Source of the DNA: Armatimonadota bacterium
GTDB taxonomy: Bacteria; Armatimonadota; UBA10988
Length of the DNA stretch: 64,000 bases
Direction of reading: 5' to 3'
NCBI GenBank assembly: GCA_016235455.1
Contig: JACRKZ010000102.1
Location: 1 to 64,000, forward strand
In this document: piece after piece, positions 1 to 64,000 of the stretch
Layout: each line of letters opens with the position of its first letter
Numbering within the stretch: position 1 is the stretch's first letter
Made by a program: the position numbers and the translations under genes
Notes under the pieces: generated by a model
The model's database searches: none
What the model saw: the letters and a program-made list of their open reading frames with translations, nothing else
What the model was told of the DNA's origin: nothing

Positions 1-2
1 AA

Positions 3-341
3 GTCGAACTCGTGGTTGCCCAGGCACATGGCGTCGTAGCCCATCTGGTTCATGCATTCCAGGTCGAGGAACCCGGTCAGCAGGTTGGAGATGGGTGTGC
101 CTTGGAAGACGTCGCCGGCGTCGAGCAGCAGCCACTGGTAGGCGGTATCGGCCCGCTCGCGCTGGATGGCCACACGACGCCGAGCCACGCCGCCCCAGCC
201 ATCACGGCCGTCGTTGCGGAAGGGCAGGAGATGACCGTGGTGGTCATTGGTGTGCATGACGCCAAGTCGGAACGTCTCGGCGGGCACGGCGGTGACGGCG
301 AGCAGCAGGGCGACGACGGCACGGCACAGGACGCGACGCAT
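3..341 (-). CDS. 5'-nucleotidase / calcineurin-like metallophosphoesterase, N-terminal part (runs off the window)
   Basis: Manual translation: signal peptide MRRVLCRAVVALLLAV, then HTNDHHGH, DAGDVFQG and LGNHEFD motifs; AAGGAGG RBS upstream. Not in the ORF track because it is truncated. Confidence 0.88.
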   Translation of the reverse strand, partial: MRRVLCRAVVALLLAVTAVPAETFRLGVMHTNDHHGHLLPFRNDGRDGWGGVARRRVAIQRERADTAYQWLLLDAGDVFQGTPISNLLTGFLDLECMNQMGYDAMCLGNHEFD

Positions 342-398
342 GGCGGATCCTCCTTGGCGACAGCGAGTGCGTTCGCCGTCGCCAAGGAGGCGCCTTCC

Positions 399-2354
399 TC
401 AGAAGTCGAGGTCGGATGCGTCGAGTGACGCGACCACCCCGTTGCGCGGCGGCGCGACGGCCGTCAGGCGCTTGGCCTGGCCAGCGCCCGCGAGCGCGGG
501 CCGGCCGGCGGCCCGACCGAGCGCCGGTGCCGGCAGGGCCGGCTGGCTGCCGTGCGCGCCGTGGACCACGGAGTCCAGCATGGCCACCATCTCCTGGAGT
601 TCGCGCGCCTGAGCGTTGAGCTCCTCGCTCGAACTCGCGGACTCCTCGGCGTTGGCCGCGTTGCTCTGAGTGACTTGGTCCATGTGGCCCATGGCCTCAT
701 TGATCTGGCCGATGCCGGTAGCCTGCTCGCGACTGGCCGACGCGACCTCGTTGGCCAGCGCGGTCACCTGCGTGACGGTCTGCCCGATTTCGCTCAACAC
801 GCCCGCCACCTCTTCGCTGGCCGCCACGCCCAGGCCGGCGTTGCTCTGCGACTCGGCGATCAGCGTGGCCGTGCTCTTGGCCGCCTCGGCGCTGCGGTGC
901 GCCAGGTTGCGCACCTCCTCGGCCACCACGGCAAAGCCCTTGCCGGCGTGGCCGGCGCGGGCCGCCTCGACCGCGGCGTTTAGCGCCAGCAGATTGGTCT
1001 GGAAGGCGATCTCGTCGATGGTCTTGAGGATCACCGCGGTCTGGTTGGACGATTGGCGAATGGCCGACATCGCGTCGGCCATGCGGCCCATCGCGGCATC
1101 GGCCGACCGGGCCGCACCCATGGCCGCACCGGCCTTGGCGCTGGCGATCTGCGCGTTCTCCGCGCTCTTGCCGGTCATCGCGGCCATCTCTTCGAGCGAG
1201 GCCGAGGTCTCTTCCAGGCTGGAGGCCTGCTCGCTGGCGCCCGCCGCCATGGACTGGCTGGCCTCGCTCAGCTGACCCGAGGCCTGCGCCACCTGGCGGC
1301 TGGCCCGGCCCAGGCCGTCGATGGCCTGCTGGATCGGCGCGGTGATGCTGCGCGTCATGCCCACCGCCAGGGCAGCACCCAGTACCAGCACGATGCCCAA
1401 ACCCAGAATCAGGCCCAGGCGGGCCCGCTGGAGCGCTGTGGTGGCCGCCTTGGCGGTCTCGCTCATGCTCTTGAGCCCGTTGTCGGCCGTGGTCGTGGTC
1501 TGCTCCTTGACGCGGTTCGCCGCGGCCAGGCGCAGGGCGTCATTGGCCTTCTGCGCACCCAGCGCTTCCAGGACCGTGCTCAGTCCGGTCCGGTAGTCGC
1601 TGGCCGCCTTCTTGATCGCGTCCAGTTGCTTGGCGTTGGCCTCCTGACGCGTGGCACCGCGCACCTCGTCGACCAGGGCGCCGATCTTCTCGAAGTTGCC
1701 CATCACGCCTTCGATGAAGCTGGCGTCGCGCCGTGCCACCGAGCGCCAGACGGCCACGCGAATGCCCATGCCCAGGTTCAGCGCGTCGGTGATGCGCCGG
1801 ATCTTGCCGGTGCGGTCCAGCACGGCGTCGGCGCCCTGCGTGGCGGTCGACGTCATCTGTTCGTGCTGGCTGGCCAGGTAGCCGTTGCTCTGGTCCATGA
1901 ACACCTTGGCCGTGGCGGCCAGACCCTCCAGGGCGGCATCCATCGACTCCACGCTGGCTTTGGTCTTCTCCGCCGCCGCGCGGTAGTCAGCCAGGCTGGC
2001 CTGCGCTTCTTTGGCCGCCTTGCCCAGTTGCACCAGACTGGCCCTGCCCGCGGCCAGCTTCTCAGCTTGGGTCAGCGACTGCGCGACGCCCTCGAAGCTC
2101 TTGGTCGTGTCGTCATAGAGTTTGGGGTCACCGGTCAGGGCGTACCCCCGCATGGTGTACATGGCTGCCGACAGGCTGCGTTCAGCACCATTGGCAACGG
2201 TGACCTGCGGCACCATTTCATTGGCCAACTGCGTCGAGTGAGCACAGACGGAGCGCATGCTTGCGCCCACGATTACCCCTAGGAGTACGGCCAGGAAGAG
2301 GATGCTGCCAAAACCCCAACCCAGCTGCGCGCCCAGTTTCATCCCTCTCAACAT
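399..2354 (-). CDS. Methyl-accepting chemotaxis protein
   Basis: Two TM segments around a sensor domain; [37 protein letters not shown] signalling hairpin; GGAGG RBS before MLRGMK. Confidence 0.95.
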
Positions 2355-2895
2355 CTCAGGACCTCCGGACTGCGTGCGACTCTGCGAACGAGGACGAACG
2401 GCCGAACGCTGGCTGGCTCGAGAAGCACCTGCGTACGCCTGATCCTCCCTGTGGCCGGCGGCCACGCGACCTGCCGGCTGCGCCTGGGCTAACATCGGCC
2501 GCCGGTTGCCCCAAGTGCAACGCGCCGTGACACGCTTGTCTGAACCCCGTGTAACATTGAGGCGATGTCACAATCGATCCGCGCGAACCAGCAAACGTGT
2601 TTCTGCTACTATCAGTCAACAGCAAACGCCGCGCTGACTGCGATACCGCAAGCGGCGCGGCGCCGCGACCGTGGCCAGTCGCCCGAGGAGATATGACTGG
2701 GAATCTTGTCGTCATCTATCTACAGAGAATCTGTGTCAACGTCTTACGCTCGACATGACCCTCGTGACATCGGCCAATGGGTAGTACATAAGGCCAATTA
2801 TGGCAGTTAGGCCGACACGGCTTGCCGGCCGGCGGCAGGTGCGCGGCCGCGCGCCGCGAATAGCTGGAGCGACACCGTGACCCGGAGACGTCCAC

Positions 2896-3450
2896 ATGCC
2901 CGCCCGACCGATGCTGCCGCCGTCGTTCGACAGCGAACGCCTGACCATCGGCTGTTACGCCGCCGATGACGGTCCGGCCGTCAACGCCGCCGTGCTCGAC
3001 GCGCTGGCCACGCTGCGGCCCTGGATGCCCTGGGCACAGATTCCGCCGTCGCTCGACGAGTCCGCTGCGTTCTGCCGCCGGTCGCGCGACGACTATCTGG
3101 CCGCGACCAACTTCACGCTCAAGCTCGCACTGCGCGACACCGGCGAGATGGTCGGCAGCAGCGGCCTGCATCCGCGCCTCGAAGTGCCCGACGCCTACGA
3201 GATTGGCTACTGGCTGCGCCCCGGCTTCGTCGGTCAGGGTCTGGTCACCGAAGCCGTGCGGGCCATCGCGGCCATCGGCTTCGAGGCGCTGCACGCCTCA
3301 CGCATCGAGATCCACGCCGAGGAACATAATGCCCGCAGTCGCGCCGTGCCCGAGCGCCTCGGCTGGCGCCACATCGGCCAGCGCGACCACCTCAACGTCG
3401 CCGGTGAGAAGGTCAAGATGATCATCTACGCCGTCTGGCCGCCGGGCTGA
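2896..3450 (+). CDS. GNAT N-acetyltransferase, RimJ/RimL family
   Basis: SERL, LRPWMPWA, EIGYWL..GQGLVTEA and N.RSRAVPERLG motifs. Confidence 0.9.
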   Translation: MPARPMLPPSFDSERLTIGCYAADDGPAVNAAVLDALATLRPWMPWAQIPPSLDESAAFCRRSRDDYLAATNFTLKLALRDTGEMVGSSGLHPRLEVPDAYEIGYWLRPGFVGQGLVTEAVRAIAAIGFEALHASRIEIHAEEHNARSRAVPERLGWRHIGQRDHLNVAGEKVKMIIYAVWPPG

Positions 3451-3457
3451 GCGCCGC

Positions 3458-4327
3458 CTACCGGTAGCGGTACGGGTTCGGGTCCCAGTCCAGCAGCCCG
3501 TTCTTGCAGACATCCATCGCTCGCCAGGGCATGGTGTCGCCGGAGCCGACCGGATGGCCCGGCAGGTAGACCAGCGCCTGGTCGCCTTGGATGACAAACA
3601 CGCGCCACGGCGCCTCGAACGACACGGAGCGGTCGGCCGTCCTGCCCAACACACGCCGGATGTCCGCGTCGGACTTGCCGTGCCAACGCCGCGTGGCCGC
3701 CTCGTCCCGCTTCGTGTCACGGCTGACGCCGACCACGCCCTCGGCATCCAACTCGAACACCAGGCCTGGGTAGCGCAGCCGCGTCCGCTGCCGCTCGTAG
3801 ACCACCTGCAGGCCACCTGCGCGTGGCAGCGCCGCGAGCAGCGGGCGATGCAGCGTGATCGTGTCGAGGCTGGCCGGCGCGTAGCCCGCGGCCCGTTCCT
3901 GGCGGCGGATCTCGGTGAGCAGCGGCGCCATGGCCGCGACGAAGCGTTGCTCGGCACCGTCGTGCGCGCCGGCGGCCAGGAACGGCGAGGCCATGGCGAC
4001 CGCCACACCCAGGAGGAGCAGCCCGCCCCACAGCCGCAGCGCGACGCGCTCGGCCCGGCTGGGCTGGGTCAGCACCGCGCAGCACGCCAGCCACACGGGC
4101 GCCGATAGCGCGCAGCCGCAGAACAGCAGGATGCCGACGAGCAGGCTCATGCCGAGCGCCTGCCGGTCAAGCAGATCGGCGCCCAGGGCGGCAGGCAGGC
4201 ATTCGGCAACCACCACCCACATCGTGGCACCAGCGACCATGGCCGCCGCGCCCAGCGCCAGCAGCCCGAGCACGACCGGCCACGGCCGCCGCGGCGGCGG
4301 GAACTCGACCCGTTGTGTTCTGTCCAT
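3458..4327 (-). CDS. Hypothetical membrane protein, tandem paralog 1
   Basis: MDRTQRVEFPPP start, about 3 hydrophobic helices, C-terminal domain shared with neighbours (YERQR.RL.Y..LVFELD..G, EAPWR, LVYLPG). Confidence 0.8.
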   Translation of the reverse strand: MDRTQRVEFPPPRRPWPVVLGLLALGAAAMVAGATMWVVVAECLPAALGADLLDRQALGMSLLVGILLFCGCALSAPVWLACCAVLTQPSRAERVALRLWGGLLLLGVAVAMASPFLAAGAHDGAEQRFVAAMAPLLTEIRRQERAAGYAPASLDTITLHRPLLAALPRAGGLQVVYERQRTRLRYPGLVFELDAEGVVGVSRDTKRDEAATRRWHGKSDADIRRVLGRTADRSVSFEAPWRVFVIQGDQALVYLPGHPVGSGDTMPWRAMDVCKNGLLDWDPNPYRYR

Positions 4328-4395
4328 CGCGCCACCCCACCTGCCAAGGGCTATAACCGCGGGCCGCGATCGCCCAACGCTGCCGTGAGGGGTCC

Positions 4396-5271
4396 TCACC
4401 GGTACCGCTCAGGATCCGGATCCCATTCGAGCAACCGGTCCTTGCAGACATCCACCCACCGCCAGGGCGCGAACTCGAAGTCGCGGACCTCATGGCCCGG
4501 CATGTAGACCAACGCCTGGTCGCCCTCGATCACGTACAAGCGCCACGCCGCCTCGAAGCAGACGGGCTGCTCGTCCGGCTTGCCCAGTTGCTGCGTGACG
4601 GCCGCCGCCGACTTGCCGCGCCAGCGCCGGGTGGCCTCGGTGTCCGGGTCTATCTGGCGGCTCACGCTGGTGACCAGGCCGTCGGCGTCCAGCTCGAACA
4701 CCAGGCCGTCGAGGTAACACAACCGCGAGCGTTGCCGCTCATACACCACGTGCAGGCCGCCGGCCCGCGGTAGCGCCGCGAGCAGCGGGCGGTGCAGCGC
4801 GACGGTGTCCATGGTAGCCGGCGGATGGCCCGTGGCATTCTCCGCACGGTGAATCGCGCTGATCAGCGGCGCCATCGCCTCGACGAAGCGGCCGGCGGCG
4901 CCGCGGTGCGCGCTGGCCGCCTGGCCCGGGAGTGTGAACGCGGCCACGACGCCCAGCGCGAGCACCCCGAGCCACAGCCGTAGCACCACCTGTTCGGCCC
5001 GGCTGGGTTGCTGGAGCAGACCGCGGCACAACAGCCGCACCAGCGCCGACACCGCGCAGCCACAGAGCAGTCCGGCGCCGATCAGCAGGCCGTCCACGGC
5101 GGTGCCCGGGTAGAGCAGATCGGCGCCTTGCGACATGGGCAGGCATTGGCCGAGCAGGACCCACGTGGTGACACGGGCGACCATGCCCACCGTGCCCAGC
5201 GCACCGAGCCAGAGCAAGATCGGTAGCGGCCGCCGCGGCGGCGGGAACTCGACCCGTTGTGTGCTGTCCAT
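4396..5271 (-). CDS. Hypothetical membrane protein, tandem paralog 2
   Basis: MDSTQRVEFPPP start; close copy of 3458-4327 at protein and DNA level. Confidence 0.8.
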   Translation of the reverse strand: MDSTQRVEFPPPRRPLPILLWLGALGTVGMVARVTTWVLLGQCLPMSQGADLLYPGTAVDGLLIGAGLLCGCAVSALVRLLCRGLLQQPSRAEQVVLRLWLGVLALGVVAAFTLPGQAASAHRGAAGRFVEAMAPLISAIHRAENATGHPPATMDTVALHRPLLAALPRAGGLHVVYERQRSRLCYLDGLVFELDADGLVTSVSRQIDPDTEATRRWRGKSAAAVTQQLGKPDEQPVCFEAAWRLYVIEGDQALVYMPGHEVRDFEFAPWRWVDVCKDRLLEWDPDPERYR

Positions 5272-5342
5272 CGCACCACCCCACTTGCAGTGGGTTGTTA
5301 CCGTCCAGCGCGTGCTGCAAACATCACCCGCCCTGCCCCAGC

Positions 5343-6197
5343 CTACTCCCGGTACCAGAGTCGCCACATGCTCTCCGGATTGGCGGACAGGCAGGGCGAG
5401 TCGCCGGCTCGCCAACCCACGCCCGGCCGGTAGACCAGAGCGCCGCTCCACCAGGCGTCGGCGCTGAAGACCATCCGCCACGGGCCTGGGAAGTAGGCGT
5501 CGCGGGCCATGGGCGGGCCCAACTGGGCGATGATATCGGCCTCGCGGCGGCCCCGGTGGCGCTCGGTGGCCTCATCGTCCAGGCGGTCGTCACGCCGCAC
5601 GCGCAGGACGCGGCCGTCGGGGTCAAGCTCGAAGTGCAGAGCGTTGGCGTAGCGCAGGCGGCGGGCGGGTCGCTCGTAGCGGAATGTGGCCGCGGCGTAG
5701 ACGCCCGGCAGCGCCTGGGTCACGCGGCGGGCCAGGTTGCCGAGATCGCCCTCACTGGGCGCGGCACCGTTGCCGCGCAGCACCGTGGTCATGGCCTGCG
5801 TCTCCGTGGTGAGCACGGCCAGGGCGTGTTCGGTGGCGCGGCGGCTCAGCGGCCCGACCCAGAAGACCAGCGACAGGCCCAGCACCAGCGCAGGCCACCA
5901 AGCGGCCAGCACGAACCGCTCGTGTCGCCCAGGCGGGGCCGACTTGACCTTGGCCGAAAGCCACATGAACAGCGCGATGCCGCACCACGTCCAGGTCAGC
6001 CAGGCCTCTTCCGAGCCCGGCCGCGAGCGGTACGCGCCGAGCAGCAACTGCGAGCCCTCGCGCGCCTCGGCCCAGCACTGGCGGTAGACCGCCCAGCCGC
6101 CGGCGAGGGTAGCCAGCCAGGTAAAGCTGGCGGCCAGGTCCATCAGCAGATACGGCTGGCCCTCGGCCGGGAAACGCACTTGCTGCTGCGTCCGCAT
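5343..6197 (-). CDS. Hypothetical membrane protein, tandem paralog 3
   Basis: MRTQQQVRFP start, 3 TM, YERPARRLRY..LHFELDPDG..GPWR..LVYRPG. Confidence 0.78.
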   Translation of the reverse strand: MRTQQQVRFPAEGQPYLLMDLAASFTWLATLAGGWAVYRQCWAEAREGSQLLLGAYRSRPGSEEAWLTWTWCGIALFMWLSAKVKSAPPGRHERFVLAAWWPALVLGLSLVFWVGPLSRRATEHALAVLTTETQAMTTVLRGNGAAPSEGDLGNLARRVTQALPGVYAAATFRYERPARRLRYANALHFELDPDGRVLRVRRDDRLDDEATERHRGRREADIIAQLGPPMARDAYFPGPWRMVFSADAWWSGALVYRPGVGWRAGDSPCLSANPESMWRLWYRE

Positions 6198-6208
6198 GGT
6201 CTATCCCC

Positions 6209-6859
6209 CTATCGCGGTCGGCCAAAGGGCGACGGACCGCGCCCGCGCCGCCAGCCGCCAAGCTCGGCGCCGGGATGCCCCGGCACATACGCCAACCAGC
6301 CGTCGCCGGTACCGTAGGCCAACCGCCAGGGATCCGGCTCGATCGCCAGCCGGGCCGACGGCTCGCCCGCCTCGGGCAGGTCGGCGTTCAGCCGCGCCGC
6401 CAGCCGCGCCAACGCCCGGTCGTCGGGCAGCTGACCGCGGTCCAGCGCCTCGACCGTGCTGGCCGTACGGCTCACGAGGATGCGCATGGCGTGGGCGTGG
6501 CACAGCCGGCAGACCGGCCAGTGGGCCAACACCGTCGCCACGCCGAGCAGCAGCGCCGCGAGCCACAGCCGCAGTCGCCAGTCCGAGCGCCGCGCCGACG
6601 GGTCCAGTGCGCTCTGGCTCCACCACCAAAGGCAGGCCGAGACCAGGCACCCGAAGGTCAGGAAGACATTCGGCGACAGGCCGGCATACCACAGGCTCTG
6701 GGCCGGCCGGGCGATCCCCGCGCCGTACCACAGCGGCAGCCAGCTATCGGTCACCATCCAGACCAGGCCGCCCATCGCCCAGAGGACGGTCACGGCCGTA
6801 CCCCGGCGCAGATCGGCCTGCGTCGCGCGGTCGCCGAAACTGACCACCTGCCTGGCCAT
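6209..6859 (-). CDS. Hypothetical membrane protein, shorter tandem paralog 4
   Basis: MARQVVSF start with TACAAT -10-like site and GGGAG upstream; 3 TM; keeps PWRL..LAYVPG but lacks the FELD segment. Confidence 0.65.
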   Translation of the reverse strand: MARQVVSFGDRATQADLRRGTAVTVLWAMGGLVWMVTDSWLPLWYGAGIARPAQSLWYAGLSPNVFLTFGCLVSACLWWWSQSALDPSARRSDWRLRLWLAALLLGVATVLAHWPVCRLCHAHAMRILVSRTASTVEALDRGQLPDDRALARLAARLNADLPEAGEPSARLAIEPDPWRLAYGTGDGWLAYVPGHPGAELGGWRRGRGPSPFGRPR

Positions 6860-6891
6860 GGGGCGCGAGCTCCCCTGTTGCGCTGCTGTTC

Positions 6892-9192
6892 CTATTGTAG
6901 CCGCGCGGGGGCGGGTTGGTATAGGCGGTGCGTGCGCCGGGCTATGGTGCGCGCCAGAAGCGCCAGACGTCCTCGTCGTCGACAACGAAGACGAACATGC
7001 CGTCGCTGGCCTGCCAACGGCCGCGGCTGGGCTCGTAGACCAGCCGGCTGTGGAACGTGGTGTAGACCAGCCGCCAGGGGCCGGCGAACAGCACGTCGCG
7101 GTGTTCCGGTGTGCCGGCCCGCGCGATGATCTGGGCCTCGCCATGGCCCTGGTACCGAGCGGTGGCCTCGCTGTCGACGGTGCCGTCGCGCCGCACACGC
7201 AGCAGCCCGGCCTGGTCGTCGAGCTCGAACGACAGGCCGTGAGGATAGCGCAGGCGCCGTGCCGGCCGCTGGTAGATGAACCAGGCATCGCGGTCCACCC
7301 TGGGCAACGCGCGGCGGACACGCCGGCCCAGGTCGGCGAGCGCTTCGGCGCTGGGCGCCTTGTCGCTGCCTGCGATCACTCGCACCCTGTAGCGCGTCTG
7401 CTGCTCGAACAGCCGCCGGGCGTGATCGCCTGCCCGCCGGCTCAGTGGCGAGACCAGGAACACCAGGGACACCCCCAGCACCAGCGGGGGCAGCCACGCG
7501 GCCAGCAGTTGGCGCTCGCCGCGGCCGGGCGGGCGCCAACTGACGAGCGAGACCAGCCACTCCACGATCGAGATGCCGCAGAAGACGCTGAGGACCAGCA
7601 GCTCGCCCCAGGGGTCGCTCGGTACAGAGGCGGGGTTGAGCAACTGCGACCCTTGGCGCGGCAGCGCCCAGCACTGCCAGTAGAGCACCCACGCGCCCCA
7701 CCCCGCCAGAAGCCACATCAACGCGACCGACACCACCTGTCGGCGGCGATAGCCTGGGTCCTTGGGCGGGAATTGCATCGATTGGCTTCTCCAGCACACG
7801 CTGACCGCTGCCCGGCGCCGGCGGCAGGTCGACCTTCGGCAGCCAGCGCGCCAGCTCCGCGAGGCGCGCGGCCTGGGCGGGGTCGCCCGCCAGATTGCGC
7901 CACTCGTTGGGGTCGGCCTGCATGTCGTACAGCTCCTGCGAGCCGTCGGCATAGCGGATGTAGCGCCAGCGCTCGGTGCGCACGGTATGGTTGCCCTGGT
8001 TGTGCGTGGTGATCGCCGGCCACGGCCGCGCGGCGCGCGCGTTCCGCAGTTGGGGCACCAGGCTGTGGCCTTCGAGCCCAGGCCGAGCCGGCAGACCGCA
8101 GAGCGCGTTCAGCGTCGGGTACATGTCCAGCAGCTCGGCCGGCTGGGTGCAGCGTTGACCGGCCTTCACGCCCGGCCCGGCGAAGATCAGCGGCACCCGC
8201 GTGGAGCGCTCCCACAGCGAGTTCTTGCCGGTTATGTCCTTCTCGCCCAGGTGCCAGGCGTTGTCCGACCAGAGCACGACGATCGTGTTGTCGCGACGGC
8301 CCGTCTCTTCCAGCGCGGCCAGCAGCCGGCCGATCTGGCTGTCCATGAACGCTGTGCTGGCCAAGTAGGCGTGGACCAGCGGCCGCCATTGGTCGTGCGC
8401 CCTCAGCCACGACAACCGCGGCTCGGGCAGCTTCCAGTGCAGATACCACGAGAACTGCGGCGTGTCGTCGCGGTCACCGGTCAGTACCGGCGGCAGCCGG
8501 ATGTCCTCGGGCCGGCCGATCAGATCGAACCACGGCTGGCTGGCGAAGCACGGCACATGCGGCAGGCGGAACCCGCAGGCCAGGAACAGCGGCTGGCTCC
8601 GGGGCTGCGCGCGCAGGTGCTCTATGGCCCGGTCGGCGATCTGCCAGTCCGCCTGCAGGCGGTCGTCGGTGGGGAATACGCCCCAGTCCACCGCGCGCAT
8701 GGGGTCGGGCGTCTGCACGAACTTGGTGGGCGGCAGCGGCATGCCCGGCGCGGGCCCCCAGACGTCGAGTTCCTTGGCTCGTAGCTCGGGCGGGATGGCG
8801 CCGTCGTGAAACACCTTACCGAACCCGGCGGTGTGGTAGCCATGCTGGGCGAAGTGCTGCGGCAGCGTCACCGCGTCACGCGTGGCCGGCACCGCGCGCA
8901 GGCCCGGCACCAGCCCGTAGATGCCCGTGCTCGACGGCCGCCGGCCGGTCAGCAGGCTGCTGCGCGAGGGGTTGCACAGCGGCGCCTGGCAGTGCGCGTT
9001 GCCGAACAGCGTGCCGCGCGCGGCCAGCGCGTCCAGGTGCGGGGTCCGCGCCTGCGGATGCCCGCCGAGACAGCCGACCCAGTCGTTCAGGTCGTCGATG
9101 GCGATGAACAACACATCGGGCCGCTTGGGCTGGGCCATCGCGGCGGCAGCCATGGCCAGCCCGGCCGTGCGCATGAAGCCTCGTCGGTCCAT
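6892..9192 (-). CDS. Sulfatase (choline/iduronate-sulfatase-like), Tat-type leader; the domain ends near 7780 but the frame reads through
   Basis: MDRRGF twin-arginine leader, IDDLND, CNPSR formylglycine motif, ELYD. The last ~290 codons overlap paralog 5 in another frame and look like non-native sequence. Confidence 0.88.
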   Translation of the reverse strand: MDRRGFMRTAGLAMAAAAMAQPKRPDVLFIAIDDLNDWVGCLGGHPQARTPHLDALAARGTLFGNAHCQAPLCNPSRSSLLTGRRPSSTGIYGLVPGLRAVPATRDAVTLPQHFAQHGYHTAGFGKVFHDGAIPPELRAKELDVWGPAPGMPLPPTKFVQTPDPMRAVDWGVFPTDDRLQADWQIADRAIEHLRAQPRSQPLFLACGFRLPHVPCFASQPWFDLIGRPEDIRLPPVLTGDRDDTPQFSWYLHWKLPEPRLSWLRAHDQWRPLVHAYLASTAFMDSQIGRLLAALEETGRRDNTIVVLWSDNAWHLGEKDITGKNSLWERSTRVPLIFAGPGVKAGQRCTQPAELLDMYPTLNALCGLPARPGLEGHSLVPQLRNARAARPWPAITTHNQGNHTVRTERWRYIRYADGSQELYDMQADPNEWRNLAGDPAQAARLAELARWLPKVDLPPAPGSGQRVLEKPIDAIPAQGPRLSPPTGGVGRVDVASGGVGRVGALLAVLGAAAPRVAVAQPRLCTERPLGRAAGPQRLLRHLDRGVAGLARQLAPARPRRAPTAGRVAAPAGAGGVPGVPGLATEPAGRRSRPAAVRAADALQGASDRRQRQGAQRRSARRPGPACPPRVAQGGPRCLVHLPAAGTAPALSSRPVVRARRPGRAAACAARRHRRQRGHRSVPGPWRGPDHRAGRHTGTPRRAVRRPLAAGLHHVPQPAGLRAQPRPLAGQRRHVRLRCRRRGRLALLARTIARRTHRLYQPAPARLQ
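6942..7778 (-). CDS. Hypothetical membrane protein, tandem paralog 5
   Basis: MQFPPK start with GGAG upstream; YQRPARRLRYPHGLSFELD, GPWRL, LVYEP; resembles paralog 3. Confidence 0.75.
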   Translation of the reverse strand: MQFPPKDPGYRRRQVVSVALMWLLAGWGAWVLYWQCWALPRQGSQLLNPASVPSDPWGELLVLSVFCGISIVEWLVSLVSWRPPGRGERQLLAAWLPPLVLGVSLVFLVSPLSRRAGDHARRLFEQQTRYRVRVIAGSDKAPSAEALADLGRRVRRALPRVDRDAWFIYQRPARRLRYPHGLSFELDDQAGLLRVRRDGTVDSEATARYQGHGEAQIIARAGTPEHRDVLFAGPWRLVYTTFHSRLVYEPSRGRWQASDGMFVFVVDDEDVWRFWRAP

Positions 9193-9210
9193 CAAGTACG
9201 CTCCCAGGGC

Positions 9211-10635
9211 CTACGGCGCCCGACGCGGCGACTGCACCGGCGCGCCCTGCGCATAGGACACGCTGCCATGCGGCGCCAACGTGTAGCCGAAGCGCTTGAG
9301 GTACGCCTCGCGCGGTTCGAACCGGTCGCCGATGCGCCGCAGCGCGGCCTGCAGGCGGCCGTCAAGTTCGTCGCACAGCGCCTTCTGGTCCACCAAGTTG
9401 CGCTGCTGATAGGGGTCGGCCAGGTTGTCGAACAGCAACCACGGCCCATCGAGCCGCCGCGCATAGGTGTACTGGCGCGAGCGGATCATGCGGTACTCAG
9501 GCAGCCGCGCGGTGAACGGCGACACACTCATGACCAGCGCATCGCGGTCCGGCCCGGGCCCTGTGCCGCGCACGACCGGCGCCAGGTTCTCGCCCTCGAC
9601 CGTCCTGGGCACATCGAGCCCGACCAGCCCCAGCAGCGTGGGCAGGACATCCGGCGCATTGATCGGCGTGTCGACCACGCGTGGCGCGACGCCGGGCACG
9701 CGCAGCAGGAACGGCACATGCGCCGCCTCGTCATAGGGCCACTGCTTCTGCGTGGGCGAGACGCCATGCGCGCCCATCATCTCGCCGTGGTCGGAGGTGA
9801 AGACGACGATGGTGTTGCTGGCCAGCCCGCTCTGGTCGAGCATCTCCAGCAGGTCGCCGACGCACTTGTCCAGCGCGGAGCAGTGCCCGTAGTAGCCCAC
9901 CAGCTCGCGCCGCGCGGCCTCGGCGTGCTCGGGCGCGACGTTGGGCGCCAGCTTGAGGTCGTTGGGCGAATACAGCTTGCGGTACTCGGCCGGCGCGGTG
10001 GCATGGGGGAAGTGCGGCGCGCCGTAGCTGAGGAACAGGCAGAACGGCTTGGAGTCGGGCTGTCGCGAACAGACGAAGTCGGTCGCCGCGCGCGTCTGGT
10101 CAAAGGCGTCGTAGCCGTCCCAGAAGCGCTTCTCGGGCGAGTCGTCGGTGTAGTAGTGCGAGTGCGGGTAGTTGTGATCGCATTCCGCGCCGAACCACGT
10201 GGCCCAGCCCTGCCGCCGCGCGGGCGGGATGTAGCTGTCGCGCCCATGCCCATCAAGATGCCACTTGCCGATGTAGGCGGTGTCATAGCCGCCCGCGGCC
10301 AGCGTCTCGGCCAGGCAGACCTCGCCGTCGGGCAGATACGCGTCGTTGAGGAACATGCCGGTCGAGGTCGGATACCGCCCGGTCATCAGCGCCGCGCGAT
10401 ACGGCGTGCAGACGGGGCAGACGGAGACGGCGTTGGCAAAATGCACGCTCTGGCCGGCGAGGCGGTCGAGGCGCGGGGTCTGCACGTTCGGGTCGCCGGC
10501 ATAGCCCAGGGCCGAGGCGCGCCATTGGTCGACGAGGACGAACAGCACGTTGGGCCGGCGCGCGGGTTGGGCTCGCAGCGCGGGTGCGGCCAGCGCGGCT
10601 GCGCCAGCGCTCTGGAGGAGTTGGCGGCGGTTCAT
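9211..10635 (-). CDS. Sulfatase, Tat-exported
   Basis: MNRRQLL leader, PNVLFVLVDQ, CTPYR, GKWHL, TSDHG. Confidence 0.93.
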   Translation of the reverse strand: MNRRQLLQSAGAAALAAPALRAQPARRPNVLFVLVDQWRASALGYAGDPNVQTPRLDRLAGQSVHFANAVSVCPVCTPYRAALMTGRYPTSTGMFLNDAYLPDGEVCLAETLAAGGYDTAYIGKWHLDGHGRDSYIPPARRQGWATWFGAECDHNYPHSHYYTDDSPEKRFWDGYDAFDQTRAATDFVCSRQPDSKPFCLFLSYGAPHFPHATAPAEYRKLYSPNDLKLAPNVAPEHAEAARRELVGYYGHCSALDKCVGDLLEMLDQSGLASNTIVVFTSDHGEMMGAHGVSPTQKQWPYDEAAHVPFLLRVPGVAPRVVDTPINAPDVLPTLLGLVGLDVPRTVEGENLAPVVRGTGPGPDRDALVMSVSPFTARLPEYRMIRSRQYTYARRLDGPWLLFDNLADPYQQRNLVDQKALCDELDGRLQAALRRIGDRFEPREAYLKRFGYTLAPHGSVSYAQGAPVQSPRRAP

Positions 10636-10640
10636 GGCGA

Positions 10641-12260
10641 CTAGTCCTTCGCATCCGCCGGCGGCTTGCCGAAGGGCAGCACCGGCCCCGCATCCGCCTT
10701 CCACTGCTCGCCCAGCGCCTCCCACCGCGCGGCCATGGCCGTGACGCGGTCGGGCTGGGCGGCGGCCAGGTCCTTCTGCTCGCAGCGGTCGGTCTTCAGG
10801 TCGAACAGCTCCCAGCGGTCCCCACCCTCGCGCGCCGAGACCAGCTTGTAGTCGCCGGCACGCAGCGCGTGGTTGCCCTCGTGGTTGAAATACAGCTCGC
10901 CCGCGCGCGCGCCCTGGTCGCGGCGCAGGCTCGGCGCGAGGCTGTGGCCGGGGAACGGCGGCGCTGCGGCCGGGAGCTGGGACTTGGCGCCGGTCAGCTC
11001 CAGCAGCGTCGGCGCGAGGTCGATGACGTGGCCTACGTCGTGCCTGAGCGAGCCGCGCTCCAGCGCGGCGGCCGGCCAGTGGGCGATGAGGGGCGAGGCA
11101 ATGCCGCCCTCATGCACCCAGATCTTGTGCTTCCGGAACGGCGTGTTGCCGGCCGACGACCAGCTTGGCCCGAGGCACAGATAGGAGCCGCCCGAGCCGG
11201 GCTCGGCCGCGGGATCGTGTCCGTCGCCACGCACCAGAATGGTCGAATCGGTGCCGTTGTCCGAGGCGAACAGGATCAGCGTGTCGTCCCAGGCGCCCAT
11301 GGCCCGCACCTGGTCGAGCACGCGGCCGATCTCGCGGTCCATGCGGTCCACCATGGCCGCGTGGATGGCCATCTTGGTCGCCTGGAAGTGCTTCTGCTCG
11401 TCGTTGAGCCGGGCCCAGGGCAGGGTCTTCTCCGTCTCGCCGGGGCCCAGGTTGCGCAGGAACTCGGGCTTGAGGTAGCGCGGCTCAAACGACTCGTCCA
11501 ACGGCGCCAGATCGCAGTCGACGATGCCCATCTCGCGCTGCATTCGCCAGCGTCGGTCACGCACGGCATCCCAGCCTTCCAGGTAGCGGTCACGGTACCG
11601 CGCGATGTCCTCAGGCGGCGCCATGAGCGGGAAGTGCGGCTCGGTGAAGGCCAGGTAGGAGAAGAACGGCTGCTCCGCAAAGTGCTCCGCGTGGTCGCGC
11701 AGGCAGTCGATGGCGTGGTCGGCGAAGGCCGTGGCGGTGTAGTAGGCGCCGCCCCGGTCCACCGGCGGCAAGGGCTTGTCGTCGCGGCGGTGCAGTTTGG
11801 GGTAGAACTTGCGGTCGTGGTCGTCGAGCACGTAGGAATGGTCGAACCCGCCGTCGGCGCAGGGCTTGGGCGCGCCGTTGACGTGCCATTTGCCGCTGTG
11901 ATAGCAGCGATAGCCCGCGGGCCGCAGATGGTGCGGCAGCAGCCGGGCCCAGGCGGGCAGCCGGCCTTGGGGCGGGTCCATGTGCAGTTGCTGCGGGTAG
12001 TAGCCGGTGAGCAGCGCGCTACGCGTGGGCCAGCAGCGGGCCGTGCTGTAGAACTGCGTGAAGCGCACGCCGCCACGCGCCAGAGCGTCCAGCCGTGGCG
12101 TGGCGATCTCGCTGCCGTAGCAGCCGATGTCCGAGAAGCCGAGGTCGTCGGCCAGGACCAGGAGGACGTTGGTGCGTCGCGGCCGCTGGCCCGCGGCGCG
12201 CGGGATGCCCAACGCCATCGTGCCGGCGGCGCTGGTCTGCATGAAATCGCGTCGGTTCAT
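10641..12260 (-). CDS. Arylsulfatase, Tat-exported
   Basis: MNRRDF leader, ADDLGFSD, CWPTR, GKWH, SDNG. Confidence 0.93.
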   Translation of the reverse strand: MNRRDFMQTSAAGTMALGIPRAAGQRPRRTNVLLVLADDLGFSDIGCYGSEIATPRLDALARGGVRFTQFYSTARCWPTRSALLTGYYPQQLHMDPPQGRLPAWARLLPHHLRPAGYRCYHSGKWHVNGAPKPCADGGFDHSYVLDDHDRKFYPKLHRRDDKPLPPVDRGGAYYTATAFADHAIDCLRDHAEHFAEQPFFSYLAFTEPHFPLMAPPEDIARYRDRYLEGWDAVRDRRWRMQREMGIVDCDLAPLDESFEPRYLKPEFLRNLGPGETEKTLPWARLNDEQKHFQATKMAIHAAMVDRMDREIGRVLDQVRAMGAWDDTLILFASDNGTDSTILVRGDGHDPAAEPGSGGSYLCLGPSWSSAGNTPFRKHKIWVHEGGIASPLIAHWPAAALERGSLRHDVGHVIDLAPTLLELTGAKSQLPAAAPPFPGHSLAPSLRRDQGARAGELYFNHEGNHALRAGDYKLVSAREGGDRWELFDLKTDRCEQKDLAAAQPDRVTAMAARWEALGEQWKADAGPVLPFGKPPADAKD

Positions 12261-13213
12261 GGTTGCTCCACCAGTTCGGCGATGCCGATACCGCATTCAC
12301 CTGCCACCGAGTACAGCAGGTAGACTTGGCCGTCCGTGTCCACGAAGATAGCCGGGTCGCGCAGGGCGTTCTCGGGCCCATTGACCGCCCCAGAGGCGGA
12401 CTTGCGGAGCGGCAGGTCGGCGCCCTCCCACGGTCGCTCGGGGCGCAGGACCTCTTCCGAGTCGCCCGCGCGCCACTGCCGCCAGTCGCTGCTCAGCGCC
12501 AGCTTGCGCCGCAGAACGCGCTCCGGCGCATCGCCTATGTTGGTGTAGTAGACCCACAGCGTCTCGTCCACGCGATGCAACGCCACATGCCGCGGGCCAG
12601 CGCTGTTGGCCTGCTCGTCGCGACCGTCGCTGTCGGGCAGCGGGTTGCCGCCTTGGACGAACCCGGTCAGGCCGTCGTCCGAGCGGTACATCCGGCCGCC
12701 CTTGGCCATGGCGTACCAGGCGTCCTGCCACGGGAAGGCGCGGAAGTAGAACAGCCCCAACGGCTCCGGCCCGGCCTTGAAGGTCAGGCCGTCGGACGAA
12801 CGCGCCGCAAACGACATCTGGCCGCCGCCGCCCTTGGCCGGGCCATGGAAATAGAGCCGGATCTCCTGGCGCAACCCATCCACGTGGGCATCGGGCGAGG
12901 CGATGTGGCCCGAGCAGCCGGGCGCATCTCGTAGCGCGAGCACGCCCGGCTCATGGATGCGCCAGGGGCCGGCCAGCGCATCGGCGTAGGCCAGTCGAAT
13001 GTACTTTCCGTTGTGATGCGCGAAGTACAGGTAGTACCGGCCCAGCCGGCCTGGCAGCCAGTCGGGCACGCGCACGAGCGATGGGCCGTTGATGTTGGCG
13101 CCATCCTTGCCCGGCAGCATGTCGGGGCGGATGATCGGCGCGTCGGTCAGTCGCCGCGCGGCCGGCGCGGCCGCGGTGGCCAGCACGTTGGCGGCAAGCA
13201 GGACCGACACCAT
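12257..13213 (-). CDS. Secreted five-bladed beta-propeller protein (GH32/43/130-like fold)
   Basis: NINGPS, YYLYFAHH, HIASPD and LRDPAIF..YLLYS motifs; ATGA overlap with the downstream sulfatase. Confidence 0.7.
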   Translation of the reverse strand: MVSVLLAANVLATAAAPAARRLTDAPIIRPDMLPGKDGANINGPSLVRVPDWLPGRLGRYYLYFAHHNGKYIRLAYADALAGPWRIHEPGVLALRDAPGCSGHIASPDAHVDGLRQEIRLYFHGPAKGGGGQMSFAARSSDGLTFKAGPEPLGLFYFRAFPWQDAWYAMAKGGRMYRSDDGLTGFVQGGNPLPDSDGRDEQANSAGPRHVALHRVDETLWVYYTNIGDAPERVLRRKLALSSDWRQWRAGDSEEVLRPERPWEGADLPLRKSASGAVNGPENALRDPAIFVDTDGQVYLLYSVAGECGIGIAELVEQP

Positions 13214-13283
13214 GGATGAAGCGGTCACGCCGAGCCCTCCATACGATGCCAAGGCGGGTTCGCCGGCGCGGCGCCGGGACCTC

Positions 13284-14780
13284 CTACGGCCGCGTCTTCG
13301 GCGTGTTGCGGCACCACTCGATCTTCGCCGCCAGCTCGGCGACGATCTCGGGGTGGTCGGCGGCGACGTTGCGGGTCTCGCCGATGTCGTCCTTCAGGTT
13401 GTACAGCGTGCCCGGCTTGGGATGGCCCGGTCCGACGATCAGCTTCCAGTCGCCGCGCTTGAGCGCCAGCGGGTTGCCGCCGTTGTTCTGGCTGAGCAGC
13501 CACTCGCGGCCGGTCCGGCTCTCGCCCAGCAGCGCGGGCAGCACGTTGAGGCTGTCGGGCGCGTCGTTGTCGGCCAGCTTGGCGCCGACCAGCGCCGACA
13601 GGCTGGCACAGAAGTCCACCTGGCTGACCACGGCATCGCTCACGCCCGGCTTGACCCGCGCCGGCCAGCGCACGATGAACGGCTCGCGTGTGCCGCCCTC
13701 AAGCACCGTGTACTTGCCGCCGCGGAACGGGCCGGCGGGCTTGTGGTCGCCCAGCTTCTCCACGGCGCCGTCGCGGTAGCCATCGTCCAGCACGGGGCCG
13801 TTGTCCGAAGACAGGATGACCAGCGTGTTGTCGCTCAGACCGAGCCGCTCGAGCGCGTCCAGCAGCGTGCCCACGCAGGCGTCGAACTCGACGATGGCGT
13901 CGCCGCGCGGGCCCATGGTCGTCGCGCCCTGGAAGCGGGGATGCGGCACGCGCGGCACATGGATGTCGTGTGTGGCGAAGTACAGGAAGAACGGCTTGGT
14001 CCGGTTGCGCTCCATGAACTCGACGCCCTTCGCGGTGAAGGTGTCGGCCATGTCCTCGTCCTTCCACTGCGCCGCGCGACCGCCTCTGTACCAGCCGATG
14101 CGGCCGATGCCGTTAACCACGCCCATGTTGTGGCCGGCGCTCCAGTCCATCTTGAGGTGGTCGCGCTCGCTGACGCCGGTCGGCTCGCCGGGGAACGGCT
14201 GCTTGTAGCTGACCTGCAGCGGGTCGTCGGCGACCAGACCCACGACCCGCTGGTTCTCGACGAACACGCAGGGCACGCGGTCGCCGGTGGCGGCCATGAC
14301 GAACGAGTAGTCGAAGCCGACCTCACGCGGGCCGGGCTTGATCTCGGCGTTCCAGTCCAGTGTCTGGCCGTCGCCCAGGCCCAGATGCCACTTGCCCACG
14401 GCCCCGGTGGCGTAGCCGGCCTGTTTGAGCAGCGCCGGCAGGTTGGAGCGGTCGGTGGGCACAATGAGTGCGGCGTCGCCCGGCAGCACGCCGGTACCGC
14501 GGCGCCGGAAGGCATACTCGCCCGACAGCAGCGAGTAGCGCGACGGCGTGCAGGTGGCCGCGGGACAGTGGCCGGCAGTGAAACGCAGACCTTGGCGCGC
14601 CAGACGGTCGATGTTCGGCGTCTTGACCGCGACCGCGCCGTTACAGCCCACATCGCCATAGCCCAGGTCGTCGGCGTACAGGATGACGATGTTCGGCCTC
14701 GTCTCGGCGCTGTGCAGGCGCGAAGCCAGCAGCGTGGCGGCGCTCAGACCGGCTGCGCCAAGGAAGTTGCGGCGGTCCAT
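13284..14780 (-). CDS. Arylsulfatase, Tat-exported
   Basis: MDRRNF leader, ADDLGYGD, CTPSR, GKWHLG, SDNGP. Confidence 0.93.
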   Translation of the reverse strand: MDRRNFLGAAGLSAATLLASRLHSAETRPNIVILYADDLGYGDVGCNGAVAVKTPNIDRLARQGLRFTAGHCPAATCTPSRYSLLSGEYAFRRRGTGVLPGDAALIVPTDRSNLPALLKQAGYATGAVGKWHLGLGDGQTLDWNAEIKPGPREVGFDYSFVMAATGDRVPCVFVENQRVVGLVADDPLQVSYKQPFPGEPTGVSERDHLKMDWSAGHNMGVVNGIGRIGWYRGGRAAQWKDEDMADTFTAKGVEFMERNRTKPFFLYFATHDIHVPRVPHPRFQGATTMGPRGDAIVEFDACVGTLLDALERLGLSDNTLVILSSDNGPVLDDGYRDGAVEKLGDHKPAGPFRGGKYTVLEGGTREPFIVRWPARVKPGVSDAVVSQVDFCASLSALVGAKLADNDAPDSLNVLPALLGESRTGREWLLSQNNGGNPLALKRGDWKLIVGPGHPKPGTLYNLKDDIGETRNVAADHPEIVAELAAKIEWCRNTPKTRP

Positions 14781-14836
14781 GGGCTCGGCTCCCAGCCCCA
14801 TGGTACACGAGCGGAGGGTCCGTCGGCAACGCTTGC

Positions 14837-15487
14837 TCAGACCGGCCAGCGCAGCAGGCCGTCGCGCACGCGGCAGCGGTTGGCGTTGTCCCAGGCGATG
14901 CGCCCGTCGACCCAGCCGCCCGTCGCATCGCGGTAGTTCATCACCGAGCGCTCGGGCAGCCGGGTGTCGTCGAGGTCCACCGCGCCGAACCAGTGGCTCA
15001 TCTCGTGGCAGAGCAGGCCGGTGGTGTAGACGTCGGTCGGCTCATGCACCTGCGCCTTGAACAGCAGCCGCGGCCAGGAGGCCATGCCGCCCCAGTTGAT
15101 GTCAGGCCGCGCGGCGACGGCGATGAGGCAGTTGGCGCGCGACCCATGCGGCACGCCGCGGGGCACGTTGTCACGGTACACGGTGGCCAGCCGCGTTGGC
15201 CCGTCGGGCAGCGTCCAGCGGCCGGTGCCGGCCACCGACACCTCCACGCGCCGGCCGGGATAGGCCAACTGGAACTGGCGCGCCGCCAGGTACAACCACT
15301 CGTTGAGCCGCGCCCGGCCGTTGCCCGCCAGCGCGCCGAAACGCGGCTCGAAGTGCTGGTCGACCACCACGAAGGCGGCAATGCGCACCGGCGGCGTGGT
15401 GGCGACGGCGCGGGCAGGCGGCCGCGTGCAGCCGGCCAGAAGCGCTGCGCCGGCCACGGCCAACCATCGGTATCGTGCCGTGCCCAT
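14837..15487 (-). CDS. Lipoprotein with a metzincin-like zinc metallopeptidase motif
   Basis: Lipobox LLAGC; HEMSHWFGAVD followed by an SVM Met-turn. Confidence 0.7.
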   Translation of the reverse strand: MGTARYRWLAVAGAALLAGCTRPPARAVATTPPVRIAAFVVVDQHFEPRFGALAGNGRARLNEWLYLAARQFQLAYPGRRVEVSVAGTGRWTLPDGPTRLATVYRDNVPRGVPHGSRANCLIAVAARPDINWGGMASWPRLLFKAQVHEPTDVYTTGLLCHEMSHWFGAVDLDDTRLPERSVMNYRDATGGWVDGRIAWDNANRCRVRDGLLRWPV

Positions 15488-15530
15488 GCTCGGCTGTGAC
15501 TCGCGGTGGCGACGACGTTACGCGGCGGTG

Positions 15531-16913
15531 CTACGGTCTCACGCCCACCTGCGCCCGCTCGCCGATGAGCAGCGGCCAGTCGCACACCGGCACGCGCCAC
15601 TTCAGCGTGCCGTGCGGGCCCGCCTCGGCCGGCGCCGACCAGACTGTCTGGCGGATGGGATCGATGAGCACCGGCTGGCGCGGGCGCAGCGCTGTCGGCA
15701 GCCAGGCCGTGAGCTGCCCGGCGACCGGCGGCAGCGGGTTCATCACGTCCTGGGCGCGCCAGAAGGCCAGCAGCGGGCCGCGCTCGGTGCCAAAGGCCAC
15801 GGTGCGGGCGTCGGTGCCGGGCTGGAGCACGGCGTTGATGGACGCGTCGACGCTGATCTCGCCGGCCAGCAGCGTGCAGAGCGACTGCGCGGCGAGGAAG
15901 GCGGGCTTGCGGCGCATCTCCTTGCCGCCCAGCAGGCCGAAGTAGTATTCGCGCTCCACGTACTCGTTCTTGATGATGTAGAACTGAAAATCAGCGATGT
16001 GGAAGAACGCGGACAGGGCGGCGCCGTTTTGCAGGTCGAGCAGCGCGCGGCGTGCGTCCCACACCGCCTGGCGGTCCTCGTCGAACTCGCAGTCGGCCAG
16101 CGCCTGGCCGGCCACCGCCTTGGACGGCGCGCCGGATTCGCCCTGCCACAGCGGCAGGCCCGGCCGGTAGCGCTCGACCAGCGCGCGCAGCGTGGGCTGG
16201 AGCGGCTCGTAGCGCGGCTCGGGCGTGGGTGTGTAGATGTGGTAGGAGAAGGCGTCGATGTGCTCGCCCATGCCGGCCTCGAAGCAGCCCTGCACCCACT
16301 CGAACCCGTTGTGGCCCAGCGCCATGGCCGTGGCGCCACCGACCACCTGCACGCCGGGATGGCCCTGGCGCAGCGCCGGTGCGGTCAGCTTGACCAGTTC
16401 GGCGTAGTCGGCGGGCGACGGGTCGTAGGGCGTCCAGAAGGGCTTGATGTCCGGCTCGTTCCAAACCTCGTAGTAGCGCACGCGGCCAGCATAATGGGCC
16501 GCCAGCGCGGTGCAGAAGGCGGCCCACCCCGCGCGCGCCGCGGGCTCGCGCACGGGCGTCCAGCCGACGGCGGTGGGATGCGGCGCGTCCGGCGTGTAGA
16601 GCTGGTTGCCATAGCCGACGTTGAACCACGGCTCGATGCCCACCGCGATGAGCTTGTCGACGATGTCGTCCAGCCAGCCGAAGTCGTAGACGCCCGGCTG
16701 CGTCTCGCAGCGGCCCCAGCCGGTCTGCACGCGAGCCCACTTGGCGCCGAGTTCGGCCAGATGAGGCAAGGCTGGGTCGAGCTGCCACATGCCGCGGTCG
16801 AGGGTCTCCACGCCGATCGAGAAGCGGCTGCTCGCGATGTCGTCAGCGCGCCGCGTGGCCAGCAGGCCCAGTGGCGTCAGGTTCAGCTCGGAGGCCAGGT
16901 GGTCCAGGTTCAT
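15531..16913 (-). CDS. Clan GH-A glycoside hydrolase (GH39/GH5-like)
   Basis: GAKWARVQTGW, YDFGWLD, EVWNEPD acid/base, WQGESG nucleophile. Confidence 0.85.
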   Translation of the reverse strand: MNLDHLASELNLTPLGLLATRRADDIASSRFSIGVETLDRGMWQLDPALPHLAELGAKWARVQTGWGRCETQPGVYDFGWLDDIVDKLIAVGIEPWFNVGYGNQLYTPDAPHPTAVGWTPVREPAARAGWAAFCTALAAHYAGRVRYYEVWNEPDIKPFWTPYDPSPADYAELVKLTAPALRQGHPGVQVVGGATAMALGHNGFEWVQGCFEAGMGEHIDAFSYHIYTPTPEPRYEPLQPTLRALVERYRPGLPLWQGESGAPSKAVAGQALADCEFDEDRQAVWDARRALLDLQNGAALSAFFHIADFQFYIIKNEYVEREYYFGLLGGKEMRRKPAFLAAQSLCTLLAGEISVDASINAVLQPGTDARTVAFGTERGPLLAFWRAQDVMNPLPPVAGQLTAWLPTALRPRQPVLIDPIRQTVWSAPAEAGPHGTLKWRVPVCDWPLLIGERAQVGVRP

Positions 16914-16916
16914 CGC

Positions 16917-17780
16917 TCACTCCTTGTCCAGCCGGCCGAAGCAGCTCTGCGCCGCGGCCAGGTAATCGAATCCCGCCGAGCCGCGCAGTCCGTGCATGAC
17001 CAGCGCCCAGCAGCCCTCAAACAGCGTGACCACCGAGGTGATGCGCGCGGCGCTGGCCAGTTCGTCCTCGCGGTAGCCGCATTCGACCAGGAAGGCCCGC
17101 TTGACCGCGTCGTCCCAGCCGGCCGACCAACTCAGCGTGGCCACGTCGTACAGCCCGTCACCCAAGCCGCCGAACTCCCAGTCGACCAGCCACAGGCGTT
17201 CGCCGTCGTCCATGAAGTTGTTGGTCCACAGGTCGTTGTGGCAGAGGCAAGGAGCGAATCCAGCGGACGCGCGGCGCTCGTCCTCGAAGGCTACCGCGCG
17301 GTCGCGATGGGCCAGCAGGTCCGGCGTGACGGCCAGGCCAAGCGCGCGGGCGCTGGCCAGCAGTGCGTCGATACGGTCCGTCACCCGGCCGTTGGCGGCC
17401 ACGGCGCCGATGCCGCGCAGGCGCCGCAGCACATCGGCCAGGCGTGCGCGATTGGCCTCGTCGGCGAAGTCCTCGGCACGCCAGTGCCGGCCGTCGATCC
17501 AAGCCAGCAGGTGATTGCCGCGGGCATCGCTCCAGATCACCTCGGGCGACACGCCAGCCGCGGCGGCGGCGTGCGCGGCGGCCTCCTCCTCGGCGCGACG
17601 AATGCCCAGGTGGCGCCCGTGATCCGAGGCCAGCCGCAGCAGGTATGTCCGGCCATCGGCGTCGACGCGGAAGTTGTGGTTGTTGAGCATGACCACATCG
17701 TGCAGCGGCTGCACCGCCACGGCGCGCGCCGCGCGCAGCGCGGGGATGGTCGAGGCCAGGGCCTGGGCTGCGTTGAGCAT
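16917..17780 (-). CDS. Choline/ethanolamine kinase-like phosphotransferase (APH family)
   Basis: CHNDL..NN and LVDWEFGG motifs. Confidence 0.88.
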   Translation of the reverse strand: MLNAAQALASTIPALRAARAVAVQPLHDVVMLNNHNFRVDADGRTYLLRLASDHGRHLGIRRAEEEAAAHAAAAAGVSPEVIWSDARGNHLLAWIDGRHWRAEDFADEANRARLADVLRRLRGIGAVAANGRVTDRIDALLASARALGLAVTPDLLAHRDRAVAFEDERRASAGFAPCLCHNDLWTNNFMDDGERLWLVDWEFGGLGDGLYDVATLSWSAGWDDAVKRAFLVECGYREDELASAARITSVVTLFEGCWALVMHGLRGSAGFDYLAAAQSCFGRLDKE

Positions 17781-17789
17781 GGTCTGCTC

Positions 17790-19232
17790 CTAAGCCGGCG
17801 TCAGCTTCACCAGCACCACGCCGTGCGGCGGCACGTCGGCGGCGAAATCGTCGTGGCGCTCGCCCAGATCGGCCTGCCGCCACAGGTCGCGCACCTGCTG
17901 CGGCCCGGTCAGGCCCAGCTCGCTCCAGGCCACGCCCACGCGCACGGTGCTGTCTCCCACGTTGAACAGGCCCACGGCGCGCGTGCCGTCGGCCAGTTCC
18001 TTGACCAGCACCTCGCCGCTGCCGCGCGGCTCCAGGTCATAGGCCTGGTGACCCAGCTCATCCTGGTCCAGCGCCAGCACCTCGTCGTTGGTCAGCAGAC
18101 CCAGGGTGAACGCGTCGAGCCGCTCGGGCGGACAACCGATGATCAACGGCGCCGACCACAGGCACCACAGGCTCACGTGGCTGTATTGCTCATCGGCCGT
18201 CAGCCGGGTCGGCCGCAACGGCTGCAGGTCCCAGCCGCCGAGCAGGCCCACGCGCAGCGGGCACGGCATGTTCCAGTGGCCGGGCCGGTTGTAGGCCTGC
18301 CAGGCGCGATGGCCGAGCCAGATGTCGCGCACGCCGAGCGCCCAGCGCCGTTTGTCGTCGTCGAGTTGCGAGCGATCCCAGACGTCGACGATGTCGCCCG
18401 TGGTGCGGCACATCGACGCGATCTCGGTGTAGGCCGTTGCCTCGGCCAGTGGCGCGCTGTTGGAGAGTTCCAGGACGATATCGCGCCCGGAGTCGCGCAA
18501 CGCGTTGCCCATGGATCGCGCCAGATCGACACTGTCGATGAGCCAGTCGTACTTGAAGTAGTCAAAACCCCAGGCGGCCACCTGCTGGGCGTCGGTCTGG
18601 TCGAACAGATGCCGGCCGCAGCGCCAGCCGGCGTGGACGGGCGTGCTCGGCTGCCAGGCGCCGCTGGGCTCGTCGCTGGAACCGCCGCAGAAGCCCGCGT
18701 AGCTGCTGACCCAGGGCGTCGAGTAGGTGCCCACCTTGAGGCCCAGACGATGCAGGTCGGCGCACAGCCGCGCCGGGTCGCCGAACTTGTCGTTCGGCTG
18801 GAGCGCGCCGTCGCGGTGGCCCTGCCAGCCGTCGTCGATGTTGACATAGCAGTAGCCGTGCTCGGCCAGGCCTGTGTCGAACAGGGCCTGGGCACCCTCG
18901 CGCACGTTGGCCTCGGTGACCGCCGGCCCCCAGCCGCCCCAGGTGTTGAAGCCCATGGGCGGCGTCAGCGCGAAGTCGATGCCGATGACGATGCGCAGTG
19001 GCTTCTCGGCGCGGCCGTGGGCGTTCTCGGCATGCAGGACCACGTGGTACGTGCCCACCGCGCCGGTCGTGCCGCTGATGACGCCGCTGGCAGCATCGAG
19101 CGCGAGCCCCGGCGGCAGGCCATCGGCGCCGAACGTCATCGGCCGCTCGCCGACCGCGGCGATGTGGAACAGGAGCGGGCTGCCGGGCCGCGCGCCGTAG
19201 ACCGCGGCGGTGTTCAGGCGGGGTTCGCTCAT
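17790..19232 (-). CDS. GH27 alpha-galactosidase with N-terminal Ig-like domain
   Basis: LPPGLALD..SGVISG Ig repeat; TPPMGFNTW, NIDDGWQ, FDYFKYDW. Confidence 0.92.
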   Translation of the reverse strand: MSEPRLNTAAVYGARPGSPLLFHIAAVGERPMTFGADGLPPGLALDAASGVISGTTGAVGTYHVVLHAENAHGRAEKPLRIVIGIDFALTPPMGFNTWGGWGPAVTEANVREGAQALFDTGLAEHGYCYVNIDDGWQGHRDGALQPNDKFGDPARLCADLHRLGLKVGTYSTPWVSSYAGFCGGSSDEPSGAWQPSTPVHAGWRCGRHLFDQTDAQQVAAWGFDYFKYDWLIDSVDLARSMGNALRDSGRDIVLELSNSAPLAEATAYTEIASMCRTTGDIVDVWDRSQLDDDKRRWALGVRDIWLGHRAWQAYNRPGHWNMPCPLRVGLLGGWDLQPLRPTRLTADEQYSHVSLWCLWSAPLIIGCPPERLDAFTLGLLTNDEVLALDQDELGHQAYDLEPRGSGEVLVKELADGTRAVGLFNVGDSTVRVGVAWSELGLTGPQQVRDLWRQADLGERHDDFAADVPPHGVVLVKLTPA

Positions 19233-21256
19233 CGCTCTGCCTCCCAGGCCAACAGGCGCGCCTCGTGCGCCTCGAGGGGCACATCGACATACCAGCGGCC
19301 CGTGCCGCCGTCGCGTTGCGCTGTCAGCAGGCCGGCGCGACCCGCGGCGCGTGTGCTCAGCAGCGGTCGCAGACTGCGCCGCTCGGGCAGCCAGACGCGT
19401 CGCGTCAGCGCTGTCGGCGAGTGCAGGCCGAGCACCTGATTGCTGGCGTACAGCGGGTGGTCGTCATCGCAGTAGATGTGCGCGCCGGCGCGCTGGGCGA
19501 TCTCGCGCAGCAGCCAGCCAGGCACGGGCCCGACCGCCGACCAAGCCACGCGACTGTCACCCAGGCGGCCCTCGACCAGCCCGGCGTGGCCGTCGGGCGT
19601 GCGGCCCAGCACGTCCAGGTCGGCGGTGGTCACCGCCACGAAACCCGGCTGCTGATCGGCCGCGAAACCGTAGTCATGCTCGCCCACACGCACCGACCGC
19701 ACGGCGGGCACCTGGGCGAAATGCAGTCCGGTCAGCTCGGCCATGGCCTCGACGCTCAGGCCGTCCTCGGCCACGAACCCCGGCGCGTAGGCCCACAGCA
19801 GCGTGCGGTCGGCGCCGCGCAGGCGCTTGACCGCCGCGCGCAGCTTCGCGCTCGGCGCGAACAGGTTGGGGAAGTAGATCAGCCGGTAGGCGTCGGCCGA
19901 CCAGTCAGGATCGAGCAGGTCGCCGCTGAACACGATGTCGTAAGGCGTGCCCATGCGGCCCAGGCCGTCGAGCTGCCTAAGCAGCAGGCTCTGGGCCAGG
20001 CTGCCGCGCTGGTCCACGTACAGCAGCGAGGTCGTGTCGACGACCACGGCCACCTGAGCCACCGAACGGTACGGTTGGTCGAGCAGCGATTCCGCGGCGG
20101 TCTGGGCCTGGCGGACAACGCTCCGCAGTCGATCGTCGTCGAACCAGCCGCCGAACATGTCGAACCACCACAAGCCCTGGCCCTTGGCCAGCGCCAGGCA
20201 GGCGTCGCGGCCCATGACGCCGCTGGCCTGGTCGAAGTCGGCCAGCCGCGAGTCCTGGCCGGGGATCGGTTGGCCCTCGACATGCGTCACCGCGCTGGGC
20301 GTGATGTGGTCGAACTCCAGCAACGCCAGCTTGCCATGCCGGCGCAGGCTGTCCACCGGCATCATGAAGCTGCTGACCTGGTCGGCGCGGCGGTGATGGT
20401 AGTTGGCCGGGCAAAGGAAGAAGTCGAGATCCGCCGAGGCAAAGACCCGCTCGCAGTCCAGATGCCCGCCGAACAGCAGTTGCTGGCTGCCGAACTGGAG
20501 CACATAGCCAAAGAACGCGCCGAGCACTTTGCGATGGTCGAGCACGCCTTGGGCCAGGCGTGCGAAATGCAGCAGCAGGTCGGCCACCTGCTCGTTGTGG
20601 AAGCGCCAGGCGTCGACGGCAGGCGATGCGGGGTCACGGAACTGGCCTTGAGCGAACACGCTCTCGCGCTCGGCCCGCGACGGCCACGGCCGACCCAGCG
20701 CGCGTTCGGCAGCCTCCACCTTGATCGGCTGGTCGGTGGCGTCGCGGTGACAGAACCACTCGTGAGTGCGACCGCCGAGCAGCGCATAGCCGGCGATGCG
20801 CTGGCCCCAGCGCGCCTCGCAATGGGCCAGCACGGCGGCCAGATAGGCGCCGGCGTCCGCGCGCCAGGCCGGCGAGCTGGCCGCCTCGCCCAGGTCGGTG
20901 AACGGGTTGGCATGCCCGGGATGCGCCGCCAGCCACCACTCGGGCGGGTTGAGGTCGAGCATCATCAGCACCAGTTGGCCGCCCGACCAGGCCTCCAGAT
21001 CGGCCATCTGCCGGTCGACCACAGTGAAGTCGTAGGTGCCCGGCGCGGTCCAGGCCGAGCCGTACAGGCTGTAGGGCACGCCGAGGCTGCACAGGTTGCC
21101 CGAGACCTGGGCATTGACGATGTCCACGCCCAGCGCGGCGAACTCGGCCACATAGCGCTGTTGCGGGCGGAACGAGCGGAAGGTCACCGGCGCAATGGGC
21201 CGGTCGTCGACCAGCAGGCGCGGGTGGCCGAGCGTGGTGTCGAGGCGGGTGATCAT
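19229..21256 (-). CDS. Beta-galactosidase-like glycoside hydrolase (GH42-like)
   Basis: TIM-barrel motifs (G.YDF, PPEWW, THEWF) plus a C-terminal trimerisation-like domain; ATGA coupling to GH27. Confidence 0.65.
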   Translation of the reverse strand: MITRLDTTLGHPRLLVDDRPIAPVTFRSFRPQQRYVAEFAALGVDIVNAQVSGNLCSLGVPYSLYGSAWTAPGTYDFTVVDRQMADLEAWSGGQLVLMMLDLNPPEWWLAAHPGHANPFTDLGEAASSPAWRADAGAYLAAVLAHCEARWGQRIAGYALLGGRTHEWFCHRDATDQPIKVEAAERALGRPWPSRAERESVFAQGQFRDPASPAVDAWRFHNEQVADLLLHFARLAQGVLDHRKVLGAFFGYVLQFGSQQLLFGGHLDCERVFASADLDFFLCPANYHHRRADQVSSFMMPVDSLRRHGKLALLEFDHITPSAVTHVEGQPIPGQDSRLADFDQASGVMGRDACLALAKGQGLWWFDMFGGWFDDDRLRSVVRQAQTAAESLLDQPYRSVAQVAVVVDTTSLLYVDQRGSLAQSLLLRQLDGLGRMGTPYDIVFSGDLLDPDWSADAYRLIYFPNLFAPSAKLRAAVKRLRGADRTLLWAYAPGFVAEDGLSVEAMAELTGLHFAQVPAVRSVRVGEHDYGFAADQQPGFVAVTTADLDVLGRTPDGHAGLVEGRLGDSRVAWSAVGPVPGWLLREIAQRAGAHIYCDDDHPLYASNQVLGLHSPTALTRRVWLPERRSLRPLLSTRAAGRAGLLTAQRDGGTGRWYVDVPLEAHEARLLAWEAER

Positions 21257-21259
21257 CGG

Positions 21260-21344
21260 CAGCCCTCCCTGTAGTCCCCCCGCGAGCGGGGGGACGGTGC
21301 AGTGACTCCCTCCCCGCTCGCGCGGAGGGCCGGGGTGGGGGCTG
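21260..21344. repeat. REP-like GC-rich palindromic element
   Basis: gtccccccgc-ga-gcggggggac hairpin plus ccctccccgctcgcgcggagggccggggtggggg, bounded by cagccc/gggctg. Confidence 0.6.
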
Positions 21345-21363
21345 TTCGCGACGCCATCGTAAC

Positions 21364-22125
21364 CTACCCTTCCGCGCCAAGCGGCACCAACTGCACCGAC
21401 ACGCCGCCATCCACCACCAGCCGCGCGCCAGTCACGTTGGCCGCGTCAAGGGAGGCGAAGTACAGCACCGCCGCCGCCACGTCGTCGGCACTCGCGGGCT
21501 CGCCAAGCGGGGCATTGGCCCGCCGCCGCGCGGCGACCTCGGGGTCCAGTGTCGCCCAGCGCTCGGTGAGGATGTAGCCCGGCGCCACGGTGTTCACGCG
21601 GATGCCGTGCGGCGCCAGGTCCAGCGCCATGGCCCGCGTCAGCGCGTCGATAGCGCCCTTGGAGGCGCAGTAGGCCGTGCGCCCGCGCACCGGCCGCTCG
21701 GCCGTGTTGGAGCTGACATTGACGATCGCGCCTCGCGTGCTCTGGTCGATCATGCGCCGCGCCGCAGCCTGTGCGCAGCGGTAGTAGCCCAGCACGTTGA
21801 CCGCCATGACCGCCTCGAGCAGCTCGTCATCGACGTCTACGAACGTCGGACCCAGGCCCAGATGGGCCGCGTTGTTGACCAGCACGTCCACCCCACCCAG
21901 CTCGCGGTCGACGATGTCGAACAGTGTTCGGACTCCGCACGCCGTGCCGAGGTCGGCGACGGCCGGCACCGCGCCGGGCACGCTGGCCACGGCGGCGTCG
22001 ACATGGGCCGGGTCGGTGCCGTTGATGGCCACCCGCGCGCCCTCGGCGGCGAAACGCCGGGCAATGCCCAGACCGGTGTTGCGCGAGGAGCCAGTGACCA
22101 CCACGCGCGCGCCGTCAAAGCGCAT
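21364..22125 (-). CDS. SDR family oxidoreductase
   Basis: TGSSRNTG, VNNAA, YCASK, NTVAPG. Confidence 0.93.
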   Translation of the reverse strand: MRFDGARVVVTGSSRNTGLGIARRFAAEGARVAINGTDPAHVDAAVASVPGAVPAVADLGTACGVRTLFDIVDRELGGVDVLVNNAAHLGLGPTFVDVDDELLEAVMAVNVLGYYRCAQAAARRMIDQSTRGAIVNVSSNTAERPVRGRTAYCASKGAIDALTRAMALDLAPHGIRVNTVAPGYILTERWATLDPEVAARRRANAPLGEPASADDVAAAVLYFASLDAANVTGARLVVDGGVSVQLVPLGAEG

Positions 22126-22126
22126 A

Positions 22127-23296
22127 TCAGGTCTCCTTCATCCACGGCACCGCGTCGGGCGGGCGGATCTCGGTCAGCGTGCCCACGTAGTGCCGCAGGT
22201 TGCGCCGCTCGTAGGGATGCTGGGCGATGGCTTCCAGGTTCAGATCCAGGCCCAGGCCGGGCGCCGTGGGGATGAGCATCTCGCCGGCGGCGAAGCGCAC
22301 GTCCTCGGTAGTGACATCGCCACGCCAGGGGACATCGGTGTTCATCGTCTCCAGCAGCCAGAAGTTGGGCACGCAGGCGGCCAGATGCAGCGTGGCCGCG
22401 TTGGCCACCGGGCCGATGGGGTTGTGCGGGCAGACCACGCGGCTGTAGGTTTCGGTCATGGCGGCGATCTTGCGCAACTCGCCGATGCCGCCCACATGGC
22501 TGACATCGGGCTGGAGGATGTCGGCGCAGCCCTGCTCCAGGTAGGTGCGCGCATCCCACCGCGAGTAGAGCCGCTCGCCGCCGGCGATGGGCACCCGGCT
22601 GCGGCGCACCACCTCCGCCATGCCCTCGGGGTGGTCGGGCATGATCGGCTCCTCGAACCATGAGATGTCGAAGTCCTCCAGCGCGTGGGCGATGCGAATG
22701 GCCGTCGGCACGTCGAACCGGCCGTGGCCCTCGATGAGGATGTTGACCTCCGGCCCGACCGCCTCGGCGACCGCCGCCACACAGGCGATGGCCTGCCGCA
22801 GCTCGGCCTTCTCGATGGTGCGGTAGGCGGAGCCGAAGGGGTCCCACTTGAGCCCGCGGAAGCCCTGGTCGACCGCGATGCGGGCTTTTGCAGCAAACTC
22901 CTCGGGCGTCTTGGCCGGCGAGAACCAGCCGTTGGCGTAGCACGGCACGCGGTCACGGCAGCGGCCGCCGAGCAACTGCCAGACCGGCACGCCGAGAGCC
23001 TTGCCCTTGATGTCCCAGAGCGCCATCTCGACACCCGACAGAGCGGTCATCAGCACCGGGCCGCCGCGCCAGTAGCTGTCGCGGTAGCACTCGTGCCAGA
23101 TGGACTCGATGTCGTGCGGGTCGCGGCCGATGAGGTGGCGCTCCAACTCCTGCACCGCGGCCGCGGCCGTCGGCTCGCGCATCTCCAGCGTCGCCTCGCC
23201 GATGCCGTGCAGACCCTCGTCGGTCATCACCCGCACAAACACCCAGTTGGCGCGGTAGCAGTGGCAGAGGTAGGTCTCCAGGGCCGTGATCTTCAT
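22127..23296 (-). CDS. dgoD: Galactonate dehydratase-like protein (mandelate racemase/enolase superfamily)
   Basis: ALWDIKGK, YANGWF, KWDPF, EGHGRF, FEEP, GERL, PHNP.GP; exact substrate is inferred. Confidence 0.8.
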   Translation of the reverse strand: MKITALETYLCHCYRANWVFVRVMTDEGLHGIGEATLEMREPTAAAAVQELERHLIGRDPHDIESIWHECYRDSYWRGGPVLMTALSGVEMALWDIKGKALGVPVWQLLGGRCRDRVPCYANGWFSPAKTPEEFAAKARIAVDQGFRGLKWDPFGSAYRTIEKAELRQAIACVAAVAEAVGPEVNILIEGHGRFDVPTAIRIAHALEDFDISWFEEPIMPDHPEGMAEVVRRSRVPIAGGERLYSRWDARTYLEQGCADILQPDVSHVGGIGELRKIAAMTETYSRVVCPHNPIGPVANAATLHLAACVPNFWLLETMNTDVPWRGDVTTEDVRFAAGEMLIPTAPGLGLDLNLEAIAQHPYERRNLRHYVGTLTEIRPPDAVPWMKET

Positions 23297-24129
23297 TCGG
23301 CGTCTCCAAACGGTGACTGGCTCATCTCGTCGCGCATGGGGTCCAGAGGCAGCGTGGCCCAGTCGATGACCGGCATGGGCCCGGGCAGCTCACCGCCGAG
23401 TTCGGCCGACAGCTCAACCGCCGCCGACCACAGCGCGGCGGTCATGCGCGCGCAACGCTCACCGTCGGCGCGGAACGCTGGGCAGGCCACGCCAATCGAC
23501 GCCACGGGCGCCCCTTTGGCCACGACCGGCAGCGCCAGCAGCACCTGCCCGCCGTCGCGATCGGTGCGCAGCGCGCAGTAGCCCAGCGCGCGCACCCGCC
23601 GCAGATCCGCCTGCCAGGCCGCCAGCGAGCAGCCTGGCCGCGTGTCGGGGCTGCGCTCGACAAAGGCCGGCCAGGCCGCCTCGTCGCCGCAGGCCACCAG
23701 CAGTCGGCCCGTGGCCAGCTTGAGCGCCTGGGGCCAGGACCATTGCGGGAAGTGGATGGTGATCGCCTCGGTGCCCGGCTGGAAGGCGATGAGCCGGGCC
23801 TCGAAGCCCAGCAGGATCGTCGCCGAGGCGGCCTCGCCCGATTCGCGCGCCACCCGCACGAGTTTGGGCTGGAGGATGTCGGGCAGCGCTTGCACCGGAT
23901 CCCAGCGCGAAGCCAGCACGCCGGCCGCGGGCCCCAACCGGTAGCGTCCGTTGTGGTTCAGGAGGAAGTGACGCGTCGCCAGCGTGCGCAGCAGGTTGTG
24001 TACCGTGGCGACATGCAGCCCCAGCTCACGCGCCAGCTCCGACACGCCGATCTCGCCCGCTGCGGCCACCGCCTCCAGCAGGTCCAGCGCCCGCTCCACC
24101 GACTGCACCAGATTGCCCGTGTTCGCCAC
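23293..24129 (-). CDS. IclR family transcriptional regulator
   Basis: VQSVERALDLLE..GVSELARELGL..ATVHNLLRTL HTH; ATGRLL and GY motifs in the effector domain. Confidence 0.92.
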   Translation of the reverse strand: MANTGNLVQSVERALDLLEAVAAAGEIGVSELARELGLHVATVHNLLRTLATRHFLLNHNGRYRLGPAAGVLASRWDPVQALPDILQPKLVRVARESGEAASATILLGFEARLIAFQPGTEAITIHFPQWSWPQALKLATGRLLVACGDEAAWPAFVERSPDTRPGCSLAAWQADLRRVRALGYCALRTDRDGGQVLLALPVVAKGAPVASIGVACPAFRADGERCARMTAALWSAAVELSAELGGELPGPMPVIDWATLPLDPMRDEMSQSPFGDAE

Positions 24130-24269
24130 GTCGCACGCCTCCGCATATCAGAATAGCGGATGGCTTATGGCAATGCAAGATGCACCGGGTGCTTGGCGCA
24201 GCTATGCGTAGCCCAGCCTGGTCTCGGGGCTACGCACGGCCAATCGGTGCGATGCGCTGGTGCTAAGGG

Positions 24270-24518
24270 TCAGTAGGCCCGAGCGGCGCGGGCGGTACGC
24301 GCCGGTGCGGCGTAGCCGGTGCGGCGACCGACCGTCGCGGCGCGCGGCGCGGCCGGCTGCGCGTAGGTGGCATAGAAGGTCGGTTCGTTGCCCACATACG
24401 ACGGCCAGAGCCACGCGCCGTCCAGCGGCAGTCTGGCGTAGACCGTGACATTGGGCGCGTCGGCCGGTGTGACAGGCTCGGCCAACAGGGCCGCAGCGAA
24501 GAGTATCGTCAACATCAT
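24270..24518 (-). CDS. Small secreted hypothetical protein
   Basis: AAAGGA RBS, signal-peptide-like N-terminus, 82 aa. Confidence 0.45.
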   Translation of the reverse strand: MMLTILFAAALLAEPVTPADAPNVTVYARLPLDGAWLWPSYVGNEPTFYATYAQPAAPRAATVGRRTGYAAPARTARAARAY

Positions 24519-24916
24519 CAGCTTCCTTTGATCCTCACTGTGGGTGGCCCTGAAATCTGAGCAAGGCAGCGGATCCGGCGTTCGTCACAGCTTCGCCATA
24601 CTTGCTATGGCGGTCCGACTCGCTCCACAGCTGACGGGAAGGACCGTGGGTGGCTGATGGCACACTCCGCGGGGCCAAGGCAGGTCCCAGCCCAGGACCA
24701 GACTGCTGTCGTTGAGCAAGGCGCAGTTCGACGAGCGATTCCCCTCGACGCCATACCCGACGGGAGGTGGGGTGATGCCGGCACCGCCTGCTGCGTTCGC
24801 GGCACGTCGTCGGGCCAGACCGACACGAGGCTGTTCGACTGGCCCGACTGCTGAGCGCCAACGCTGAACCAGGACCGCGGGCCGAGCGTCTATGCTCCAC
24901 CGAGAGGGAACCGCAC

Positions 24917-26278
24917 ATGGACCGCCGACACTTCCTCGGCGCCGCCGGCCTCGGCCTGGCGGCGGCTGCCTGTCGTTCACCTTTGCGCGCCGCCGATGCG
25001 CCGGCCGGCCGCCGGCCCAACATCATCCTCATCCTGAGCGATGACGTGGGCATCGCCGAGCTGAGTTGCTACGGCGGCGAGCACCCCACGCCGCGGCTCG
25101 ACGCCCTGGCCGGTGCCGGTATCCGCTTCGAGCAGTGCTACTCCACGCCGCTCTGCGGGCCGTCGCGCTGCCAGTTGCTCACCGGGCGCTATCCGTTCCG
25201 CACGGGGCTCAACACCAACCAGAGCGCCACGGCCGTCTCGCCCCAACGCGAGGTGATGATCCCCACCGTGATGCGCAAGGCCGGCTACGTGACCGGCAGC
25301 GTGGGCAAATGGGGCCAGATCTGCCTGGGACCCAAGGAGTGGGGTTTCGACGAGTGGTTCGTGTTCCAGGGCAGCGGCCGCTACTGGGCCAGCCAGAACA
25401 TCAGCTACAACGTCAGCGGTCAGAGCAAGACGCTGGGACAGAAGGAGTATCTGCCCGACCTCATGCACGACTTCGCCGTCGACTTCACCACCCGGCACCG
25501 CGACAAGCCGTTCATGCTGTACTACCCCATGTCGCACATCCACGGGCCGATCATGCCCACGCCCGACAGCAAGCCGGGCGCCGACGCCAAGCAGCTGTAC
25601 GCGGACAACATCAGCTACATGGATAAGCTGGTGGGCAAGCTGGTCGACCATCTGGACCGGCTCGGGCTGCGCGAGAACACGCTGATCCTGTTCGTCGGTG
25701 ACAACGGCACGGCGCGCTTTGGCGAGGCGACTATTGGCGGCAAGTCGCTCAGCGGCAAGAAGGGCTCCATGCTCGAAGGCGGCGCGCGCGTGCCGCTGCT
25801 GGCCAACTGGCCCGGCACCACGCCCACGGGCCGGGTCAATCGCGACCTGATCGACTTCTCGGACTTCTTCGCCACCTGCGCCAGCCTCGGCCGCGCCGAT
25901 CTGCCCGCGGGCGTCACCCTCGACAGCCAGAGCTTCGCCGAGCAGTTGCGGGGCGAAGCCGGCAAGCCGCGCGAGTGGGTCTATGTCGAACTCGGCGGCA
26001 AGAGCTACGTGCGCGACAACCGCTACAAGCTGACCAACGGCGGCGCGCTCTTCGACCTGTCCAAGGCGCCGTTCGAAGAGATCGCGGTGCCGGACGACAC
26101 CAAGGACACGCTGGCGCTGGCCTCGCGCGCCAAGCTGCAGGCCGTGCTCGATACACATCGGGCCAAGCCGGCGGGCGGCGGCGGCGGCGGCGGCGGCGCG
26201 GCAGGTGCAGCCGGCAAGGGCAAGGCCAATCGACCGGGCAAGGCCGGCCGACGCGCGAAGGGTCAAGCGGCGAAGTAG
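24917..26278 (+). CDS. Sulfatase, Tat-exported
   Basis: MDRRHF leader, SDDVG, CGPSR, GKWG, GDNG. Confidence 0.92.
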   Translation: MDRRHFLGAAGLGLAAAACRSPLRAADAPAGRRPNIILILSDDVGIAELSCYGGEHPTPRLDALAGAGIRFEQCYSTPLCGPSRCQLLTGRYPFRTGLNTNQSATAVSPQREVMIPTVMRKAGYVTGSVGKWGQICLGPKEWGFDEWFVFQGSGRYWASQNISYNVSGQSKTLGQKEYLPDLMHDFAVDFTTRHRDKPFMLYYPMSHIHGPIMPTPDSKPGADAKQLYADNISYMDKLVGKLVDHLDRLGLRENTLILFVGDNGTARFGEATIGGKSLSGKKGSMLEGGARVPLLANWPGTTPTGRVNRDLIDFSDFFATCASLGRADLPAGVTLDSQSFAEQLRGEAGKPREWVYVELGGKSYVRDNRYKLTNGGALFDLSKAPFEEIAVPDDTKDTLALASRAKLQAVLDTHRAKPAGGGGGGGGAAGAAGKGKANRPGKAGRRAKGQAAK

Positions 26279-26315
26279 ACGCTCGGGCTCGTCGCCCCGG
26301 CGCCCGGCGTCGGGG

Positions 26316-29300
26316 TCACTTGCCCAGCGGCGTTCCCTCGCTGATCACCGTGACCTGGGCGCGCGCTCTCACGCCCGCCGGTGCCTCGGCGGCGAACGTC
26401 AGGGCGTTGGTGCCCGGCGCGAGGCTCGGCACCACGCCGCGCGGCGTCACATGCGCGATGACCGCGCCGCGCTCATCGCGCATGGTAGCCTCGCCGGTCC
26501 CCTCGTACTCCAGGTACTGGCCGCTCTCCAAGGTGACCGGGAAGCTCAGCGCCTGGCCCGCCACCGTTACCGTCGGGTTGGTCAGTTTGACCTTGAGCAC
26601 GGGCAGCGCCCTGACCGCGCTGAGGTAGCAGGTGATCGGCTCACCAGGCGGCAGGTTGTTGGCCCACAGGTTGAACGCCCCCACCCGACCCCGCACCAAC
26701 GGGCTGCGACCGACCTCGCAGGCCCCGCCATACGGCCAGAAGTAGTCCTGATGGCGCTGGGCATCACGCTCGCGCAGCAGCAGTTCCACGTAGCGCCAGC
26801 CGACGAAGTCGATGTCCACGTAGTGGTCGTCCCAGGCCGTGTAGTCCTCGCGGGTGTTGTTGAGCTGGAGGTTCAGCAACTCGCCCTTCCCATCGCCATG
26901 GATCCACACGCCCAGCGCGCCACACGCGCTCATGTTCAGCGGCGGCGTGAAGGCCTGGGCCAGTTTGGTCCACGCGCCGCGGCGCTCGGCCGTGGTGTTC
27001 GTGGCGGTCAGCCGGCCGCTCACGCTGCCCGCGCGCGCGGGCTCGGTGGCCGTGGTCAGGCTCTGCGTCGCGCCCGCCGCCTGCGGGGTGAACCGCTCGG
27101 GGCGGGTGAAGTCGGTGACCAGCACCCCGTCAGGCGAATCGTAGGGCTGCACGGCATACAACGCCTCGATCCGCAGCCGCAGCGGCTGGGCGGCGTGGCG
27201 ATTGATCACCTGCCAGCGGCCGGAGCCGTCGTCGAGCGCGGTCACGCGATGGTGCGCGTAGTCCGTGGGTCGCAGCTGCCAGGCGCCGCCCGCGGCCGGC
27301 GCGAGCCGGAACTGCTCGCCCGGCGCGCGCAGTCTGGCCAGCACCTGCGGCGCGAACGCGCGGTCCAGCCGCAGCCGCTCATAGCGCCCGAGCAGGGCCA
27401 GGTACTCGTCCTGGCGCGCATTGGGCGGAGTGGGCCCGGCCTCGATGCCCTGCAGGCTTGACGAGTGGTCCCAGCCCAGGCACTTGCCGGCGAAGTACTC
27501 CATGTCCTCGGGGAACATGCCCGCGTGGTCGGCCGACGGGCCGTTGAGCACCCACCAGCCCATGTGGCCGGGCAGCATCTCGCCCGTCGCGTAGGTGGCC
27601 AGCTCGGCGCAGTGCAGGTCGGTGAAGCGGTTGTAGCCCCACAGCGGATGGTCCCAGGCGCCCACCCGCGAATGGAACGGCCAGGCGCCCCACGAGCCCG
27701 AGCTGGACTCGACCAGCACGCGTCCCTTCAGCCGGCGGAAGATGGCCTGCTTCATGACGGCCACCGCGTGCGCGGTCTTCATGCCCTCGGAGCCGTCCAT
27801 GTAGATCATGTCGAACCCGCAGGTGTTGTAGACCTCGGCGATGCGCGCGGCCAGTTCATCGACCAGCGTGCTGCCCTCGTCGGGGATGTAGCAGCAGTAG
27901 CTGGCCAGCAGATGGTCCGTCGCGTCGCCCTGAGCATGCGCCGCCGGCCGGGTCCCCCACCGCCCGCGCGTGCAGCCGTTGAAGCCGTAGGGCGGCTGGC
28001 TGGCGATGCCGCTGTAGGCGATGATCTCGTCGCCGATCTGGATGGTGTTGCCCGTGCTCATATCGCTCCAGAAGGTCTCCAGCCCTTCGGGCCGCTCGAC
28101 GGTCGGGATCACCTTGTCGTTCGGGCCGATATCGCCGGCCAGCGTGAAATGGGCGTCCTTGGCCAGCCGCTTGTCGGGCACCGGCGCCACCCAGGGGTCG
28201 TCGACCTGGATGCACCCGGTGAGCGTATGCATGCCGGCCTTGAGCCCGGCCGCATGGACCTTGGCCACCACCTGCGCGAGCCCGGCCAGGCCGTGGGGGA
28301 ACAGCGCCGGATTGGGCTCGTAGTGCCCCATGGTGCGCCACCACGGGTGGAAGTGGATCTCGGCGAAGCCGCCGCGGCGGGCCAGGGCGATCCACTCGTC
28401 GACATTGGCCTCGGAGATCGTGGCGAACACGTATGAGCCGCGATTCTCGGGCGCGTCGAGCGCGAACGGCCCGCCCAGCGGCGAGTACGGCAGCCCTTCG
28501 GCGCGTACGACGTCCTGCAGCACGCTCCTGATGGCCGCCTGCGGGCACGCGACCAGCGCCACCTTGGCGCCGACGAGGCCGTAGCGGCGCTCGCAGCGCG
28601 GCGTGAGCACGGCCGGCTCGCCGCCCTGCACCGCGGCCTCGACCTGCAGGTTGAGCGGCACAGTGGCCGCGGCAAAGTCGGCGTTCACCGCCCAGGCTAC
28701 GGAGGCGCTGGAGCGCTTGGCGCCGGCGAAGGCCACGCGCCCGAAGACCACCTGCTCGACCTGCGGGTCGCTGACCGACAGTAGCTCGCAGACCAGGTAG
28801 CGACCGCGGTCGGTGACCTTGACCCGCGCGCTGACGCCCGACCGACCAAAGGTGAAGCTGAGCACGCCGTCACGGTACCCGCAGGCGCTCGGCCGGAAGG
28901 TCGTCCCGCCACGCCGGATGCTGACGAAGTCGACGGCCGGCTGGCCACCATGGTCGCGGCCGGTGGCGCGGTCCACCAGCCCCACCACACGACCGCGCTG
29001 GTCGAGCAGCAGGCGCGCTGAGCGAGTCTCCAGGGTCACCGCGGGCTTGGCCGGAACCGTCGGCATCGGTGCGTAGGCGACGCTGGTCCGCTGTGGCGCG
29101 CCGGCCCGATAGTCCGCGAGCACCTGCTCGGGCGTCAGCGCGCGGTTGTAGAGCTTCACCTCGTCGATCAGGCCGGTATGGCCGGGCTGCTCACCGGCCC
29201 AGCGCCCGACCTGCAAGTCGCCCGTGGCTCCCACCGGATAGTCCCATTGGGCGGTGCCGACCTGCTTGCCATCGAGGTAGGTGGTCACCGTGGGCCGCGC

Positions 29301-29789
29301 GAAGGTGGCGGCCAGATGGTACCAGCGACCCGGCTCGAAATGCCCGAGGCCGACGCCGACCTCGGTCCAGTCGGTCATGGCCATCGGCGCGCGGCCAGGC
29401 TTGCCCATGCGGAACGAGCAGTCCTGGTCGGAGACGAACAGCATGAAGCCGCCGGGGCACCAGTTGCCCGTGGTGAGGATGTTGGGGTAACGCCCGCCAC
29501 GTTCCCAACAGACCCACGCCTCGACGGTCAGCGCGGCGGCACCATCGAGCCCGGCCGGACAGGGGATGGACACCCAAGCGCCGTTGCCACCGAAGCGCAG
29601 TGCCGTGCCAAACGCGCCGCGCACCCACGCCGCGCCGTGGACCTCACCGTCATTGCCCTGACCCGAGCCGTCAACCACGACGTCACCGGCGCCATCGTCG
29701 AAGCGCCAGTCGCCCAGCAGCCCTGGGGTCTGGGCGCGGAGCAGCCCGCACGCCAGCAGCAGCAACAGAACGGCGCTCCGGTTGGCCAT
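26316..29789 (-). CDS. Large secreted LamG/ConA-domain protein with a putative glycoside hydrolase domain
   Basis: WRFDDGAG..GLIDEVKLYNRALT LamG signature; central FPHGLAGL..HAAGLKAGMH..DMIYMDG resembles GH36/GH101 barrels. Confidence 0.75.
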   Translation of the reverse strand: MANRSAVLLLLLACGLLRAQTPGLLGDWRFDDGAGDVVVDGSGQGNDGEVHGAAWVRGAFGTALRFGGNGAWVSIPCPAGLDGAAALTVEAWVCWERGGRYPNILTTGNWCPGGFMLFVSDQDCSFRMGKPGRAPMAMTDWTEVGVGLGHFEPGRWYHLAATFARPTVTTYLDGKQVGTAQWDYPVGATGDLQVGRWAGEQPGHTGLIDEVKLYNRALTPEQVLADYRAGAPQRTSVAYAPMPTVPAKPAVTLETRSARLLLDQRGRVVGLVDRATGRDHGGQPAVDFVSIRRGGTTFRPSACGYRDGVLSFTFGRSGVSARVKVTDRGRYLVCELLSVSDPQVEQVVFGRVAFAGAKRSSASVAWAVNADFAAATVPLNLQVEAAVQGGEPAVLTPRCERRYGLVGAKVALVACPQAAIRSVLQDVVRAEGLPYSPLGGPFALDAPENRGSYVFATISEANVDEWIALARRGGFAEIHFHPWWRTMGHYEPNPALFPHGLAGLAQVVAKVHAAGLKAGMHTLTGCIQVDDPWVAPVPDKRLAKDAHFTLAGDIGPNDKVIPTVERPEGLETFWSDMSTGNTIQIGDEIIAYSGIASQPPYGFNGCTRGRWGTRPAAHAQGDATDHLLASYCCYIPDEGSTLVDELAARIAEVYNTCGFDMIYMDGSEGMKTAHAVAVMKQAIFRRLKGRVLVESSSGSWGAWPFHSRVGAWDHPLWGYNRFTDLHCAELATYATGEMLPGHMGWWVLNGPSADHAGMFPEDMEYFAGKCLGWDHSSSLQGIEAGPTPPNARQDEYLALLGRYERLRLDRAFAPQVLARLRAPGEQFRLAPAAGGAWQLRPTDYAHHRVTALDDGSGRWQVINRHAAQPLRLRIEALYAVQPYDSPDGVLVTDFTRPERFTPQAAGATQSLTTATEPARAGSVSGRLTATNTTAERRGAWTKLAQAFTPPLNMSACGALGVWIHGDGKGELLNLQLNNTREDYTAWDDHYVDIDFVGWRYVELLLRERDAQRHQDYFWPYGGACEVGRSPLVRGRVGAFNLWANNLPPGEPITCYLSAVRALPVLKVKLTNPTVTVAGQALSFPVTLESGQYLEYEGTGEATMRDERGAVIAHVTPRGVVPSLAPGTNALTFAAEAPAGVRARAQVTVISEGTPLGK

Positions 29790-29899
29790 GGTCGGCCCTC
29801 CTGTGTCGGGTGGAGGCCTTCGGCGGTGGGCTGGCAGGACCTTCTGACGGCCGTGCCCGCGACGTGGCATAATGGGTGGCGGCTTGGAGGCGACGAGCA

Positions 29900-31933
29900 G
29901 TGCTTCAGTACCTGCGACTAGAGAACGTCGGGCCGGCGCCCGAGATGGCGTTCGACTTCGCGCCGCGGCTCAATCTGTTGACCGGCGACAACGGGCTGGG
30001 CAAGAGCTTCGTGCTGGATGTCGCTTGGTGGGCGCTGACGGGGACGTGGGCCAATGGCATCGCGATCCCTCCGGCGGAGGCTGCAGCCCCAGCGATCGCC
30101 TTTCGGCACACGTCTGCCGACGCGGGCGCAACGCGGCCCACGCTCGCTGTCAAGCGCGCTGACTCGGTTGGGCTGGACTGGCCGCAGCTAGCCAGAGCAC
30201 GACTGCTCGCACACGGCCATGACCAGAACGAGTGGGGGTCCCTTCTCCCGGCACTGCTAGAGCAACAGGCAGGCGACACCGACCTGTTGGCGACCGGCCG
30301 CGCGTGGCTCATGGGCCGCGAAGACCAGGCGGGCTGGAGCCAGGTCTGGCAGACGCTGCTAGCCATGCAGCCGGGCGACGCCGACCTGTTGGCGACCGGC
30401 CGCACGTGGCTCACCGGCCGCGAGAACCGGGCGGAGTGGGCGCACGTCTACCAGACGCTGCTGGCGGCGCAGCCGGGCGACGCCGAGCTGTTTGCGACCG
30501 GCCGCGCGTGGCTCGCGGGCCGCGACGACCGGGCGGAGTGGAGCTACGTCTGGCAGACGCTGCTGGCGGCGCAGGCGGGCGACGCCGAACTGTTGGCGAC
30601 CGGCCGCGCGTGGCTCGCGGGCCGCGAGGACCGGGCGGAGTGGAGCCACGTCTGGCGGAGGCTGTTGGCGGCGCAGCCGGGCGACACCGACCTGTTGGCG
30701 ACCGGCCGCGCGTGGCTCATGGGGCGCGAGGAGCAGGCGGGCTGGAGCCAGGTCTGGCAGACGCTGCTAGCGACGCAGCCGGGCGACACCGGCCTGCCAA
30801 TGGGCGAGCTGGCGAAACTACTCGGCCAACTAACCCACGTGGGCGGACGCGCAGAGACCGTGCACGGCGGCCGAGCGGATCTTGCAGGCGGGTCTGCGTC
30901 CAGAGGGCCCCGTGCATCAGCTGGCCCGCAAGACCGCCTTGGCCTGTACGATCGCGCCACGCAGCAATGGAGGATCGGCAAGGCGTTACCCGGCCACGCT
31001 GGCCTTGTCGTCTACATGCGGGTGGACGGTGGGTTCGCAGTTTGGGATCCGCAGCGCAACGCGGTCAGCGCCGACGGGCCGGGGCGGCCACCAGCGTTTG
31101 TGTTCACAGCCGATGAGCTGTGGTCGGGCAACTCAGCCTGCGAAGGCCTGGTACGCGACTGGACGTCTTGGCAGCGCGAAGGAAACAACGCGTTTCAGCT
31201 CCTCTCGAGAGTGCTCGAAGAGCTGGCGCCCGCCGCAGAGGAGCCGCTGGTGCCCGGTGAGCCGCGACGCATAGCCGTGGGCGACCCCAGAGACTACCCG
31301 ACTCTGCGGATGCCGTACGGCGAAGACGTTCCGGTGGTGCATGTCTCCGCAGGCATGAAGCGCATTATCAGTCTGGCCTATCTGCTAGTCTGGACTTGGC
31401 GTGAACACCAGGAGATATGCCAGTTGCTCGGGCAGCGGCCAACTGACGAACTGGTCCTTCTCGTCGATGAGGTCGAGACGCACCTGCATCCACGTTGGCA
31501 ACGCTGTATCGTACCCGCCCTTCTGACGGTAATGGACACCATCACCGCCGGTTGTCGACTTCAGGCCATCGTGGCCACCCACTCGCCGCTGGTCCTCGCC
31601 TCGATGGAAGACACCTTCGACACGAGCACCGACCAGGTCTTCGACCTGGAGCTGACCGACGGCCAGGTCGAGGTGCGCCGGCTGCCCTACGAGCCGCTGG
31701 GCACCGCCGACGACTGGCTGACCTCCGACGCCATCGGCTTGCGCTCGGCGCGCGGCTCCTTGGTGCAGGAGGCGCTGCTCGAGGAACTGGCGGCAGCCTG
31801 GAACGATCCCGCGCTCACCGAACCGCGTTACCGCGAGCTGTCGGAGAAGCTGGCGTCGTCGTCCATGCGTGACACCGACCCTGTGCGCAGCCGCTGGCTG
31901 GCGCTGGGCGAGCGCCGAGGGTTCGTGTCGTGA
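29900..31933 (+). CDS. ABC/AAA_21-type ATPase (PtuA/Septu-like) with an internal 5x34-aa repeat insertion
   Basis: GGAGG RBS then GTG; Walker A GDNGLGKS, signature VSAGMKR, Walker B LLVDEVETHLHPRWQ, H-loop ATHSP. Confidence 0.88.
   Translation: MLQYLRLENVGPAPEMAFDFAPRLNLLTGDNGLGKSFVLDVAWWALTGTWANGIAIPPAEAAAPAIAFRHTSADAGATRPTLAVKRADSVGLDWPQLARARLLAHGHDQNEWGSLLPALLEQQAGDTDLLATGRAWLMGREDQAGWSQVWQTLLAMQPGDADLLATGRTWLTGRENRAEWAHVYQTLLAAQPGDAELFATGRAWLAGRDDRAEWSYVWQTLLAAQAGDAELLATGRAWLAGREDRAEWSHVWRRLLAAQPGDTDLLATGRAWLMGREEQAGWSQVWQTLLATQPGDTGLPMGELAKLLGQLTHVGGRAETVHGGRADLAGGSASRGPRASAGPQDRLGLYDRATQQWRIGKALPGHAGLVVYMRVDGGFAVWDPQRNAVSADGPGRPPAFVFTADELWSGNSACEGLVRDWTSWQREGNNAFQLLSRVLEELAPAAEEPLVPGEPRRIAVGDPRDYPTLRMPYGEDVPVVHVSAGMKRIISLAYLLVWTWREHQEICQLLGQRPTDELVLLVDEVETHLHPRWQRCIVPALLTVMDTITAGCRLQAIVATHSPLVLASMEDTFDTSTDQVFDLELTDGQVEVRRLPYEPLGTADDWLTSDAIGLRSARGSLVQEALLEELAAAWNDPALTEPRYRELSEKLASSSMRDTDPVRSRWLALGERRGFVS
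30272..30790 (+). repeat. Intragenic tandem repeat, 102-bp unit x5
   Basis: Units begin ggcgac at 30272, 30374 and so on; consensus GDADLLATGRAWLAGREDRAEWSHVWQTLLAAQP. Confidence 0.95.
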
Positions 31934-32496
31934 TCCGTGTCAAACCAGCACCAGAACCGCCGTCGTTCGACGAGCGAGTTCGCCAACCCGGCTTGGCGCA
32001 GTTGCCTGAGCTGAAGCCGCACTGGCGCCGCTGTCTACCCGACCTGCTCGCCGCGTACCAGCACATCTGCGCCTACTCGTGCTTCTACATCCATCCGGTC
32101 GCCGGCGCGCGTACCGTCGAGCACTTCGGGCCGAAGTCGGCGTCGCCCGAGCTGGCCTACGAATGGTCGAACTACCGCCTGGTGTGCAGCCTGATGAACA
32201 GCCGCAAACAGGCCTTCGACGATGTCCTCGACCCGTTTGAGATCGAGAACGGGTGGTTCGTGCTCGACTTCGTGAATTTTGAGGTCCATCCGGACGTTGA
32301 GCTGGCCATTGACCACGCCGCCATCCAGGCCACAATCGACCGGCTCGGACTCAACGACGCGCCCTGCCCGAGCACGCGCCAGCAGGAGTACGAGATGTAT
32401 GAGCGCGGCGACGCCTCCTGGCGGCATCTCTGTCGCGTCAGCCCCTTCGTCGCCGCCGAAGTGGAGCGCCAAGGCCTGCGCCGGGCCGGCGACTGA
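31930..32496 (+). CDS. HNH-type endonuclease (PtuB-like)
   Basis: CAYSC, TVEHFGPKS, YEWSNYRLVC..MNSRK, LDPF; GTGA overlap with the ATPase stop. Confidence 0.82.
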   Translation: MIRVKPAPEPPSFDERVRQPGLAQLPELKPHWRRCLPDLLAAYQHICAYSCFYIHPVAGARTVEHFGPKSASPELAYEWSNYRLVCSLMNSRKQAFDDVLDPFEIENGWFVLDFVNFEVHPDVELAIDHAAIQATIDRLGLNDAPCPSTRQQEYEMYERGDASWRHLCRVSPFVAAEVERQGLRRAGD

Positions 32497-32512
32497 TTCG
32501 TCGGAGACACCC

Positions 32513-33640
32513 ATGCCCAGGCTCAAATGGACCCGCCACGCCGACCTGGCCATCTCGCGCGGCTGCTCCGTGCGGCGCGAGGAATACCTCGACCACATGA
32601 CCTTCGCCGCCAATGCTCGGCCGCTGTTCACCGAGATCTTCGGCCCGCTCATTGGCCTCAAGGAGGAATGGGAGGAGCAGGGCGCCAGCCCCGAGGAACT
32701 CGACTTCTCCGCCTTTCGCTACCGCTGCCCGCTGACCGCGGGCCTGCCGATCAACACCGGTTGGCTCGGCGGGCCGGCGCCCGAGACGCTGTCCGAGACC
32801 GACGACTTCCTGACCTACCGCGATGCCATGGGCCGCACCATGAAGCTGGCCAAGGGCGTCTCGACGCTGGCGCTGCCCATGGACTGGCCCGTGCGCGGCA
32901 TGGACGACTGGCTGGCCATCCGGCACCACTACGCCTTCGATGAGGCTCGTTTCGGCGCCGGCTGGGAGCAGATGGCCCGTGACCACCTGGCCGCCGGCCG
33001 CGCCGTGACCGTGTCCCTGCCCGGCGGCTACGACACGTCGCGGCAGCTCATGGGCGACGAGGCGGCCTGCCTGGCGTTTGCCGACCAGCCGGAGCTGATC
33101 GCCGACATCCTGCAGACCGTCGGCGCGATGGTCCAGCGGGTGCTCGACCGCGTGTCGGCGGCGGTGCAGGTAGACATCCTCAGTGTGCACGAGGACATGG
33201 CTGGCCGGAGCGGGCCGATGGTCGGGCCGCGGCAGGTGCGTGAGTTCATCGCACCCTACTACCGCCGCGTCTGGGACATGCTCGCCGAGCGGGGCGCGCG
33301 TCTGTTCGACCAGGATTCCGATGGCAACATGAACCCGGTCATCGACGCCTTCCTCGACGCGGGCGTCAACGTCATGCACCCCATGGAGCCCGCCGCCGGC
33401 ATGGACATCGTGCAGGTGCGCCAGCGCTATGGCCGCCGACTGGCGTTCTATGGCGGCATCGACAAGCATGTGCTGCGCCGCTCGCACGAGGAGATCGACG
33501 CCGAGTTGGCGTACCGGGTCCCGCCGCTGCTGGCCTCGGGCGGGTGCGTGTTCGCGCTGGACCACCGCATTCCCAACGGCACGCCGCTGGGCAACTATCG
33601 GTACTATGTGCAGCGGATGTGGGAGATGCTGGGAGATTAG
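32513..33640 (+). CDS. Uroporphyrinogen decarboxylase (URO-D)/methyltransferase family protein
   Basis: EDMAGRSGPMVGP, DSDGN, HPMEPAAGMD, GGIDK, DHRIP. Confidence 0.88.
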   Translation: MPRLKWTRHADLAISRGCSVRREEYLDHMTFAANARPLFTEIFGPLIGLKEEWEEQGASPEELDFSAFRYRCPLTAGLPINTGWLGGPAPETLSETDDFLTYRDAMGRTMKLAKGVSTLALPMDWPVRGMDDWLAIRHHYAFDEARFGAGWEQMARDHLAAGRAVTVSLPGGYDTSRQLMGDEAACLAFADQPELIADILQTVGAMVQRVLDRVSAAVQVDILSVHEDMAGRSGPMVGPRQVREFIAPYYRRVWDMLAERGARLFDQDSDGNMNPVIDAFLDAGVNVMHPMEPAAGMDIVQVRQRYGRRLAFYGGIDKHVLRRSHEEIDAELAYRVPPLLASGGCVFALDHRIPNGTPLGNYRYYVQRMWEMLGD

Positions 33641-33750
33641 GTGCACCGAGCACGGCCGACTCTCTTTGGTTGTCTCAGAACAAAGAATCCAGAGAACGAT
33701 GAATCTACATTTACAGCGACGGCACGCATGGCTACATTCGACATAGTCGA

Positions 33751-35349
33751 ATGGAGATCGAGATGATATCGTGTCGGACTGGGCTCGCGACGGTGGTTCT
33801 GGTCGCGACACTCTCGCCGCTGTCAGCGCAGAACAGCAGCAGTACCGGCGGCATCTGCGGCGTCCCGCCGCGCGAAGCCCTGTTGATACTCCGAGAGGCT
33901 GGGATGCCGTGGGCACCGTGCAAGGGTTGGGCCGACGTCATGGCCGCCGGCGGCGGCGAGCCCGGGCTTGACCTGTCGAGCTGGGGCAGCGGACGCACCT
34001 GGCGCACGCTCAAGGGCTGGAATCAGGATCTGACGGTCACTCAGCTCGGTAGCTGGGCGCAGACCTTGCGTGCGCCGGAGCGCGTGGCCAGCATCGAGCG
34101 ACTCGGAGCCACGGGGCTCCCACAGGCCGTGGACGCACTGGCAGTGCTGCTTGACTCCAGCGATGTGGGCATCGCCCCGGCCGCAGGCAAGGCCTTGCGC
34201 CGACTTGCGGAACGGGGCTTGGTGAAGCCTGACCGGGTGGCGGACTGGCTACAGGTCGGCGCCAAGCAAGCCGCAGCGATCAGCGTGGCGGCAGGGGTGA
34301 AGGACGAGACTGGCGTTATGGTAGATCGTGTCGCCAGCCTCGTCCCAGACCTGTTGCTGCGGGCAGACACCACGACCCTGGGTTGTGCGGCGCTGGCGCT
34401 GTACCGCAACGGCCGAAGCGAGCAGGTCGATGCTCTGCTCGGGTCGGGCGCGAAGGGCAGAGACAGGGACCTCGCCTATCAGGCACTCGCCGACATCGCC
34501 GGTGACGTGCGCCCCAACGACCTTCACTGGCTGCCCGGCACATGGCAGAGCAAGACACGCGCCGATGAGCCTGACGCGTTGGCAGCGGCGGGGCTCCTGC
34601 TCCAGGCCAGCCTGGCCGCCCGCGCCGACCCGGCCACCGAGCTCGCAAGCGCCGCCCTGCTGGACGACCTACTGGCCGCGGACCGACCTGTTTGGCTGCG
34701 CGTGCACGTGGCTGACCTGATAGCGCGGCAGGGCCTCCTTGCCGACTGCCGGCCGCGCCCCGGCGGCGCCACGCTAGGCGAGCACGCCAGCCAGACCCCG
34801 GCTGAGATAGTGGCCAGCGGCACGCTGCCAACCGAGTCGATTTGGTGGCTTGTGTACCACTTCAGTGTGCCCTGCGCGCTCCGCGCGGGGTGGCCACTAC
34901 CGAACCACACAGGGATCCTCTCATGCAAACCGACGGCAGAGAACACCACCTGCGCCGCGCAATGCCGGGCCATCGGCAAGCTGGCCAAGGAGCGAGGTGA
35001 GCACATCGTCGCCCGGTACGTCGAGTTGAACGCAGGCACCCAGCATGCCGCCTGCGGTGTGTTGCTCCGCGACTCATCGTGCGACAAAGCCTGGGATCAG
35101 GAGTTCGTGCTCGTTCGCCTGGCCCACACCGCTTGTGCCGAGGCAAGGACGTTCGCGCGCTGCGTCGAGCTCAACTACGTCAAGCCCGACACGGTCGGCG
35201 CCATTGACGTACTTGCATTGTCGTACAGCTGGCACAACGGCAGGTACGAACTGGTGACGACGGCAAGCGGCGCTGTTGCGCGGAACGCTTTCGCGCGTAT
35301 GGTCACAAACAATCTCGGCCACCTGAACTGGAAGGAGACGGACACATGA
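33751..35349 (+). CDS. Hypothetical secreted protein with a HEAT-like helical region
   Basis: Signal-peptide-like start, HEAT-like ERVASIERLG..AVDALAVLL, Cys-rich C-terminus, atypical codon usage. Confidence 0.6.
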   Translation: MEIEMISCRTGLATVVLVATLSPLSAQNSSSTGGICGVPPREALLILREAGMPWAPCKGWADVMAAGGGEPGLDLSSWGSGRTWRTLKGWNQDLTVTQLGSWAQTLRAPERVASIERLGATGLPQAVDALAVLLDSSDVGIAPAAGKALRRLAERGLVKPDRVADWLQVGAKQAAAISVAAGVKDETGVMVDRVASLVPDLLLRADTTTLGCAALALYRNGRSEQVDALLGSGAKGRDRDLAYQALADIAGDVRPNDLHWLPGTWQSKTRADEPDALAAAGLLLQASLAARADPATELASAALLDDLLAADRPVWLRVHVADLIARQGLLADCRPRPGGATLGEHASQTPAEIVASGTLPTESIWWLVYHFSVPCALRAGWPLPNHTGILSCKPTAENTTCAAQCRAIGKLAKERGEHIVARYVELNAGTQHAACGVLLRDSSCDKAWDQEFVLVRLAHTACAEARTFARCVELNYVKPDTVGAIDVLALSYSWHNGRYELVTTASGAVARNAFARMVTNNLGHLNWKETDT

Positions 35350-35807
35350 GTGGTACTGCACCGACAGTGATCAGCCGCCGTGCGGGCCGCAAGCGCCTCA
35401 CCAGCGCTCTCGGCCTGGGCTGCGTCGTTGCGGCGGTCTGCGGCCTGGCGGCGAGTCTCTATAACCGCGACCACGACATTGTGCGGCTCGCGCAGGCCAT
35501 CCTGCCAGCCTTCCTGCCCGCGCTCTCGGCCTTGGTGCCACTGGTGCTGACCCCGCAGAAGGACGACGATGAGCCGCTACCTGATGGGGCCTTGTCGCTG
35601 GCCCTGGGTATCTGCGTCATCTACTCGACCGCCTGGTGTGTGCTGGCCGCGTGCTCCTACACGCTCGATGATCTCGGAGTCGGGCAGCGGCCCCACTTCG
35701 ACAGCGCCGTGGCGCTGCTCTCAACCATCGGCCAGTCGGTGGTGGTCGGCATGGTGGTCACGAGTTTGGGCGGCGCGGCGAAGGCCGTCACTCCGCCGGG
35801 CAAGTAG
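35346..35807 (+). CDS. Hypothetical membrane protein (about 4 TM)
   Basis: AAGGAG RBS and ATGA overlap with the upstream ORF; hydrophobic segments. Confidence 0.65.
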   Translation: MSGTAPTVISRRAGRKRLTSALGLGCVVAAVCGLAASLYNRDHDIVRLAQAILPAFLPALSALVPLVLTPQKDDDEPLPDGALSLALGICVIYSTAWCVLAACSYTLDDLGVGQRPHFDSAVALLSTIGQSVVVGMVVTSLGGAAKAVTPPGK

Positions 35808-35870
35808 GATCGGCACGGCATGCCTCGCAGGCGCCCGACCTTGGTATACTGACGCCCAAGGCTCAGGGAC

Positions 35871-38498
35871 TTGCTGATGACCGCCATCACCTTCCTCCAA
35901 ACCGCCCTGCTCGGCCTGGCCCTGACGCAGCCCGGCGCAGCGACAGAAACCCGCCTCTCCGAGCTCGACCTGTCGGGCCTGACCCAGGGCTACGGCTCGC
36001 CGCAGGTGGACGTCTCGGCCATGGGCCATGCGCCGGCCAAGTGGACGCTGCGGCTCGATGGCAAGGCGACCGAGTTCAGAGCGGCGGTCGGCGTGCAGGA
36101 GTACGCCGACAACGTCGGCGTCGGCAGCGTCGAGTTTGTCGTGCTCGGCGACGGACGCGAGCTGTTCCGCTCGGGAGTCATGCGCGGCGGGCAGCCGGCC
36201 AAGGACGTCAAGGTCGACCTGACCGGCCTCAAGGAGCTGGTGCTGCAGGTCACCGACGGCGGCGACGGCAACAGCTCGGACCATGCCGACTGGCTGGAGC
36301 CGGTCATCGTCCACAACGGCGCGCCGCTGCCCCTGCCGCCGACCGACCCGGTGGTGCCCGACCCGCCCGGCGCGCCGCCCAGCCAGGCCGCCAAGGTCGA
36401 GTTCGACGCCGGCCGTGGCACGCTGCGGCTGACCTACAACGGGGGCGTCCTGCTGGATGCGAAGGTCACCGGCCGGGCCAGACTGGAGCAGCAGGTCAGC
36501 GAGGCCAAGGGCGCGGTCACTCAGGTGCTGACACTGACCGGCACCGGGCTGAAGCTGGCCGGCAGCGTGCAGGCGGGCGAGCAGTCGCTGGCCGCGGAGA
36601 CGCGCGGCGAGGCGCAGAAGCGCTTCCCGCTGGTGCGCACCAGCCATGGCGCCAGCCGGAACCTGCGCAACAACGCCGTCTACGACCGCGCGGGCGACTG
36701 GTGCCTGCTGGGCCCGGCCGATGGCTCAACCCGCATCACGCCCACCGCGAACCATGCCTACCGGCTGGCGTGCACGGGCGACACCATCCGCCTGACTTTC
36801 CAGCCGCGGCTGTATAGCCGGCACCGCAACCTGCCCTACTACCGGCCCTGGACCTACCGCGTGCGGCAGGATAGCATCACCGGTTGGTGCTCGTGGTGGG
36901 CTTACATGCGCGGCTTCCGGCAGACCGACCTGGACGGGCTGCTGGCGGTCTGGAAGGACAAGCGTCTGGCCGACTACGGCTACCGCTTCATCCAGATCGA
37001 CGACTGCTTCCAGGGCGGCGAGGATGGCGGCCGGCCCGGCACGCCCAAGACCAACGGCTACCCCGGTGGTCGGCCCGAGACCTGGCTGAAATGGCGGACG
37101 GACGCGTTCCCCGGCGGCCTGACCGGCTATGCCGAGGCCTGCCGGCAGGCCGGCTTCGAGCCGGGCGTGTGGATCGGCAGCGGCATGGGCGACTTGGGGA
37201 CCGTCGAGGCTCATCCCGACTGGTTCGTCCACGGGCCGGATGGCAAGCCATTTGCCGGCGACTGGGTGGGCTTCGCCGTGGACAGCACCATCCCCGCGGC
37301 GGCCGACGCCCTGGTGCGACCCATCTACCGCGGGATCCGGCAGGCCGGCTACTCGTATGTCAAGATCGACACGCTGCGCCATCGGCTGTACGACAACCTG
37401 CACCACAACCCCGGCTATTGCGCCGAACGCGGCAAGTCGGCCGCTGAGATCTTCCGCTCTTACGTGCAGGCCGCGCGCGAGGAACTGGGGCCGGACACGT
37501 TCCTGCTGGCCTGCTGGGGCGTGTTGCCCGAGGTCATCGGCCTGGCCGACGCCTGCCGCATCGGCGGCGACGGCTACGGCCCCGTGACCATGCAGTCGTA
37601 CAACTCGTTCAACGGCATCGTCTGGCGCAACGACCCCGATCACTGCGACGTCTACCCGCGCTTCAAGCCGGCCGAGAGCGGCAACGTGACGCACACCAAC
37701 GTGGTGACCGCGACCAACAGCGAGACCCTCCTGCGGCCGGCGCTGGCCTCCATCGCCGGGTGCATGCTGATGCTCAGCGACAAGCCCGAGGTGTATCGCG
37801 ACGACGCCAACCTGATCGGTGCGCGGCGGGCCTCACCGGTGCTGTTCTCGGTGCCCGGTCAGCTCTATGACTTCGAGCCGGCCAAGTCCGACAACCTGCG
37901 GCGCGGCGCCCGGCTGTCGATCACCTCCGGCGGCCCGCCGGCGCCGGTCGACGCCGACCAGTTCGGCCCGGTCTGCCCCTGGTGGCTCAACGAAATCGAC
38001 CGGCCGTTTGAGCATTGGAGCGTGCTGCACCACCTCAACTGGACCGACCGCCCCATGACGGCGACCACCGTCGCGCTGGCCGACCTGGGCCTCGACGCCG
38101 ACCGCGACTACCTGGTCTACGAGTTCTGGTCGCAGCGCTTCGTGGGCAGCGTGCGCGGCAGCCTGGCCGTGCCGGAGCTGGCCGCTCAAGGCCTGGCCAG
38201 CTACGCGCTGCGCGAACGGCTCGACCGGCCGCAGTTGCTCAGCACGAGTCGCCACCTGACCCAGGGCGGCGTCGACCTGCTGGCGGTGAACTGGCGCGGC
38301 AAGACCCTCTCTGGTAGCAGCAAGGTCGTGGCTGGTGACCGCTACGAACTGGTGCTCCACGCGCCGGCCGGCTTCACGCTCGCCGCGGCAACGATCGCCG
38401 ACAAGGCCGCCGAGGCCAAGACCGACGGCGAGGTGCTGCGCGTGGCCTTCACACCGACCGCCACCGGCACGGTAGCGTGGTCCGTGAGCTTCCACTGA
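35871..38498 (+). CDS. NPCBM-domain alpha-galactosidase-like hydrolase (GH27/GH36)
   Basis: NPCBM (GSVEFVVLGDG..VTDGGDGNSSDHADW); GWCSW, IQIDD, YVKID, RIGGD, NDPD. Confidence 0.88.
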   Translation: MLMTAITFLQTALLGLALTQPGAATETRLSELDLSGLTQGYGSPQVDVSAMGHAPAKWTLRLDGKATEFRAAVGVQEYADNVGVGSVEFVVLGDGRELFRSGVMRGGQPAKDVKVDLTGLKELVLQVTDGGDGNSSDHADWLEPVIVHNGAPLPLPPTDPVVPDPPGAPPSQAAKVEFDAGRGTLRLTYNGGVLLDAKVTGRARLEQQVSEAKGAVTQVLTLTGTGLKLAGSVQAGEQSLAAETRGEAQKRFPLVRTSHGASRNLRNNAVYDRAGDWCLLGPADGSTRITPTANHAYRLACTGDTIRLTFQPRLYSRHRNLPYYRPWTYRVRQDSITGWCSWWAYMRGFRQTDLDGLLAVWKDKRLADYGYRFIQIDDCFQGGEDGGRPGTPKTNGYPGGRPETWLKWRTDAFPGGLTGYAEACRQAGFEPGVWIGSGMGDLGTVEAHPDWFVHGPDGKPFAGDWVGFAVDSTIPAAADALVRPIYRGIRQAGYSYVKIDTLRHRLYDNLHHNPGYCAERGKSAAEIFRSYVQAAREELGPDTFLLACWGVLPEVIGLADACRIGGDGYGPVTMQSYNSFNGIVWRNDPDHCDVYPRFKPAESGNVTHTNVVTATNSETLLRPALASIAGCMLMLSDKPEVYRDDANLIGARRASPVLFSVPGQLYDFEPAKSDNLRRGARLSITSGGPPAPVDADQFGPVCPWWLNEIDRPFEHWSVLHHLNWTDRPMTATTVALADLGLDADRDYLVYEFWSQRFVGSVRGSLAVPELAAQGLASYALRERLDRPQLLSTSRHLTQGGVDLLAVNWRGKTLSGSSKVVAGDRYELVLHAPAGFTLAAATIADKAAEAKTDGEVLRVAFTPTATGTVAWSVSFH

Positions 38499-38515
38499 TG
38501 CCAAGCGCTCATTCG

Positions 38516-38584
38516 ATCCACAGATGACACAGATGCCACAGATCACGGACCCGACAATCTGTGTAATCTGTGTAATCTGTGGAT
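38516..38584. repeat. REP-like palindrome (CACAGAT x3 / ATCTGTG x3)
   Basis: atccacagatgacacagatgccacagat...atctgtgtaatctgtgtaatctgtggat; 9-bp periodic inverted arms. Confidence 0.85.
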
Positions 38585-38617
38585 GATCATCCACCCAACA
38601 GTCTGGAGAGAAACCGC

Positions 38618-39310
38618 ATGCCCCAGCTCAGCCGTTCAGTCATCAATGCCGCCATCGAGCAGGCCAAGGCGACGTTTGCCCAGTTTGGCATCGCCTTGCC
38701 GCCGTTCGCCTTCTGGACGCCCGAAGACTGGGCCACCAAGGGCCCGGAGTGCGATGAGATCCGGCACTGCATGTTGGGCTGGGATGTGACCGACTTCGGC
38801 AGCCAGCGGTTCGAGCAGATCGGCCGCACGCTGTTCACACTGCGCAATGGCACGACGCGGCACCTGGGCTATGCCAAGACGTATGCCGAGAAGCTGCTGT
38901 TCGACCCCGAGATCCAGCGTGCGCCGGCGCACTTCCACCGCTCTAAGATGGAGGACATCTGCTGCCGCGCGGGCGGCAACATGCTGGTGCAGCTCACTGC
39001 CGCCACACCCGACGGCCAACCGAGCGACCAGCCGCTGACGATCAAGGTCGACGGCGTGGCGCTGAGCGTGCGGCCGGGCGGCATTGTGCGGCTGCGGCCG
39101 GGCATGAGCGTGAACATCCCGCCGCGTACCATCCATCAGTTCTGGGGCGAGGAGGGCACCGGCCTGACCGTCAGCTCCGAGGTGTCGAGCGTCTGCGACG
39201 ACTGGAATGACAACGCCTTCCTGGAGCCGGCCGAGCGCTTCCCCAGCCTGATCGAGGATGCGCCGCGCGTGCACTACCTGTGCCACGAGTATCCGGCGGC
39301 GAGTGCGTGA
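38618..39310 (+). CDS. D-lyxose/D-mannose family sugar isomerase
   Basis: LPPFAFWTP, LGWDVTDFG, LFTLRNG, YAEKLL, HFHRSKMEDI, HQFWGE, EVSSV.DD..DN. Confidence 0.92.
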   Translation: MPQLSRSVINAAIEQAKATFAQFGIALPPFAFWTPEDWATKGPECDEIRHCMLGWDVTDFGSQRFEQIGRTLFTLRNGTTRHLGYAKTYAEKLLFDPEIQRAPAHFHRSKMEDICCRAGGNMLVQLTAATPDGQPSDQPLTIKVDGVALSVRPGGIVRLRPGMSVNIPPRTIHQFWGEEGTGLTVSSEVSSVCDDWNDNAFLEPAERFPSLIEDAPRVHYLCHEYPAASA

Positions 39311-39328
39311 CGCTCCGGCCGGGCTATG

Positions 39329-39397
39329 ATCCACAGATTATGAAGATTACACAGATTGGCAGGTCCGCAATCTGTGTGATCTGCGTAATCTGTGGAT
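39329..39397. repeat. REP-like palindrome, same family as 38516
   Basis: atccacagattatgaagattacacagatt...aatctgtgtgatctgcgtaatctgtggat; lies between convergent genes. Confidence 0.85.
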
Positions 39398-39768
39398 TAT
39401 GACTTCGGCTTCTTGTCGGCCAGTTCGGCCAGCCGTAGCGTGATGACCTTCTCCACGAGTTCCTCGGGCAAGGGCTCGTCGGGCGGGAAGCGGATGGTGC
39501 CCTCGCTGGTCGAGTAGCCGGCCAGGTCGTCGGCCAGCGACTTGATCACCGCGCGGCTCATGGGATAGAGCGCGCAGTGGTGCTTGGCGGCGCCGAAGCA
39601 GACCAGCAGCCGGCCCTGCCAGCGGAAGGCGGGCAGTTGATAGCTGATGCCCTCGGTCACCTCGGGCACCAGCTCACTCACCGTCGCTCGCAGGTGTTGC
39701 AGCGTGCGGCGTTTGTCGCTGGGCAGCGTGTCCAGATAGCCGTCGATGGGGCTGGGTGCGTCGATCAT
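39397..39768 (-). CDS. DUF1801/YdhG-like protein
   Basis: IDGYL, EGISYQLPAF, FGAAKHHCALYP, GTIRFP. Confidence 0.85.
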   Translation of the reverse strand: MIDAPSPIDGYLDTLPSDKRRTLQHLRATVSELVPEVTEGISYQLPAFRWQGRLLVCFGAAKHHCALYPMSRAVIKSLADDLAGYSTSEGTIRFPPDEPLPEELVEKVITLRLAELADKKPKS

Positions 39769-39794
39769 CGGGGTGCCTCACCGATATGGTGGGT

Positions 39795-40994
39795 TCACTC
39801 CGGGCCGGCGTCAGCCTCGGTGTCGGGTCGCGGTATGGCGGCGCCTGGCACACCTGCCGCCAGCAGCGCCTGCTCGATGTGGTCGGCGGCCAGTTGGTAG
39901 TCCTCGCCGACGGCCAGGATGGAGCGGGCCACTGCCTCGCGCACCTCGGTCTGGGCCAGACGGGCGATGTCTTTCTCCTCACCGGGCGCCACGCCGTGTA
40001 GCACGGCGCTGTGTTGCAGCGCGGCGACCGCGGCGCGCAGTTGTTTGGCCATAACCGGCTCGGCCAGCGCGGCGTCGGCCAGGAAGGCCGTGACTCCGCC
40101 GCGCTCGACCTGCATGGTCATGCCGTCCCAGTGGCTGTGGAGCCGTTCCAGCAGCACCTTGGGGTCGTCGGGGAAGAAGTCGTTGGCGCGCATGTCCGCC
40201 GCCCAGGCCTCGAACGCGGCCGGGCCGGCGGCATGCCTGCCCACGCGCCGCTCGCGCAGTACCTGGACCAACCAGAGCAGCGTATCGCGCCGCAGCTCCG
40301 CGGCGGCCGGCGGCGCGGTCTGCTCGCCCAGCAGTAGCAGGGCGTGGGTGGAGGGGTACCAGTTGCGCAGCCGGAAGTGCCCCGACGGCTCGGTCTCGGC
40401 CTTCTCCTCGTCCTGGAAGGTGTTCCAGCCGAGCAGCACCGCGCCGCCCTCGTCGTAGCCACAGATGACGCAGGCCTCCGGCGGGCCGATGACGCCGAAG
40501 GCGATGACCGGGCGGCCCCGGTCGATGCTGTCCACGATGCGGCGGCGGAAGCCCGACTCATCGGTCGACTCGCCACCAAGCCGGCGCGTGTCGGCCACCA
40601 GGATGTCTTCGGGCCAGGCGCCCGGCGCGGCCTTGGCCACCGCCTGCATGGTCCATCCAGCCGAACGGAACGCCCGGCGCATGGGCTCTAGCGTCTGGCG
40701 GGCCATGTGCAGAATGTCGCTGTTGCCGCCGTCCCAGGCTCGTGCCGACCAGGCCAGCCGTACGCCCGCACCCGACATGGCCATCAGCCGGTCGTACTGC
40801 TCGCGCTGACCGACGAACTGCAGGCACGCGTCGAGCGCGTTGCAGAACGCGGCAAACCGCCAGCGGTCGGTGTGCCACGACACGCGCCGCACGCCCTCCA
40901 GCAGCCGCCGCCCAGGCGGCGCGGTGGGTTGGGCCGAGGCTCCCGCGCCCAGCAGCACGACAAGCGTGACCGCCACCGTGTGCCTTGCCACCAT
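39795..40994 (-). CDS. Secreted hypothetical protein (BtrH-N/C39-like fold suspected)
   Basis: Signal peptide; YDRLMAMSG and IVDSIDRGRPVIAFGVIGPPEACVICGYD. Confidence 0.6.
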   Translation of the reverse strand: MVARHTVAVTLVVLLGAGASAQPTAPPGRRLLEGVRRVSWHTDRWRFAAFCNALDACLQFVGQREQYDRLMAMSGAGVRLAWSARAWDGGNSDILHMARQTLEPMRRAFRSAGWTMQAVAKAAPGAWPEDILVADTRRLGGESTDESGFRRRIVDSIDRGRPVIAFGVIGPPEACVICGYDEGGAVLLGWNTFQDEEKAETEPSGHFRLRNWYPSTHALLLLGEQTAPPAAAELRRDTLLWLVQVLRERRVGRHAAGPAAFEAWAADMRANDFFPDDPKVLLERLHSHWDGMTMQVERGGVTAFLADAALAEPVMAKQLRAAVAALQHSAVLHGVAPGEEKDIARLAQTEVREAVARSILAVGEDYQLAADHIEQALLAAGVPGAAIPRPDTEADAGPE

Positions 40995-41021
40995 GATGTT
41001 CCCCTGCCCAGCGGTCGCGGC

Positions 41022-44000
41022 TCAGTGGCCAGCCGCCTTCCGCCAGTCCGGAATGCTCACCGGCTTGGTCACCACCGGCCAGCTGGCGCGGAAGTCGTCG
41101 TCATAGAGCCCGATCTCGTCGATGGGAATGGGCTTGAAGCCGACCTTGGCCAGCAGCTCGCTCTTGGCCTTGAGGTCGTAGTCGCCGGCCTCAGGGTTCA
41201 CGAACCCTGGATTCGCCTCGGGCCATTCGCCGTTCTCGATGAGATCGTAGCCGGCGCGGTTGCCGCGGACCATGTCGCCGCTGCGGTAGAAGACATTGCG
41301 CCACAGGTAGTTGATGCCTGGCGGCTTGAGCATGGTCTTCATCTCTGGGTAGCGCTCCTGGTAGAGCGGGTTGTTGATGTAGGCGGCCGGCGGCGTGGCC
41401 TGCGCCATCTGCACCCAGCAGGAGTTGCCGGCGTGCCAGCCGCCACTGACGCCCTGCTTGCAGTCGACAAACAGGTTGTTGTCCATGATGTTGTCACGGC
41501 CGCTGTTGATCTGCACGGCGCCGAAGTTGCCGTTGGCGCTGCGGATGAACACGTTGCCGTAGACCACCATGCCGCTGATGGCGTCGTCGAAGCGGATCGC
41601 CGCCTGGCCGTGCACCGCCGCGCCGGGCTTGTCCTTGCCGCAGTTCTCAAAACGGTTGTACCGGAAGATCACCCCGCGGTAGGTCGGGTTGCCGAACAGC
41701 TCCATCGCGCCCTGGTCGTCGCTCTCGCGTACCGCCGAGTGGACGTCGTTGTACTCGATTAGGTGGTCGTTGCCCTCGATGCGCATGACGCTGCTCGGGC
41801 AGTCGTACATGAGGTTGTGCGCCACGCGGTTGCCCACGCCCTCAAGCTGGATGGCCGGCGTGTAGGTACGGTCGATGCGGCCGAAGTTGTGTATCTGGCA
41901 GTTCTCGACGAAATGCTGGCCCGGCGTCAGCGTCGCGCGGTCGCCGCCGATGACTTCCGTGGCGCGGCGGCCGATGGTGTGGATGTCACACCCATAGATG
42001 CCGTCGGCCGTGCCGCCGTTGATGGTGATGCCGTTGCCGGCCAGTCGGCTGACGGTGCAGCCGGCCACCAGCGCGCGGTTGCAGTTGGTCAGCACGAGCC
42101 CGTTGGACCGGCCCAGGTCGAAGGTCAGGCCCTCGAACCGCAGGTCGTTGACGCTGTCGGCGGTGACCATCGGCGTGGCCAGCAGGCCCACCTCCACCGT
42201 GGCACCGGCCAGGTCGGTCGGCGGGTAGAGGTAGAGCACACCCGACTTGCGGTCCAGGTAGTACTCGCCCGGTTGGTCGATCTCTTCGAGCAGGTTGAAG
42301 GCGTAGTACTGGATGCCCTGCCCTGGGTCCATGCCCGGCCCGCCATACTGGTAGGCCTCGTTGCAGGTCATGGTCTTGGTCGCGGGATCGATCTTGGAGA
42401 CCTTGATGGTCGCGTCGGCCCACAGGTAGCGGAAGTAGCCGAACAGCCAGGCGTCGTCGGCCTGCGTCCAGCGCGCATGACGGTCGTCCAGGTACTCGAA
42501 GACCGACGGCTTCTTCTGTCCGCGGTCGCCGCGTTCGGTCAGCTTGCCGATGCCCACGAAACCCTCATTGGGCCAGCGTGCCGGCGTCAGCGCCCGGCCA
42601 TTGACGAACACCTCCAGCGTCGGCGGCGAGTCGGGCTGGCCGAAGCCGCGGACGGCGAGTTGGCCATACTCGGTGATGCCTTGTTCCTTCAGATCGCAGC
42701 GCATGACCTTGCCGCGGCTGGCCTCGGGCAGGCGCGCGGTGATGGCCGCGTCGGTCACGGGGCCGAAGCCGGTCAGGCGCTGGCCGCCATACAGCCGCGT
42801 CTTGCCGGGCTGCGAGGCGCGGTAGACCGTGGGGCCGCTGTCGGTGCCCGAATCCGGCGCGGTCAGCGCCAGCGGGCCGGTGACCCGGTATTCGCCCGGC
42901 AGCAGCGTCACGGTCACGGCGCCCTTGACGCCCCGAGCGCGCTGTGCCCGCACCAGGTCGCGCGCGCGGGTCAGGCTGGCCACGGGCTTGGCCACGCCGT
43001 TGGCGGCATCGTCGCCCGTGGGCGAGACGATGATCTCGGCCTCGAACTTGGTCACTGCGTCGGGCGTGTGGCGGGACGACAGCGGGTTGTGGCCCGGCAG
43101 GCCCTTGCCCTCGCGCTCGATCTCGCGCGCGCACGCCAGCGCCTCGTCGCGATGGACCTGCGGGTACTCGACGTTGTTCGCGATGTCGTTGTAGACGTTC
43201 TGAGCCTCTTTGGCCTTGCCCTGGGCCACCCAGGTCTGCGCCGAGCGCAGGTGGGCGTAGCTGCGCAGCGGCGCCGGCAGCTCCTTGGTGGCGATGAGCG
43301 CCACGCAAGCGCGGCGCACGGCGGTGTAGTCGCCGCGAGCCCAGTCATCGTGCGATTTGGCGAAGTCCTGCATGAGCGCCTCCCGCCGTTCGGCGGCGGC
43401 CGCCTCGGGCGAGATGATCACGCCGAAGGTCTTTTGCAGCCGGTCGAACTCGGCCTTGGCATCGGCCCGGGTCAGCGCTCGGCGGTAGACCTTAGCCTCG
43501 TCCATCAGGCCCATGTAGTTGTGCCAGCCGTTGCCCAGGGTCAGCTCGCCGCCCACCGAGAAGTCACCGCTCCAGCCCGCGGGCAGCGTCGAGCCGCCCT
43601 GGTTGAAGCCGTTGAGGAACACGTCGACGCGACCCTTGGCACGATCCACGCTGAGCACCAGGTGCGCCCACTCGCCGACCTTGAGGCCCATGGCACCGCC
43701 GCCGCCGGTCGAGGCCACCTTGCCATCGGCGCCCTTGTAGCAGAAGTAGTAGTTGGGCGTGCCGTTGGCCATCAAGTCGAGCACGAGGTACGCATCGGGA
43801 TACGTACCGCAGCCGAAGATGCGCCGCTGGTTCTGGGCGTCGGCGATGTCGAACCTGGTGGGCTTGAGCCACAAGCTCACGCTCCACGAGCCCTTGCCGA
43901 AGCGCTGGTTGTCAGGCAGCTTGACGCTGACCACGCTGGCGCCGGTGCCGTCGCACGACAGCGCCTGGCCCGAGGGCGACGCGACCAGCGTGCCACTCGT

Positions 44001-44153
44001 GGTGCCGTCGAGCTTGTTGGGCGAGCGGTCGGCGATGACCCGGCCCGCGGGCTCATCGAACGTGTAGTGCAGCAGCAGGCCATCCTGGGCCCAGAGCACC
44101 GCCTGGCTGACCATCAGCGCCAGACAACCCAACAGCATACGACGTGCGGACAT
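41022..44153 (-). CDS. Secreted LamG + right-handed beta-helix protein (polysaccharide-active)
   Basis: N-terminal LamG (HYTFDE..GLMDEAKVYRRALT); ARWPNEG, NLLEEIDQPGEYY, PbH1 repeats. Confidence 0.88.
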   Translation of the reverse strand: MSARRMLLGCLALMVSQAVLWAQDGLLLHYTFDEPAGRVIADRSPNKLDGTTSGTLVASPSGQALSCDGTGASVVSVKLPDNQRFGKGSWSVSLWLKPTRFDIADAQNQRRIFGCGTYPDAYLVLDLMANGTPNYYFCYKGADGKVASTGGGGAMGLKVGEWAHLVLSVDRAKGRVDVFLNGFNQGGSTLPAGWSGDFSVGGELTLGNGWHNYMGLMDEAKVYRRALTRADAKAEFDRLQKTFGVIISPEAAAAERREALMQDFAKSHDDWARGDYTAVRRACVALIATKELPAPLRSYAHLRSAQTWVAQGKAKEAQNVYNDIANNVEYPQVHRDEALACAREIEREGKGLPGHNPLSSRHTPDAVTKFEAEIIVSPTGDDAANGVAKPVASLTRARDLVRAQRARGVKGAVTVTLLPGEYRVTGPLALTAPDSGTDSGPTVYRASQPGKTRLYGGQRLTGFGPVTDAAITARLPEASRGKVMRCDLKEQGITEYGQLAVRGFGQPDSPPTLEVFVNGRALTPARWPNEGFVGIGKLTERGDRGQKKPSVFEYLDDRHARWTQADDAWLFGYFRYLWADATIKVSKIDPATKTMTCNEAYQYGGPGMDPGQGIQYYAFNLLEEIDQPGEYYLDRKSGVLYLYPPTDLAGATVEVGLLATPMVTADSVNDLRFEGLTFDLGRSNGLVLTNCNRALVAGCTVSRLAGNGITINGGTADGIYGCDIHTIGRRATEVIGGDRATLTPGQHFVENCQIHNFGRIDRTYTPAIQLEGVGNRVAHNLMYDCPSSVMRIEGNDHLIEYNDVHSAVRESDDQGAMELFGNPTYRGVIFRYNRFENCGKDKPGAAVHGQAAIRFDDAISGMVVYGNVFIRSANGNFGAVQINSGRDNIMDNNLFVDCKQGVSGGWHAGNSCWVQMAQATPPAAYINNPLYQERYPEMKTMLKPPGINYLWRNVFYRSGDMVRGNRAGYDLIENGEWPEANPGFVNPEAGDYDLKAKSELLAKVGFKPIPIDEIGLYDDDFRASWPVVTKPVSIPDWRKAAGH

Positions 44154-44228
44154 GCGCGGCTCCCGTGATGGCGGGGACTTCGACACGGGGCGCGCGGTTC
44201 CTTCCGCCGGTGCGCAGGTGCTTCTGGG

Positions 44229-45446
44229 TCAGCCGCCGATCGGCGTGCGGCCGAGGTCGGCCAGCGCCGCCATCTCGGCAGCGGTCAGCGCGCGCCCGAA
44301 CACCGCCACGCCGCCGATGTAGCCCGTGAAGCCCACCGACCGGCCCATGTGAACCACACGGCCGATGGTGAACGGCCCGCCCAGCTCCGGGCTCGACGGC
44401 GTGTGGATGTCGTAGGGGAACCACCACGGGTTCTTGCGCACCGCCACCAGCTCGCGGCCCGCCTCGGTCCAGGCGTCGCCGGCGCGGCGCAGCGTGACCT
44501 TGATCTTGGAGTACGGGTACTCGCGCAGCTCGACACGCTCGGCGTCAGTCTCGCTGACGACGTTGACGCTGACCGTCTTGGTCTCCGGCGGTCGGTAGCG
44601 CTGGTCCGGCGGGCAGGCCGGCGCGCCCGACCAGGCGCCGGTCACGAAGCGGTCGCGGATGGGCGCTTCGTCCCAGCGCGGGCTGACCACGCCGTTGAGC
44701 CAGGCGGCGGCCTCGTCGCGCTCGTTGTCGAAGGTCAGACCGATCGTCGACCACGAGCGGCCGAGCACTTCGGGCGGCGAGTCGCCCGGCACGGTGGCCA
44801 TTAACGCACCGGTGGTCGGCTTGTGGTGGGCGTAGATGTCGCCAAACGACGCGGCGCCGTTCTCCGAAACGTGGCCGCAGGCCGCGCCGGGATACTCCAG
44901 CCCGGCGAACAACGCGTACTGCCTCATGCCGCGCTGCACCTTGGCCGCGGCGCCTTCGTGCCGGAGGTCGGTGCCCTCGTGCCAGATGCCGGCGACGGCA
45001 TGGTTGCCGCTCTCGCGGATGACCCAGGCGACAAGCGTCACACTACGGCCAGGGCCCTTGATGTCCAGGTCGCTGTCGTGAAAGCGCGCCCGCGGTAGGA
45101 CGAGCATCGGCCGGAAGTCGCGGTCGGTCTCGGCGCGCAGGCGGATGGCCTGGCCGAACGGGCCACGGCCGAGCAGCGGGAAGTCGTCGTATGTGGCCTC
45201 GCGCCCGGCGTTCCAGAACTCGCGCACGTAGTTGGCCGCATCGAGCGCGAAGCTGTTGGTCTCCCCCGGCGGCCGGTGAGCGACAAACCGGCGAGAGCCA
45301 TCGGGTTCACGCTGCACGAAGTCCCACAGGGCGACGAACCCGGGGATCCGAGTGACAGTGGCGACACGGTCGGCGTAGCCGTCGGCCAGGACCGCCGAAC
45401 AGAGCCCGGACAGTGTCAGCAACATCGCGCCCGTGCTGGACCTCAT
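44229..45446 (-). CDS. Secreted LamG/ConA-like hypothetical protein
   Basis: ALWDF N-terminus and GYIGGVAVFGRALT C-terminus. Confidence 0.7.
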   Translation of the reverse strand: MRSSTGAMLLTLSGLCSAVLADGYADRVATVTRIPGFVALWDFVQREPDGSRRFVAHRPPGETNSFALDAANYVREFWNAGREATYDDFPLLGRGPFGQAIRLRAETDRDFRPMLVLPRARFHDSDLDIKGPGRSVTLVAWVIRESGNHAVAGIWHEGTDLRHEGAAAKVQRGMRQYALFAGLEYPGAACGHVSENGAASFGDIYAHHKPTTGALMATVPGDSPPEVLGRSWSTIGLTFDNERDEAAAWLNGVVSPRWDEAPIRDRFVTGAWSGAPACPPDQRYRPPETKTVSVNVVSETDAERVELREYPYSKIKVTLRRAGDAWTEAGRELVAVRKNPWWFPYDIHTPSSPELGGPFTIGRVVHMGRSVGFTGYIGGVAVFGRALTAAEMAALADLGRTPIGG

Positions 45447-48148
45447 CGCGCCGCCCTCATCGTGACCGCCAACGGCGCTTCGCCCTCGGCGACCGCCACG
45501 CGCACCAAGCCGTTGCGGTGCGCGAGCAGGTCCGGCTCCAGCCGCCAATGCGGGCCGCTGAGCTCCACGGCCTGGCCATCGCGCTCGAGCCACAGCCGGT
45601 CGCCATCGTTGGCCACCGCCGTGTGCGTTTGGCCGTCGAACTCCAGGAAGGGCCAGCGCACGGTCCGCGCCCCGGCGCGCTGGAGCAGCAGTCCGTCGCG
45701 GCCGAGGGTGACCGTGTCGCCCCAGCCGTCGAAGGCGACCTCGAAGCGCACTTGCTCAGGGGTCTCGGCCAGGACGCGCGGTCGGCCCGCGGGGCAAGGT
45801 TCCTTGTCCAGCAACCCGTCGGACGGGCCCAGCAGCGGGTTGCCGCCGGCCAGGTGGACGCGGATCAGGCCACTGGGGTTGTACTTGCCATTGCCGTGGG
45901 TCATGTACTGCGCATACGTCCCGCCGGCGTTGGCGATGACCATGTCGAACCGTGGCAGGACCACGGCGAACCCGCCGACATCGGCCGGCGCAGGCCCCTC
46001 GGCGATGCTGTCATCGGCCATCTGCCACGCGGCGCAGAGCTTGGTGCAGGCCAGCAGGTTGTAGTTGACGTGCTCGGAGTAGCCTTCGTAGCCGAACCGG
46101 GCCTCGATGGGGTAACGGTTCTTGACCACATAGCCCGAGCCGTCGGCGCGAATCCAGCGTGCCACAGCGCCCAACGCCAGCCGCGCGCCGCGCTTGAAGG
46201 CCGTGGCCAGGGCTGGTTGACCGGCGGCGGCGTAGTGCCGGGCGTAAGTCTCGTAGACCGTGGTCAGCTCAGCCTCGTTCCAGATATGTTGCGCGCTGCG
46301 GTAGCCTGTGGGCAGCTCGCCCGACGGCGACTGGATGAGCAGCGAGGTCCAGGCCCCGCGCTGGCAGGCGTCGCGGTAGAACTCGTCGCGCAGACCGTGG
46401 TGCAGCATGCCGGTGAGGAAGTAGCGGCTGAAGGCGTCGTAGGCGAACGGCGCGCCACCTTCCAGGTACAGTCCCTCGGCGGTGATGTGTGGCCGCTGAC
46501 GGGCCAGCGCACTGGTCACGTAGGCGGGGTCCACCAGGCCCTGCCGGGCGCGCAGGAACTCGCCCGCGGCGTGAACCAACTGCCAGTTGTTGCCGGGGTT
46601 GTCGTAGGTGGCATAGGTCTTGGCCGGGTCGATGGCGGCCAGGGCCCGGCGCCATGCCGCGAGCCGCTGGGTGGGTGCCACCAGTTCAAACTGCTCCAGC
46701 GCCAACATGACCGGGTAGATGTAGAAGTCGGGATGCCGGTCGCGGAAGGCGGTGAGCCCTTTGGCCAGGGCGTTGACACTGTAGTCCATGGCCAACATGC
46801 CCGAGGCCAGCAGATCGGCGTCGGTGTCGTAGCCGCTGGCCGCCAGCGTGGCCACGCAGTGGGCGTAGCACGGCGCGGCGTAGTAGGTCTTGCCCGACAC
46901 CGGGTCGGGCAACTCGCCGTTGGGCGCCTGGTAGCGGCGCAGCGCGCGTACCTGGCCGTCCACGATGCGCAGGTAGTCGTTGCGGCCCAGGCCGGTGGGA
47001 GTGAAGCCGTCGACACGGTCGCGGCCGGCGAGGTAGCGGTCGATCTGGGCTTGCAGCGGATGAGGCGCGCTGCCGATCAGCGACTCCGGTTGCTCCAACT
47101 TCACCATCTCGCTCCCGGCCAGCAACAAGGTGCCCGTGACATACTCGTGGCTGTCGCCGGCCTTCACCGGCGCCGGCCGGTCACCGACCAACTGGCCCCA
47201 TTGCACTTTGCCGTCGTCGGCGACGGAGCGCAGGAGCCCATCCCAGGCCCGACGCGCGCTCGACAGGTAGGTGGCTCGGTTGAGCAGGCCGCGATTGAGC
47301 CCCCAGGCCAGCCCATGGCAGAAGAAGCCCGTGCCGCTGGATTCGCCCATGGTGAACTGCGCGGGATCGTCCAGGTTCGGCCGCCACAGTCCGTCATCGC
47401 CCTGGCACTTGACCAACGCCGCGGCCATGGTTCTGAACAGCGCGACATAGCGCGGTCGCTGCGGGTCGTTGGCGGGCAGGTGCTCCAGGAGCCGCGCCAG
47501 CCCAGCAAACGCCCAGCCGTTACCGCGCGACCACAGCACCCGGCGGCCCCGGGGCGTGCGCTGACCGGCGAAGCGCTCGTCGCGGTAATACAGACCGACC
47601 TCCTTGTCGAAGATCGCGTCGGTGACGTCCCAGAAGAAGGCGTGCATCCACTCGCGATAGCGCGGGTCGCCCGTCTGTTCGGCCAGCATGGCCAGGCCGG
47701 CGGCGCCGTAGAGCGAATCGGCATAGTGCCGGCCGCCTTCGAGGTACCACAGGCGCGCGCCGGACGGCGAGTTCGGCGCCACGGTGTCGAGCCACCGGAT
47801 AGCCGGCGCCAGGGCGAACGGGTTGTGGGTGGCGGCGGCGAGTTCGGCCCAGGTCTGCACGCAGAACAGGCGGTTGGCACCGCCTGACTCGGTGCCCACC
47901 TGCCACTGGTGCAGTTCGGCCCAGTCGCGCGCCTGCTTGAGGTAGGCGGCCTCGCCCGTGGCGCGCCACGCCGCCAACACGCCGGTGTACCACGTGGCGC
48001 GCTCCCAGTTGCGGTTGCCCGCGGGCATGACGGGATGCGCCAGTTGCCAGGCGTTGGCCCGGCGCATGACCGCGGCGATGTCGTCGGGCCGCGCGGTCTG
48101 CGCACCGGCCGTGGCCACCAGCAGAACGAGAGCCAGTGTGGCGCGCAT
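45443..48148 (-). CDS. GH105/GH88 unsaturated uronyl hydrolase fused to a second helical/beta domain
   Basis: NWERATWYTG, ADSLY, WSRGNGWAFAG, ESSGT, YVTGTLLLAGSE, then ~550 extra aa. Confidence 0.88.
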   Translation of the reverse strand: MRATLALVLLVATAGAQTARPDDIAAVMRRANAWQLAHPVMPAGNRNWERATWYTGVLAAWRATGEAAYLKQARDWAELHQWQVGTESGGANRLFCVQTWAELAAATHNPFALAPAIRWLDTVAPNSPSGARLWYLEGGRHYADSLYGAAGLAMLAEQTGDPRYREWMHAFFWDVTDAIFDKEVGLYYRDERFAGQRTPRGRRVLWSRGNGWAFAGLARLLEHLPANDPQRPRYVALFRTMAAALVKCQGDDGLWRPNLDDPAQFTMGESSGTGFFCHGLAWGLNRGLLNRATYLSSARRAWDGLLRSVADDGKVQWGQLVGDRPAPVKAGDSHEYVTGTLLLAGSEMVKLEQPESLIGSAPHPLQAQIDRYLAGRDRVDGFTPTGLGRNDYLRIVDGQVRALRRYQAPNGELPDPVSGKTYYAAPCYAHCVATLAASGYDTDADLLASGMLAMDYSVNALAKGLTAFRDRHPDFYIYPVMLALEQFELVAPTQRLAAWRRALAAIDPAKTYATYDNPGNNWQLVHAAGEFLRARQGLVDPAYVTSALARQRPHITAEGLYLEGGAPFAYDAFSRYFLTGMLHHGLRDEFYRDACQRGAWTSLLIQSPSGELPTGYRSAQHIWNEAELTTVYETYARHYAAAGQPALATAFKRGARLALGAVARWIRADGSGYVVKNRYPIEARFGYEGYSEHVNYNLLACTKLCAAWQMADDSIAEGPAPADVGGFAVVLPRFDMVIANAGGTYAQYMTHGNGKYNPSGLIRVHLAGGNPLLGPSDGLLDKEPCPAGRPRVLAETPEQVRFEVAFDGWGDTVTLGRDGLLLQRAGARTVRWPFLEFDGQTHTAVANDGDRLWLERDGQAVELSGPHWRLEPDLLAHRNGLVRVAVAEGEAPLAVTMRAAR

Positions 48149-48428
48149 GGGCTCAACCTCCGATGGCCGCGAATTTGCCGTTCAGCACGGCCAAGCCTGC
48201 CCGGCGCTGGCCTGCCGGGTCGACAGGCCGGGCCAGGAGGCCGGTGCGGCCGGCGTCTGACCGGTTGGTAGGGACAGCCATGGTCGCGGCTCCGAGCGTG
48301 TGGTTGGGCCGCATGGTAGCACCTGGCCACGCCGCTGGCCAGACGTCGGCGGATGGCGCCACGGACAGGCGTGCACAGGCGGCCCCGAGGTGCGGGGCTC
48401 CTGACGGCGGTCGTCGCGGCTCACCGCA

Positions 48429-50627
48429 TCAGCGCACTATCTCCACCGCGATGGCCGGCAACGCGCCCAACGGCACGCGCAACTTGTCGTCGGGGATCGG
48501 CGGACCGCCCGCGGGCTGTCGTTGCTCGGCGGACACCAGCACGATCAGGTTGCCGAGCCAGCCGACCGGGCAGCGGCCGGCCTCGGCGCTCAGCGTCAGC
48601 ATCGACGGCGAGAGCGTGGCCACCGACACGCCGGCCGGCGGCTCAAGCAGCTCGAACGCGACGTTGCCGAGCGCCGGGGGCAGCGGCAAGACCACGCCAA
48701 CGCGAGCGCTGCCGCCGGCGCGCAACAGGACCGGCTCGTCGCTGGCGAGCTGCATCCGGGCGTCGGGCCGCGACCGCCCGACCACCGCCGCCAGCAGGTC
48801 TTGGGCCGGCACCAGATGGCGGTAGGAGAAGGCCTGCGTCTGGTTGTCCGCGGGCACGGCGGCACGGCTCGTCTGGTGACCGGCGATCACGGCGCGACCG
48901 GCGATGCGCAGGCCAAACGGCTCCGGCCACACCTGCGTCGGCGCCGACACCGTGAACGTCACGCGATCCTGCCCGCTGGGGATGACCGCGCCGGTGACTG
49001 CGCAGCCACGTGGCGCGTCGACCAGGGTGAGGGCGATGTCGCCATCGAAGCCGTCGCGCCGCTGGGCGAAAGCAGTCACCGGCACGTTGGCGCCGCCGCG
49101 CATGGTCAGGCTGGAGGGCGTCACGCGCAGCTCGAAGTCCGGCCGAGGCGCGCTGAGCCGCAGGCGATAGCGCCACGCCGGGCCGCCGGCCTGCTGCGCG
49201 TCGCCCAGTTCCAGCGTGTAGCGGCCCGTGACCGGCAAGGTCAGCATCAGGTAGGAATCCGCATGGTGCGTCTGCAGACCGGCGGCCTGGTCGTCGCGGT
49301 CGTCGTTGGCCGCGATGAGCTGGCCGGTCGGGTCGCGCAGCCGCAGAACCGAATCGATCGGCGAGTCGAGCCGGCGCCCGTAGACTTCGGCCACCAGTGC
49401 CTGGCCGGCGCGCCCCTCGACGGCGAAGCAGTCCCAGTCGCCCGGCGCATCGAGGCGGCCGTTGACCATGGCCGGCAGGCTCACCGACCGGGCCTGGTCG
49501 GGCGTGTCGTTGGGCTCGCGCTCATCGAGTTCGGGCAGGGCGTCGGCCTGCATGGGCAGCTCGTTGGCCTGCGGCCAGGCCTGCCAGGACTGGAGGCCGG
49601 GCGCCTGCGCCAGCGGCTGCCAGTCGACGGGATTGGCGGGCAGGTTCCAGCCGTCGAGTCGCACGGTGGTGGGCTGACCCAGCCGGCCACCGGCGGGGAA
49701 GGCGCCGGTGACGAACGGCAACTCGCCCAGCGTGACGCGGTAGACGAAGTCCTCGCGCCCGCGGTACAGCGAGTCGCGCAGGTCCAGACGATAGGTGCCA
49801 TCGGCGGGGATCTGGTAGCCAAGGACCGGATCGGGCCGGAACAGGTAGTTGTCGGCATGGGCCACTTCGCGGCCGGCGGGGTCGTAGAGCGTGGCCGTGG
49901 CCTGGAGCCAGCCGGGCACGGCGTCGGCGATGTAGGGGATCAGATCACGCGCCTTGACGGCCACGGTGAGCCGCTGGCCGGCGCGCGCGGCGAAGCGGTA
50001 GTGATCGACGCAGCCGGGTGAGAGCTGGCCGTTGAGCACCAGCGGCGGCGTCACGTCGACCGGCGCGGGATCGGCGTCATTGGCGGCCGCCATGCTGTCG
50101 CGACCCATCGGCACGTCCTTCCAGTCGGGCTTGCGATATTCCGGCAGGTCGCCTACCCAGAAGGCGCGTGGGTTGGTCAGCCCGGCGCGCGTCAGCAGCC
50201 GCACCTCGTGCCGGCCCACGGTGGCATCGGCGGCGATGGTCACACGTAGCGTGATGAACTCGCCCAGAGACGGGTTGGACAGCCGCCGACCAAAAGCGGT
50301 CAGCGTGCTCTTGATGGCATCGACCTGCGCTCGCTCTTCGGCCGTCAGCCGCATGCCGTCGCGCAGCTTGGCCTGCAGCCGGCCCAGCCGGTCGCGCAGA
50401 TCACGTTGCTCTTCGGGCGTCACCTGCCGCGCCTGCGCCAGCACCGCTGCCTGCACGCCGCCGCCGACGAACAGGACGGCGACGGGATCGTTGAGATCGG
50501 CGCCGCCGACAACGGCCGAGAAGCTCGTGCCGCGTTGGCCGCCGGCCGGGTAGACATAGCCCAGCCGCGGCTCTCGAGCCGCAGCCACCGTCACCATCAG
50601 CAGGACCAGCCCGACACAGCTTCGCAT
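48429..50627 (-). CDS. Secreted PPC-domain protein (pre-peptidase C-terminal repeats, planctomycete-like)
   Basis: YVYPAGGQRG, EREPND, GRLDAPGDWDCF, DSVLRL..ANDD, YRLRL. Confidence 0.8.
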   Translation of the reverse strand: MRSCVGLVLLMVTVAAAREPRLGYVYPAGGQRGTSFSAVVGGADLNDPVAVLFVGGGVQAAVLAQARQVTPEEQRDLRDRLGRLQAKLRDGMRLTAEERAQVDAIKSTLTAFGRRLSNPSLGEFITLRVTIAADATVGRHEVRLLTRAGLTNPRAFWVGDLPEYRKPDWKDVPMGRDSMAAANDADPAPVDVTPPLVLNGQLSPGCVDHYRFAARAGQRLTVAVKARDLIPYIADAVPGWLQATATLYDPAGREVAHADNYLFRPDPVLGYQIPADGTYRLDLRDSLYRGREDFVYRVTLGELPFVTGAFPAGGRLGQPTTVRLDGWNLPANPVDWQPLAQAPGLQSWQAWPQANELPMQADALPELDEREPNDTPDQARSVSLPAMVNGRLDAPGDWDCFAVEGRAGQALVAEVYGRRLDSPIDSVLRLRDPTGQLIAANDDRDDQAAGLQTHHADSYLMLTLPVTGRYTLELGDAQQAGGPAWRYRLRLSAPRPDFELRVTPSSLTMRGGANVPVTAFAQRRDGFDGDIALTLVDAPRGCAVTGAVIPSGQDRVTFTVSAPTQVWPEPFGLRIAGRAVIAGHQTSRAAVPADNQTQAFSYRHLVPAQDLLAAVVGRSRPDARMQLASDEPVLLRAGGSARVGVVLPLPPALGNVAFELLEPPAGVSVATLSPSMLTLSAEAGRCPVGWLGNLIVLVSAEQRQPAGGPPIPDDKLRVPLGALPAIAVEIVR

Positions 50628-50937
50628 GGTGTCTCTGACCTCCAGCAGCCCCATAGACGCCGTGATGCCGAACTCGGGCTTGCGATCCTGTTAACTGCGG
50701 TCGACAGGCGCGGGCGGTCGAGCGCGCGATCGCCAACGACCAAGGTAGCGGCGGCCACAAGGCGAGGCGTGGCCAAGGGTCTGTCGATGCGATCGCGGCT
50801 GATGCTGGTCACGACCGCCCCACCCCGGGATGTTGGCCGCGCGGATTGCCACGCGGACCGGCGCGCTGCCGCGTTTGGCCTTGCGGTGCTGTTGCACTTG
50901 GCTAGGATACGATCGACACACGCCTCGGAGGATCGTC

Positions 50938-51189
50938 ATGTGCGCCTCGCGCCTATGGGCCATCGTGGCCGGCGCGGCCACGCTCGCGCTGGCCGCCTTC
51001 TTCACCGTTCTGCTGCTGGTCAAGACCCTGTGGGCTTGGACCATCCCCGACCTCTTCCCCGGCGCTGTGCGGCAGGGCCTGGTGGCCGGCTCCATCTCCT
51101 GGCTCACGGCCATGAAGGTGGCGCTGTTCGTGGCCATCTTGTCGGGGTTCAGCCGCGGTCAGGACGGCCTCCGAACCGGGTCGGCCTAG
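50938..51189 (+). CDS. Small membrane protein
   Basis: GGAGG RBS; two hydrophobic helices; WTIPDLFPGAV. Confidence 0.7.
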   Translation: MCASRLWAIVAGAATLALAAFFTVLLLVKTLWAWTIPDLFPGAVRQGLVAGSISWLTAMKVALFVAILSGFSRGQDGLRTGSA

Positions 51190-51226
51190 GCACGGCCGGT
51201 GCACTGTTTCTGGGTGAGATCCGGTC

Positions 51227-53968
51227 CTACTCGACGGTCAGCGCCAGATCATCCAGCTCACAGGAGCCGGCCACGTTGCCGGCGCAGATGAACATGACGC
51301 GGCTGAGCGTCTGGAAATCGTCGGCCAGCGGCACCTCGGCCCGCTGCTCGCGGCCGTCGGGCCAGGTCGCCGTGACGACGGCTCGCCGCGCGTCGGCCCG
51401 GCCCAGCGTGAACCGCACGCTCAGCCGCAGCCACTCGCCCGGCGAGAGCTGGCCGAGCGTCTGGCCGCCGGCCGTGACCCGGCCATCGCCGTTGACCTGC
51501 GCGCTAGGCCCACCGGCGAACTCGCGGCCGGTCTTGGGCTGGTAGTCGCGGAACTCGAAGGACACGCCGCACGGCGCGCCGGGCTCGGTTCGCACGCGGC
51601 CCGACAGTGTCACCGTGCCCGACGGCACCGGCCTGGCCAGCGTGTGCGACAGATACGGCAGGAATGAGCGCGTCGCCAGCACCGTGTCCGTCAGTCGCAG
51701 GCAGCGCCGGCCCTCCGCCGCCACCGCGTCGGTGACCCCGACATCGGCCTGCCGCCCATCGGCCACCGCGACGACGAACTCGCGCGGCACCATGCCCACG
51801 GGCACATCCTCCAGGCTCAGCCGGAACCCCGGCACAGGCTCGGGAATGGCCGCCGGCTTCATCGCGTAGACCGGCGGCGGGGTCACGCGTACCGGCGCGG
51901 CCACGTCGCGGTAGTCCGCGCCGCGCCCCGCCTGGCTGGGATCGAACGGTACGAAGCCCAAGGCCAGGGCCGGCGACCCGGGCTTGAGCCGGAAGTCGCC
52001 GTGCGCCGGATCGACAAACAGCGGATCGGCTCTGACCGAGCCCTGGTCCTGCCCGAGCGCCTGCCATTCGGCCCAGGTCTTGCCCGCGAAGCCCAACGGC
52101 AGGCCGGCGGCGTTCCAGTACAGGTTCCCGCGACAGGCCATCAGCCCCAGCGGCCACACGGCATCAACCAGGTTGGGGCTGGTCGTGTAGCACAGGTTGC
52201 GCTCGAAGACGTTGGCCTTGGCGTACGGATTGGCGTAGCTGCGCACGAACGGCGCGGATTCGCCGTGCACCGGCCCGAAGATGTTGTTGCGAATGGTGTT
52301 CTGTGCGCCGCCGTTGATGTTGAACCCGTGCGTGCCCACGTTGTAGTCGAGGTTGTTCTCGACCAGCATCTCCGACGACCCTTCATCGAGATACAGGCCC
52401 AGTTGCCAGTGTTCCCGAGCGTGCGGGCCCTGCCGGTTGTCGTAGAGCACGTTGCCGGCGATGACCGTCCCCGGCTGTCGGCCGAGCGTATAGATGCTAG
52501 CGCCATCGGCCAGCAGCGACACGACGTTGTGAATGCGGTTGTACTCGATGCGGTTGCCTCCGCAGGCGGTGGGCTGGTCGCTCCAGTTCCAGCCCACGGC
52601 AATGCCCGAATACGGGAAGTTCCAGATTTCGTTGTGCGCGATGACCGTGTTGCGTACGATGCCGGCCCAGATCGCGTTGGCCGAGTAGTACATCAGCCCG
52701 CCGTCGGAGACCGCGCAGTTCTCGATGCGGTTGCCCGTCGGCACTTCCGGCGCGGTGGCATCGCCCTTCATGGCAATATCGCCGATCTTGATGCCGCCGC
52801 CGCCCAGGTCATACAGCCGGCAGCCCGAGACACGATCGTCGGCGCAGCCCAGGCCCAGGCCGAGACCGTAGTTGCCGGTCTGCGCGATGGTGCAGCGCTC
52901 CCACACGCAGCCGCGCGCGCCGACCGCCTCGACCGCGGCGGGCAGGTCGGGCTGGGCCTGGGAGCCGCCGTAGCCCTCACGCGGCAACGGGGTCTCGGTG
53001 TGCGAGAACGTCAGCCGCTCGAACCGCACGTGGTCGACGAACCGGCCCTTGGCCCAGTCGCCCGCGAGCCGCAGCACACGGTCGAGCCGGGGCGCCACCA
53101 GTCGCGTGTCGGCCAGCGCCTCGCCTGGCAGGGGCAGGTAGGTCAGCGTCCCGGTCGGCCGATCCAGATACCACTCGCCCGGCTCGCGCAGCGCCTCGGC
53201 CACGTTCTCCACGTAGTAAGGGTTGTGTGGCCCGACCTGGCCGATGGCGAAGGTCGGCAGGCCGGTGAACTCGACGATGCGGCTGGCTTCGTCGACGCGC
53301 GCGATGCGCAGGCGCGACGAACTCCACATGTGCAGCGCCACTACCTCCACATCGTCCAGGTTGCGCCAGGGCCGAATGTCGCCGGCGAAGTAGACGAAGT
53401 CCTTCTGTGCCGCGCGGTGCGCCGCGGCTACGCGCCGGGGCGAGTAGGTCAGCTGGTCCACGGCCAACATGCCGAGATGCGGCCGGTAGCGCCGCTGATA
53501 GGGCCCGTTGCCCGTCGAGACGAACAGCTGCCGGAAGGTCCACTGGCCCGCCGCCACCTCGGGCAGCGTGACGGTCCACTGGCGCCGGCCGCCGACCGTG
53601 CTCTCGCGCAACCCGCTCAGCGCGCGGCCGCCGCTGATCACCGGGCGCTCGTCGCGATAGGCGCGCCACACGGTCGGCGCCGCGGCCGTGCCGGAGTCCT
53701 CCGGCCCCAAGGTCCACGGCGCGTCCAGCGCGTAGGTCCCGCCGCGCAGCTCCACCGCCACCGGTCGGGCGGCGGCGCGCACTGCCTGCTGAGCGCGCCC
53801 GAGCGTGGCGAACGGACCATCGGTACCCGCGGCGTTGGCGGCCGGCAGCCGGCCCGACCAGGCGTCGCGGCCGGCGGGCGCCACGTAGAAGGTGGTCTGG
53901 CCCAGCGCGGCGACGGCACACAAGCCGGCGCACAACAGCGCTCGCGCGGGCAGTGGTATCGTGATCAT
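51227..53968 (-). CDS. Secreted right-handed beta-helix protein (GH141-like)
   Basis: FYVAPAGRDAWSG..GPFATL.RAQ, EPGEWYLD, PYSGIAVGW, DGASIYTLG, LYLDEGS. Confidence 0.88.
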   Translation of the reverse strand: MITIPLPARALLCAGLCAVAALGQTTFYVAPAGRDAWSGRLPAANAAGTDGPFATLGRAQQAVRAAARPVAVELRGGTYALDAPWTLGPEDSGTAAAPTVWRAYRDERPVISGGRALSGLRESTVGGRRQWTVTLPEVAAGQWTFRQLFVSTGNGPYQRRYRPHLGMLAVDQLTYSPRRVAAAHRAAQKDFVYFAGDIRPWRNLDDVEVVALHMWSSSRLRIARVDEASRIVEFTGLPTFAIGQVGPHNPYYVENVAEALREPGEWYLDRPTGTLTYLPLPGEALADTRLVAPRLDRVLRLAGDWAKGRFVDHVRFERLTFSHTETPLPREGYGGSQAQPDLPAAVEAVGARGCVWERCTIAQTGNYGLGLGLGCADDRVSGCRLYDLGGGGIKIGDIAMKGDATAPEVPTGNRIENCAVSDGGLMYYSANAIWAGIVRNTVIAHNEIWNFPYSGIAVGWNWSDQPTACGGNRIEYNRIHNVVSLLADGASIYTLGRQPGTVIAGNVLYDNRQGPHAREHWQLGLYLDEGSSEMLVENNLDYNVGTHGFNINGGAQNTIRNNIFGPVHGESAPFVRSYANPYAKANVFERNLCYTTSPNLVDAVWPLGLMACRGNLYWNAAGLPLGFAGKTWAEWQALGQDQGSVRADPLFVDPAHGDFRLKPGSPALALGFVPFDPSQAGRGADYRDVAAPVRVTPPPVYAMKPAAIPEPVPGFRLSLEDVPVGMVPREFVVAVADGRQADVGVTDAVAAEGRRCLRLTDTVLATRSFLPYLSHTLARPVPSGTVTLSGRVRTEPGAPCGVSFEFRDYQPKTGREFAGGPSAQVNGDGRVTAGGQTLGQLSPGEWLRLSVRFTLGRADARRAVVTATWPDGREQRAEVPLADDFQTLSRVMFICAGNVAGSCELDDLALTVE

Positions 53969-54035
53969 CGGGGTGGCTCCGCGGGCCGCCTTCGCCGTCG
54001 GGCTCAGCACATCCTTCCGCGGCGCCGGACAGGTC

Positions 54036-54061
54036 GAACCGGATCATGACATCCGGTGTCT
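54036..54061 (+). promoter_or_regulatory. Candidate ECF-type promoter with an embedded inverted repeat
   Basis: GAACC-N17-GTCT ends 18 bp upstream of the sigma ATG; accggat-catgac-atccggt palindrome at 54038-54057. Confidence 0.4.
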
Positions 54062-54079
54062 TCACTTCGGAAACGGTCG

Positions 54080-54661
54080 ATGCACGCCGAGCAGAATCCC
54101 ACAACCCGAGACGCGGCTGCGTTCGAGGCGGCTTGTGCGCAGTGGCGTGGCGAGCTGCAGCGGCTGGCGCTGGGCATTCTGCGCCAACCCGACACGGCCG
54201 ACGACGTGGTGCAGGAGGCGTTGCTGCGGCTGTGGACCGCCGACCCGCCACCATCGACCCAGGGCACGCGGTCCTGGCTGCTCAGGGTCACCACCAACCT
54301 GGCGCTCAACGCGCTGCGCAGCGCGCGCCGCCGGCCGGCCGACCCGGTCGATCCCGCGAGGCTGGGTCTGGCCCTGGCCGCGGGCGCGGGCCTGGCGGCC
54401 GGCAGTCAGCCGCCGGCCACGCCGCATCAGGCATTGGTACGCGCCGAGACCGACGGCCTGTACCGTCGCGCCCTGGCCGACCTGCCGCCTGCTCAGCGGC
54501 AGATCGTGTCGCTGGTCTACGAATCCGAGATGCGCCTGCGCGATGTGGCGGAGGCGCTCGGGGTGCCCGAGGGCACCGTCAAGTCGCGGCTGCACGCCGC
54601 CCGCGCCAAACTGTCGCGCCGCTGGCGCGAACTGGCCCCCGACTGGGAGGATGAGTCATGA
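54080..54661 (+). CDS. ECF-type sigma-70 factor
   Basis: Region 2 (ADDVVQEALLRLW, SWLLRVTTNLALN..R) and region 4 (LPPAQRQIV..VAEALGVPEGTVKSRLHAAR). Confidence 0.95.
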   Translation: MHAEQNPTTRDAAAFEAACAQWRGELQRLALGILRQPDTADDVVQEALLRLWTADPPPSTQGTRSWLLRVTTNLALNALRSARRRPADPVDPARLGLALAAGAGLAAGSQPPATPHQALVRAETDGLYRRALADLPPAQRQIVSLVYESEMRLRDVAEALGVPEGTVKSRLHAARAKLSRRWRELAPDWEDES

Positions 54662-57624
54662 ACCCCATTCCGCCAACCCCCTGGCACGCCGCCTCGTTTG
54701 ACCACTGCCTGCGCGGCAGCCTCCCGCGGCTTCTTGCCGAGCGACTGCCGTTGAGCGGTTACCACGTCGCGCCCGGCGAGGACGGCCAGGTGCGCGTGAC
54801 GGTGACCGTCGACGCGGCCGCCGCCGTCTACCACCTGCCGGCGCCCACGCCGGACGGCGTTTTCCACACGCCGCGCGGACCGCGCGTGGTCACGCCGTTG
54901 GTGGCCCATGACGATCTGGCCACGGCGGCGGTGGCCTGCGTGGGCGAGCAGTTGGCCACCATCGTCGAAACGCGCCTGGGCGTCGCGCCGGCCGACATCC
55001 CCTGGGACGAGGCGCTGCTGCGCGCCTGGCTGCCGCTGGACGGTTGGCTGGCCGAGTTGCTGGCCACCGCCGCGCCGCTGGACGAGCGCAATCTGCTGGC
55101 CCGCCTGACGCATCTGCGGCGCATCCGCGTGACCGCCATCGGGCCCGACGGACCGATCCTGCTGCCCGGTCACTGGGGCCGGGTCTGTCCCGTGGAGTCG
55201 CCCGAGGGCGAGAACCTGGGCCGGGTGCTGGTGCTGGCGCGCGGCGCCGGCATCGCCCACGGCCGTATCCTGCCCGCCGGCGCCGAGCCCGCGGAGCAGC
55301 TCGGACCTGGCGCGGCCTGCATCCCGTTCCTGCATCACGACGACGGCGTACGCGCGCTGATGGGCGCCAACATGATGCGCCAGTGGCTGCCACCCGAGGC
55401 GCCGGAGCCGGCGCTGGTGGTCACCGGCCTGGAGCCCGGTGAGCCGGCGCTGTGGTGCGGGCGCAACCTGCTCACCGGCTACCTGGATGTGGGCGCCGAC
55501 ACCCACGAGGATGCGCTGGTGGTCAGTGCCTCGGCCGCCTCCCGCCTGGGCCAGCAGGCGCCGCTGGAGCCCGGTGACAAGCTCAGCAACCGCCACGGCC
55601 AGAAAGGCGTGGTCAGCGCGATCTGGCCCGACGCGGCCATGCCGCGGCTGGCCGACGGCACGCCACTCGACCTCGTCGTCAGCCATCTCGGCGTGCAGAC
55701 CAGGCTCAACCTCGGCCAACTGCTGGAGGCCGTCGCCGGCCGGCTGGCCCGCGCGGAAGGCCAGGCCGTGGCAGCGCCACCCTACAGCGGGCCGAGCGTC
55801 GACGACCTGCGCCAGCGGCTGCGCGCCGCAGGCCTGCCCGAGGACGGCATGGAGCGGCTGAGCCTCGACGGCGCGGCGCTGGAACTGCCGTCGACGGTCG
55901 GCTACGTGTACTGGGGCAAGCTCTACTTGCGCGCGGCGCCGGCCCTGCACAGCCAGCCCGCGGGCCATGCCGGCGAGCGCATGGGGTGGCTGGACCACGC
56001 TTGCGTGCGCGAGAGCGGCTGCCGCGCCATCCCGGCCGAATGGGGCGGTCTGGGCTCGGTGGCACGGCTGGCACCGGGCGAACTCGCCGAGCTGCTGGCC
56101 GCCGGCGAGCCGCCACCACTGGGTCCGCCGACGCCCTGGCTGGCGGCGCTGACGCGGCGCCTGGCGGTGCTCGGCATCGGCGTCGAGATCGACAGTGCCG
56201 GCCTGCATTTCGGGCTGCGTGAGCCGGACGACGCGCTGGAACTGGCCGAGCCGGTGCCGCATCCGTGGCACCGCGACCTGCTGCTGACCCGCCTGGGGCC
56301 ATGGAGCGGCGACGCCTGGGAGGCCACCCTGGCCGCTAACGCCAGGTTGGCCCGGCTGCGGGCCGAGGCCGCGCCCGACGCCTTGCTGCAGCCCGCGCGC
56401 GGCGCGCTGGCCAGCGCCATCGAGGCGCTGGCGCGGCGGCTGGTGCGCCGCGAGCACCTGTGCGCCGGCGACCGCGTGGCCTACAGCGGTCGTGCGGTCA
56501 TCGCGCCCGGCGGCGACCTGTGCTGGGACCAGGTCGGCCTGCCGCGCGACCTGGCGGAGCCGTTGTTCGCGCCGCTGCTGGCCCGGAGCGGCGAGACGGA
56601 CTTGGCGGCGGTGATGGCGCGGCACTGGCTGTTGGTGACCCGCGCGCCGGCCGTGGCGGCCTCCGCTCATGTGGCGCTGCGGCCGGTGCTGGTGCCCGAC
56701 CGCGTCATCCGGCTGCATGCGCTGACGCTGATGATGCTCAACGCCGACTTTGACGGTGATCAGGTGGCGGTGATGCTGCCGCTCACCGCCGCCACGCAGG
56801 CCGAGGCGGCGCAGCGGCTGAGCATCGGCGCCCACCTGGAGCGCGATTCAGGCTTGCTGGGCTCGCTGCTGCCGCCCATGTCGGCACGCTGGGGCCTGGC
56901 CTGGCTCAGCCTGACCACCGCCGGCCGGCAGCAGATCGCCCACCTGCTGGGCTTCGAGCTGCCCGACGATGGCCACTTGACCCGCGCCGGCCTGCTGGAA
57001 GCCGCGGCGCAGATACGGCTGCGCGACGGCGTGGACGGCCTGATGGGCACTCTCGACGCGTTGACCCGGCTGGGCTTCGCCGCGGCCCGGCGTAGCGGCG
57101 CGTCGCTGGCGCCGTTCGCCGGCACCACGCGCGCCCTGCCGCCGCAGCCGCAAGACGATGATCGCGTGGCCTGGGCGGCCTACGCCGAGCAACTCGTCGA
57201 GTGCCTGCGGGCCGTGGAGGACTATGCCAACCCCGACCTCGGGCCGCAGATCCTCGCCGTCAAGTCCGGCGCGCGCGGTACGTGGCGCTTCTTCGAGCGG
57301 ATGCTCGGCGGCCAGCTCCTACCCGATGGCGCGGCCGGGCTGACCCCGCAGAGGCATTCGCAGATCGAGGGCCTGAGCCCCGAGGAGTACCGCCTGCGCC
57401 TGCACTCTGGCCGTAGCGCGCTGGCCATGTGGCTCCAGAGCTGGACGGCCACCTGCACCAGCATCCGCGAGGGCGCCGGCCCGCATGGCTTCGGCGTGCT
57501 GGCGCGCGCCTGCCACTCGGCGCAGCCGGGCGTCATCTTCGCCCGCGCCGCGCTCACCGGCGAGTGCGACCCCCTGGCTGACGCCGCCAGCCGCCTGTTC
57601 GTCGGCGTCGCGGACCGCGGGTAG
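54658..57624 (+). CDS. Single-chain miniature DNA-directed RNA polymerase-like protein (trimmed RpoB-RpoC fusion)
   Basis: Beta motifs HWGRVCPVESPEG, IPFLHHDD..RALMGANMMRQ, HEDALVVS, GDKLSNRHGQKG, TVGYVY; beta' motifs RVAYSGRAVI, RAP, NADFDGDQ, SGARG, EGLSPEEY; all in canonical order. Confidence 0.93.
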   Translation: MNPIPPTPWHAASFDHCLRGSLPRLLAERLPLSGYHVAPGEDGQVRVTVTVDAAAAVYHLPAPTPDGVFHTPRGPRVVTPLVAHDDLATAAVACVGEQLATIVETRLGVAPADIPWDEALLRAWLPLDGWLAELLATAAPLDERNLLARLTHLRRIRVTAIGPDGPILLPGHWGRVCPVESPEGENLGRVLVLARGAGIAHGRILPAGAEPAEQLGPGAACIPFLHHDDGVRALMGANMMRQWLPPEAPEPALVVTGLEPGEPALWCGRNLLTGYLDVGADTHEDALVVSASAASRLGQQAPLEPGDKLSNRHGQKGVVSAIWPDAAMPRLADGTPLDLVVSHLGVQTRLNLGQLLEAVAGRLARAEGQAVAAPPYSGPSVDDLRQRLRAAGLPEDGMERLSLDGAALELPSTVGYVYWGKLYLRAAPALHSQPAGHAGERMGWLDHACVRESGCRAIPAEWGGLGSVARLAPGELAELLAAGEPPPLGPPTPWLAALTRRLAVLGIGVEIDSAGLHFGLREPDDALELAEPVPHPWHRDLLLTRLGPWSGDAWEATLAANARLARLRAEAAPDALLQPARGALASAIEALARRLVRREHLCAGDRVAYSGRAVIAPGGDLCWDQVGLPRDLAEPLFAPLLARSGETDLAAVMARHWLLVTRAPAVAASAHVALRPVLVPDRVIRLHALTLMMLNADFDGDQVAVMLPLTAATQAEAAQRLSIGAHLERDSGLLGSLLPPMSARWGLAWLSLTTAGRQQIAHLLGFELPDDGHLTRAGLLEAAAQIRLRDGVDGLMGTLDALTRLGFAAARRSGASLAPFAGTTRALPPQPQDDDRVAWAAYAEQLVECLRAVEDYANPDLGPQILAVKSGARGTWRFFERMLGGQLLPDGAAGLTPQRHSQIEGLSPEEYRLRLHSGRSALAMWLQSWTATCTSIREGAGPHGFGVLARACHSAQPGVIFARAALTGECDPLADAASRLFVGVADRG

Positions 57625-57638
57625 TCATGCCTGAATCA

Positions 57639-57718
57639 GATCCACAGATTACGCAGGTTGCACAGACTGCTCAGAGGCCAGTCCGAGCGATCTGTGTCAT
57701 CTGTGTGATCTGTGGATC
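57639..57718. repeat. REP-like palindrome (CACAGAT family), possible bidirectional terminator
   Basis: gatccacagattacgcaggttgcacagac...atctgtgtcatctgtgtgatctgtggatc between convergent genes. Confidence 0.8.
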
Positions 57719-57731
57719 CTCAGGGAGATGG

Positions 57732-58781
57732 CTAGCGATTGGCGCACCAGGTGCGCAGTGTGGCCAGGATGCGCCGTGCGTCGTCCAGTGGGCGGCCGCC
57801 CATGTTGAACAGGAACCGCGTGTCGGGCCGCGCCAGGTCGAGCATTTCGCGCACGCCGGCCTCGTCGCGCCAGGCGACCATGTGCACCGTCTCGCCGGCG
57901 AACAGATCGAGCGCGGGCTTGGGGCCGGGCGGATACTGGAACACGCGGTTGAGCCCGCGCAGCCGCGGCACCCGCGCGAACAGCGGGTAGTGCGCGTCGG
58001 CCCGAGCGCAGCAGTGCATCCACATGCCGCCGTAGCGCTCGCTCATGGCCACCAGGCTGGGCAGGCAGAACTGCTCGAACATGGCCGGCGACAGGCTGCC
58101 CGTTTCGTCCTCGGACAGTGAGCAGCCCAGCGCCGGCGGCCCGTAGGCGGCGCCGGGGCAATGGATGGCGTTGTGGCCAGGGAACGCGCGGCGGAAGTCG
58201 TCGAGGAAGCCGGTGAGCAGCGCGTAGGTCTTGTCCACCAGTGCCAGCACCGCCTCGGGCGTGTCCACCATGGCGATGAACATCTCCTCCTTGTTCCAGA
58301 TCAGCGCGGCAATGTCGAACGGACTCTGGATGTCCGGGCCGGTGATCGGCGCGTCAGGCCCCAGTTCGGCCTGCACCAGCTCCGCCAGCTCCCACCAGCG
58401 CGCCAACCCGCGACCGGCCGACCAGTCGGGCGTCGGCAAGGCATCGGCCTCGGCGGCGGCATGCACGAACGGCAGCGCGGCGGCGTTCGAATCCCGGAAC
58501 GGCACCACGCGGCAGCCAAAGGCCTCGGCGAAAACGCCGGTGTGCGTGGTCATCGGCGCCACCGGCACGGTGTCGCAGCCCAGCGCCTCGGTCTGCGCCA
58601 GCCAGGCGCGGTACTGAGCAACGATGCCCGGCACCCAATCGCTCACCGGCCGGTCGGACACCGTCACATCGCCCGGGCTGTCGACGAGGCCGGGCGGATC
58701 GAAGGTGATGGCATGGCCGGGGAATGGGCCGCTGAACAGATCGATCTGGTACTGACGATTGCGCGCAATGCGATCGGGCAT
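57732..58781 (-). CDS. URO-D/corrinoid methyltransferase-like family protein
   Basis: AEAFGC, PDIQSPFDIAALIW, SEDE..LSPAMFEQFCLP, MHCC. Confidence 0.8.
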   Translation of the reverse strand: MPDRIARNRQYQIDLFSGPFPGHAITFDPPGLVDSPGDVTVSDRPVSDWVPGIVAQYRAWLAQTEALGCDTVPVAPMTTHTGVFAEAFGCRVVPFRDSNAAALPFVHAAAEADALPTPDWSAGRGLARWWELAELVQAELGPDAPITGPDIQSPFDIAALIWNKEEMFIAMVDTPEAVLALVDKTYALLTGFLDDFRRAFPGHNAIHCPGAAYGPPALGCSLSEDETGSLSPAMFEQFCLPSLVAMSERYGGMWMHCCARADAHYPLFARVPRLRGLNRVFQYPPGPKPALDLFAGETVHMVAWRDEAGVREMLDLARPDTRFLFNMGGRPLDDARRILATLRTWCANR

Positions 58782-58857
58782 GGCCGACCTCCCAGCCGCG
58801 TAGCATAGCGCGTTTGGGGCGCGGTTAGGTACAATCCCCCGACTGGGAGCCTGTGCC

Positions 58858-59892
58858 ATGGCCGCTCGCTGGCTGCGCTGTCTGTTGTTGGTCCTGCCCC
58901 TCGCCGCCGGAGCCGCTCCGGCTCGCACCGAGCATGTCAGCGATGGCGCCGAACTGATGGCCGCCGTGGCGCGCGGTGGCGGCGAACGCAGCATCGTGCT
59001 CGACGCGGGTACCTATGAGATAAGTGGGACTCTGAGCTTCGAGCGCGTGAACCAGGTAAGCGTGCTGGGCAGCGGCTGGAATACGGTCATTCGCAAGACC
59101 GGGCCCGGCCCGGCCATGGCCTTCGCCGACTGCGGCTTCTGCCTGGTGCGCGACCTGCTGATCGTCGGTGACGGCAAGGCTCAGGCCGGCATCGTCTTTG
59201 GCGGCCAGAGCAGCTCCAACACCGTCGACAAGTGCCGACTGGCCGACTTCCTGCTGAGCGGCATCCGCTTCCAGGGCGAGGCCGCCCGCCCCATGTCGTC
59301 CAACGTGGTGCGCGACTGCCACTTCGTCGACAACGCTGCCGCGCAGCTCTACAGCGAGTACAACAACGACTACGCGATCAGCGGCTGCCAGTTTGGCGCG
59401 CACCACTCGACCCCCGCCGCCGGCGCGCAGTTGTTGCACTCGTCGGCCGGCAACTACACCGGTAACTTCCATTGGGGCAACCAGAACGCGCTACTGCTGG
59501 GGCCCGGCAGCAACTTCAACCGCATCCAGGCCAACCGCCTGGAGGAGAGCCAGCGCGAGGCGCTGATCATCGGCTCACCCGAGCCCAGCCCCGCCTGGTC
59601 GGGTCATTGCAGCCTGAACATCATCACGGGCAACACCTTCCACACCAACTCCAAGCAAGAGAAGGGCCGCTACGACGCCATCGCCGCCTACGACGCGGTG
59701 GACACGACGTTCACCTCGAACCAGGTGTTCTCGTGGGACTCCGACCACTTCCGCCACCGCGCGGCGTTGGCGCTGGGTCGCGGCTGTGGCACGTGGATCG
59801 TCCGGGACAACATCCTGCGGCACCACACCGGGCCGGCGCTCGTGTTCGATGCCGGTTCGGGGCATCTGGTGAAGGACAACCTGGGCCAGTAG
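58858..59892 (+). CDS. Secreted right-handed beta-helix protein
   Basis: Signal peptide, AGTYEI, LGSGWNTVI, Asn-ladder repeats. Confidence 0.8.
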   Translation: MAARWLRCLLLVLPLAAGAAPARTEHVSDGAELMAAVARGGGERSIVLDAGTYEISGTLSFERVNQVSVLGSGWNTVIRKTGPGPAMAFADCGFCLVRDLLIVGDGKAQAGIVFGGQSSSNTVDKCRLADFLLSGIRFQGEAARPMSSNVVRDCHFVDNAAAQLYSEYNNDYAISGCQFGAHHSTPAAGAQLLHSSAGNYTGNFHWGNQNALLLGPGSNFNRIQANRLEESQREALIIGSPEPSPAWSGHCSLNIITGNTFHTNSKQEKGRYDAIAAYDAVDTTFTSNQVFSWDSDHFRHRAALALGRGCGTWIVRDNILRHHTGPALVFDAGSGHLVKDNLGQ

Positions 59893-60142
59893 GCGGGGGA
59901 ACCAGCTCGATCACGCTGGATTGCCACGGGCCGGCTATGCCTTGAGGGCGCCGCCACGGGCTCCATGTTCCTGTCAAGGCGATTCCGCTCGCGAACGAGC
60001 GCCCGCTGACGATCGCCGCGCCCGGTCGAGTCCTCGTATTGCGACATTGTGATCTCCTTCGGTTTACTCCCGGGGGTATTCAGGGTATGAAGCGAAAATA
60101 GACCAGGCGTGTCCGATTATGCGGCGCGCCCCGGAGGACGAT

Positions 60143-61399
60143 ATGGAACTTCGCGGATCCGTGTCAGGACGAGGGCGTACCCTCACTGCTCGACCAACGA
60201 CGGTGGTGCTGGGGCTGATGGTGGGTGTGCTGCCCTGGCTGACCAGCTGCGGTAGCGCCAGCGATGCCGGTGGCAACCCACTGGCCGCGGCCGGCCCGAC
60301 GAGTGAAGGCGGCCGGGCGGTCGCCTCGAACCCGTATGTGGTCATCGGCTGGAACGATCTGGGCATGCACTGCATGAACCAGGACTTCTCGAATCTGATG
60401 ATCCTGCCGCCGTACAACACACTGCACGCGCAGGTCATCCGGCGCGGTGAGGAGCCGCAGATCGTCAGCAGCGGCGTGACGGTGAACTACAGCGTGCCGG
60501 GCAACACGCGCTCGAGTACCAAGACGAACTTCTGGCAGTACGCCAAGGCCCTGACCGGCCTGACCTTGGCCAACGATGTCGGCTTGACGGGCCACCGGCT
60601 GGCCGGGACCATGACCGCGACGAGCAATCGAGACTGGAGCGTGACCGGCGTGCCCATCACTCCGGTGACCGATGTGGGCGCGCTGAACGCCTACCAGATG
60701 GCCAGCATCAGTGTGGCTAGCCGGGGTACCACGGTGGCCAACACACAGGCGGTGATACCAGTCTCGTGGGAGATAAGCTGCAATCTGTGTCACAACACGC
60801 CGGGCATCTCGCCCGATGTGGACATCCTGCGCAAGCACGACAGCCTGCACGGCACCCAACTGGTCAAGCAGCGGCCGGTGAACTGCGCCAAGTGCCATGC
60901 CGAGCCGAACCTGGGCTCGACCGGCGCGCCTGGCGTCAAGAGCCTGTCGGCCGCCATGCACGGCTCACACGCCAAGCGCATGGCCTCCGCCAAGCTGACC
61001 AACGAATGCTACGCCTGTCACCCTGGCGTCAAGACCAACTGCCAGCGTGACGTGCACAAAGCCAAGGGCATCACCTGCACCGCCTGCCACGGCTCCATGG
61101 CCACGGTGGCCGCGCCGAGTAGGCGCCCGTGGGTCGATGAGCCGAGCTGCGGCAGCTGCCACAAGCGCGCCGGGTTCGAGTTCGAGCAGCCTGGCAAGCT
61201 GTTCCGCGACAGCAAGGGCCATCATGGGGTCCAGTGCGCGGCTTGCCACGGCAGCCCGCACGCCGTCGGGCCCGCTGTGAACGCGGCCGACAACGCCCAG
61301 GCCATCGCCCTGCAAGGTCATGCCGGCCCGATCGACACCTGCACGGTCTGCCACACCAAGCGGCCGGACGAGGCGTTCGAGCATCGGCTCGACGACTGA
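60143..61399 (+). CDS. Multiheme cytochrome c lipoprotein (7 CxxCH)
   Basis: Lipobox LTSC; GWNDLGMHC N-terminal domain; CNLCH, CAKCH, CYACH, CTACH, CGSCH, CAACH, CTVCH. Confidence 0.92.
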   Translation: MELRGSVSGRGRTLTARPTTVVLGLMVGVLPWLTSCGSASDAGGNPLAAAGPTSEGGRAVASNPYVVIGWNDLGMHCMNQDFSNLMILPPYNTLHAQVIRRGEEPQIVSSGVTVNYSVPGNTRSSTKTNFWQYAKALTGLTLANDVGLTGHRLAGTMTATSNRDWSVTGVPITPVTDVGALNAYQMASISVASRGTTVANTQAVIPVSWEISCNLCHNTPGISPDVDILRKHDSLHGTQLVKQRPVNCAKCHAEPNLGSTGAPGVKSLSAAMHGSHAKRMASAKLTNECYACHPGVKTNCQRDVHKAKGITCTACHGSMATVAAPSRRPWVDEPSCGSCHKRAGFEFEQPGKLFRDSKGHHGVQCAACHGSPHAVGPAVNAADNAQAIALQGHAGPIDTCTVCHTKRPDEAFEHRLDD

Positions 61400-61411
61400 C
61401 GCAATAGCTCA

Positions 61412-61485
61412 TCACCGAGCGCACGGGGAGCACAGGGATCGGCCCGTTCCGGGTTCGCGCCCTGTGCTCTCTGTGTGCTTGGTGA
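61412..61485. repeat. REP-like palindrome / terminator between convergent genes
   Basis: tcaccgagcgcacggggagcacaggg...ccctgtgctctctgtgtgcttggtga. Confidence 0.65.
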
Positions 61486-61502
61486 CGATGCGGCGGCGCG
61501 CA

Positions 61503-62786
61503 CTAAGCCGACGGGTCGGCCACGCGGCCCAGGAACAGCACCGCGCCGGTGGGCCGGTCGCGCAGCACCAGCAGGAACGGCCGGTCGATGGTCAGCGTGA
61601 CGTGGTCACCGGGTGCCGAGGTGGCGCCGATGACCACCGCCGTGGCCGCGGCGGCTTCGGTGCCGGTCTCGTCGATACGCACGTACGCCTTGTGCAGCAC
61701 ATCGCTGATGGCCAGGTCGCGCCGGCCGTCGATGCCGCTCAGGTCGGCCAGGGATCCGTCGAAGGCGTCGGTCATGCCCAGCGACTGGAGCGCGGCACTG
61801 AGCGGCAGGCTGCTCTCCACCTTGAACTTGGGTAGCGCCAACGAGACGTCGGTGTTTCTCAACCCACCGAGGATCGCCGTCAGCCGCGCCGCGTCGAGCG
61901 CGTTCTCCACCGCGGCGAAGCGGCCGGCGTCGGGCACGAGCAGCAGCAAGGACAACTGCTCGCCGGCGTAGGGCAGTTCCACCGCGCGCCAGCCGTCGCC
62001 GGCCGCATACGGCAGGGCTTGGCGCTGGTTCATGAACGTCACGGTGACGCTGACGCCAGCCAGCGTGGTGAAGGAGCGGTCGGCGGTCTGCGCCACCTCG
62101 AACGGCGTGGCCCAGGGCGCCAGGAAGTAGATGGCGTTGGTCAGCACCAGCCGCGTCAGCGTCGTCACCGCGCCCGGCGGCAGGAGATTGTTGATGCGGT
62201 CGGCGGTCTGGTCGCTGACCCACTGGTTGATGGTGCCGCGCGCCGCCTCGGCGTTGGCCTGGTAGTCCACCACCCTCATGCCCGCGCCGTAGTTGACCGC
62301 CAGCGTGTCCAGGAAGGCCGACTGGAACGTCTCGCCGCGCTGGCCCCAGATGGCGTTGGCCACGCGCAGCCGGAAGCCCTGGTTGCCGTTTTGCCCCGCC
62401 TCGCGCGCGGCCAGCGCCAGGTCGAGCGCGTCGAACGCCGGGTGCAGCCGCGCCGCGGGCAGGTCGTAGCCGAGCGCGGCGGCCATCTGCGTCGCGGTGT
62501 TGCCAGCGGCGCCGGCATAGGCCATGGCCAAGGCCAGCGACACGCTGTAGGGTGAGAAGAAGAGGTTGCCCGAGCGGCTCTGGGTGCCATACAGGTTGAG
62601 TGCAAAGCGCGTGTTGCCCGCCACCAGCGCGGCCAGATCGCCAGCGGGCACAACGGGTGACGTGTTGCGCGGCAGATCCGAGGCGATGCGCGACGAGTCG
62701 CCCGACTTGCCGCTCGAGCCGCAGCCGCCCAAAGCGGCATAGCCGGATGCCAGCGCCAGCATCCGCAGGAGAGAACGCCTGTCCAT
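61503..62786 (-). CDS. Serpin (serine protease inhibitor), Tat lipoprotein
   Basis: MDRR leader and LGGC; NLFFSPYS, INQWV, LVLTNAIYF, LPKF, hinge DETGTEAAAATA, DRPFL, LFLGRV. Confidence 0.96.
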   Translation of the reverse strand: MDRRSLLRMLALASGYAALGGCGSSGKSGDSSRIASDLPRNTSPVVPAGDLAALVAGNTRFALNLYGTQSRSGNLFFSPYSVSLALAMAYAGAAGNTATQMAAALGYDLPAARLHPAFDALDLALAAREAGQNGNQGFRLRVANAIWGQRGETFQSAFLDTLAVNYGAGMRVVDYQANAEAARGTINQWVSDQTADRINNLLPPGAVTTLTRLVLTNAIYFLAPWATPFEVAQTADRSFTTLAGVSVTVTFMNQRQALPYAAGDGWRAVELPYAGEQLSLLLLVPDAGRFAAVENALDAARLTAILGGLRNTDVSLALPKFKVESSLPLSAALQSLGMTDAFDGSLADLSGIDGRRDLAISDVLHKAYVRIDETGTEAAAATAVVIGATSAPGDHVTLTIDRPFLLVLRDRPTGAVLFLGRVADPSA

Positions 62787-62926
62787 GATCGACTCCCGCC
62801 AGATAGGATGCCACTGCAACGCGGCGACGGCCATGGGTGTTCAAGACGATGGTACGCGCCACGGGGCGATTATCCTCAGAGAACAGTAGTCGCCCCTCTG
62901 ACTTCCCGGGGTAATCGCTGTCCGCC

Positions 62927-63916
62927 CTACCAGTGCGGCTCGATGGCCGGCGGCGTGGCGATGCCGGCCAGGGGATGCTCGCTGACTACCTTCCACACCA
63001 CCTGCTGCACAAGCTCGGCGAAGCGGGCGTCGGTGACCTTGTAGGGCTCGGTCGGGAAGCCCTTGGGGTCGCGCCGCAGCAGCGTGGCGTAGAAGGTCGC
63101 GCCGACCACGTAAGAGCCCGCGTTGGTCAGGTGGATGGCGTCCTTGTAGAGGTCGTAGGCGCCCTTGAAGCCGGGCATGTCGCCGGCGCGGAAGCGGCGG
63201 TCGAGTTCCAGCAGCACATGGCCGACGGGGATCATCAGCGGCGGCTTCTTGGCCTTGGGGTTGATGTTGCGCAACGTGCGCGTCAGCGTCTCGAAGTAGT
63301 CGGCCGTCTCGTTGGTGGTGTCCCAACCGCCGGTGTACTTCGCGGTGAAGCGGCCCTCGAACGGGTCGACCTTGCTCCAGTCGGCGGTCTTGCCCTCGAC
63401 CGGCTTGTCGTAGGCGTCCTTGTCGTAGGGCACGCCCTGGCGGCCGATCAACATGCGCGGCCAGCGAGCGTAGATGTAGACCTGCACGTCGGGGCTGCGG
63501 CGCGTGGCCAGGTCGAAGTACTTCTGGGCATAGAGGATATCGCCCTGCTCGTCGGCGTTCTTGGGGTCGGCGTTGGCCAGCAGCCGGTCGAAGGGCTGGA
63601 GGGTGACGGCGTCCCACTCGTAGTTGGCCAGCGCGTTCAGACCGCTGCCAAAAGGCTTCTCGACGAACCCGCAGTTGTCGGGCCGGCTCTCGGCCGCGCG
63701 CCACAGGCCGAACAGCGGGCAGCCGGGTATCATCTGGCGGCCCCAGAGCACCTTGGTGCCCAGGCTCTCGGCGCACTGGGCGAAGGCGCGGTAGTTGACG
63801 GTATCGGTGACGCTGTTGCCCAGGTAGAAGACGCGCAAGGGCGGGTCGGCGGCCAGGGCCGAGCCCGCGACGACGGCCAGAGTCAGCAGAACGGTGCCGA
63901 GTCGCCTCAGGTCCAT
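62927..63916 (-). CDS. Secreted SGNH-like/DUF4886-like protein
   Basis: LRVFYLGNSVT, WDAVTLQ, IPVG, YKDAIHL. Confidence 0.7.
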   Translation of the reverse strand: MDLRRLGTVLLTLAVVAGSALAADPPLRVFYLGNSVTDTVNYRAFAQCAESLGTKVLWGRQMIPGCPLFGLWRAAESRPDNCGFVEKPFGSGLNALANYEWDAVTLQPFDRLLANADPKNADEQGDILYAQKYFDLATRRSPDVQVYIYARWPRMLIGRQGVPYDKDAYDKPVEGKTADWSKVDPFEGRFTAKYTGGWDTTNETADYFETLTRTLRNINPKAKKPPLMIPVGHVLLELDRRFRAGDMPGFKGAYDLYKDAIHLTNAGSYVVGATFYATLLRRDPKGFPTEPYKVTDARFAELVQQVVWKVVSEHPLAGIATPPAIEPHW

Positions 63917-64000
63917 GGTTCAACTTCCTTGTCTGGTGCAAGTTCGGCGCGGCGCAGGGCCGATCCTGCACTGCGGCGGCAGGAACTCATGGCACGCAGC

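Follow-up and report, generated by a model that had tools for sequence, protein, structure and literature searches.

A conserved gene pair of an ECF sigma factor and a miniature RNA polymerase: a candidate minimal sigma-dependent transcription system

Introduction

What does an ECF sigma factor do when the gene translationally coupled to it encodes a drastically reduced RNA polymerase? ECF genes are usually, although not universally, adjoined by the gene for their cognate anti-sigma factor. In the window analysed here, a 64,000-nt stretch of an Armatimonadota genome, that position is occupied by a single-chain fusion of beta- and beta'-like sequences (mini-RNAP). The same genome also carries normal rpoB and rpoC (1452 and 1864 aa), and the mini-RNAP is thus an extra enzyme. 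No description of such a sigma/mini-RNAP pair was found in the literature searched, and the pair appears to be undescribed. Our preferred reading, to which we give a probability of roughly 0.4, is that the two proteins constitute a minimal RNA polymerase that depends on the sigma and is itself expressed from a promoter specific to that sigma. The coexistence of normal rpoB and rpoC is in keeping with this reading, which is weighed below against three alternatives.

Organization of the locus

The two genes form one small operon with the following features, numbered from the first letter of the window.

54036-54060, + strand: predicted ECF-type promoter of the operon, GAAC (-35), 15 nt, GGTGTC (-10), ending 19 nt before the sigma ATG
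54080-54661, + strand: ECF-type sigma factor, 193 aa, with sigma-2 and sigma-4 domains
54646-54650, + strand: GGAGG, ribosome-binding site of the polymerase gene, inside the end of the sigma gene
54658-57624, + strand: single-chain beta-beta' fusion mini-RNAP, 988 aa, its start overlapping the sigma stop
57639-57718, no strand assigned: long hairpin of 80 nt between convergent genes

The tetranucleotide ATGA at 54658-54661 holds both the stop codon of the sigma gene (TGA, 54659-54661) and the start codon of the polymerase gene, and with GGAGG just upstream this agrees with a preliminary description of the locus made from the sequence. The conserved promoter, which extends to 54060, backs the ATG at 54080 as the sigma start, since the other candidate, a GTG at 54056, falls within the -10 element. 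Upstream of the pair is a divergent beta-helix/GH141-like ORF (51227-54010, - strand) and downstream a convergent URO-D-like ORF (57732-58994, - strand). The intervening hairpin (dG -66.5 kcal/mol, z -7.6, with 0 of 200 shuffled sequences equally stable) is probably a bidirectional terminator; a consensus terminator scan over it returned no match because it has no T run. The pair had been described as bounded by a divergent gene and a palindrome. Both are there, but the palindrome is no special mark of the pair: its arms belong to a REP-like repeat family dispersed through the genome, partial copies of which number more than 20 and are spread over at least 15 other contigs. The reported lack of flanking anti-sigma, phage, integrase and plasmid genes was borne out, none being detected when 10 flanking ORFs were scanned for families, and no tRNA was found in 40000-64000.

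The sigma factor has the layout of the ECF group (group IV), consisting only of sigma-2 and sigma-4 without region 1.1 or region 3. Pfam assigns Sigma70_r2 to residues 22-85 (E = 2e-12) and Sigma70_r4_2 to residues 128-178 (E = 2e-15), and the score with the NCBIfam sigma70-ECF model is 80.2 bits (cut-off 42.9). The domains are joined by a linker of ~40 aa and followed by an acidic C-terminal tail (DWEDES). In an alignment of 26 sigmas from such modules the tail is conserved as W..I..EWED, and the linker motif PGWM.D..LGPE is present in most, being absent from the window sigma and its closest relative (locus L006). The window sigma is also nearer to module sigmas of other phyla (median 85 bits) than to its best paralog in its own genome (53 bits). 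The conserved linker and tail of these sigmas would fit the preferred reading of a dedicated polymerase partner.

Architecture and active site of the mini-RNAP

The polymerase chain can be divided as follows, conservation being counted over 200 family members.

54658-56202, + strand: beta-like half, residues 1-515; reduced protrusion, fork and flap-less double-psi barrel, to the beta C-terminal region
55351-55383, + strand: RALMGANMMRQ motif of beta, residues 232-242 (N238 195/200, R241 195/200)
55504-55515, + strand: HEDA, acidic pair of the beta barrel, residues 283-286 (E284 167/200, D285 185/200)
55573-55608, + strand: GDKLSNRHGQKG, beta active-site lysine/arginine motif, residues 306-317
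56203-57621, + strand: beta'-like half, residues 516-988; from just before the clamp helices to the conserved beta' C-terminal region
56311-56442, + strand: clamp-helix coiled coil, residues 552-595 (model helices 552-569 and 574-595)
56740-56760, + strand: NADFDGD catalytic loop, residues 695-701
57379-57474, + strand: bridge-helix-like long helix, residues 908-939, from the secondary structure of the AF2 model

Both halves are clearly related to the bacterial core enzyme. Pfam identifies Rpb2_3, Rpb2_6 (E = 4e-29) and Rpb1_2 (E = 1e-16), sequence matches in the PDB reach E = 1e-39 for beta and 1e-17 for beta', and the full-length AF2 model has a pLDDT of 89.9 and a pTM of 0.87. In profile alignments, residues 82 to ~520 match residues 544-1439 of the 1452-residue host RpoB over 431 columns, with long host segments left unmatched, and residues 528-719 match beta' residues 343-586 of host RpoC. 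Structure comparison aligns the beta-like half along the entire beta subunit (Z 28-31), model residues 2-513 corresponding to residues 13-1059 of a cyanobacterial beta (Z 28.4, rmsd 2.7, 507 aligned). The beta'-like half, modelled alone (pLDDT 81.9), likewise spans the whole length of beta', matching residues 10-1257 of M. tuberculosis beta' (Z 15.6, 427 aligned, 27% identity) and other largest subunits with Z up to 20.7. Within this half, residues 93-194 resemble DPBB domains of both natural and designed origin (Z 8-9). These whole-length matches argue for a polymerase of reduced size.

The mini-RNAP retains both double-psi barrels with the DxDGD metal site and the beta Lys/Arg cluster, together with the fork and a switch-2-like SGRAV, and lacks the lobe, flap, rudder, jaw, trigger loop and the beta' N-terminus with its zinc finger. 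In normal holoenzyme the flap tip helix holds sigma region 4; here residues 297-300 bridge approximately residues 960-1120 of host RpoB in the alignment. Loss of this dock and of the beta' N-terminus weighs against sigma-directed initiation by the mini-RNAP, and with the lobe, rudder, jaw and trigger loop gone, promoter opening and clamp closure may differ from those of the parent enzyme. The helix at 908-939, 32 residues preceded by SGARG, owes its bridge-helix label to a by-eye reading against host RpoC, not to a tool alignment. Only ~8 residues separate it from the C-terminal conserved region, where host RpoC has hundreds, so that the mini-RNAP has no trigger loop. Such a loop is dispensable for activity in enzymes of this kind: for YonO, no detectable trigger-loop homology is reported, but a catalysis as efficient as that of multisubunit RNAP (PMC5467207).

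The active site is intact and under selection. In the GDK..RHG.KG motif K308 is found in 199/200 members, R312 in 200/200, H313 in 195/200 and K316 in 194/200, and in the catalytic loop D697, D699 and D701 are found in 196, 200 and 199 of 200, respectively. The HEDA pair presumably contributes to the Mg-B/NTP site, by analogy with E. coli beta, and conservation extends along the whole chain. Two observations run counter to an ordinary polymerase: N695 of NADFDGD is not conserved (N in 133, Q in 32 and D in 21 of 200), and in three Poribacteria species the sole copy carries Asn in place of the first catalytic Asp, a clade that is nevertheless under purifying selection (dN/dS 0.18-0.26).

Residues 552-595 align to the clamp helices of host beta' and, on sequence and model, are the putative counterpart of the beta' sigma-2 docking site. 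This element is kept while its neighbours have been deleted, with N561 conserved in 196/200 members, R563 as R/K in 180/200, R566 in 177/200 and P573 in 200/200, as would be expected if the coupled sigma docked there. Their retention is no proof of sigma binding, as clamp helices have other partners as well and are part of the framework of the clamp itself.

Retained clamp helices would allow sigma binding equally if the large protein were a core mimic acting as an anti-sigma factor, one of the two earlier suggestions, which we consider rather improbable. The clamp helices would then hold the sigma off the host core, a negative feedback relieved when a ligand, nucleic acid or inhibitor in the cleft releases it; on the earlier suggestion the pocket may act as a sensor for NTPs, nucleic acid or RNAP-targeting antibiotics. 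The gene does occupy the usual anti-sigma slot of ECF operons and is translationally coupled, no conserved anti-sigma gene is nearby and the sigma-4 dock is deleted. A decoy, however, needs ~50 residues of coiled coil rather than 988, and no Pfam anti-sigma domain is present in the polymerase. The near-invariance of catalytic and substrate-binding residues, with conservation of the entire chain, favours an active polymerase over a pure decoy, whereas the flap deletion and the single-copy Asn variants maintained in Poribacteria keep the mimic alive as an explanation. Moreover, the only visible output of a freed sigma is more of the same two proteins, which implies that the large protein must still be the effector.

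Pairing and distribution

A scan of species genomes recovered 205 relatives of the mini-RNAP in at least eight phyla. The gene immediately upstream encodes a sigma in 76 of 80 loci, and in 76/77 when three of the other four, which lack upstream DNA, are set aside. The sigma gene is the only conserved neighbour of the polymerase; across the 80 loci there is no conserved third gene and no alpha- or omega-like partner encoded nearby, and Pfam anti-sigma families are absent from the 10 flanking ORFs in the window. In a sample of 401 genomes of the window's phylum, 31 are polymerase-positive and the sigma adjoins in 30 of these, with no sigma of the module clade (judged at ≥183 bits) in any of the 370 polymerase-negative genomes. 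The sigma and polymerase distance matrices are correlated (r 0.92, a value reached in 0 of 999 permutations), and the junction is overlapping or ≤30 nt in ~50 of 75 loci. It is the conservation across loci, and not the overlap, that sets the pairing apart from chance. The earlier proposal of a conserved two-gene system of ECF sigma and mini-RNAP without an anti-sigma factor thus stands; homologs usually occurring without an adjoining sigma, the observation that would have told against it, is not what was found. This linkage speaks for the preferred reading of a two-protein polymerase.

The module is an accessory one of patchy distribution, with the polymerase in 2 of 5 genomes of the window's own family. 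Such a pattern, together with two ABC exporter genes inserted between promoter and sigma gene at one locus (L048), brings to mind a spare or inhibitor-resistant polymerase, or an anti-phage module, acting when an antibiotic or a phage protein blocks the host RNA polymerase. We regard this as very improbable. In searches of PADLOC defence families the polymerase had no match and the sigma two weak ones (E = 0.003), both to its helix-turn-helix. The surrounding genes show no conservation and nothing like a defence island was seen, and no promoters of the module type precede housekeeping genes in the genomes scanned. The tree also agrees fairly well with phylum boundaries, with 9 label changes where shuffling gives 38.6 on average, unlike fast-moving defence genes.

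A conserved promoter and its possible users

Of 75 regions upstream of the sigma gene, 71 contain the motif GAAC-N14-19-GTGTC, the spacer being 16 nt long in 67 of them, and the full consensus, TGAAC-N16-GTGTC, is conserved across phyla. In the 80 loci (1.02 Mb, both strands) GAAC-N16-GTGTC has 78 matches, 66 of them at the operon promoter position. At one locus (L018) the sigma gene is not adjacent and the promoter stands directly in front of the polymerase gene itself; this placement and the conservation across phyla count in favour of the preferred reading. Polymerase, sigma and promoter co-occur strictly. With a GAAC-type -35, a short GC-rich -10 and fixed spacing, the promoter is predicted to be of the autoregulated type. 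The genomes scanned yielded no further site of consensus grade. The window genome has 15 matches compared with 7-15 in spacer controls, including one intergenic candidate, five closed genomes have 1-5 compared with 1-3, and in five Poribacteria the module's own site has 0-1 mismatch and every other site 3. The enzyme consequently has no visible target beyond itself, a point against the preferred reading.

Strict canonical spacing is what would be expected of host core plus sigma, and the mini-RNAP has no sigma-4 dock. The sigma may therefore be a regulator only, the host core reading the promoter with it and the operon being a portable self-activating cassette, with the mini-RNAP as sole effector working sigma-free on another substrate. 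That substrate might be DNA with a primer or a nick, or RNA serving as template in the manner of QDE-1, or the activity might be the synthesis of short oligonucleotides. We hold this reading, which was not among the two suggested earlier, to be unlikely, though it has several observations in its favour. A one-operon regulon fits the lack of other promoters, expression in eight or more phyla would be accounted for by a cassette bringing its own sigma and promoter, variation of the sugar-sensing Asn of NADFDGD hints at an altered substrate, and for single-chain relatives such as YonO the available text reports no sigma (PMC5467207). It leaves unexplained, however, the clamp helices (N561, R563, R566) kept beside a deleted rudder, the sigma-specific linker and tail, and the tight translational coupling. 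In addition, an autoregulated sigma without an anti-sigma factor or other control would run away, which favours some feedback via the co-made protein.

Under the preferred reading of a two-protein minimal polymerase, the operon would be read from its own GAAC-N16-GTGTC promoter and sigma and polymerase would be made together through the ATGA overlap. Sigma region 2 would dock on the retained clamp helices, and the pair would initiate at promoters of this type, its own included, forming a self-amplifying unit workable in any host phylum. Three steps of this scheme are conjectural: that the sigma binds the mini-RNAP, that the promoter is used by the mini-RNAP and not by the host core enzyme alone, and that the product is RNA.

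Comparison with known systems

Operons of ECF sigma and class I anti-sigma factors typically show the order promoter-sigma-partner, translational coupling and autoregulation. The present operon has the same order and coupling and a promoter of the autoregulated type, but its partner is a polymerase core without an anti-sigma domain.

Full-length rpoB-rpoC fusions are known from Helicobacter and Wolbachia and, like the mini-RNAP, place beta first and beta' second in one polypeptide. The corresponding NCBIfam models (PRK14844 and PRK09603) have ~2840-2890 positions covering all domains, whereas the mini-RNAP scores 139 and 131 bits against their cut-offs of 4632 and 5372. A cell with such a fusion has no other polymerase, and the mini-RNAP is an extra copy.

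YonO of the Bacillus prophage SPbeta, QDE-1 and phage P23-45 gp96 are also single-chain two-barrel enzymes without a trigger loop, and none has a reported sigma partner. QDE-1 and gp96 match the beta'-half model at the barrel only (Z 7.9 and 7.6). YonO is described as an active, processive DNA-dependent RNA polymerase with few active-site residues in common with cellular enzymes in the available text (PMC5467207), which sets it apart from the plainly beta/beta'-like mini-RNAP. Of 50,697 phage records searched by tblastn, 24 matched; no match came from a Bacillus phage or extended over 80% of the query, and among the best 80 of 131 relatives in IMG/VR none is full-length.

The same design is seen in Orf6 of the yeast cytoplasmic plasmid pGKL2, described as a 982-aa Rpb2::Rpb1 fusion that has lost about half of its coding sequence (PMC2919709), and thus almost equal in size to the mini-RNAP. 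Orf6 is of eukaryotic-type descent, however, lacks a sigma and is carried by a linear plasmid. The likeness is one of design and probably convergent.

With the bacterial core and its ECF sigmas, finally, the pair shares clear beta/beta' homology, both barrels, NADFDGD, GDK..RHG.KG, clamp helices, a putative bridge helix, the sigma-2/sigma-4 domains and an ECF-type -35/-10 promoter. It differs in having one 988-aa chain in place of the two host subunits, in lacking everything between the bridge-helix-like helix and the C-terminal region, and in scores far below the NCBIfam equivalog cut-offs (rpoB 153.3 against 801.15; rpoC 76 against 963.5). With two polypeptides and ~1180 residues, it may be the smallest natural sigma-dependent RNA polymerase of cellular type, a self-transcribing and host-independent (orthogonal) unit maintained in at least eight phyla, a possibility that we put at somewhat below even odds. 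If so, sigma-directed initiation would be seen to need very little of the bacterial core and would proceed without alpha, omega, flap, lobe, zinc finger or trigger loop.

Organisation of the locus

Our preferred reading, to which we give a probability of roughly 0.4, is that the ECF-type sigma and the mini-polymerase encoded next to it would form a two-protein RNA polymerase holoenzyme which initiates at GAAC-N16-GTGTC promoters, that of their own operon included. The features concerned, in a window of ~70% G+C, are the following.

54036-54060: predicted promoter site of the pair
54080-54661, + strand: sigma ORF, 193 aa, with Pfam Sigma70_r2 and Sigma70_r4_2 and the NCBIfam ECF superfamily model above cut-off
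54658-57624, + strand: mini-polymerase ORF, 988 aa, a single beta-beta' chain
57639-57718, between convergent genes: 80-nt hairpin, dG -66.5 kcal/mol, z -7.6

The translational overlap reported in the preliminary description was confirmed, the sigma TGA (54659-54661) overlapping the polymerase ATG (54658-54660), with GGAGG at 54646-54650. A divergent beta-helix/GH141-like ORF lies 5' of the pair and a convergent URO-D-like ORF 3' of it; the flanks had been described as free of anti-sigma, integrase, phage and plasmid families, and none was detected among the 10 flanking ORFs scanned. No tRNA was found near the pair, and a consensus scan for sigma-70 promoters and terminators returned no sites. 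Partial copies of the hairpin arms, numbering more than 20, are spread over at least 15 further contigs of the genome, with one at 38515-38584 of the window, and the hairpin is therefore a REP-like dispersed palindromic repeat outside the module; Rfam gave only sub-threshold microRNA-like matches to it (32.5 bits, where the gathering score is 94). The nine sequencing runs containing the stretch are all DNA metagenomes, from groundwater and freshwater. A few kb downstream, and unrelated to the module, are genes for a multihaem cytochrome c with Cytochrome_C7/c3 motifs (60119-61399) and a full-length serpin (61503-62834; Pfam Serpin, E 8.5e-104).

Architecture of the mini-polymerase

The mini-polymerase is a fusion of beta and beta' in shortened form. 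Pfam detects Rpb2_3 (residues 141-197), Rpb2_6 (295-423) and Rpb1_2 (654-719), and in the PDB its sequence matches bacterial beta best (E 1e-39), as well as beta' (E 1e-17). Against the equivalog models of rpoB, rpoC and full-length beta/beta' fusions it scores far under the cut-offs. Ordinary rpoB (1452 aa) and rpoC (1864 aa) are present on another contig of the genome; the mini-polymerase gene is therefore additional.

The host subunits were aligned with a profile built from 25 family members. Mini-polymerase residues 82 to ~520 match host beta 544-1439 over 431 columns, leaving long stretches of RpoB unmatched, the flap region included, as residues 297-300 span approximately host 960-1120. 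Residues 528-719 match beta' 343-586, a region containing the clamp helices, a switch-2-like SGRAV and NADFDGD, and the rudder region, ~30 host RpoC residues past the clamp helices, is unmatched. Judged by eye, the N-terminal ~140 residues resemble the start of beta (SFD.FL motif), and in our own reading the beta lobe is absent after them.

In the confident AlphaFold2 model of the chain (pLDDT 89.9, pTM 0.87), residues 552-595 form a helical hairpin and residues 908-939 a single helix of 32 residues. Because the C-terminal conserved region comes almost directly after this helix, the protein has no trigger loop. Residues 1-515 superpose end-to-end on second-largest subunits (Z 28-31), 507 residues aligning with cyanobacterial beta 13-1059 at an rmsd of 2.7. 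Residues 516-988, modelled separately (pLDDT 81.9), superpose end-to-end on largest subunits (Z up to 20.7), among them M. tuberculosis beta' 10-1257 (Z 15.6, 427 aligned).

Active site and clamp helices

Conservation was scored over 200 family members, comprising 120 database proteins and 80 loci. Aspartates D697 (196/200), D699 (200/200) and D701 (199/200) are retained, as are K308 (199/200), R312 (200/200), H313 (195/200), K316 (194/200), R241 (195/200), D285 (185/200) and, less strictly, E284 (167/200). The Asn of NADFDGD (residue 695, window 56740-56742), to our knowledge invariant among cellular enzymes, is Asn in 133 of the 200, Gln in 32, Asp in 21, His in 4 and Glu in 4, a variability in sequence which hints at relaxed or altered sugar recognition. 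Three Poribacteria species (chromosomal loci L052, L055 and L073) carry NANFDGD, with Asn replacing the first catalytic Asp. Each genome has one polymerase copy, dN/dS is 0.18-0.26 against 0.11-0.16 in the sister clade, and the distance from promoter to sigma start is 130-150 nt rather than the usual ~20. The D-to-N change in this subclade argues against the holoenzyme.

The clamp-helix hairpin keeps Y554, N561 (196/200), R563 (R/K, 180), R566 (177) and P573 (200), residues which fit the pattern of the beta' segment NRNNRL.R...AP, whose Arg residues are known sigma-70 contacts. The retained clamp helices also suit an alternative in which the large protein is a core mimic acting as an anti-sigma factor. 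We regard this as unlikely; it is compatible with a holoenzyme, since any clamp-helix binding would also withdraw the sigma from the host core.

Genomic association of the sigma factor with the polymerase

A tblastn search placed the sigma on the same strand just upstream of the polymerase in 76 of 80 loci of relatives. Three of the others (L029, L033, L081) have no upstream DNA; the sole exception with upstream DNA, L018 from a Chthonomonadaceae MAG, has an unrelated reverse-strand ORF (4595-5158) in the place of the sigma. Flanking ORFs of the 80 loci, all those down to 80 aa in length, were clustered, and no neighbour besides the sigma (76 loci) proved to be conserved; the three clusters ranking after it consist of ORFs that overlap the sigma gene in other frames, and the first real one behind them comes from 10 closely related Poribacteria. 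Sigma/polymerase junctions, classed at 75 loci with approximately assigned start codons, comprise overlaps of 4 nt (17) and 1 nt (10) and gaps of 0-30 nt (23), 31-100 nt (13) and >100 nt (9), the remaining three being without an assigned start or showing a spurious long overlap. Poribacteria and some Chloroflexota (e.g. L035:5714-5976, L051, L063, L068) have a gap of 64-263 nt instead of an overlap.

Co-occurrence of the sigma clade with the polymerase, proposed as a check on the pairing, held in a sample of 401 genomes of the window's phylum, in which sigma-profile scores are separated by a gap and all 27 places scoring at least 183 bits adjoin the polymerase, in polymerase-positive genomes. 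Three more polymerase-positive genomes have an adjacent sigma at 153-162 bits, and in another the polymerase lies at a contig edge; scores in the polymerase-negative genomes of the sample do not exceed 164 bits. For comparison, the best sigma paralog in the window's genome scores 53 bits and module sigmas of other phyla have a median of 85 bits. Sigma and polymerase distance matrices are correlated (r 0.92, 64 pairs, 0/999 permutations as high), which shows that the two are inherited together, not that they are in contact.

Two motifs are common to the module sigmas, PGWM.D..LGPE in the linker and W..I..EWED in the C-terminal tail (window 54380-54450 and 54630-54658); the window's sigma and that of its closest relative (L006) have kept the tail and lost the linker motif. 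A search for a polymerase deletion paralleling this loss in the window's clade found nothing telling. Predicted complexes of polymerase 9-721 plus 886-988 with sigma 12-193, made from alignments, without controls and with the funnel (722-885) cut out, which may have impaired the prediction, scored 0.34, 0.26 and 0.23 against a mark of 0.32, and we draw nothing from these values. Among the matches listed in a search of longer proteins for sigma-polymerase fusions, with the window's divergent sigma as query, there was one 671-aa protein with sigma domains only; long ORFs at L027, L034 and L083 were rejected as fusions, being artefacts of first-start-codon choice.

Promoter and candidate targets

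Of 75 regions upstream of the sigma, 71 contain GAAC-N14-19-GTGTC, and in 67 the spacer is 16. The consensus, TGAACyTTT..GCGGTGTCwT, ends ~20 nt before the start codon, and 66 of 78 exact-spacing matches in the 80 loci occupy the sigma-upstream position. At L018 (5140-5170), a GAAC-N16-GTGTC motif stands directly ahead of the polymerase gene. Relative to six close relatives, a closed Chloroflexota chromosome (L048:1481-5962) carries a ~3.8-kb insert exactly between the -10 element and the sigma leader, consisting of two same-strand ABC exporter genes (ABC_membrane plus ABC_tran), so that the promoter now heads a four-gene operon in the order promoter-ABC-ABC-sigma-polymerase. The ABC genes may be natural cargo of a sigma-dependent promoter, or a disruption.

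Targets elsewhere were sought by several scans. One that used a position-weight matrix was biased by the GC-rich background and did not recover even the site in the window. The motif was not enriched in the window's genome (15 matches against 7-15 for same-phase control spacers), nor in five closed genomes (1-5 against 1-3 for the reversed pattern). Five closed Poribacteria genomes were compared with a 19-base consensus, to which the own site shows 0-1 mismatch and every other site 3. Sites in the window's genome look coding except the own site, one just past a coding region (contig C122) and one intergenic. The latter, GAAC-N15-GGTGTC at C10:30415-30439 (L181:1416-1440), lies between divergent genes for tsaD and a HAD-family hydrolase, followed by 6-phosphogluconate dehydrogenase; it was rejected as a second target because chance expectation covers it. 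Also rejected were two identical motif-like 26-mers in a Latescibacterota genome (G002, C1:244168 and C1:1476025), antisense within a 727-aa ORF, which point to a duplicated gene or element.

Thus, at the stringency used, the own operon is the sigma's only clear target, and that no other promoter target is visible counts against the holoenzyme. The alternative that the sigma is only a regulator of a portable cassette is, in our estimate, rather unlikely.

Distribution and descent

The protein search gave at least 659 matches among 7997 scored candidates, the best 120 of which are 988-1079 aa long, 40-66% identical, and unnamed, hypothetical or named by Pfam domains only. A scan of one genome per species (185,579 species) found a relative encoded in 205 of 221 candidate stretches. 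The 80 loci kept, several on closed chromosomes, come from poorly studied phyla, namely Armatimonadota, Chloroflexota, Planctomycetota, Poribacteria, Latescibacterota, Hydrogenedentota and others, including a Verrucomicrobiota-type Moanabacter and a Limnochordia. The polymerase is present (E 1e-80 or better) in 31 of the 401 genomes sampled from the window's phylum, a patchiness which marks it as an accessory gene; it occurs in 19 of 300 high-quality phylum genomes and 2 of 5 in the window's family.

The polymerase tree largely tracks phyla (9 label changes, where the minimum is 6 and shuffling gives a mean of 38.6), with a few cross-phylum placements, and the window's polymerase groups with L006, from an Armatimonadota groundwater MAG (68% identity). 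No full-length member was found among the best 80 of 131 relatives in IMG/VR, and none of the 68 plasmid or 24 phage matches covers 80% of the query. A mobile origin was rejected on the matches listed, the partial ones being ordinary or viral rpoB/rpoC. PADLOC defence families gave nothing of note for the pair, and its PHROGs matches were confined to generic families of sigma and RNAP-beta; a backup or defence role for this accessory gene is very improbable.

Discussion

Bacterial-type RNA polymerases need a sigma to start at promoters. The holoenzyme is favoured because the enzyme is bacterial in origin, because the sigma is its only constant companion, and because the sigma-2 dock is kept while its neighbours are lost. 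The lack of a trigger loop has a precedent in YonO, a single-chain relative without one which is reported to be fully active (PMC5467207). Against the holoenzyme, the sigma-4 dock is deleted, yet promoter spacing is canonical; as a conjecture, the sigma linker motif and W..I..EWED tail might serve as substitute anchors.

If the holoenzyme is real, it would define a natural minimal sigma-dependent polymerase, permit a direct test of the core modules required for promoter opening, offer a compact, portable orthogonal expression system and represent a new case of reductive evolution in the central enzyme of gene expression. A mimic that holds the sigma would instead be a new class of anti-sigma factor.

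No description of the family was found in the open literature covered; a prior mention may exist. In Casas-Pastor et al. 2021 (PMC7826278), the terms rpoB, rpoC, Rpb, PF00562, PF00623 and Armatimonadetes are all absent from the main text, and the supplementary ECF-group tables of the paper could list the sigma group. We rate the large protein as a single-chain two-barrel polymerase, here sigma-coupled.

Bacterial transcription is taught as requiring sigma and a five-subunit core of ~400 kDa. Single-chain relatives described so far (YonO, QDE-1, yeast plasmid Orf6 and phage enzymes) are very divergent and are not known to have a sigma. The mini-polymerase resembles beta/beta' far more than YonO, QDE-1 or P23-45 gp96 do and, scoring below the cut-offs, is not a full-length rpoBC fusion. 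Its design matches that of the 982-aa Rpb2::Rpb1 fusion of the yeast plasmid pGKL2 (PMC2919709), from which it differs by its bacterial ancestry. Unlike YonO, QDE-1, Orf6 and the phage enzymes, the family remains recognisably beta/beta'-like, keeps the sigma-2 dock and is accompanied by its own sigma and a cognate promoter.

What the first reader, a model, noticed from the sequence alone, without database searches (positions are those of the whole stretch)
56125..56460. Clean beta/beta' junction; sigma-binding clamp helices kept while the zinc-binding domain and rudder are deleted
Seen: TPWLAALTRRLAVLGIGVEI resembles the RpoB C-terminus ([20 protein letters not shown], recalled from E. coli). 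It runs straight into AGLHFGLREP, like the RpoC start DAIKIALASP, then LELAEPVPHPW (IELASPTAHIW) with no four-Cys Zn domain between. ANARLARLRAEAAPDALLQPARGALASAIEAL matches the clamp coiled coil [32 protein letters not shown] and joins directly to RREHL..RVAYSGRAVI. Established: that coiled coil is the main docking site for sigma region 2. Inference: domain-precise deletions that spare this site imply selection for sigma binding, and the order implies origin from an rpoBC operon.
Basis: partly seen in the sequence, partly recalled or inferred. Interest (0 to 1): 0.8.

Follow-up and report, generated by a model that had tools for sequence, protein, structure and literature searches.

The report
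Single-chain mini RNA polymerase with own sigma
The flagged stretch is the joint inside a 988-residue protein that fuses stripped-down versions of the two large subunits of bacterial RNA polymerase, and it is encoded right behind its own sigma factor, so it may be an unrecognised second transcription machine.

Summary
Window 56125-56460 encodes residues 490-601 of a 988-aa ORF (54658-57624, +). That ORF is a single-chain, miniaturised beta-beta' RNA polymerase.

Profile and fold comparisons place the E. coli beta C-terminus at residue 514. About 37 residues then stand in for beta' 1-262. There is no four-Cys zinc domain. The clamp helices (552-597 = beta' 267-312) are kept, and a 20-25-residue gap lies at the rudder.

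Also missing are the beta lobes, the beta flap, and the trigger loop with the jaw. The catalytic motifs are invariant in the family.

New here:
- An ECF-type sigma gene sits directly upstream, with a 4-nt overlap in the window. The pairing is kept in 73 of 79 related loci.
- The pair is preceded by a conserved ECF-type promoter, TGAAC-14 nt-CGGTGTC.
- The pair occurs in 266 species genomes from at least nine phyla. All named members are 'hypothetical'.
- A co-fold of sigma with the polymerase gave only weak support.

Best reading: a sigma-dependent single-chain polymerase. Its targets, other than its own operon, are unknown. Eight literature searches found no description of it.

The parts
54034..54039 (+). 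-35-like element TCGAAC of the conserved ECF-type promoter
   Evidence: Sequence read. Motif TGAAC(C/T)-14 nt-CGGTGTC found upstream of the sigma gene in related loci.
54054..54060 (+). -10-like element CGGTGTC, 14 nt after the -35-like element
   Evidence: GGTGTC is present in 48 of 52 non-redundant upstream regions against 5.3 expected from shuffles. The spacer is 14 nt at 58 sites.
54080..54661 (+). ECF-type sigma factor gene, 193 aa from ATG 54080. The longest ORF starts at GTG 54056, which lies inside the -10-like element. Its stop overlaps the polymerase start by 4 nt.
   Evidence: Pfam Sigma70_r2 and Sigma70_r4_2. TIGR02937 scores 80.2 bits against a cut-off of 42.9. Closest solved relatives are sigma-H/AlgU-like, SigW and sigma-E. 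Start codon argument.
54658..57624 (+). Fused mini beta-beta' RNA polymerase gene (988 aa, P0001)
54658..56199 (+). Beta-like half (aa 1-514): aa 9-84 resemble beta 30-151, aa 81-514 match beta 442-1342. The lobes and the flap are removed.
   Evidence: hhalign. VIA-align 8i23_C: Z 30.6, 512 residues, rmsd 2.6 A, model 2-516 to chain 23-1165.
55543..55554 (+). Site of the flap deletion (aa 296-299). E. coli beta 826-1055 has no counterpart apart from two residues.
   Evidence: Block map from hhalign.
55591..55608 (+). RHGQKG motif of the beta-side double-psi barrel (aa 312-317)
   Evidence: R312, H313 and G314 are invariant and K316 is at least 90% conserved in 35 members.
56125..56199 (+). Beta C-terminal segment (aa 490-514); the alignment ends at the last residue of E. 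coli beta
56200..56310 (+). Remnant of the beta' N-terminal clamp (aa 515-551): three strands replace beta' 1-262, with no zinc-binding domain. H535, P536 and W537 are invariant.
56311..56448 (+). Clamp helices (coiled coil), aa 552-597 = E. coli beta' 267-312
   Evidence: hhalign. Helices 552-569 and 574-595 in the model. N561, R566, P573, L576, L584 and L595 are conserved in at least 90% of members.
56449..56502 (+). Rudder deletion site and shortened switch-2-like link to RVAYSGRAVI (aa 598-615)
   Evidence: Gap of 20 residues against beta' 313-332. 25-residue gap against the genome's own canonical beta'.
56740..56760 (+). NADFDGD catalytic magnesium-binding motif (aa 695-701)
   Evidence: D697, D699, G700 and D701 are invariant in 35 members.
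57379..57477 (+). Bridge-helix-like long helix (aa 908-940); the alignment runs to beta' 800
57478..57621 (+). C-terminal tail (aa 941-988), probably beta' 1314-1360. There is no room for a trigger loop or jaw.
   Evidence: Weak sequence match, E 0.11. The structural alignment runs to beta' 1360.

Best explanation
The stretch is the internal joint of a single-chain RNA polymerase. Its gene descends from a bacterial rpoB-rpoC pair. The two genes fused in that order, and nearly everything outside the catalytic core was removed.

Kept:
- both double-psi barrels with their catalytic residues;
- the fork and rifampicin-pocket region;
- the secondary-channel funnel and the bridge helix;
- the clamp core with its coiled coil.

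Lost:
- the beta lobes and the beta flap;
- the beta' zinc domain and rudder;
- the trigger loop and jaw.

Proposed mechanism (inferred): the small ECF sigma encoded just upstream docks its region 2 on the retained clamp helices. This gives a two-protein holoenzyme of about 130 kDa. The holoenzyme starts at the conserved TGAAC-14 nt-CGGTGTC promoter in front of its own operon, a positive loop, and probably at other sites that are not yet known.

Shown here: the anatomy, the conservation of the catalytic residues, the sigma-polymerase gene pairing and the promoter motif.

Inferred: catalytic activity, the sigma contact, and which polymerase reads the promoter.
For: Anatomy
- hhalign maps P0001 81-514 to E. 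coli beta 442-1342 and 531-939 to beta' 242-800.
- The AlphaFold2 model has pLDDT 91.6 and pTM 0.89.
- 512 residues superpose on a bacterial beta (8i23_C, Z 30.6, rmsd 2.6 A). 468 superpose on E. coli beta' residues 16-1360 (8t0l_J, Z 26.2, rmsd 4.4 A).

Catalysis
- D697, D699, G700, D701, R312, H313 and G314 are invariant in 35 members. K316, E284 and D285 are at least 90% conserved.

Real, selected gene
- 218 protein clusters at E<=1e-3 among the 8000 candidates scored. The best 120 are 924-1079 aa long and 40-66% identical.
- 266 species genomes encode a relative.
- The 17 copies found in 301 genomes of the same phylum have no internal stops.
- The genome also has canonical rpoB and rpoC on another contig.

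Sigma link
- A sigma homologue lies directly upstream on the same strand in 73 of 79 loci.
- Four of the six misses have at most 139 nt of upstream DNA. A fifth is a truncated match.
- Sigma and polymerase are the only genes conserved across the loci.

Promoter
- GGTGTC occurs in 48 of 52 non-redundant upstream regions against 5.3 expected. The spacer to GAAC is 14 nt at 58 sites and 13 nt at 5.
- In L050, the one locus with ample upstream DNA and no sigma gene there, the motif sits directly before the polymerase gene.

Co-fold
- Sigma with polymerase residues 1-770 gave weak support: score 0.34, best of 3 controls 0.00.
- The runs agree in at least 59% of contacts, and the partner's pLDDT is at least 58.
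- The mark was reached by 58 of 80 solved complexes and 2 of 110 mismatched pairs. At 0.60 or under it was reached by only 7 of those 80 and by both mismatches that passed.
- My own alignments were used, so these counts hold only roughly. Sigma-beta' complexes are solved, so the pass may be from memory.
Against: - No contact between sigma and the clamp helices was demonstrated. The co-fold support is weak and no interface was reported.
- The clamp helices are slightly less conserved than the protein as a whole: 0.54 against 0.63 mean column identity.
- From recall, E. coli beta' R275, E295 and A302 matter for sigma-70 binding. They align to A560, A580 and A587 here.
- The flap is deleted. From recall, its tip helix positions sigma region 4. 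Yet the promoter keeps a rigid -35/-10 spacing of the ordinary ECF kind. This would be expected if the host core enzyme reads it.
- No second clear promoter copy was found. In the own genome the operon's site is the best of 15 strict-core hits (13.3 bits against 6.2 for the next). Under a relaxed matrix it ranks only fifth of 204.
- In five other genomes the exact pattern gave 11 hits against 6 for the reversed control. Four of the 11 are the modules' own promoters.
- No counterpart of the trigger loop was detected, which in E. coli polymerase is needed for fast catalysis (recalled).
- There are no expression data: no RNA run holds the stretch.
Confidence: 0.6

Rival explanations
1. The sigma is an ordinary ECF sigma that works with the host core polymerase and merely switches on the operon. 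The mini polymerase then acts without sigma, for example making primers or a special RNA, or transcribing unusual templates, as the single-chain YonO enzyme of prophage SP-beta acts on its own.
For: - The promoter has the ordinary ECF geometry and sequence type.
- The sigma is a typical sigma-E/AlgU/SigW-like protein.
- The flap that positions sigma region 4 is deleted.
- The co-fold support is only weak.
- YonO works as a single chain without homology to the trigger loop (PMC5467207; passages read).
Against: - The clamp coiled coil survives when almost every other peripheral element has been removed.
- The sigma is a dedicated, co-inherited family, 31-64% identical across phyla, coupled to the polymerase gene in 73 of 79 loci.
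- No anti-sigma gene or other input gene is conserved beside it.
- A sigma whose only clear target is itself plus one gene would be an unusual regulator.
Confidence: 0.25
2. The protein is a catalytically idle decoy that binds the sigma (or other factors that bind the clamp helices) and so acts as a regulator, a kind of anti-sigma.
For: The clamp helices are retained and the sigma gene is adjacent. No conventional anti-sigma gene is conserved in the neighbourhood.
Against: - All catalytic residues of both barrels are invariant or nearly so in 35 members from several phyla.
- About 1000 residues of polymerase core are kept with a confident fold. This is far more than a sigma-binding decoy would need.
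Confidence: 0.06
3. It is the polymerase of a phage, plasmid or other mobile or defence element lodged in the chromosome.
For: - Other reduced two-barrel polymerases are viral or plasmid-borne: YonO, jumbo-phage enzymes and yeast killer-plasmid Orf6 (PMC2919709; passages read).
- The distribution is patchy: 17 of 301 genomes of the phylum.
- Transposase genes lie next to two loci, L044 and L046.
Against: - No record covers 80% or more of the query among the 24 phage and 68 plasmid records that matched.
- None of the best 80 IMG/VR loci is a family member. The two inspected carry separate beta and beta' genes.
- There is no PADLOC hit for the polymerase.
- The 68 nearest neighbours from 34 loci that I sent to Pfam (of 132 candidates) are mostly unrelated metabolic and transport genes.
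- The family tree follows phyla: 10 label changes where 8 is the minimum and the shuffled mean is 39.5 (FastTree only).
Confidence: 0.05

Closest known systems
Canonical bacterial RNA polymerase beta and beta' (RpoB, RpoC), including the natural full-length beta-beta' fusions modelled by NCBIfam NF011417 and NF007172
   Same: - Both double-psi barrels, NADFDGD, RHGxKG, the fork and rifampicin-pocket region, funnel, bridge helix and clamp coiled coil.
- The order beta then beta'.
- About 26-30% identity over the superposed residues.
   Different: - 988 residues instead of about 2750.
- No beta lobes, flap, zinc domain, rudder, trigger loop or jaw.
- Scores lie far below the curated cut-offs: 153 against 801 for rpoB, 76 against 963 for rpoC, 139 against 4632 for the fusion model.
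- The genome has its own canonical pair elsewhere.
YonO of Bacillus subtilis prophage SP-beta (single-chain two-barrel RNA polymerase; PMC5467207, abstract and passages read)
   Same: A single chain of about 100 kDa related to multisubunit polymerases. It has no detectable trigger loop and lacks the peripheral domains.
   Different: - YonO shares only very distant homology with cellular polymerases and is prophage-borne.
- This family is plainly bacterial beta/beta' (E 2e-48 and 6e-33 by hhalign).
- It is chromosomal, keeps the sigma-docking coiled coil and travels with its own sigma.
- No direct sequence comparison with YonO was run here.
Orf6 of yeast killer plasmid pGKL2, an Rpb2::Rpb1-like fusion of 982 aa (PMC2919709, passages read)
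   Same: The same idea and nearly the same size: the two large subunits are fused in the same order, with about half of the coding sequence deleted.
   Different: Orf6 is of eukaryotic descent, lies on a cytoplasmic linear plasmid and has no sigma. It is an independent case of the same kind of reduction.
Non-virion RNA polymerases of jumbo phages (phiKZ, AR9)
   Same: Reduced bacterial-type beta/beta' cores that lack alpha and omega and use a dedicated promoter-specificity subunit (known from abstracts listed).
   Different: These are split into several polypeptides rather than fused, are phage-encoded, and their specificity subunit is not a standard ECF sigma.
ECF (group 4) sigma factors of the sigma-E / AlgU / SigW type
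   Same: The upstream gene has regions 2 and 4 only. Its best solved relatives are 6in7_B, 8z6g_B, SigW and sigma-E. Its promoter has GAAC at -35 and GTC within the -10 element.
   Different: - No anti-sigma gene is conserved beside it.
- Its constant partner is a polymerase gene.
- It has a conserved acidic C-terminal tail (EWED-like). Most members, though not the window's copy, have a PGWMID-like linker motif.
- No group with such a neighbour is mentioned in the ECF re-classification paper (PMC7826278): main text and the one held supplementary file were searched.

Membership tests
Two-barrel (double-psi beta-barrel) RNA polymerase catalytic core | Beta'-side DxDGD magnesium-binding loop (NADFDGD) | tested here: met
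   NADFDGD at aa 695-701. D697, D699, G700 and D701 are invariant in 35 members. Pfam RNA_pol_Rpb1_2: 61.8 bits against a cut-off of 25.3.
Two-barrel (double-psi beta-barrel) RNA polymerase catalytic core | Beta-side barrel with the conserved basic residues (RHGxKG) and the acidic ED pair | tested here: met
   R312, H313 and G314 are invariant. K316, E284 and D285 are at least 90% conserved. Pfam RNA_pol_Rpb2_6: 102.3 bits against a cut-off of 23.4.
Two-barrel (double-psi beta-barrel) RNA polymerase catalytic core | Templated RNA synthesis | not testable with these tools
   Needs purified protein.
Canonical RpoB (TIGR02013) and RpoC (TIGR02386) equivalogs | Full-length match above the curated cut-off | tested here: not met
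   153.3 bits against 801.15 for rpoB and 76 against 963.5 for rpoC; only partial stretches match.
Full-length beta-beta' fusion (NF011417, NF007172) | Full-length match above the curated cut-off | tested here: not met
   139.2 bits against 4632 and 130.8 against 5372.
Sigma-dependent bacterial RNA polymerase | Beta' clamp coiled coil (the main docking site of sigma region 2; established knowledge) | tested here: met
   aa 552-597 align to beta' 267-312. Two helices in the model.
Sigma-dependent bacterial RNA polymerase | Beta flap-tip helix (docking site of sigma region 4; recalled knowledge) | tested here: not met
   E. coli beta 826-1055 has no counterpart.
Sigma-dependent bacterial RNA polymerase | Physical binding of a sigma factor | tested here: inconclusive
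   The co-fold gave weak support: 0.34 against a best control of 0.00, with no interface reported. Gene pairing in 73 of 79 loci is indirect evidence.
Sigma-dependent bacterial RNA polymerase | Assembly on an alpha dimer, with an omega subunit | not tested
   No alpha or omega gene is conserved beside the module. The docking surfaces were not examined.
ECF (group 4) sigma-70 family, for the upstream gene | Regions 2 and 4 only, with a match above the curated cut-off | tested here: met
   Sigma70_r2 and Sigma70_r4_2. TIGR02937: 80.2 bits against a cut-off of 42.9.
YonO-like single-chain polymerases | Sequence kinship with YonO closer than with cellular beta/beta' | not tested
   No YonO sequence was fetched. 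The clear match to bacterial beta/beta' makes membership unlikely.

The most novel reading that the evidence does not exclude
Free-living bacteria of at least nine phyla carry a second, orthogonal transcription machine made of only two proteins: a dedicated ECF sigma and a 1000-residue single-chain beta-beta' core. It initiates at its own promoter class without alpha, omega, flap, zinc domain, rudder or trigger loop. It serves as a stand-by polymerase when the main enzyme is blocked, for example by antibiotics, toxins or phage inhibitors that target the missing parts.
Probability: 0.3. Interest if true: 0.9.

Novelty: new variant of a known kind. Interest (0 to 1): 0.8.

Why it matters
If the pair works as proposed, it would be the smallest known sigma-dependent polymerase of the cellular type. 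It would show which parts of the 400-kDa bacterial enzyme are needed for promoter-specific initiation and which are not.

It would also give three things:
- a natural experiment on polymerase reduction, parallel to YonO and the yeast killer-plasmid enzyme;
- a new question about how sigma region 4 is positioned without the flap;
- a compact two-gene, one-promoter transcription module that could be used as an orthogonal expression system.

It also raises an open biological question. The module is kept under selection in many phyla, yet it is present in only about one genome in twenty of this phylum. What such bacteria need a second polymerase for is unknown.

Tried and rejected
- Expression. 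No RNA holder is listed for window 53900-57700. All nine runs that hold it are DNA metagenomes, so no reads were laid.
- Regulon. The strict-core scan of the own genome found no second convincing site. In the relaxed matrix scan the own site ranked fifth of 204, and the higher hits looked like coding sequence, which I did not verify. The exact-pattern scan of five other genomes gave 11 hits against 6 for the control. The targets therefore stay unknown.
- Conserved neighbours. All-against-all clustering of flank ORFs found only sigma and polymerase. The 'clusters' seen in 79, 75, 22 and 21 loci are shadow ORFs in other frames of these two genes. The clusters seen in 14 loci are Poribacteria synteny.
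- Pfam on 68 of the 132 candidate neighbour ORFs showed no common theme.
- Sigma-polymerase fusion. The long open frames of 1121-1194 aa listed are not fusions. In G182 the sigma and the polymerase lie in different frames. G037 was fetched but not examined.
- Longer forms. The search of proteins of 1730-4940 aa found only one canonical full-length beta-beta' fusion. The tool itself calls a blank there weak evidence.
- PADLOC gave nothing for the polymerase and two marginal hits (E about 0.003) for the sigma's helix-turn-helix. PHROGs gave only generic polymerase and sigma families.
- The sigma-70 promoter and intrinsic-terminator scan of 53900-57900 found none.
- The IQ-TREE run did not finish in 300 s, so the tree is FastTree only.
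- Literature. Eight full-text searches found no paper on a fused mini beta-beta' with a dedicated sigma.
- Iyer and Aravind 2012 (J Struct Biol 179:299), which may bear on this, is not held. I could not see it.
- bioRxiv supplements are closed, and only one supplementary file of PMC7826278 was searchable.
Full report
**What is at the coordinates.** Window 56125-56460 lies inside one long ORF, 54658-57624 on the + strand (988 aa, P0001). The ORF has the codon-position GC pattern of a real gene in this 70% GC genome. The E. coli strings it recalled are correct when checked against the K-12 rpoB and rpoC translations.

**Family signals.**
- Pfam finds Rpb2 domain 3 (aa 141-197), Rpb2 domain 6 (aa 295-423) and Rpb1 domain 2 (aa 654-719) in this order on one chain.
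- NCBIfam's bacterial rpoB and rpoC models match best, but far below their cut-offs: 153 against 801 and 76 against 963 bits.
- The best solved relatives by sequence are bacterial beta and beta' chains.

**The joint and the clamp helices.** I built a profile of 35 family members (A1) and compared it with E. coli RpoB and RpoC.
- P0001 81-514 aligns to beta 442-1342, that is, to the very last residue of beta (probability 100, E 2e-48).
- P0001 531-939 aligns to beta' 242-800 (probability 99.9, E 6e-33).
- Within this, 552-597 match beta' 267-312, the clamp coiled coil. The next aligned block starts at beta' 333, so 20 residues at the rudder are missing.
- A direct three-way alignment with the genome's own canonical beta' shows a 25-residue gap at the same place.
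- Between the beta end (514) and the coiled coil (552) there are only 37 residues, which form three strands in the model.
- In 67 members this stretch is 38 residues long in 57. The wider stretch, residues 515-600, holds 0 or 1 Cys in 58. The 67 rows were chosen for length over 950 aa and for carrying DFDGD. A four-Cys zinc domain is absent throughout the family.
The other is beta' 237-249.

**Fold.**
- AlphaFold2 on A1 gives a confident model: pLDDT 91.6, pTM 0.89, with helices 552-569 and 574-595.
- VIA-align superposes model residues 2-516 on a bacterial beta (8i23_C residues 23-1165; Z 30.6, 512 residues, rmsd 2.6 A).
- The C-terminal half was folded alone from a 37-row alignment (A3; pLDDT 87.6). 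It superposes from its residue 13 (P0001 512) to its end on E. coli beta' 16-1360 (8t0l_J; Z 26.2, 468 of 489 residues, rmsd 4.4 A). It also superposes on Thermus beta' 4-1475 (8hsg_J; Z 26.7, 470 residues, rmsd 5.3 A).
- Almost every residue therefore has a counterpart in the canonical subunits. The deletions remove whole peripheral elements and do not cut through the core.

**What was kept and what was lost (block map).**

Kept:
- beta 442-579 (fork and rifampicin-pocket region), 654-706 and 790-825 (with the ED pair);
- beta 1056-1122 (RHGxKG) and 1177-1342;
- beta' coiled coil, a shortened switch-2-like link, the NADFDGD barrel, the funnel and the bridge helix up to residue 800.

Lost:
- beta about 152-441 (the lobes);
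- beta 826-1055 (the flap with its tip helix);
- most of beta' 1-241, and the rudder;
- everything between beta' 801 and about 1313 (trigger loop, the E. coli insertion and the jaw).

Weaker matches:
- The N-terminal 84 residues resemble beta 30-151 (E 4e-4).
- The last 48 residues match beta' 1314-1358 weakly by sequence (E 0.11). The structural alignment supports this placement.

The catalytic residues are invariant or nearly so in the 35 unfiltered members.

**The family.**
- The protein search found 218 clusters at E<=1e-3 among the 8000 candidates scored. The best 120 are 924-1079 aa long and 40-66% identical. Every name given by a source is 'hypothetical protein' or a bare list of Pfam domains.
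- In the one-genome-per-species collection, 266 stretches encode a relative. The 79 loci kept come from Armatimonadota, Planctomycetota, Chloroflexota, Poribacteria, Latescibacterota, Hydrogenedentota, Kiritimatiellota, Gemmatimonadota and Bacillota, and nearly all are metagenome-assembled genomes.
- A FastTree tree of 67 members follows phyla closely: 10 label changes, where 8 is the minimum and the shuffled mean is 39.5.
- Within the window's own phylum the gene was found in 17 of 301 sampled genomes (12 of 238 of high quality) and in 13 of 159 genera. It is always a single copy without internal stops.
- The window's genome also has a canonical rpoB-rpoC pair on another contig.

- The gene directly upstream (ORF 54056-54661) carries sigma-70 regions 2 and 4. 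It passes the ECF superfamily model.
- Its stop overlaps the polymerase start by 4 nt.
- A tblastn search with it finds a homologue directly upstream, on the same strand, in 73 of 79 loci.
- Of the six misses, four have at most 139 nt of upstream DNA, one is a truncated match, and one (L050) has no sigma there.
- The 36 aligned sigmas are 31-64% identical to the window's.
- No other gene is conserved across the loci. The nearest neighbours are an unrelated mix of metabolic and transport genes.
- Upstream of the sigma gene there is a strongly conserved two-part motif, TGAAC(C/T)-14 nt-CGGTGTC. GGTGTC occurs in 48 of 52 non-redundant upstream regions against 5.3 expected.
- The spacer is 14 nt at 58 sites and 13 nt at 5. 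Five loci have no exact GGTGTC.
- In the window the motif is TCGAAC at 54034-54039 and CGGTGTC at 54054-54060.
- The GTG at 54056 lies inside the -10-like element, so the sigma more likely starts at ATG 54080.
- In L050 the motif sits directly before the polymerase gene.

**Does the sigma bind the mini polymerase?**
- One co-fold (polymerase 1-770 with the full sigma, each with its alignment) gave weak support: score 0.34 against 0.00 for the best of three controls.
- The runs agree in at least 59% of contacts, and the partner's pLDDT is at least 58.
- The mark was reached by 58 of 80 solved complexes and 2 of 110 mismatched pairs. At 0.60 or under it was reached by only 7 of those 80 and by both mismatches that passed.
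- My own alignments were used, so these counts hold only roughly. Sigma-beta' complexes are solved, so the pass may come from memory. No interface was reported.
- Against a special role of the coiled coil: it is not more conserved than the rest of the protein (0.54 against 0.63).
- Against binding in the normal way: the flap is gone, and the promoter geometry is the ordinary ECF one. This fits the host core enzyme at least as well.

**What does it transcribe?** Nothing beyond its own operon could be identified.
- With a strict core, the own promoter is the best of 15 hits in the genome.
- With a relaxed matrix it is only fifth of 204.
- In five other genomes the exact pattern is no commoner than its reversed control once the modules' own promoters are set aside.
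- No RNA data exist for this organism in the runs searched.

**Is it mobile or viral?**
- No phage or plasmid record covers 80% or more of the query (0 of 24 and 0 of 68 matching records).
- The IMG/VR matches are distant. The two inspected (L156, L160) carry separate reduced beta and beta' genes.
- PADLOC has no hit for the polymerase.

My best reading (0.6) is a sigma-dependent single-chain polymerase with a self-activating operon. The main rival (0.25) is that the sigma serves the host enzyme and the mini polymerase works alone.

Eight literature searches found no description. One possibly relevant paper could not be read. I rate it a new variant of a known kind and of high interest.

Noticed in passing
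window 54056-54080: The longest sigma ORF starts at GTG 54056, which lies inside the conserved -10-like element CGGTGTC (54054-54060). The real start is more likely ATG 54080, giving 193 aa. Automatic annotation would probably miscall it.
   Followed up: partly
L050 3912-3936: This is the one locus with 4 kb of upstream DNA and no sigma gene before the polymerase. It still has the GAAC-15 nt-GGTGTC motif directly before the polymerase gene. A partial sigma-like ORF lies at the locus edge on the other strand (3-182, E 1.4e-6).
   Followed up: partly
A2 alignment (sigma family), linker and C-terminus: Most sigma partners share a PGWM(I/V)D-like motif in the linker between regions 2 and 4, and an acidic (D/E)WE(D/E) tail. 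The window's copy and its closest relative (L024) lack the linker motif but keep the tail. These could be adaptations to the flap-less polymerase.
   Followed up: no
L156 3192-9113 and L160 3409-9095 (IMG/VR contigs): Viral contigs carry adjacent genes for a reduced beta (889-906 aa) and a reduced beta' (about 1000 aa), 22-27% identical to the window's protein. This is a separate, unfused kind of small two-barrel polymerase.
   Followed up: partly
ESM Atlas clusters: Besides the family's own two clusters (135 and 73 members), there are further clusters that combine Rpb2_6 and Rpb1_2 on one chain, at 1330, 1453, 1609, 1625, 1675 and 1787 aa. Their taxa are not recorded. Other fused forms may exist.
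   Followed up: no
window 61503-62840 (-): A full-length bacterial serpin gene (Pfam Serpin, E 9e-104) lies near a multihaem cytochrome c gene (60119-61399, +).
   Followed up: no
window 57732-58994 (-) and L039 1140-2738 (-): A URO-D-like gene lies next to the module both in the window and in another Armatimonadota locus. This is probably local synteny rather than a functional link.
   Followed up: no
window 45443-54010: The module sits beside large secreted-type carbohydrate-active genes: GH88 (45443-48181, -), a PPC-domain protein (48429-50690, -) and a GH141-like beta-helix protein (51227-54010, -), the last transcribed divergently from the sigma promoter. Only 69 nt of intergenic DNA lie between that protein's start and ATG 54080.
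   Followed up: no
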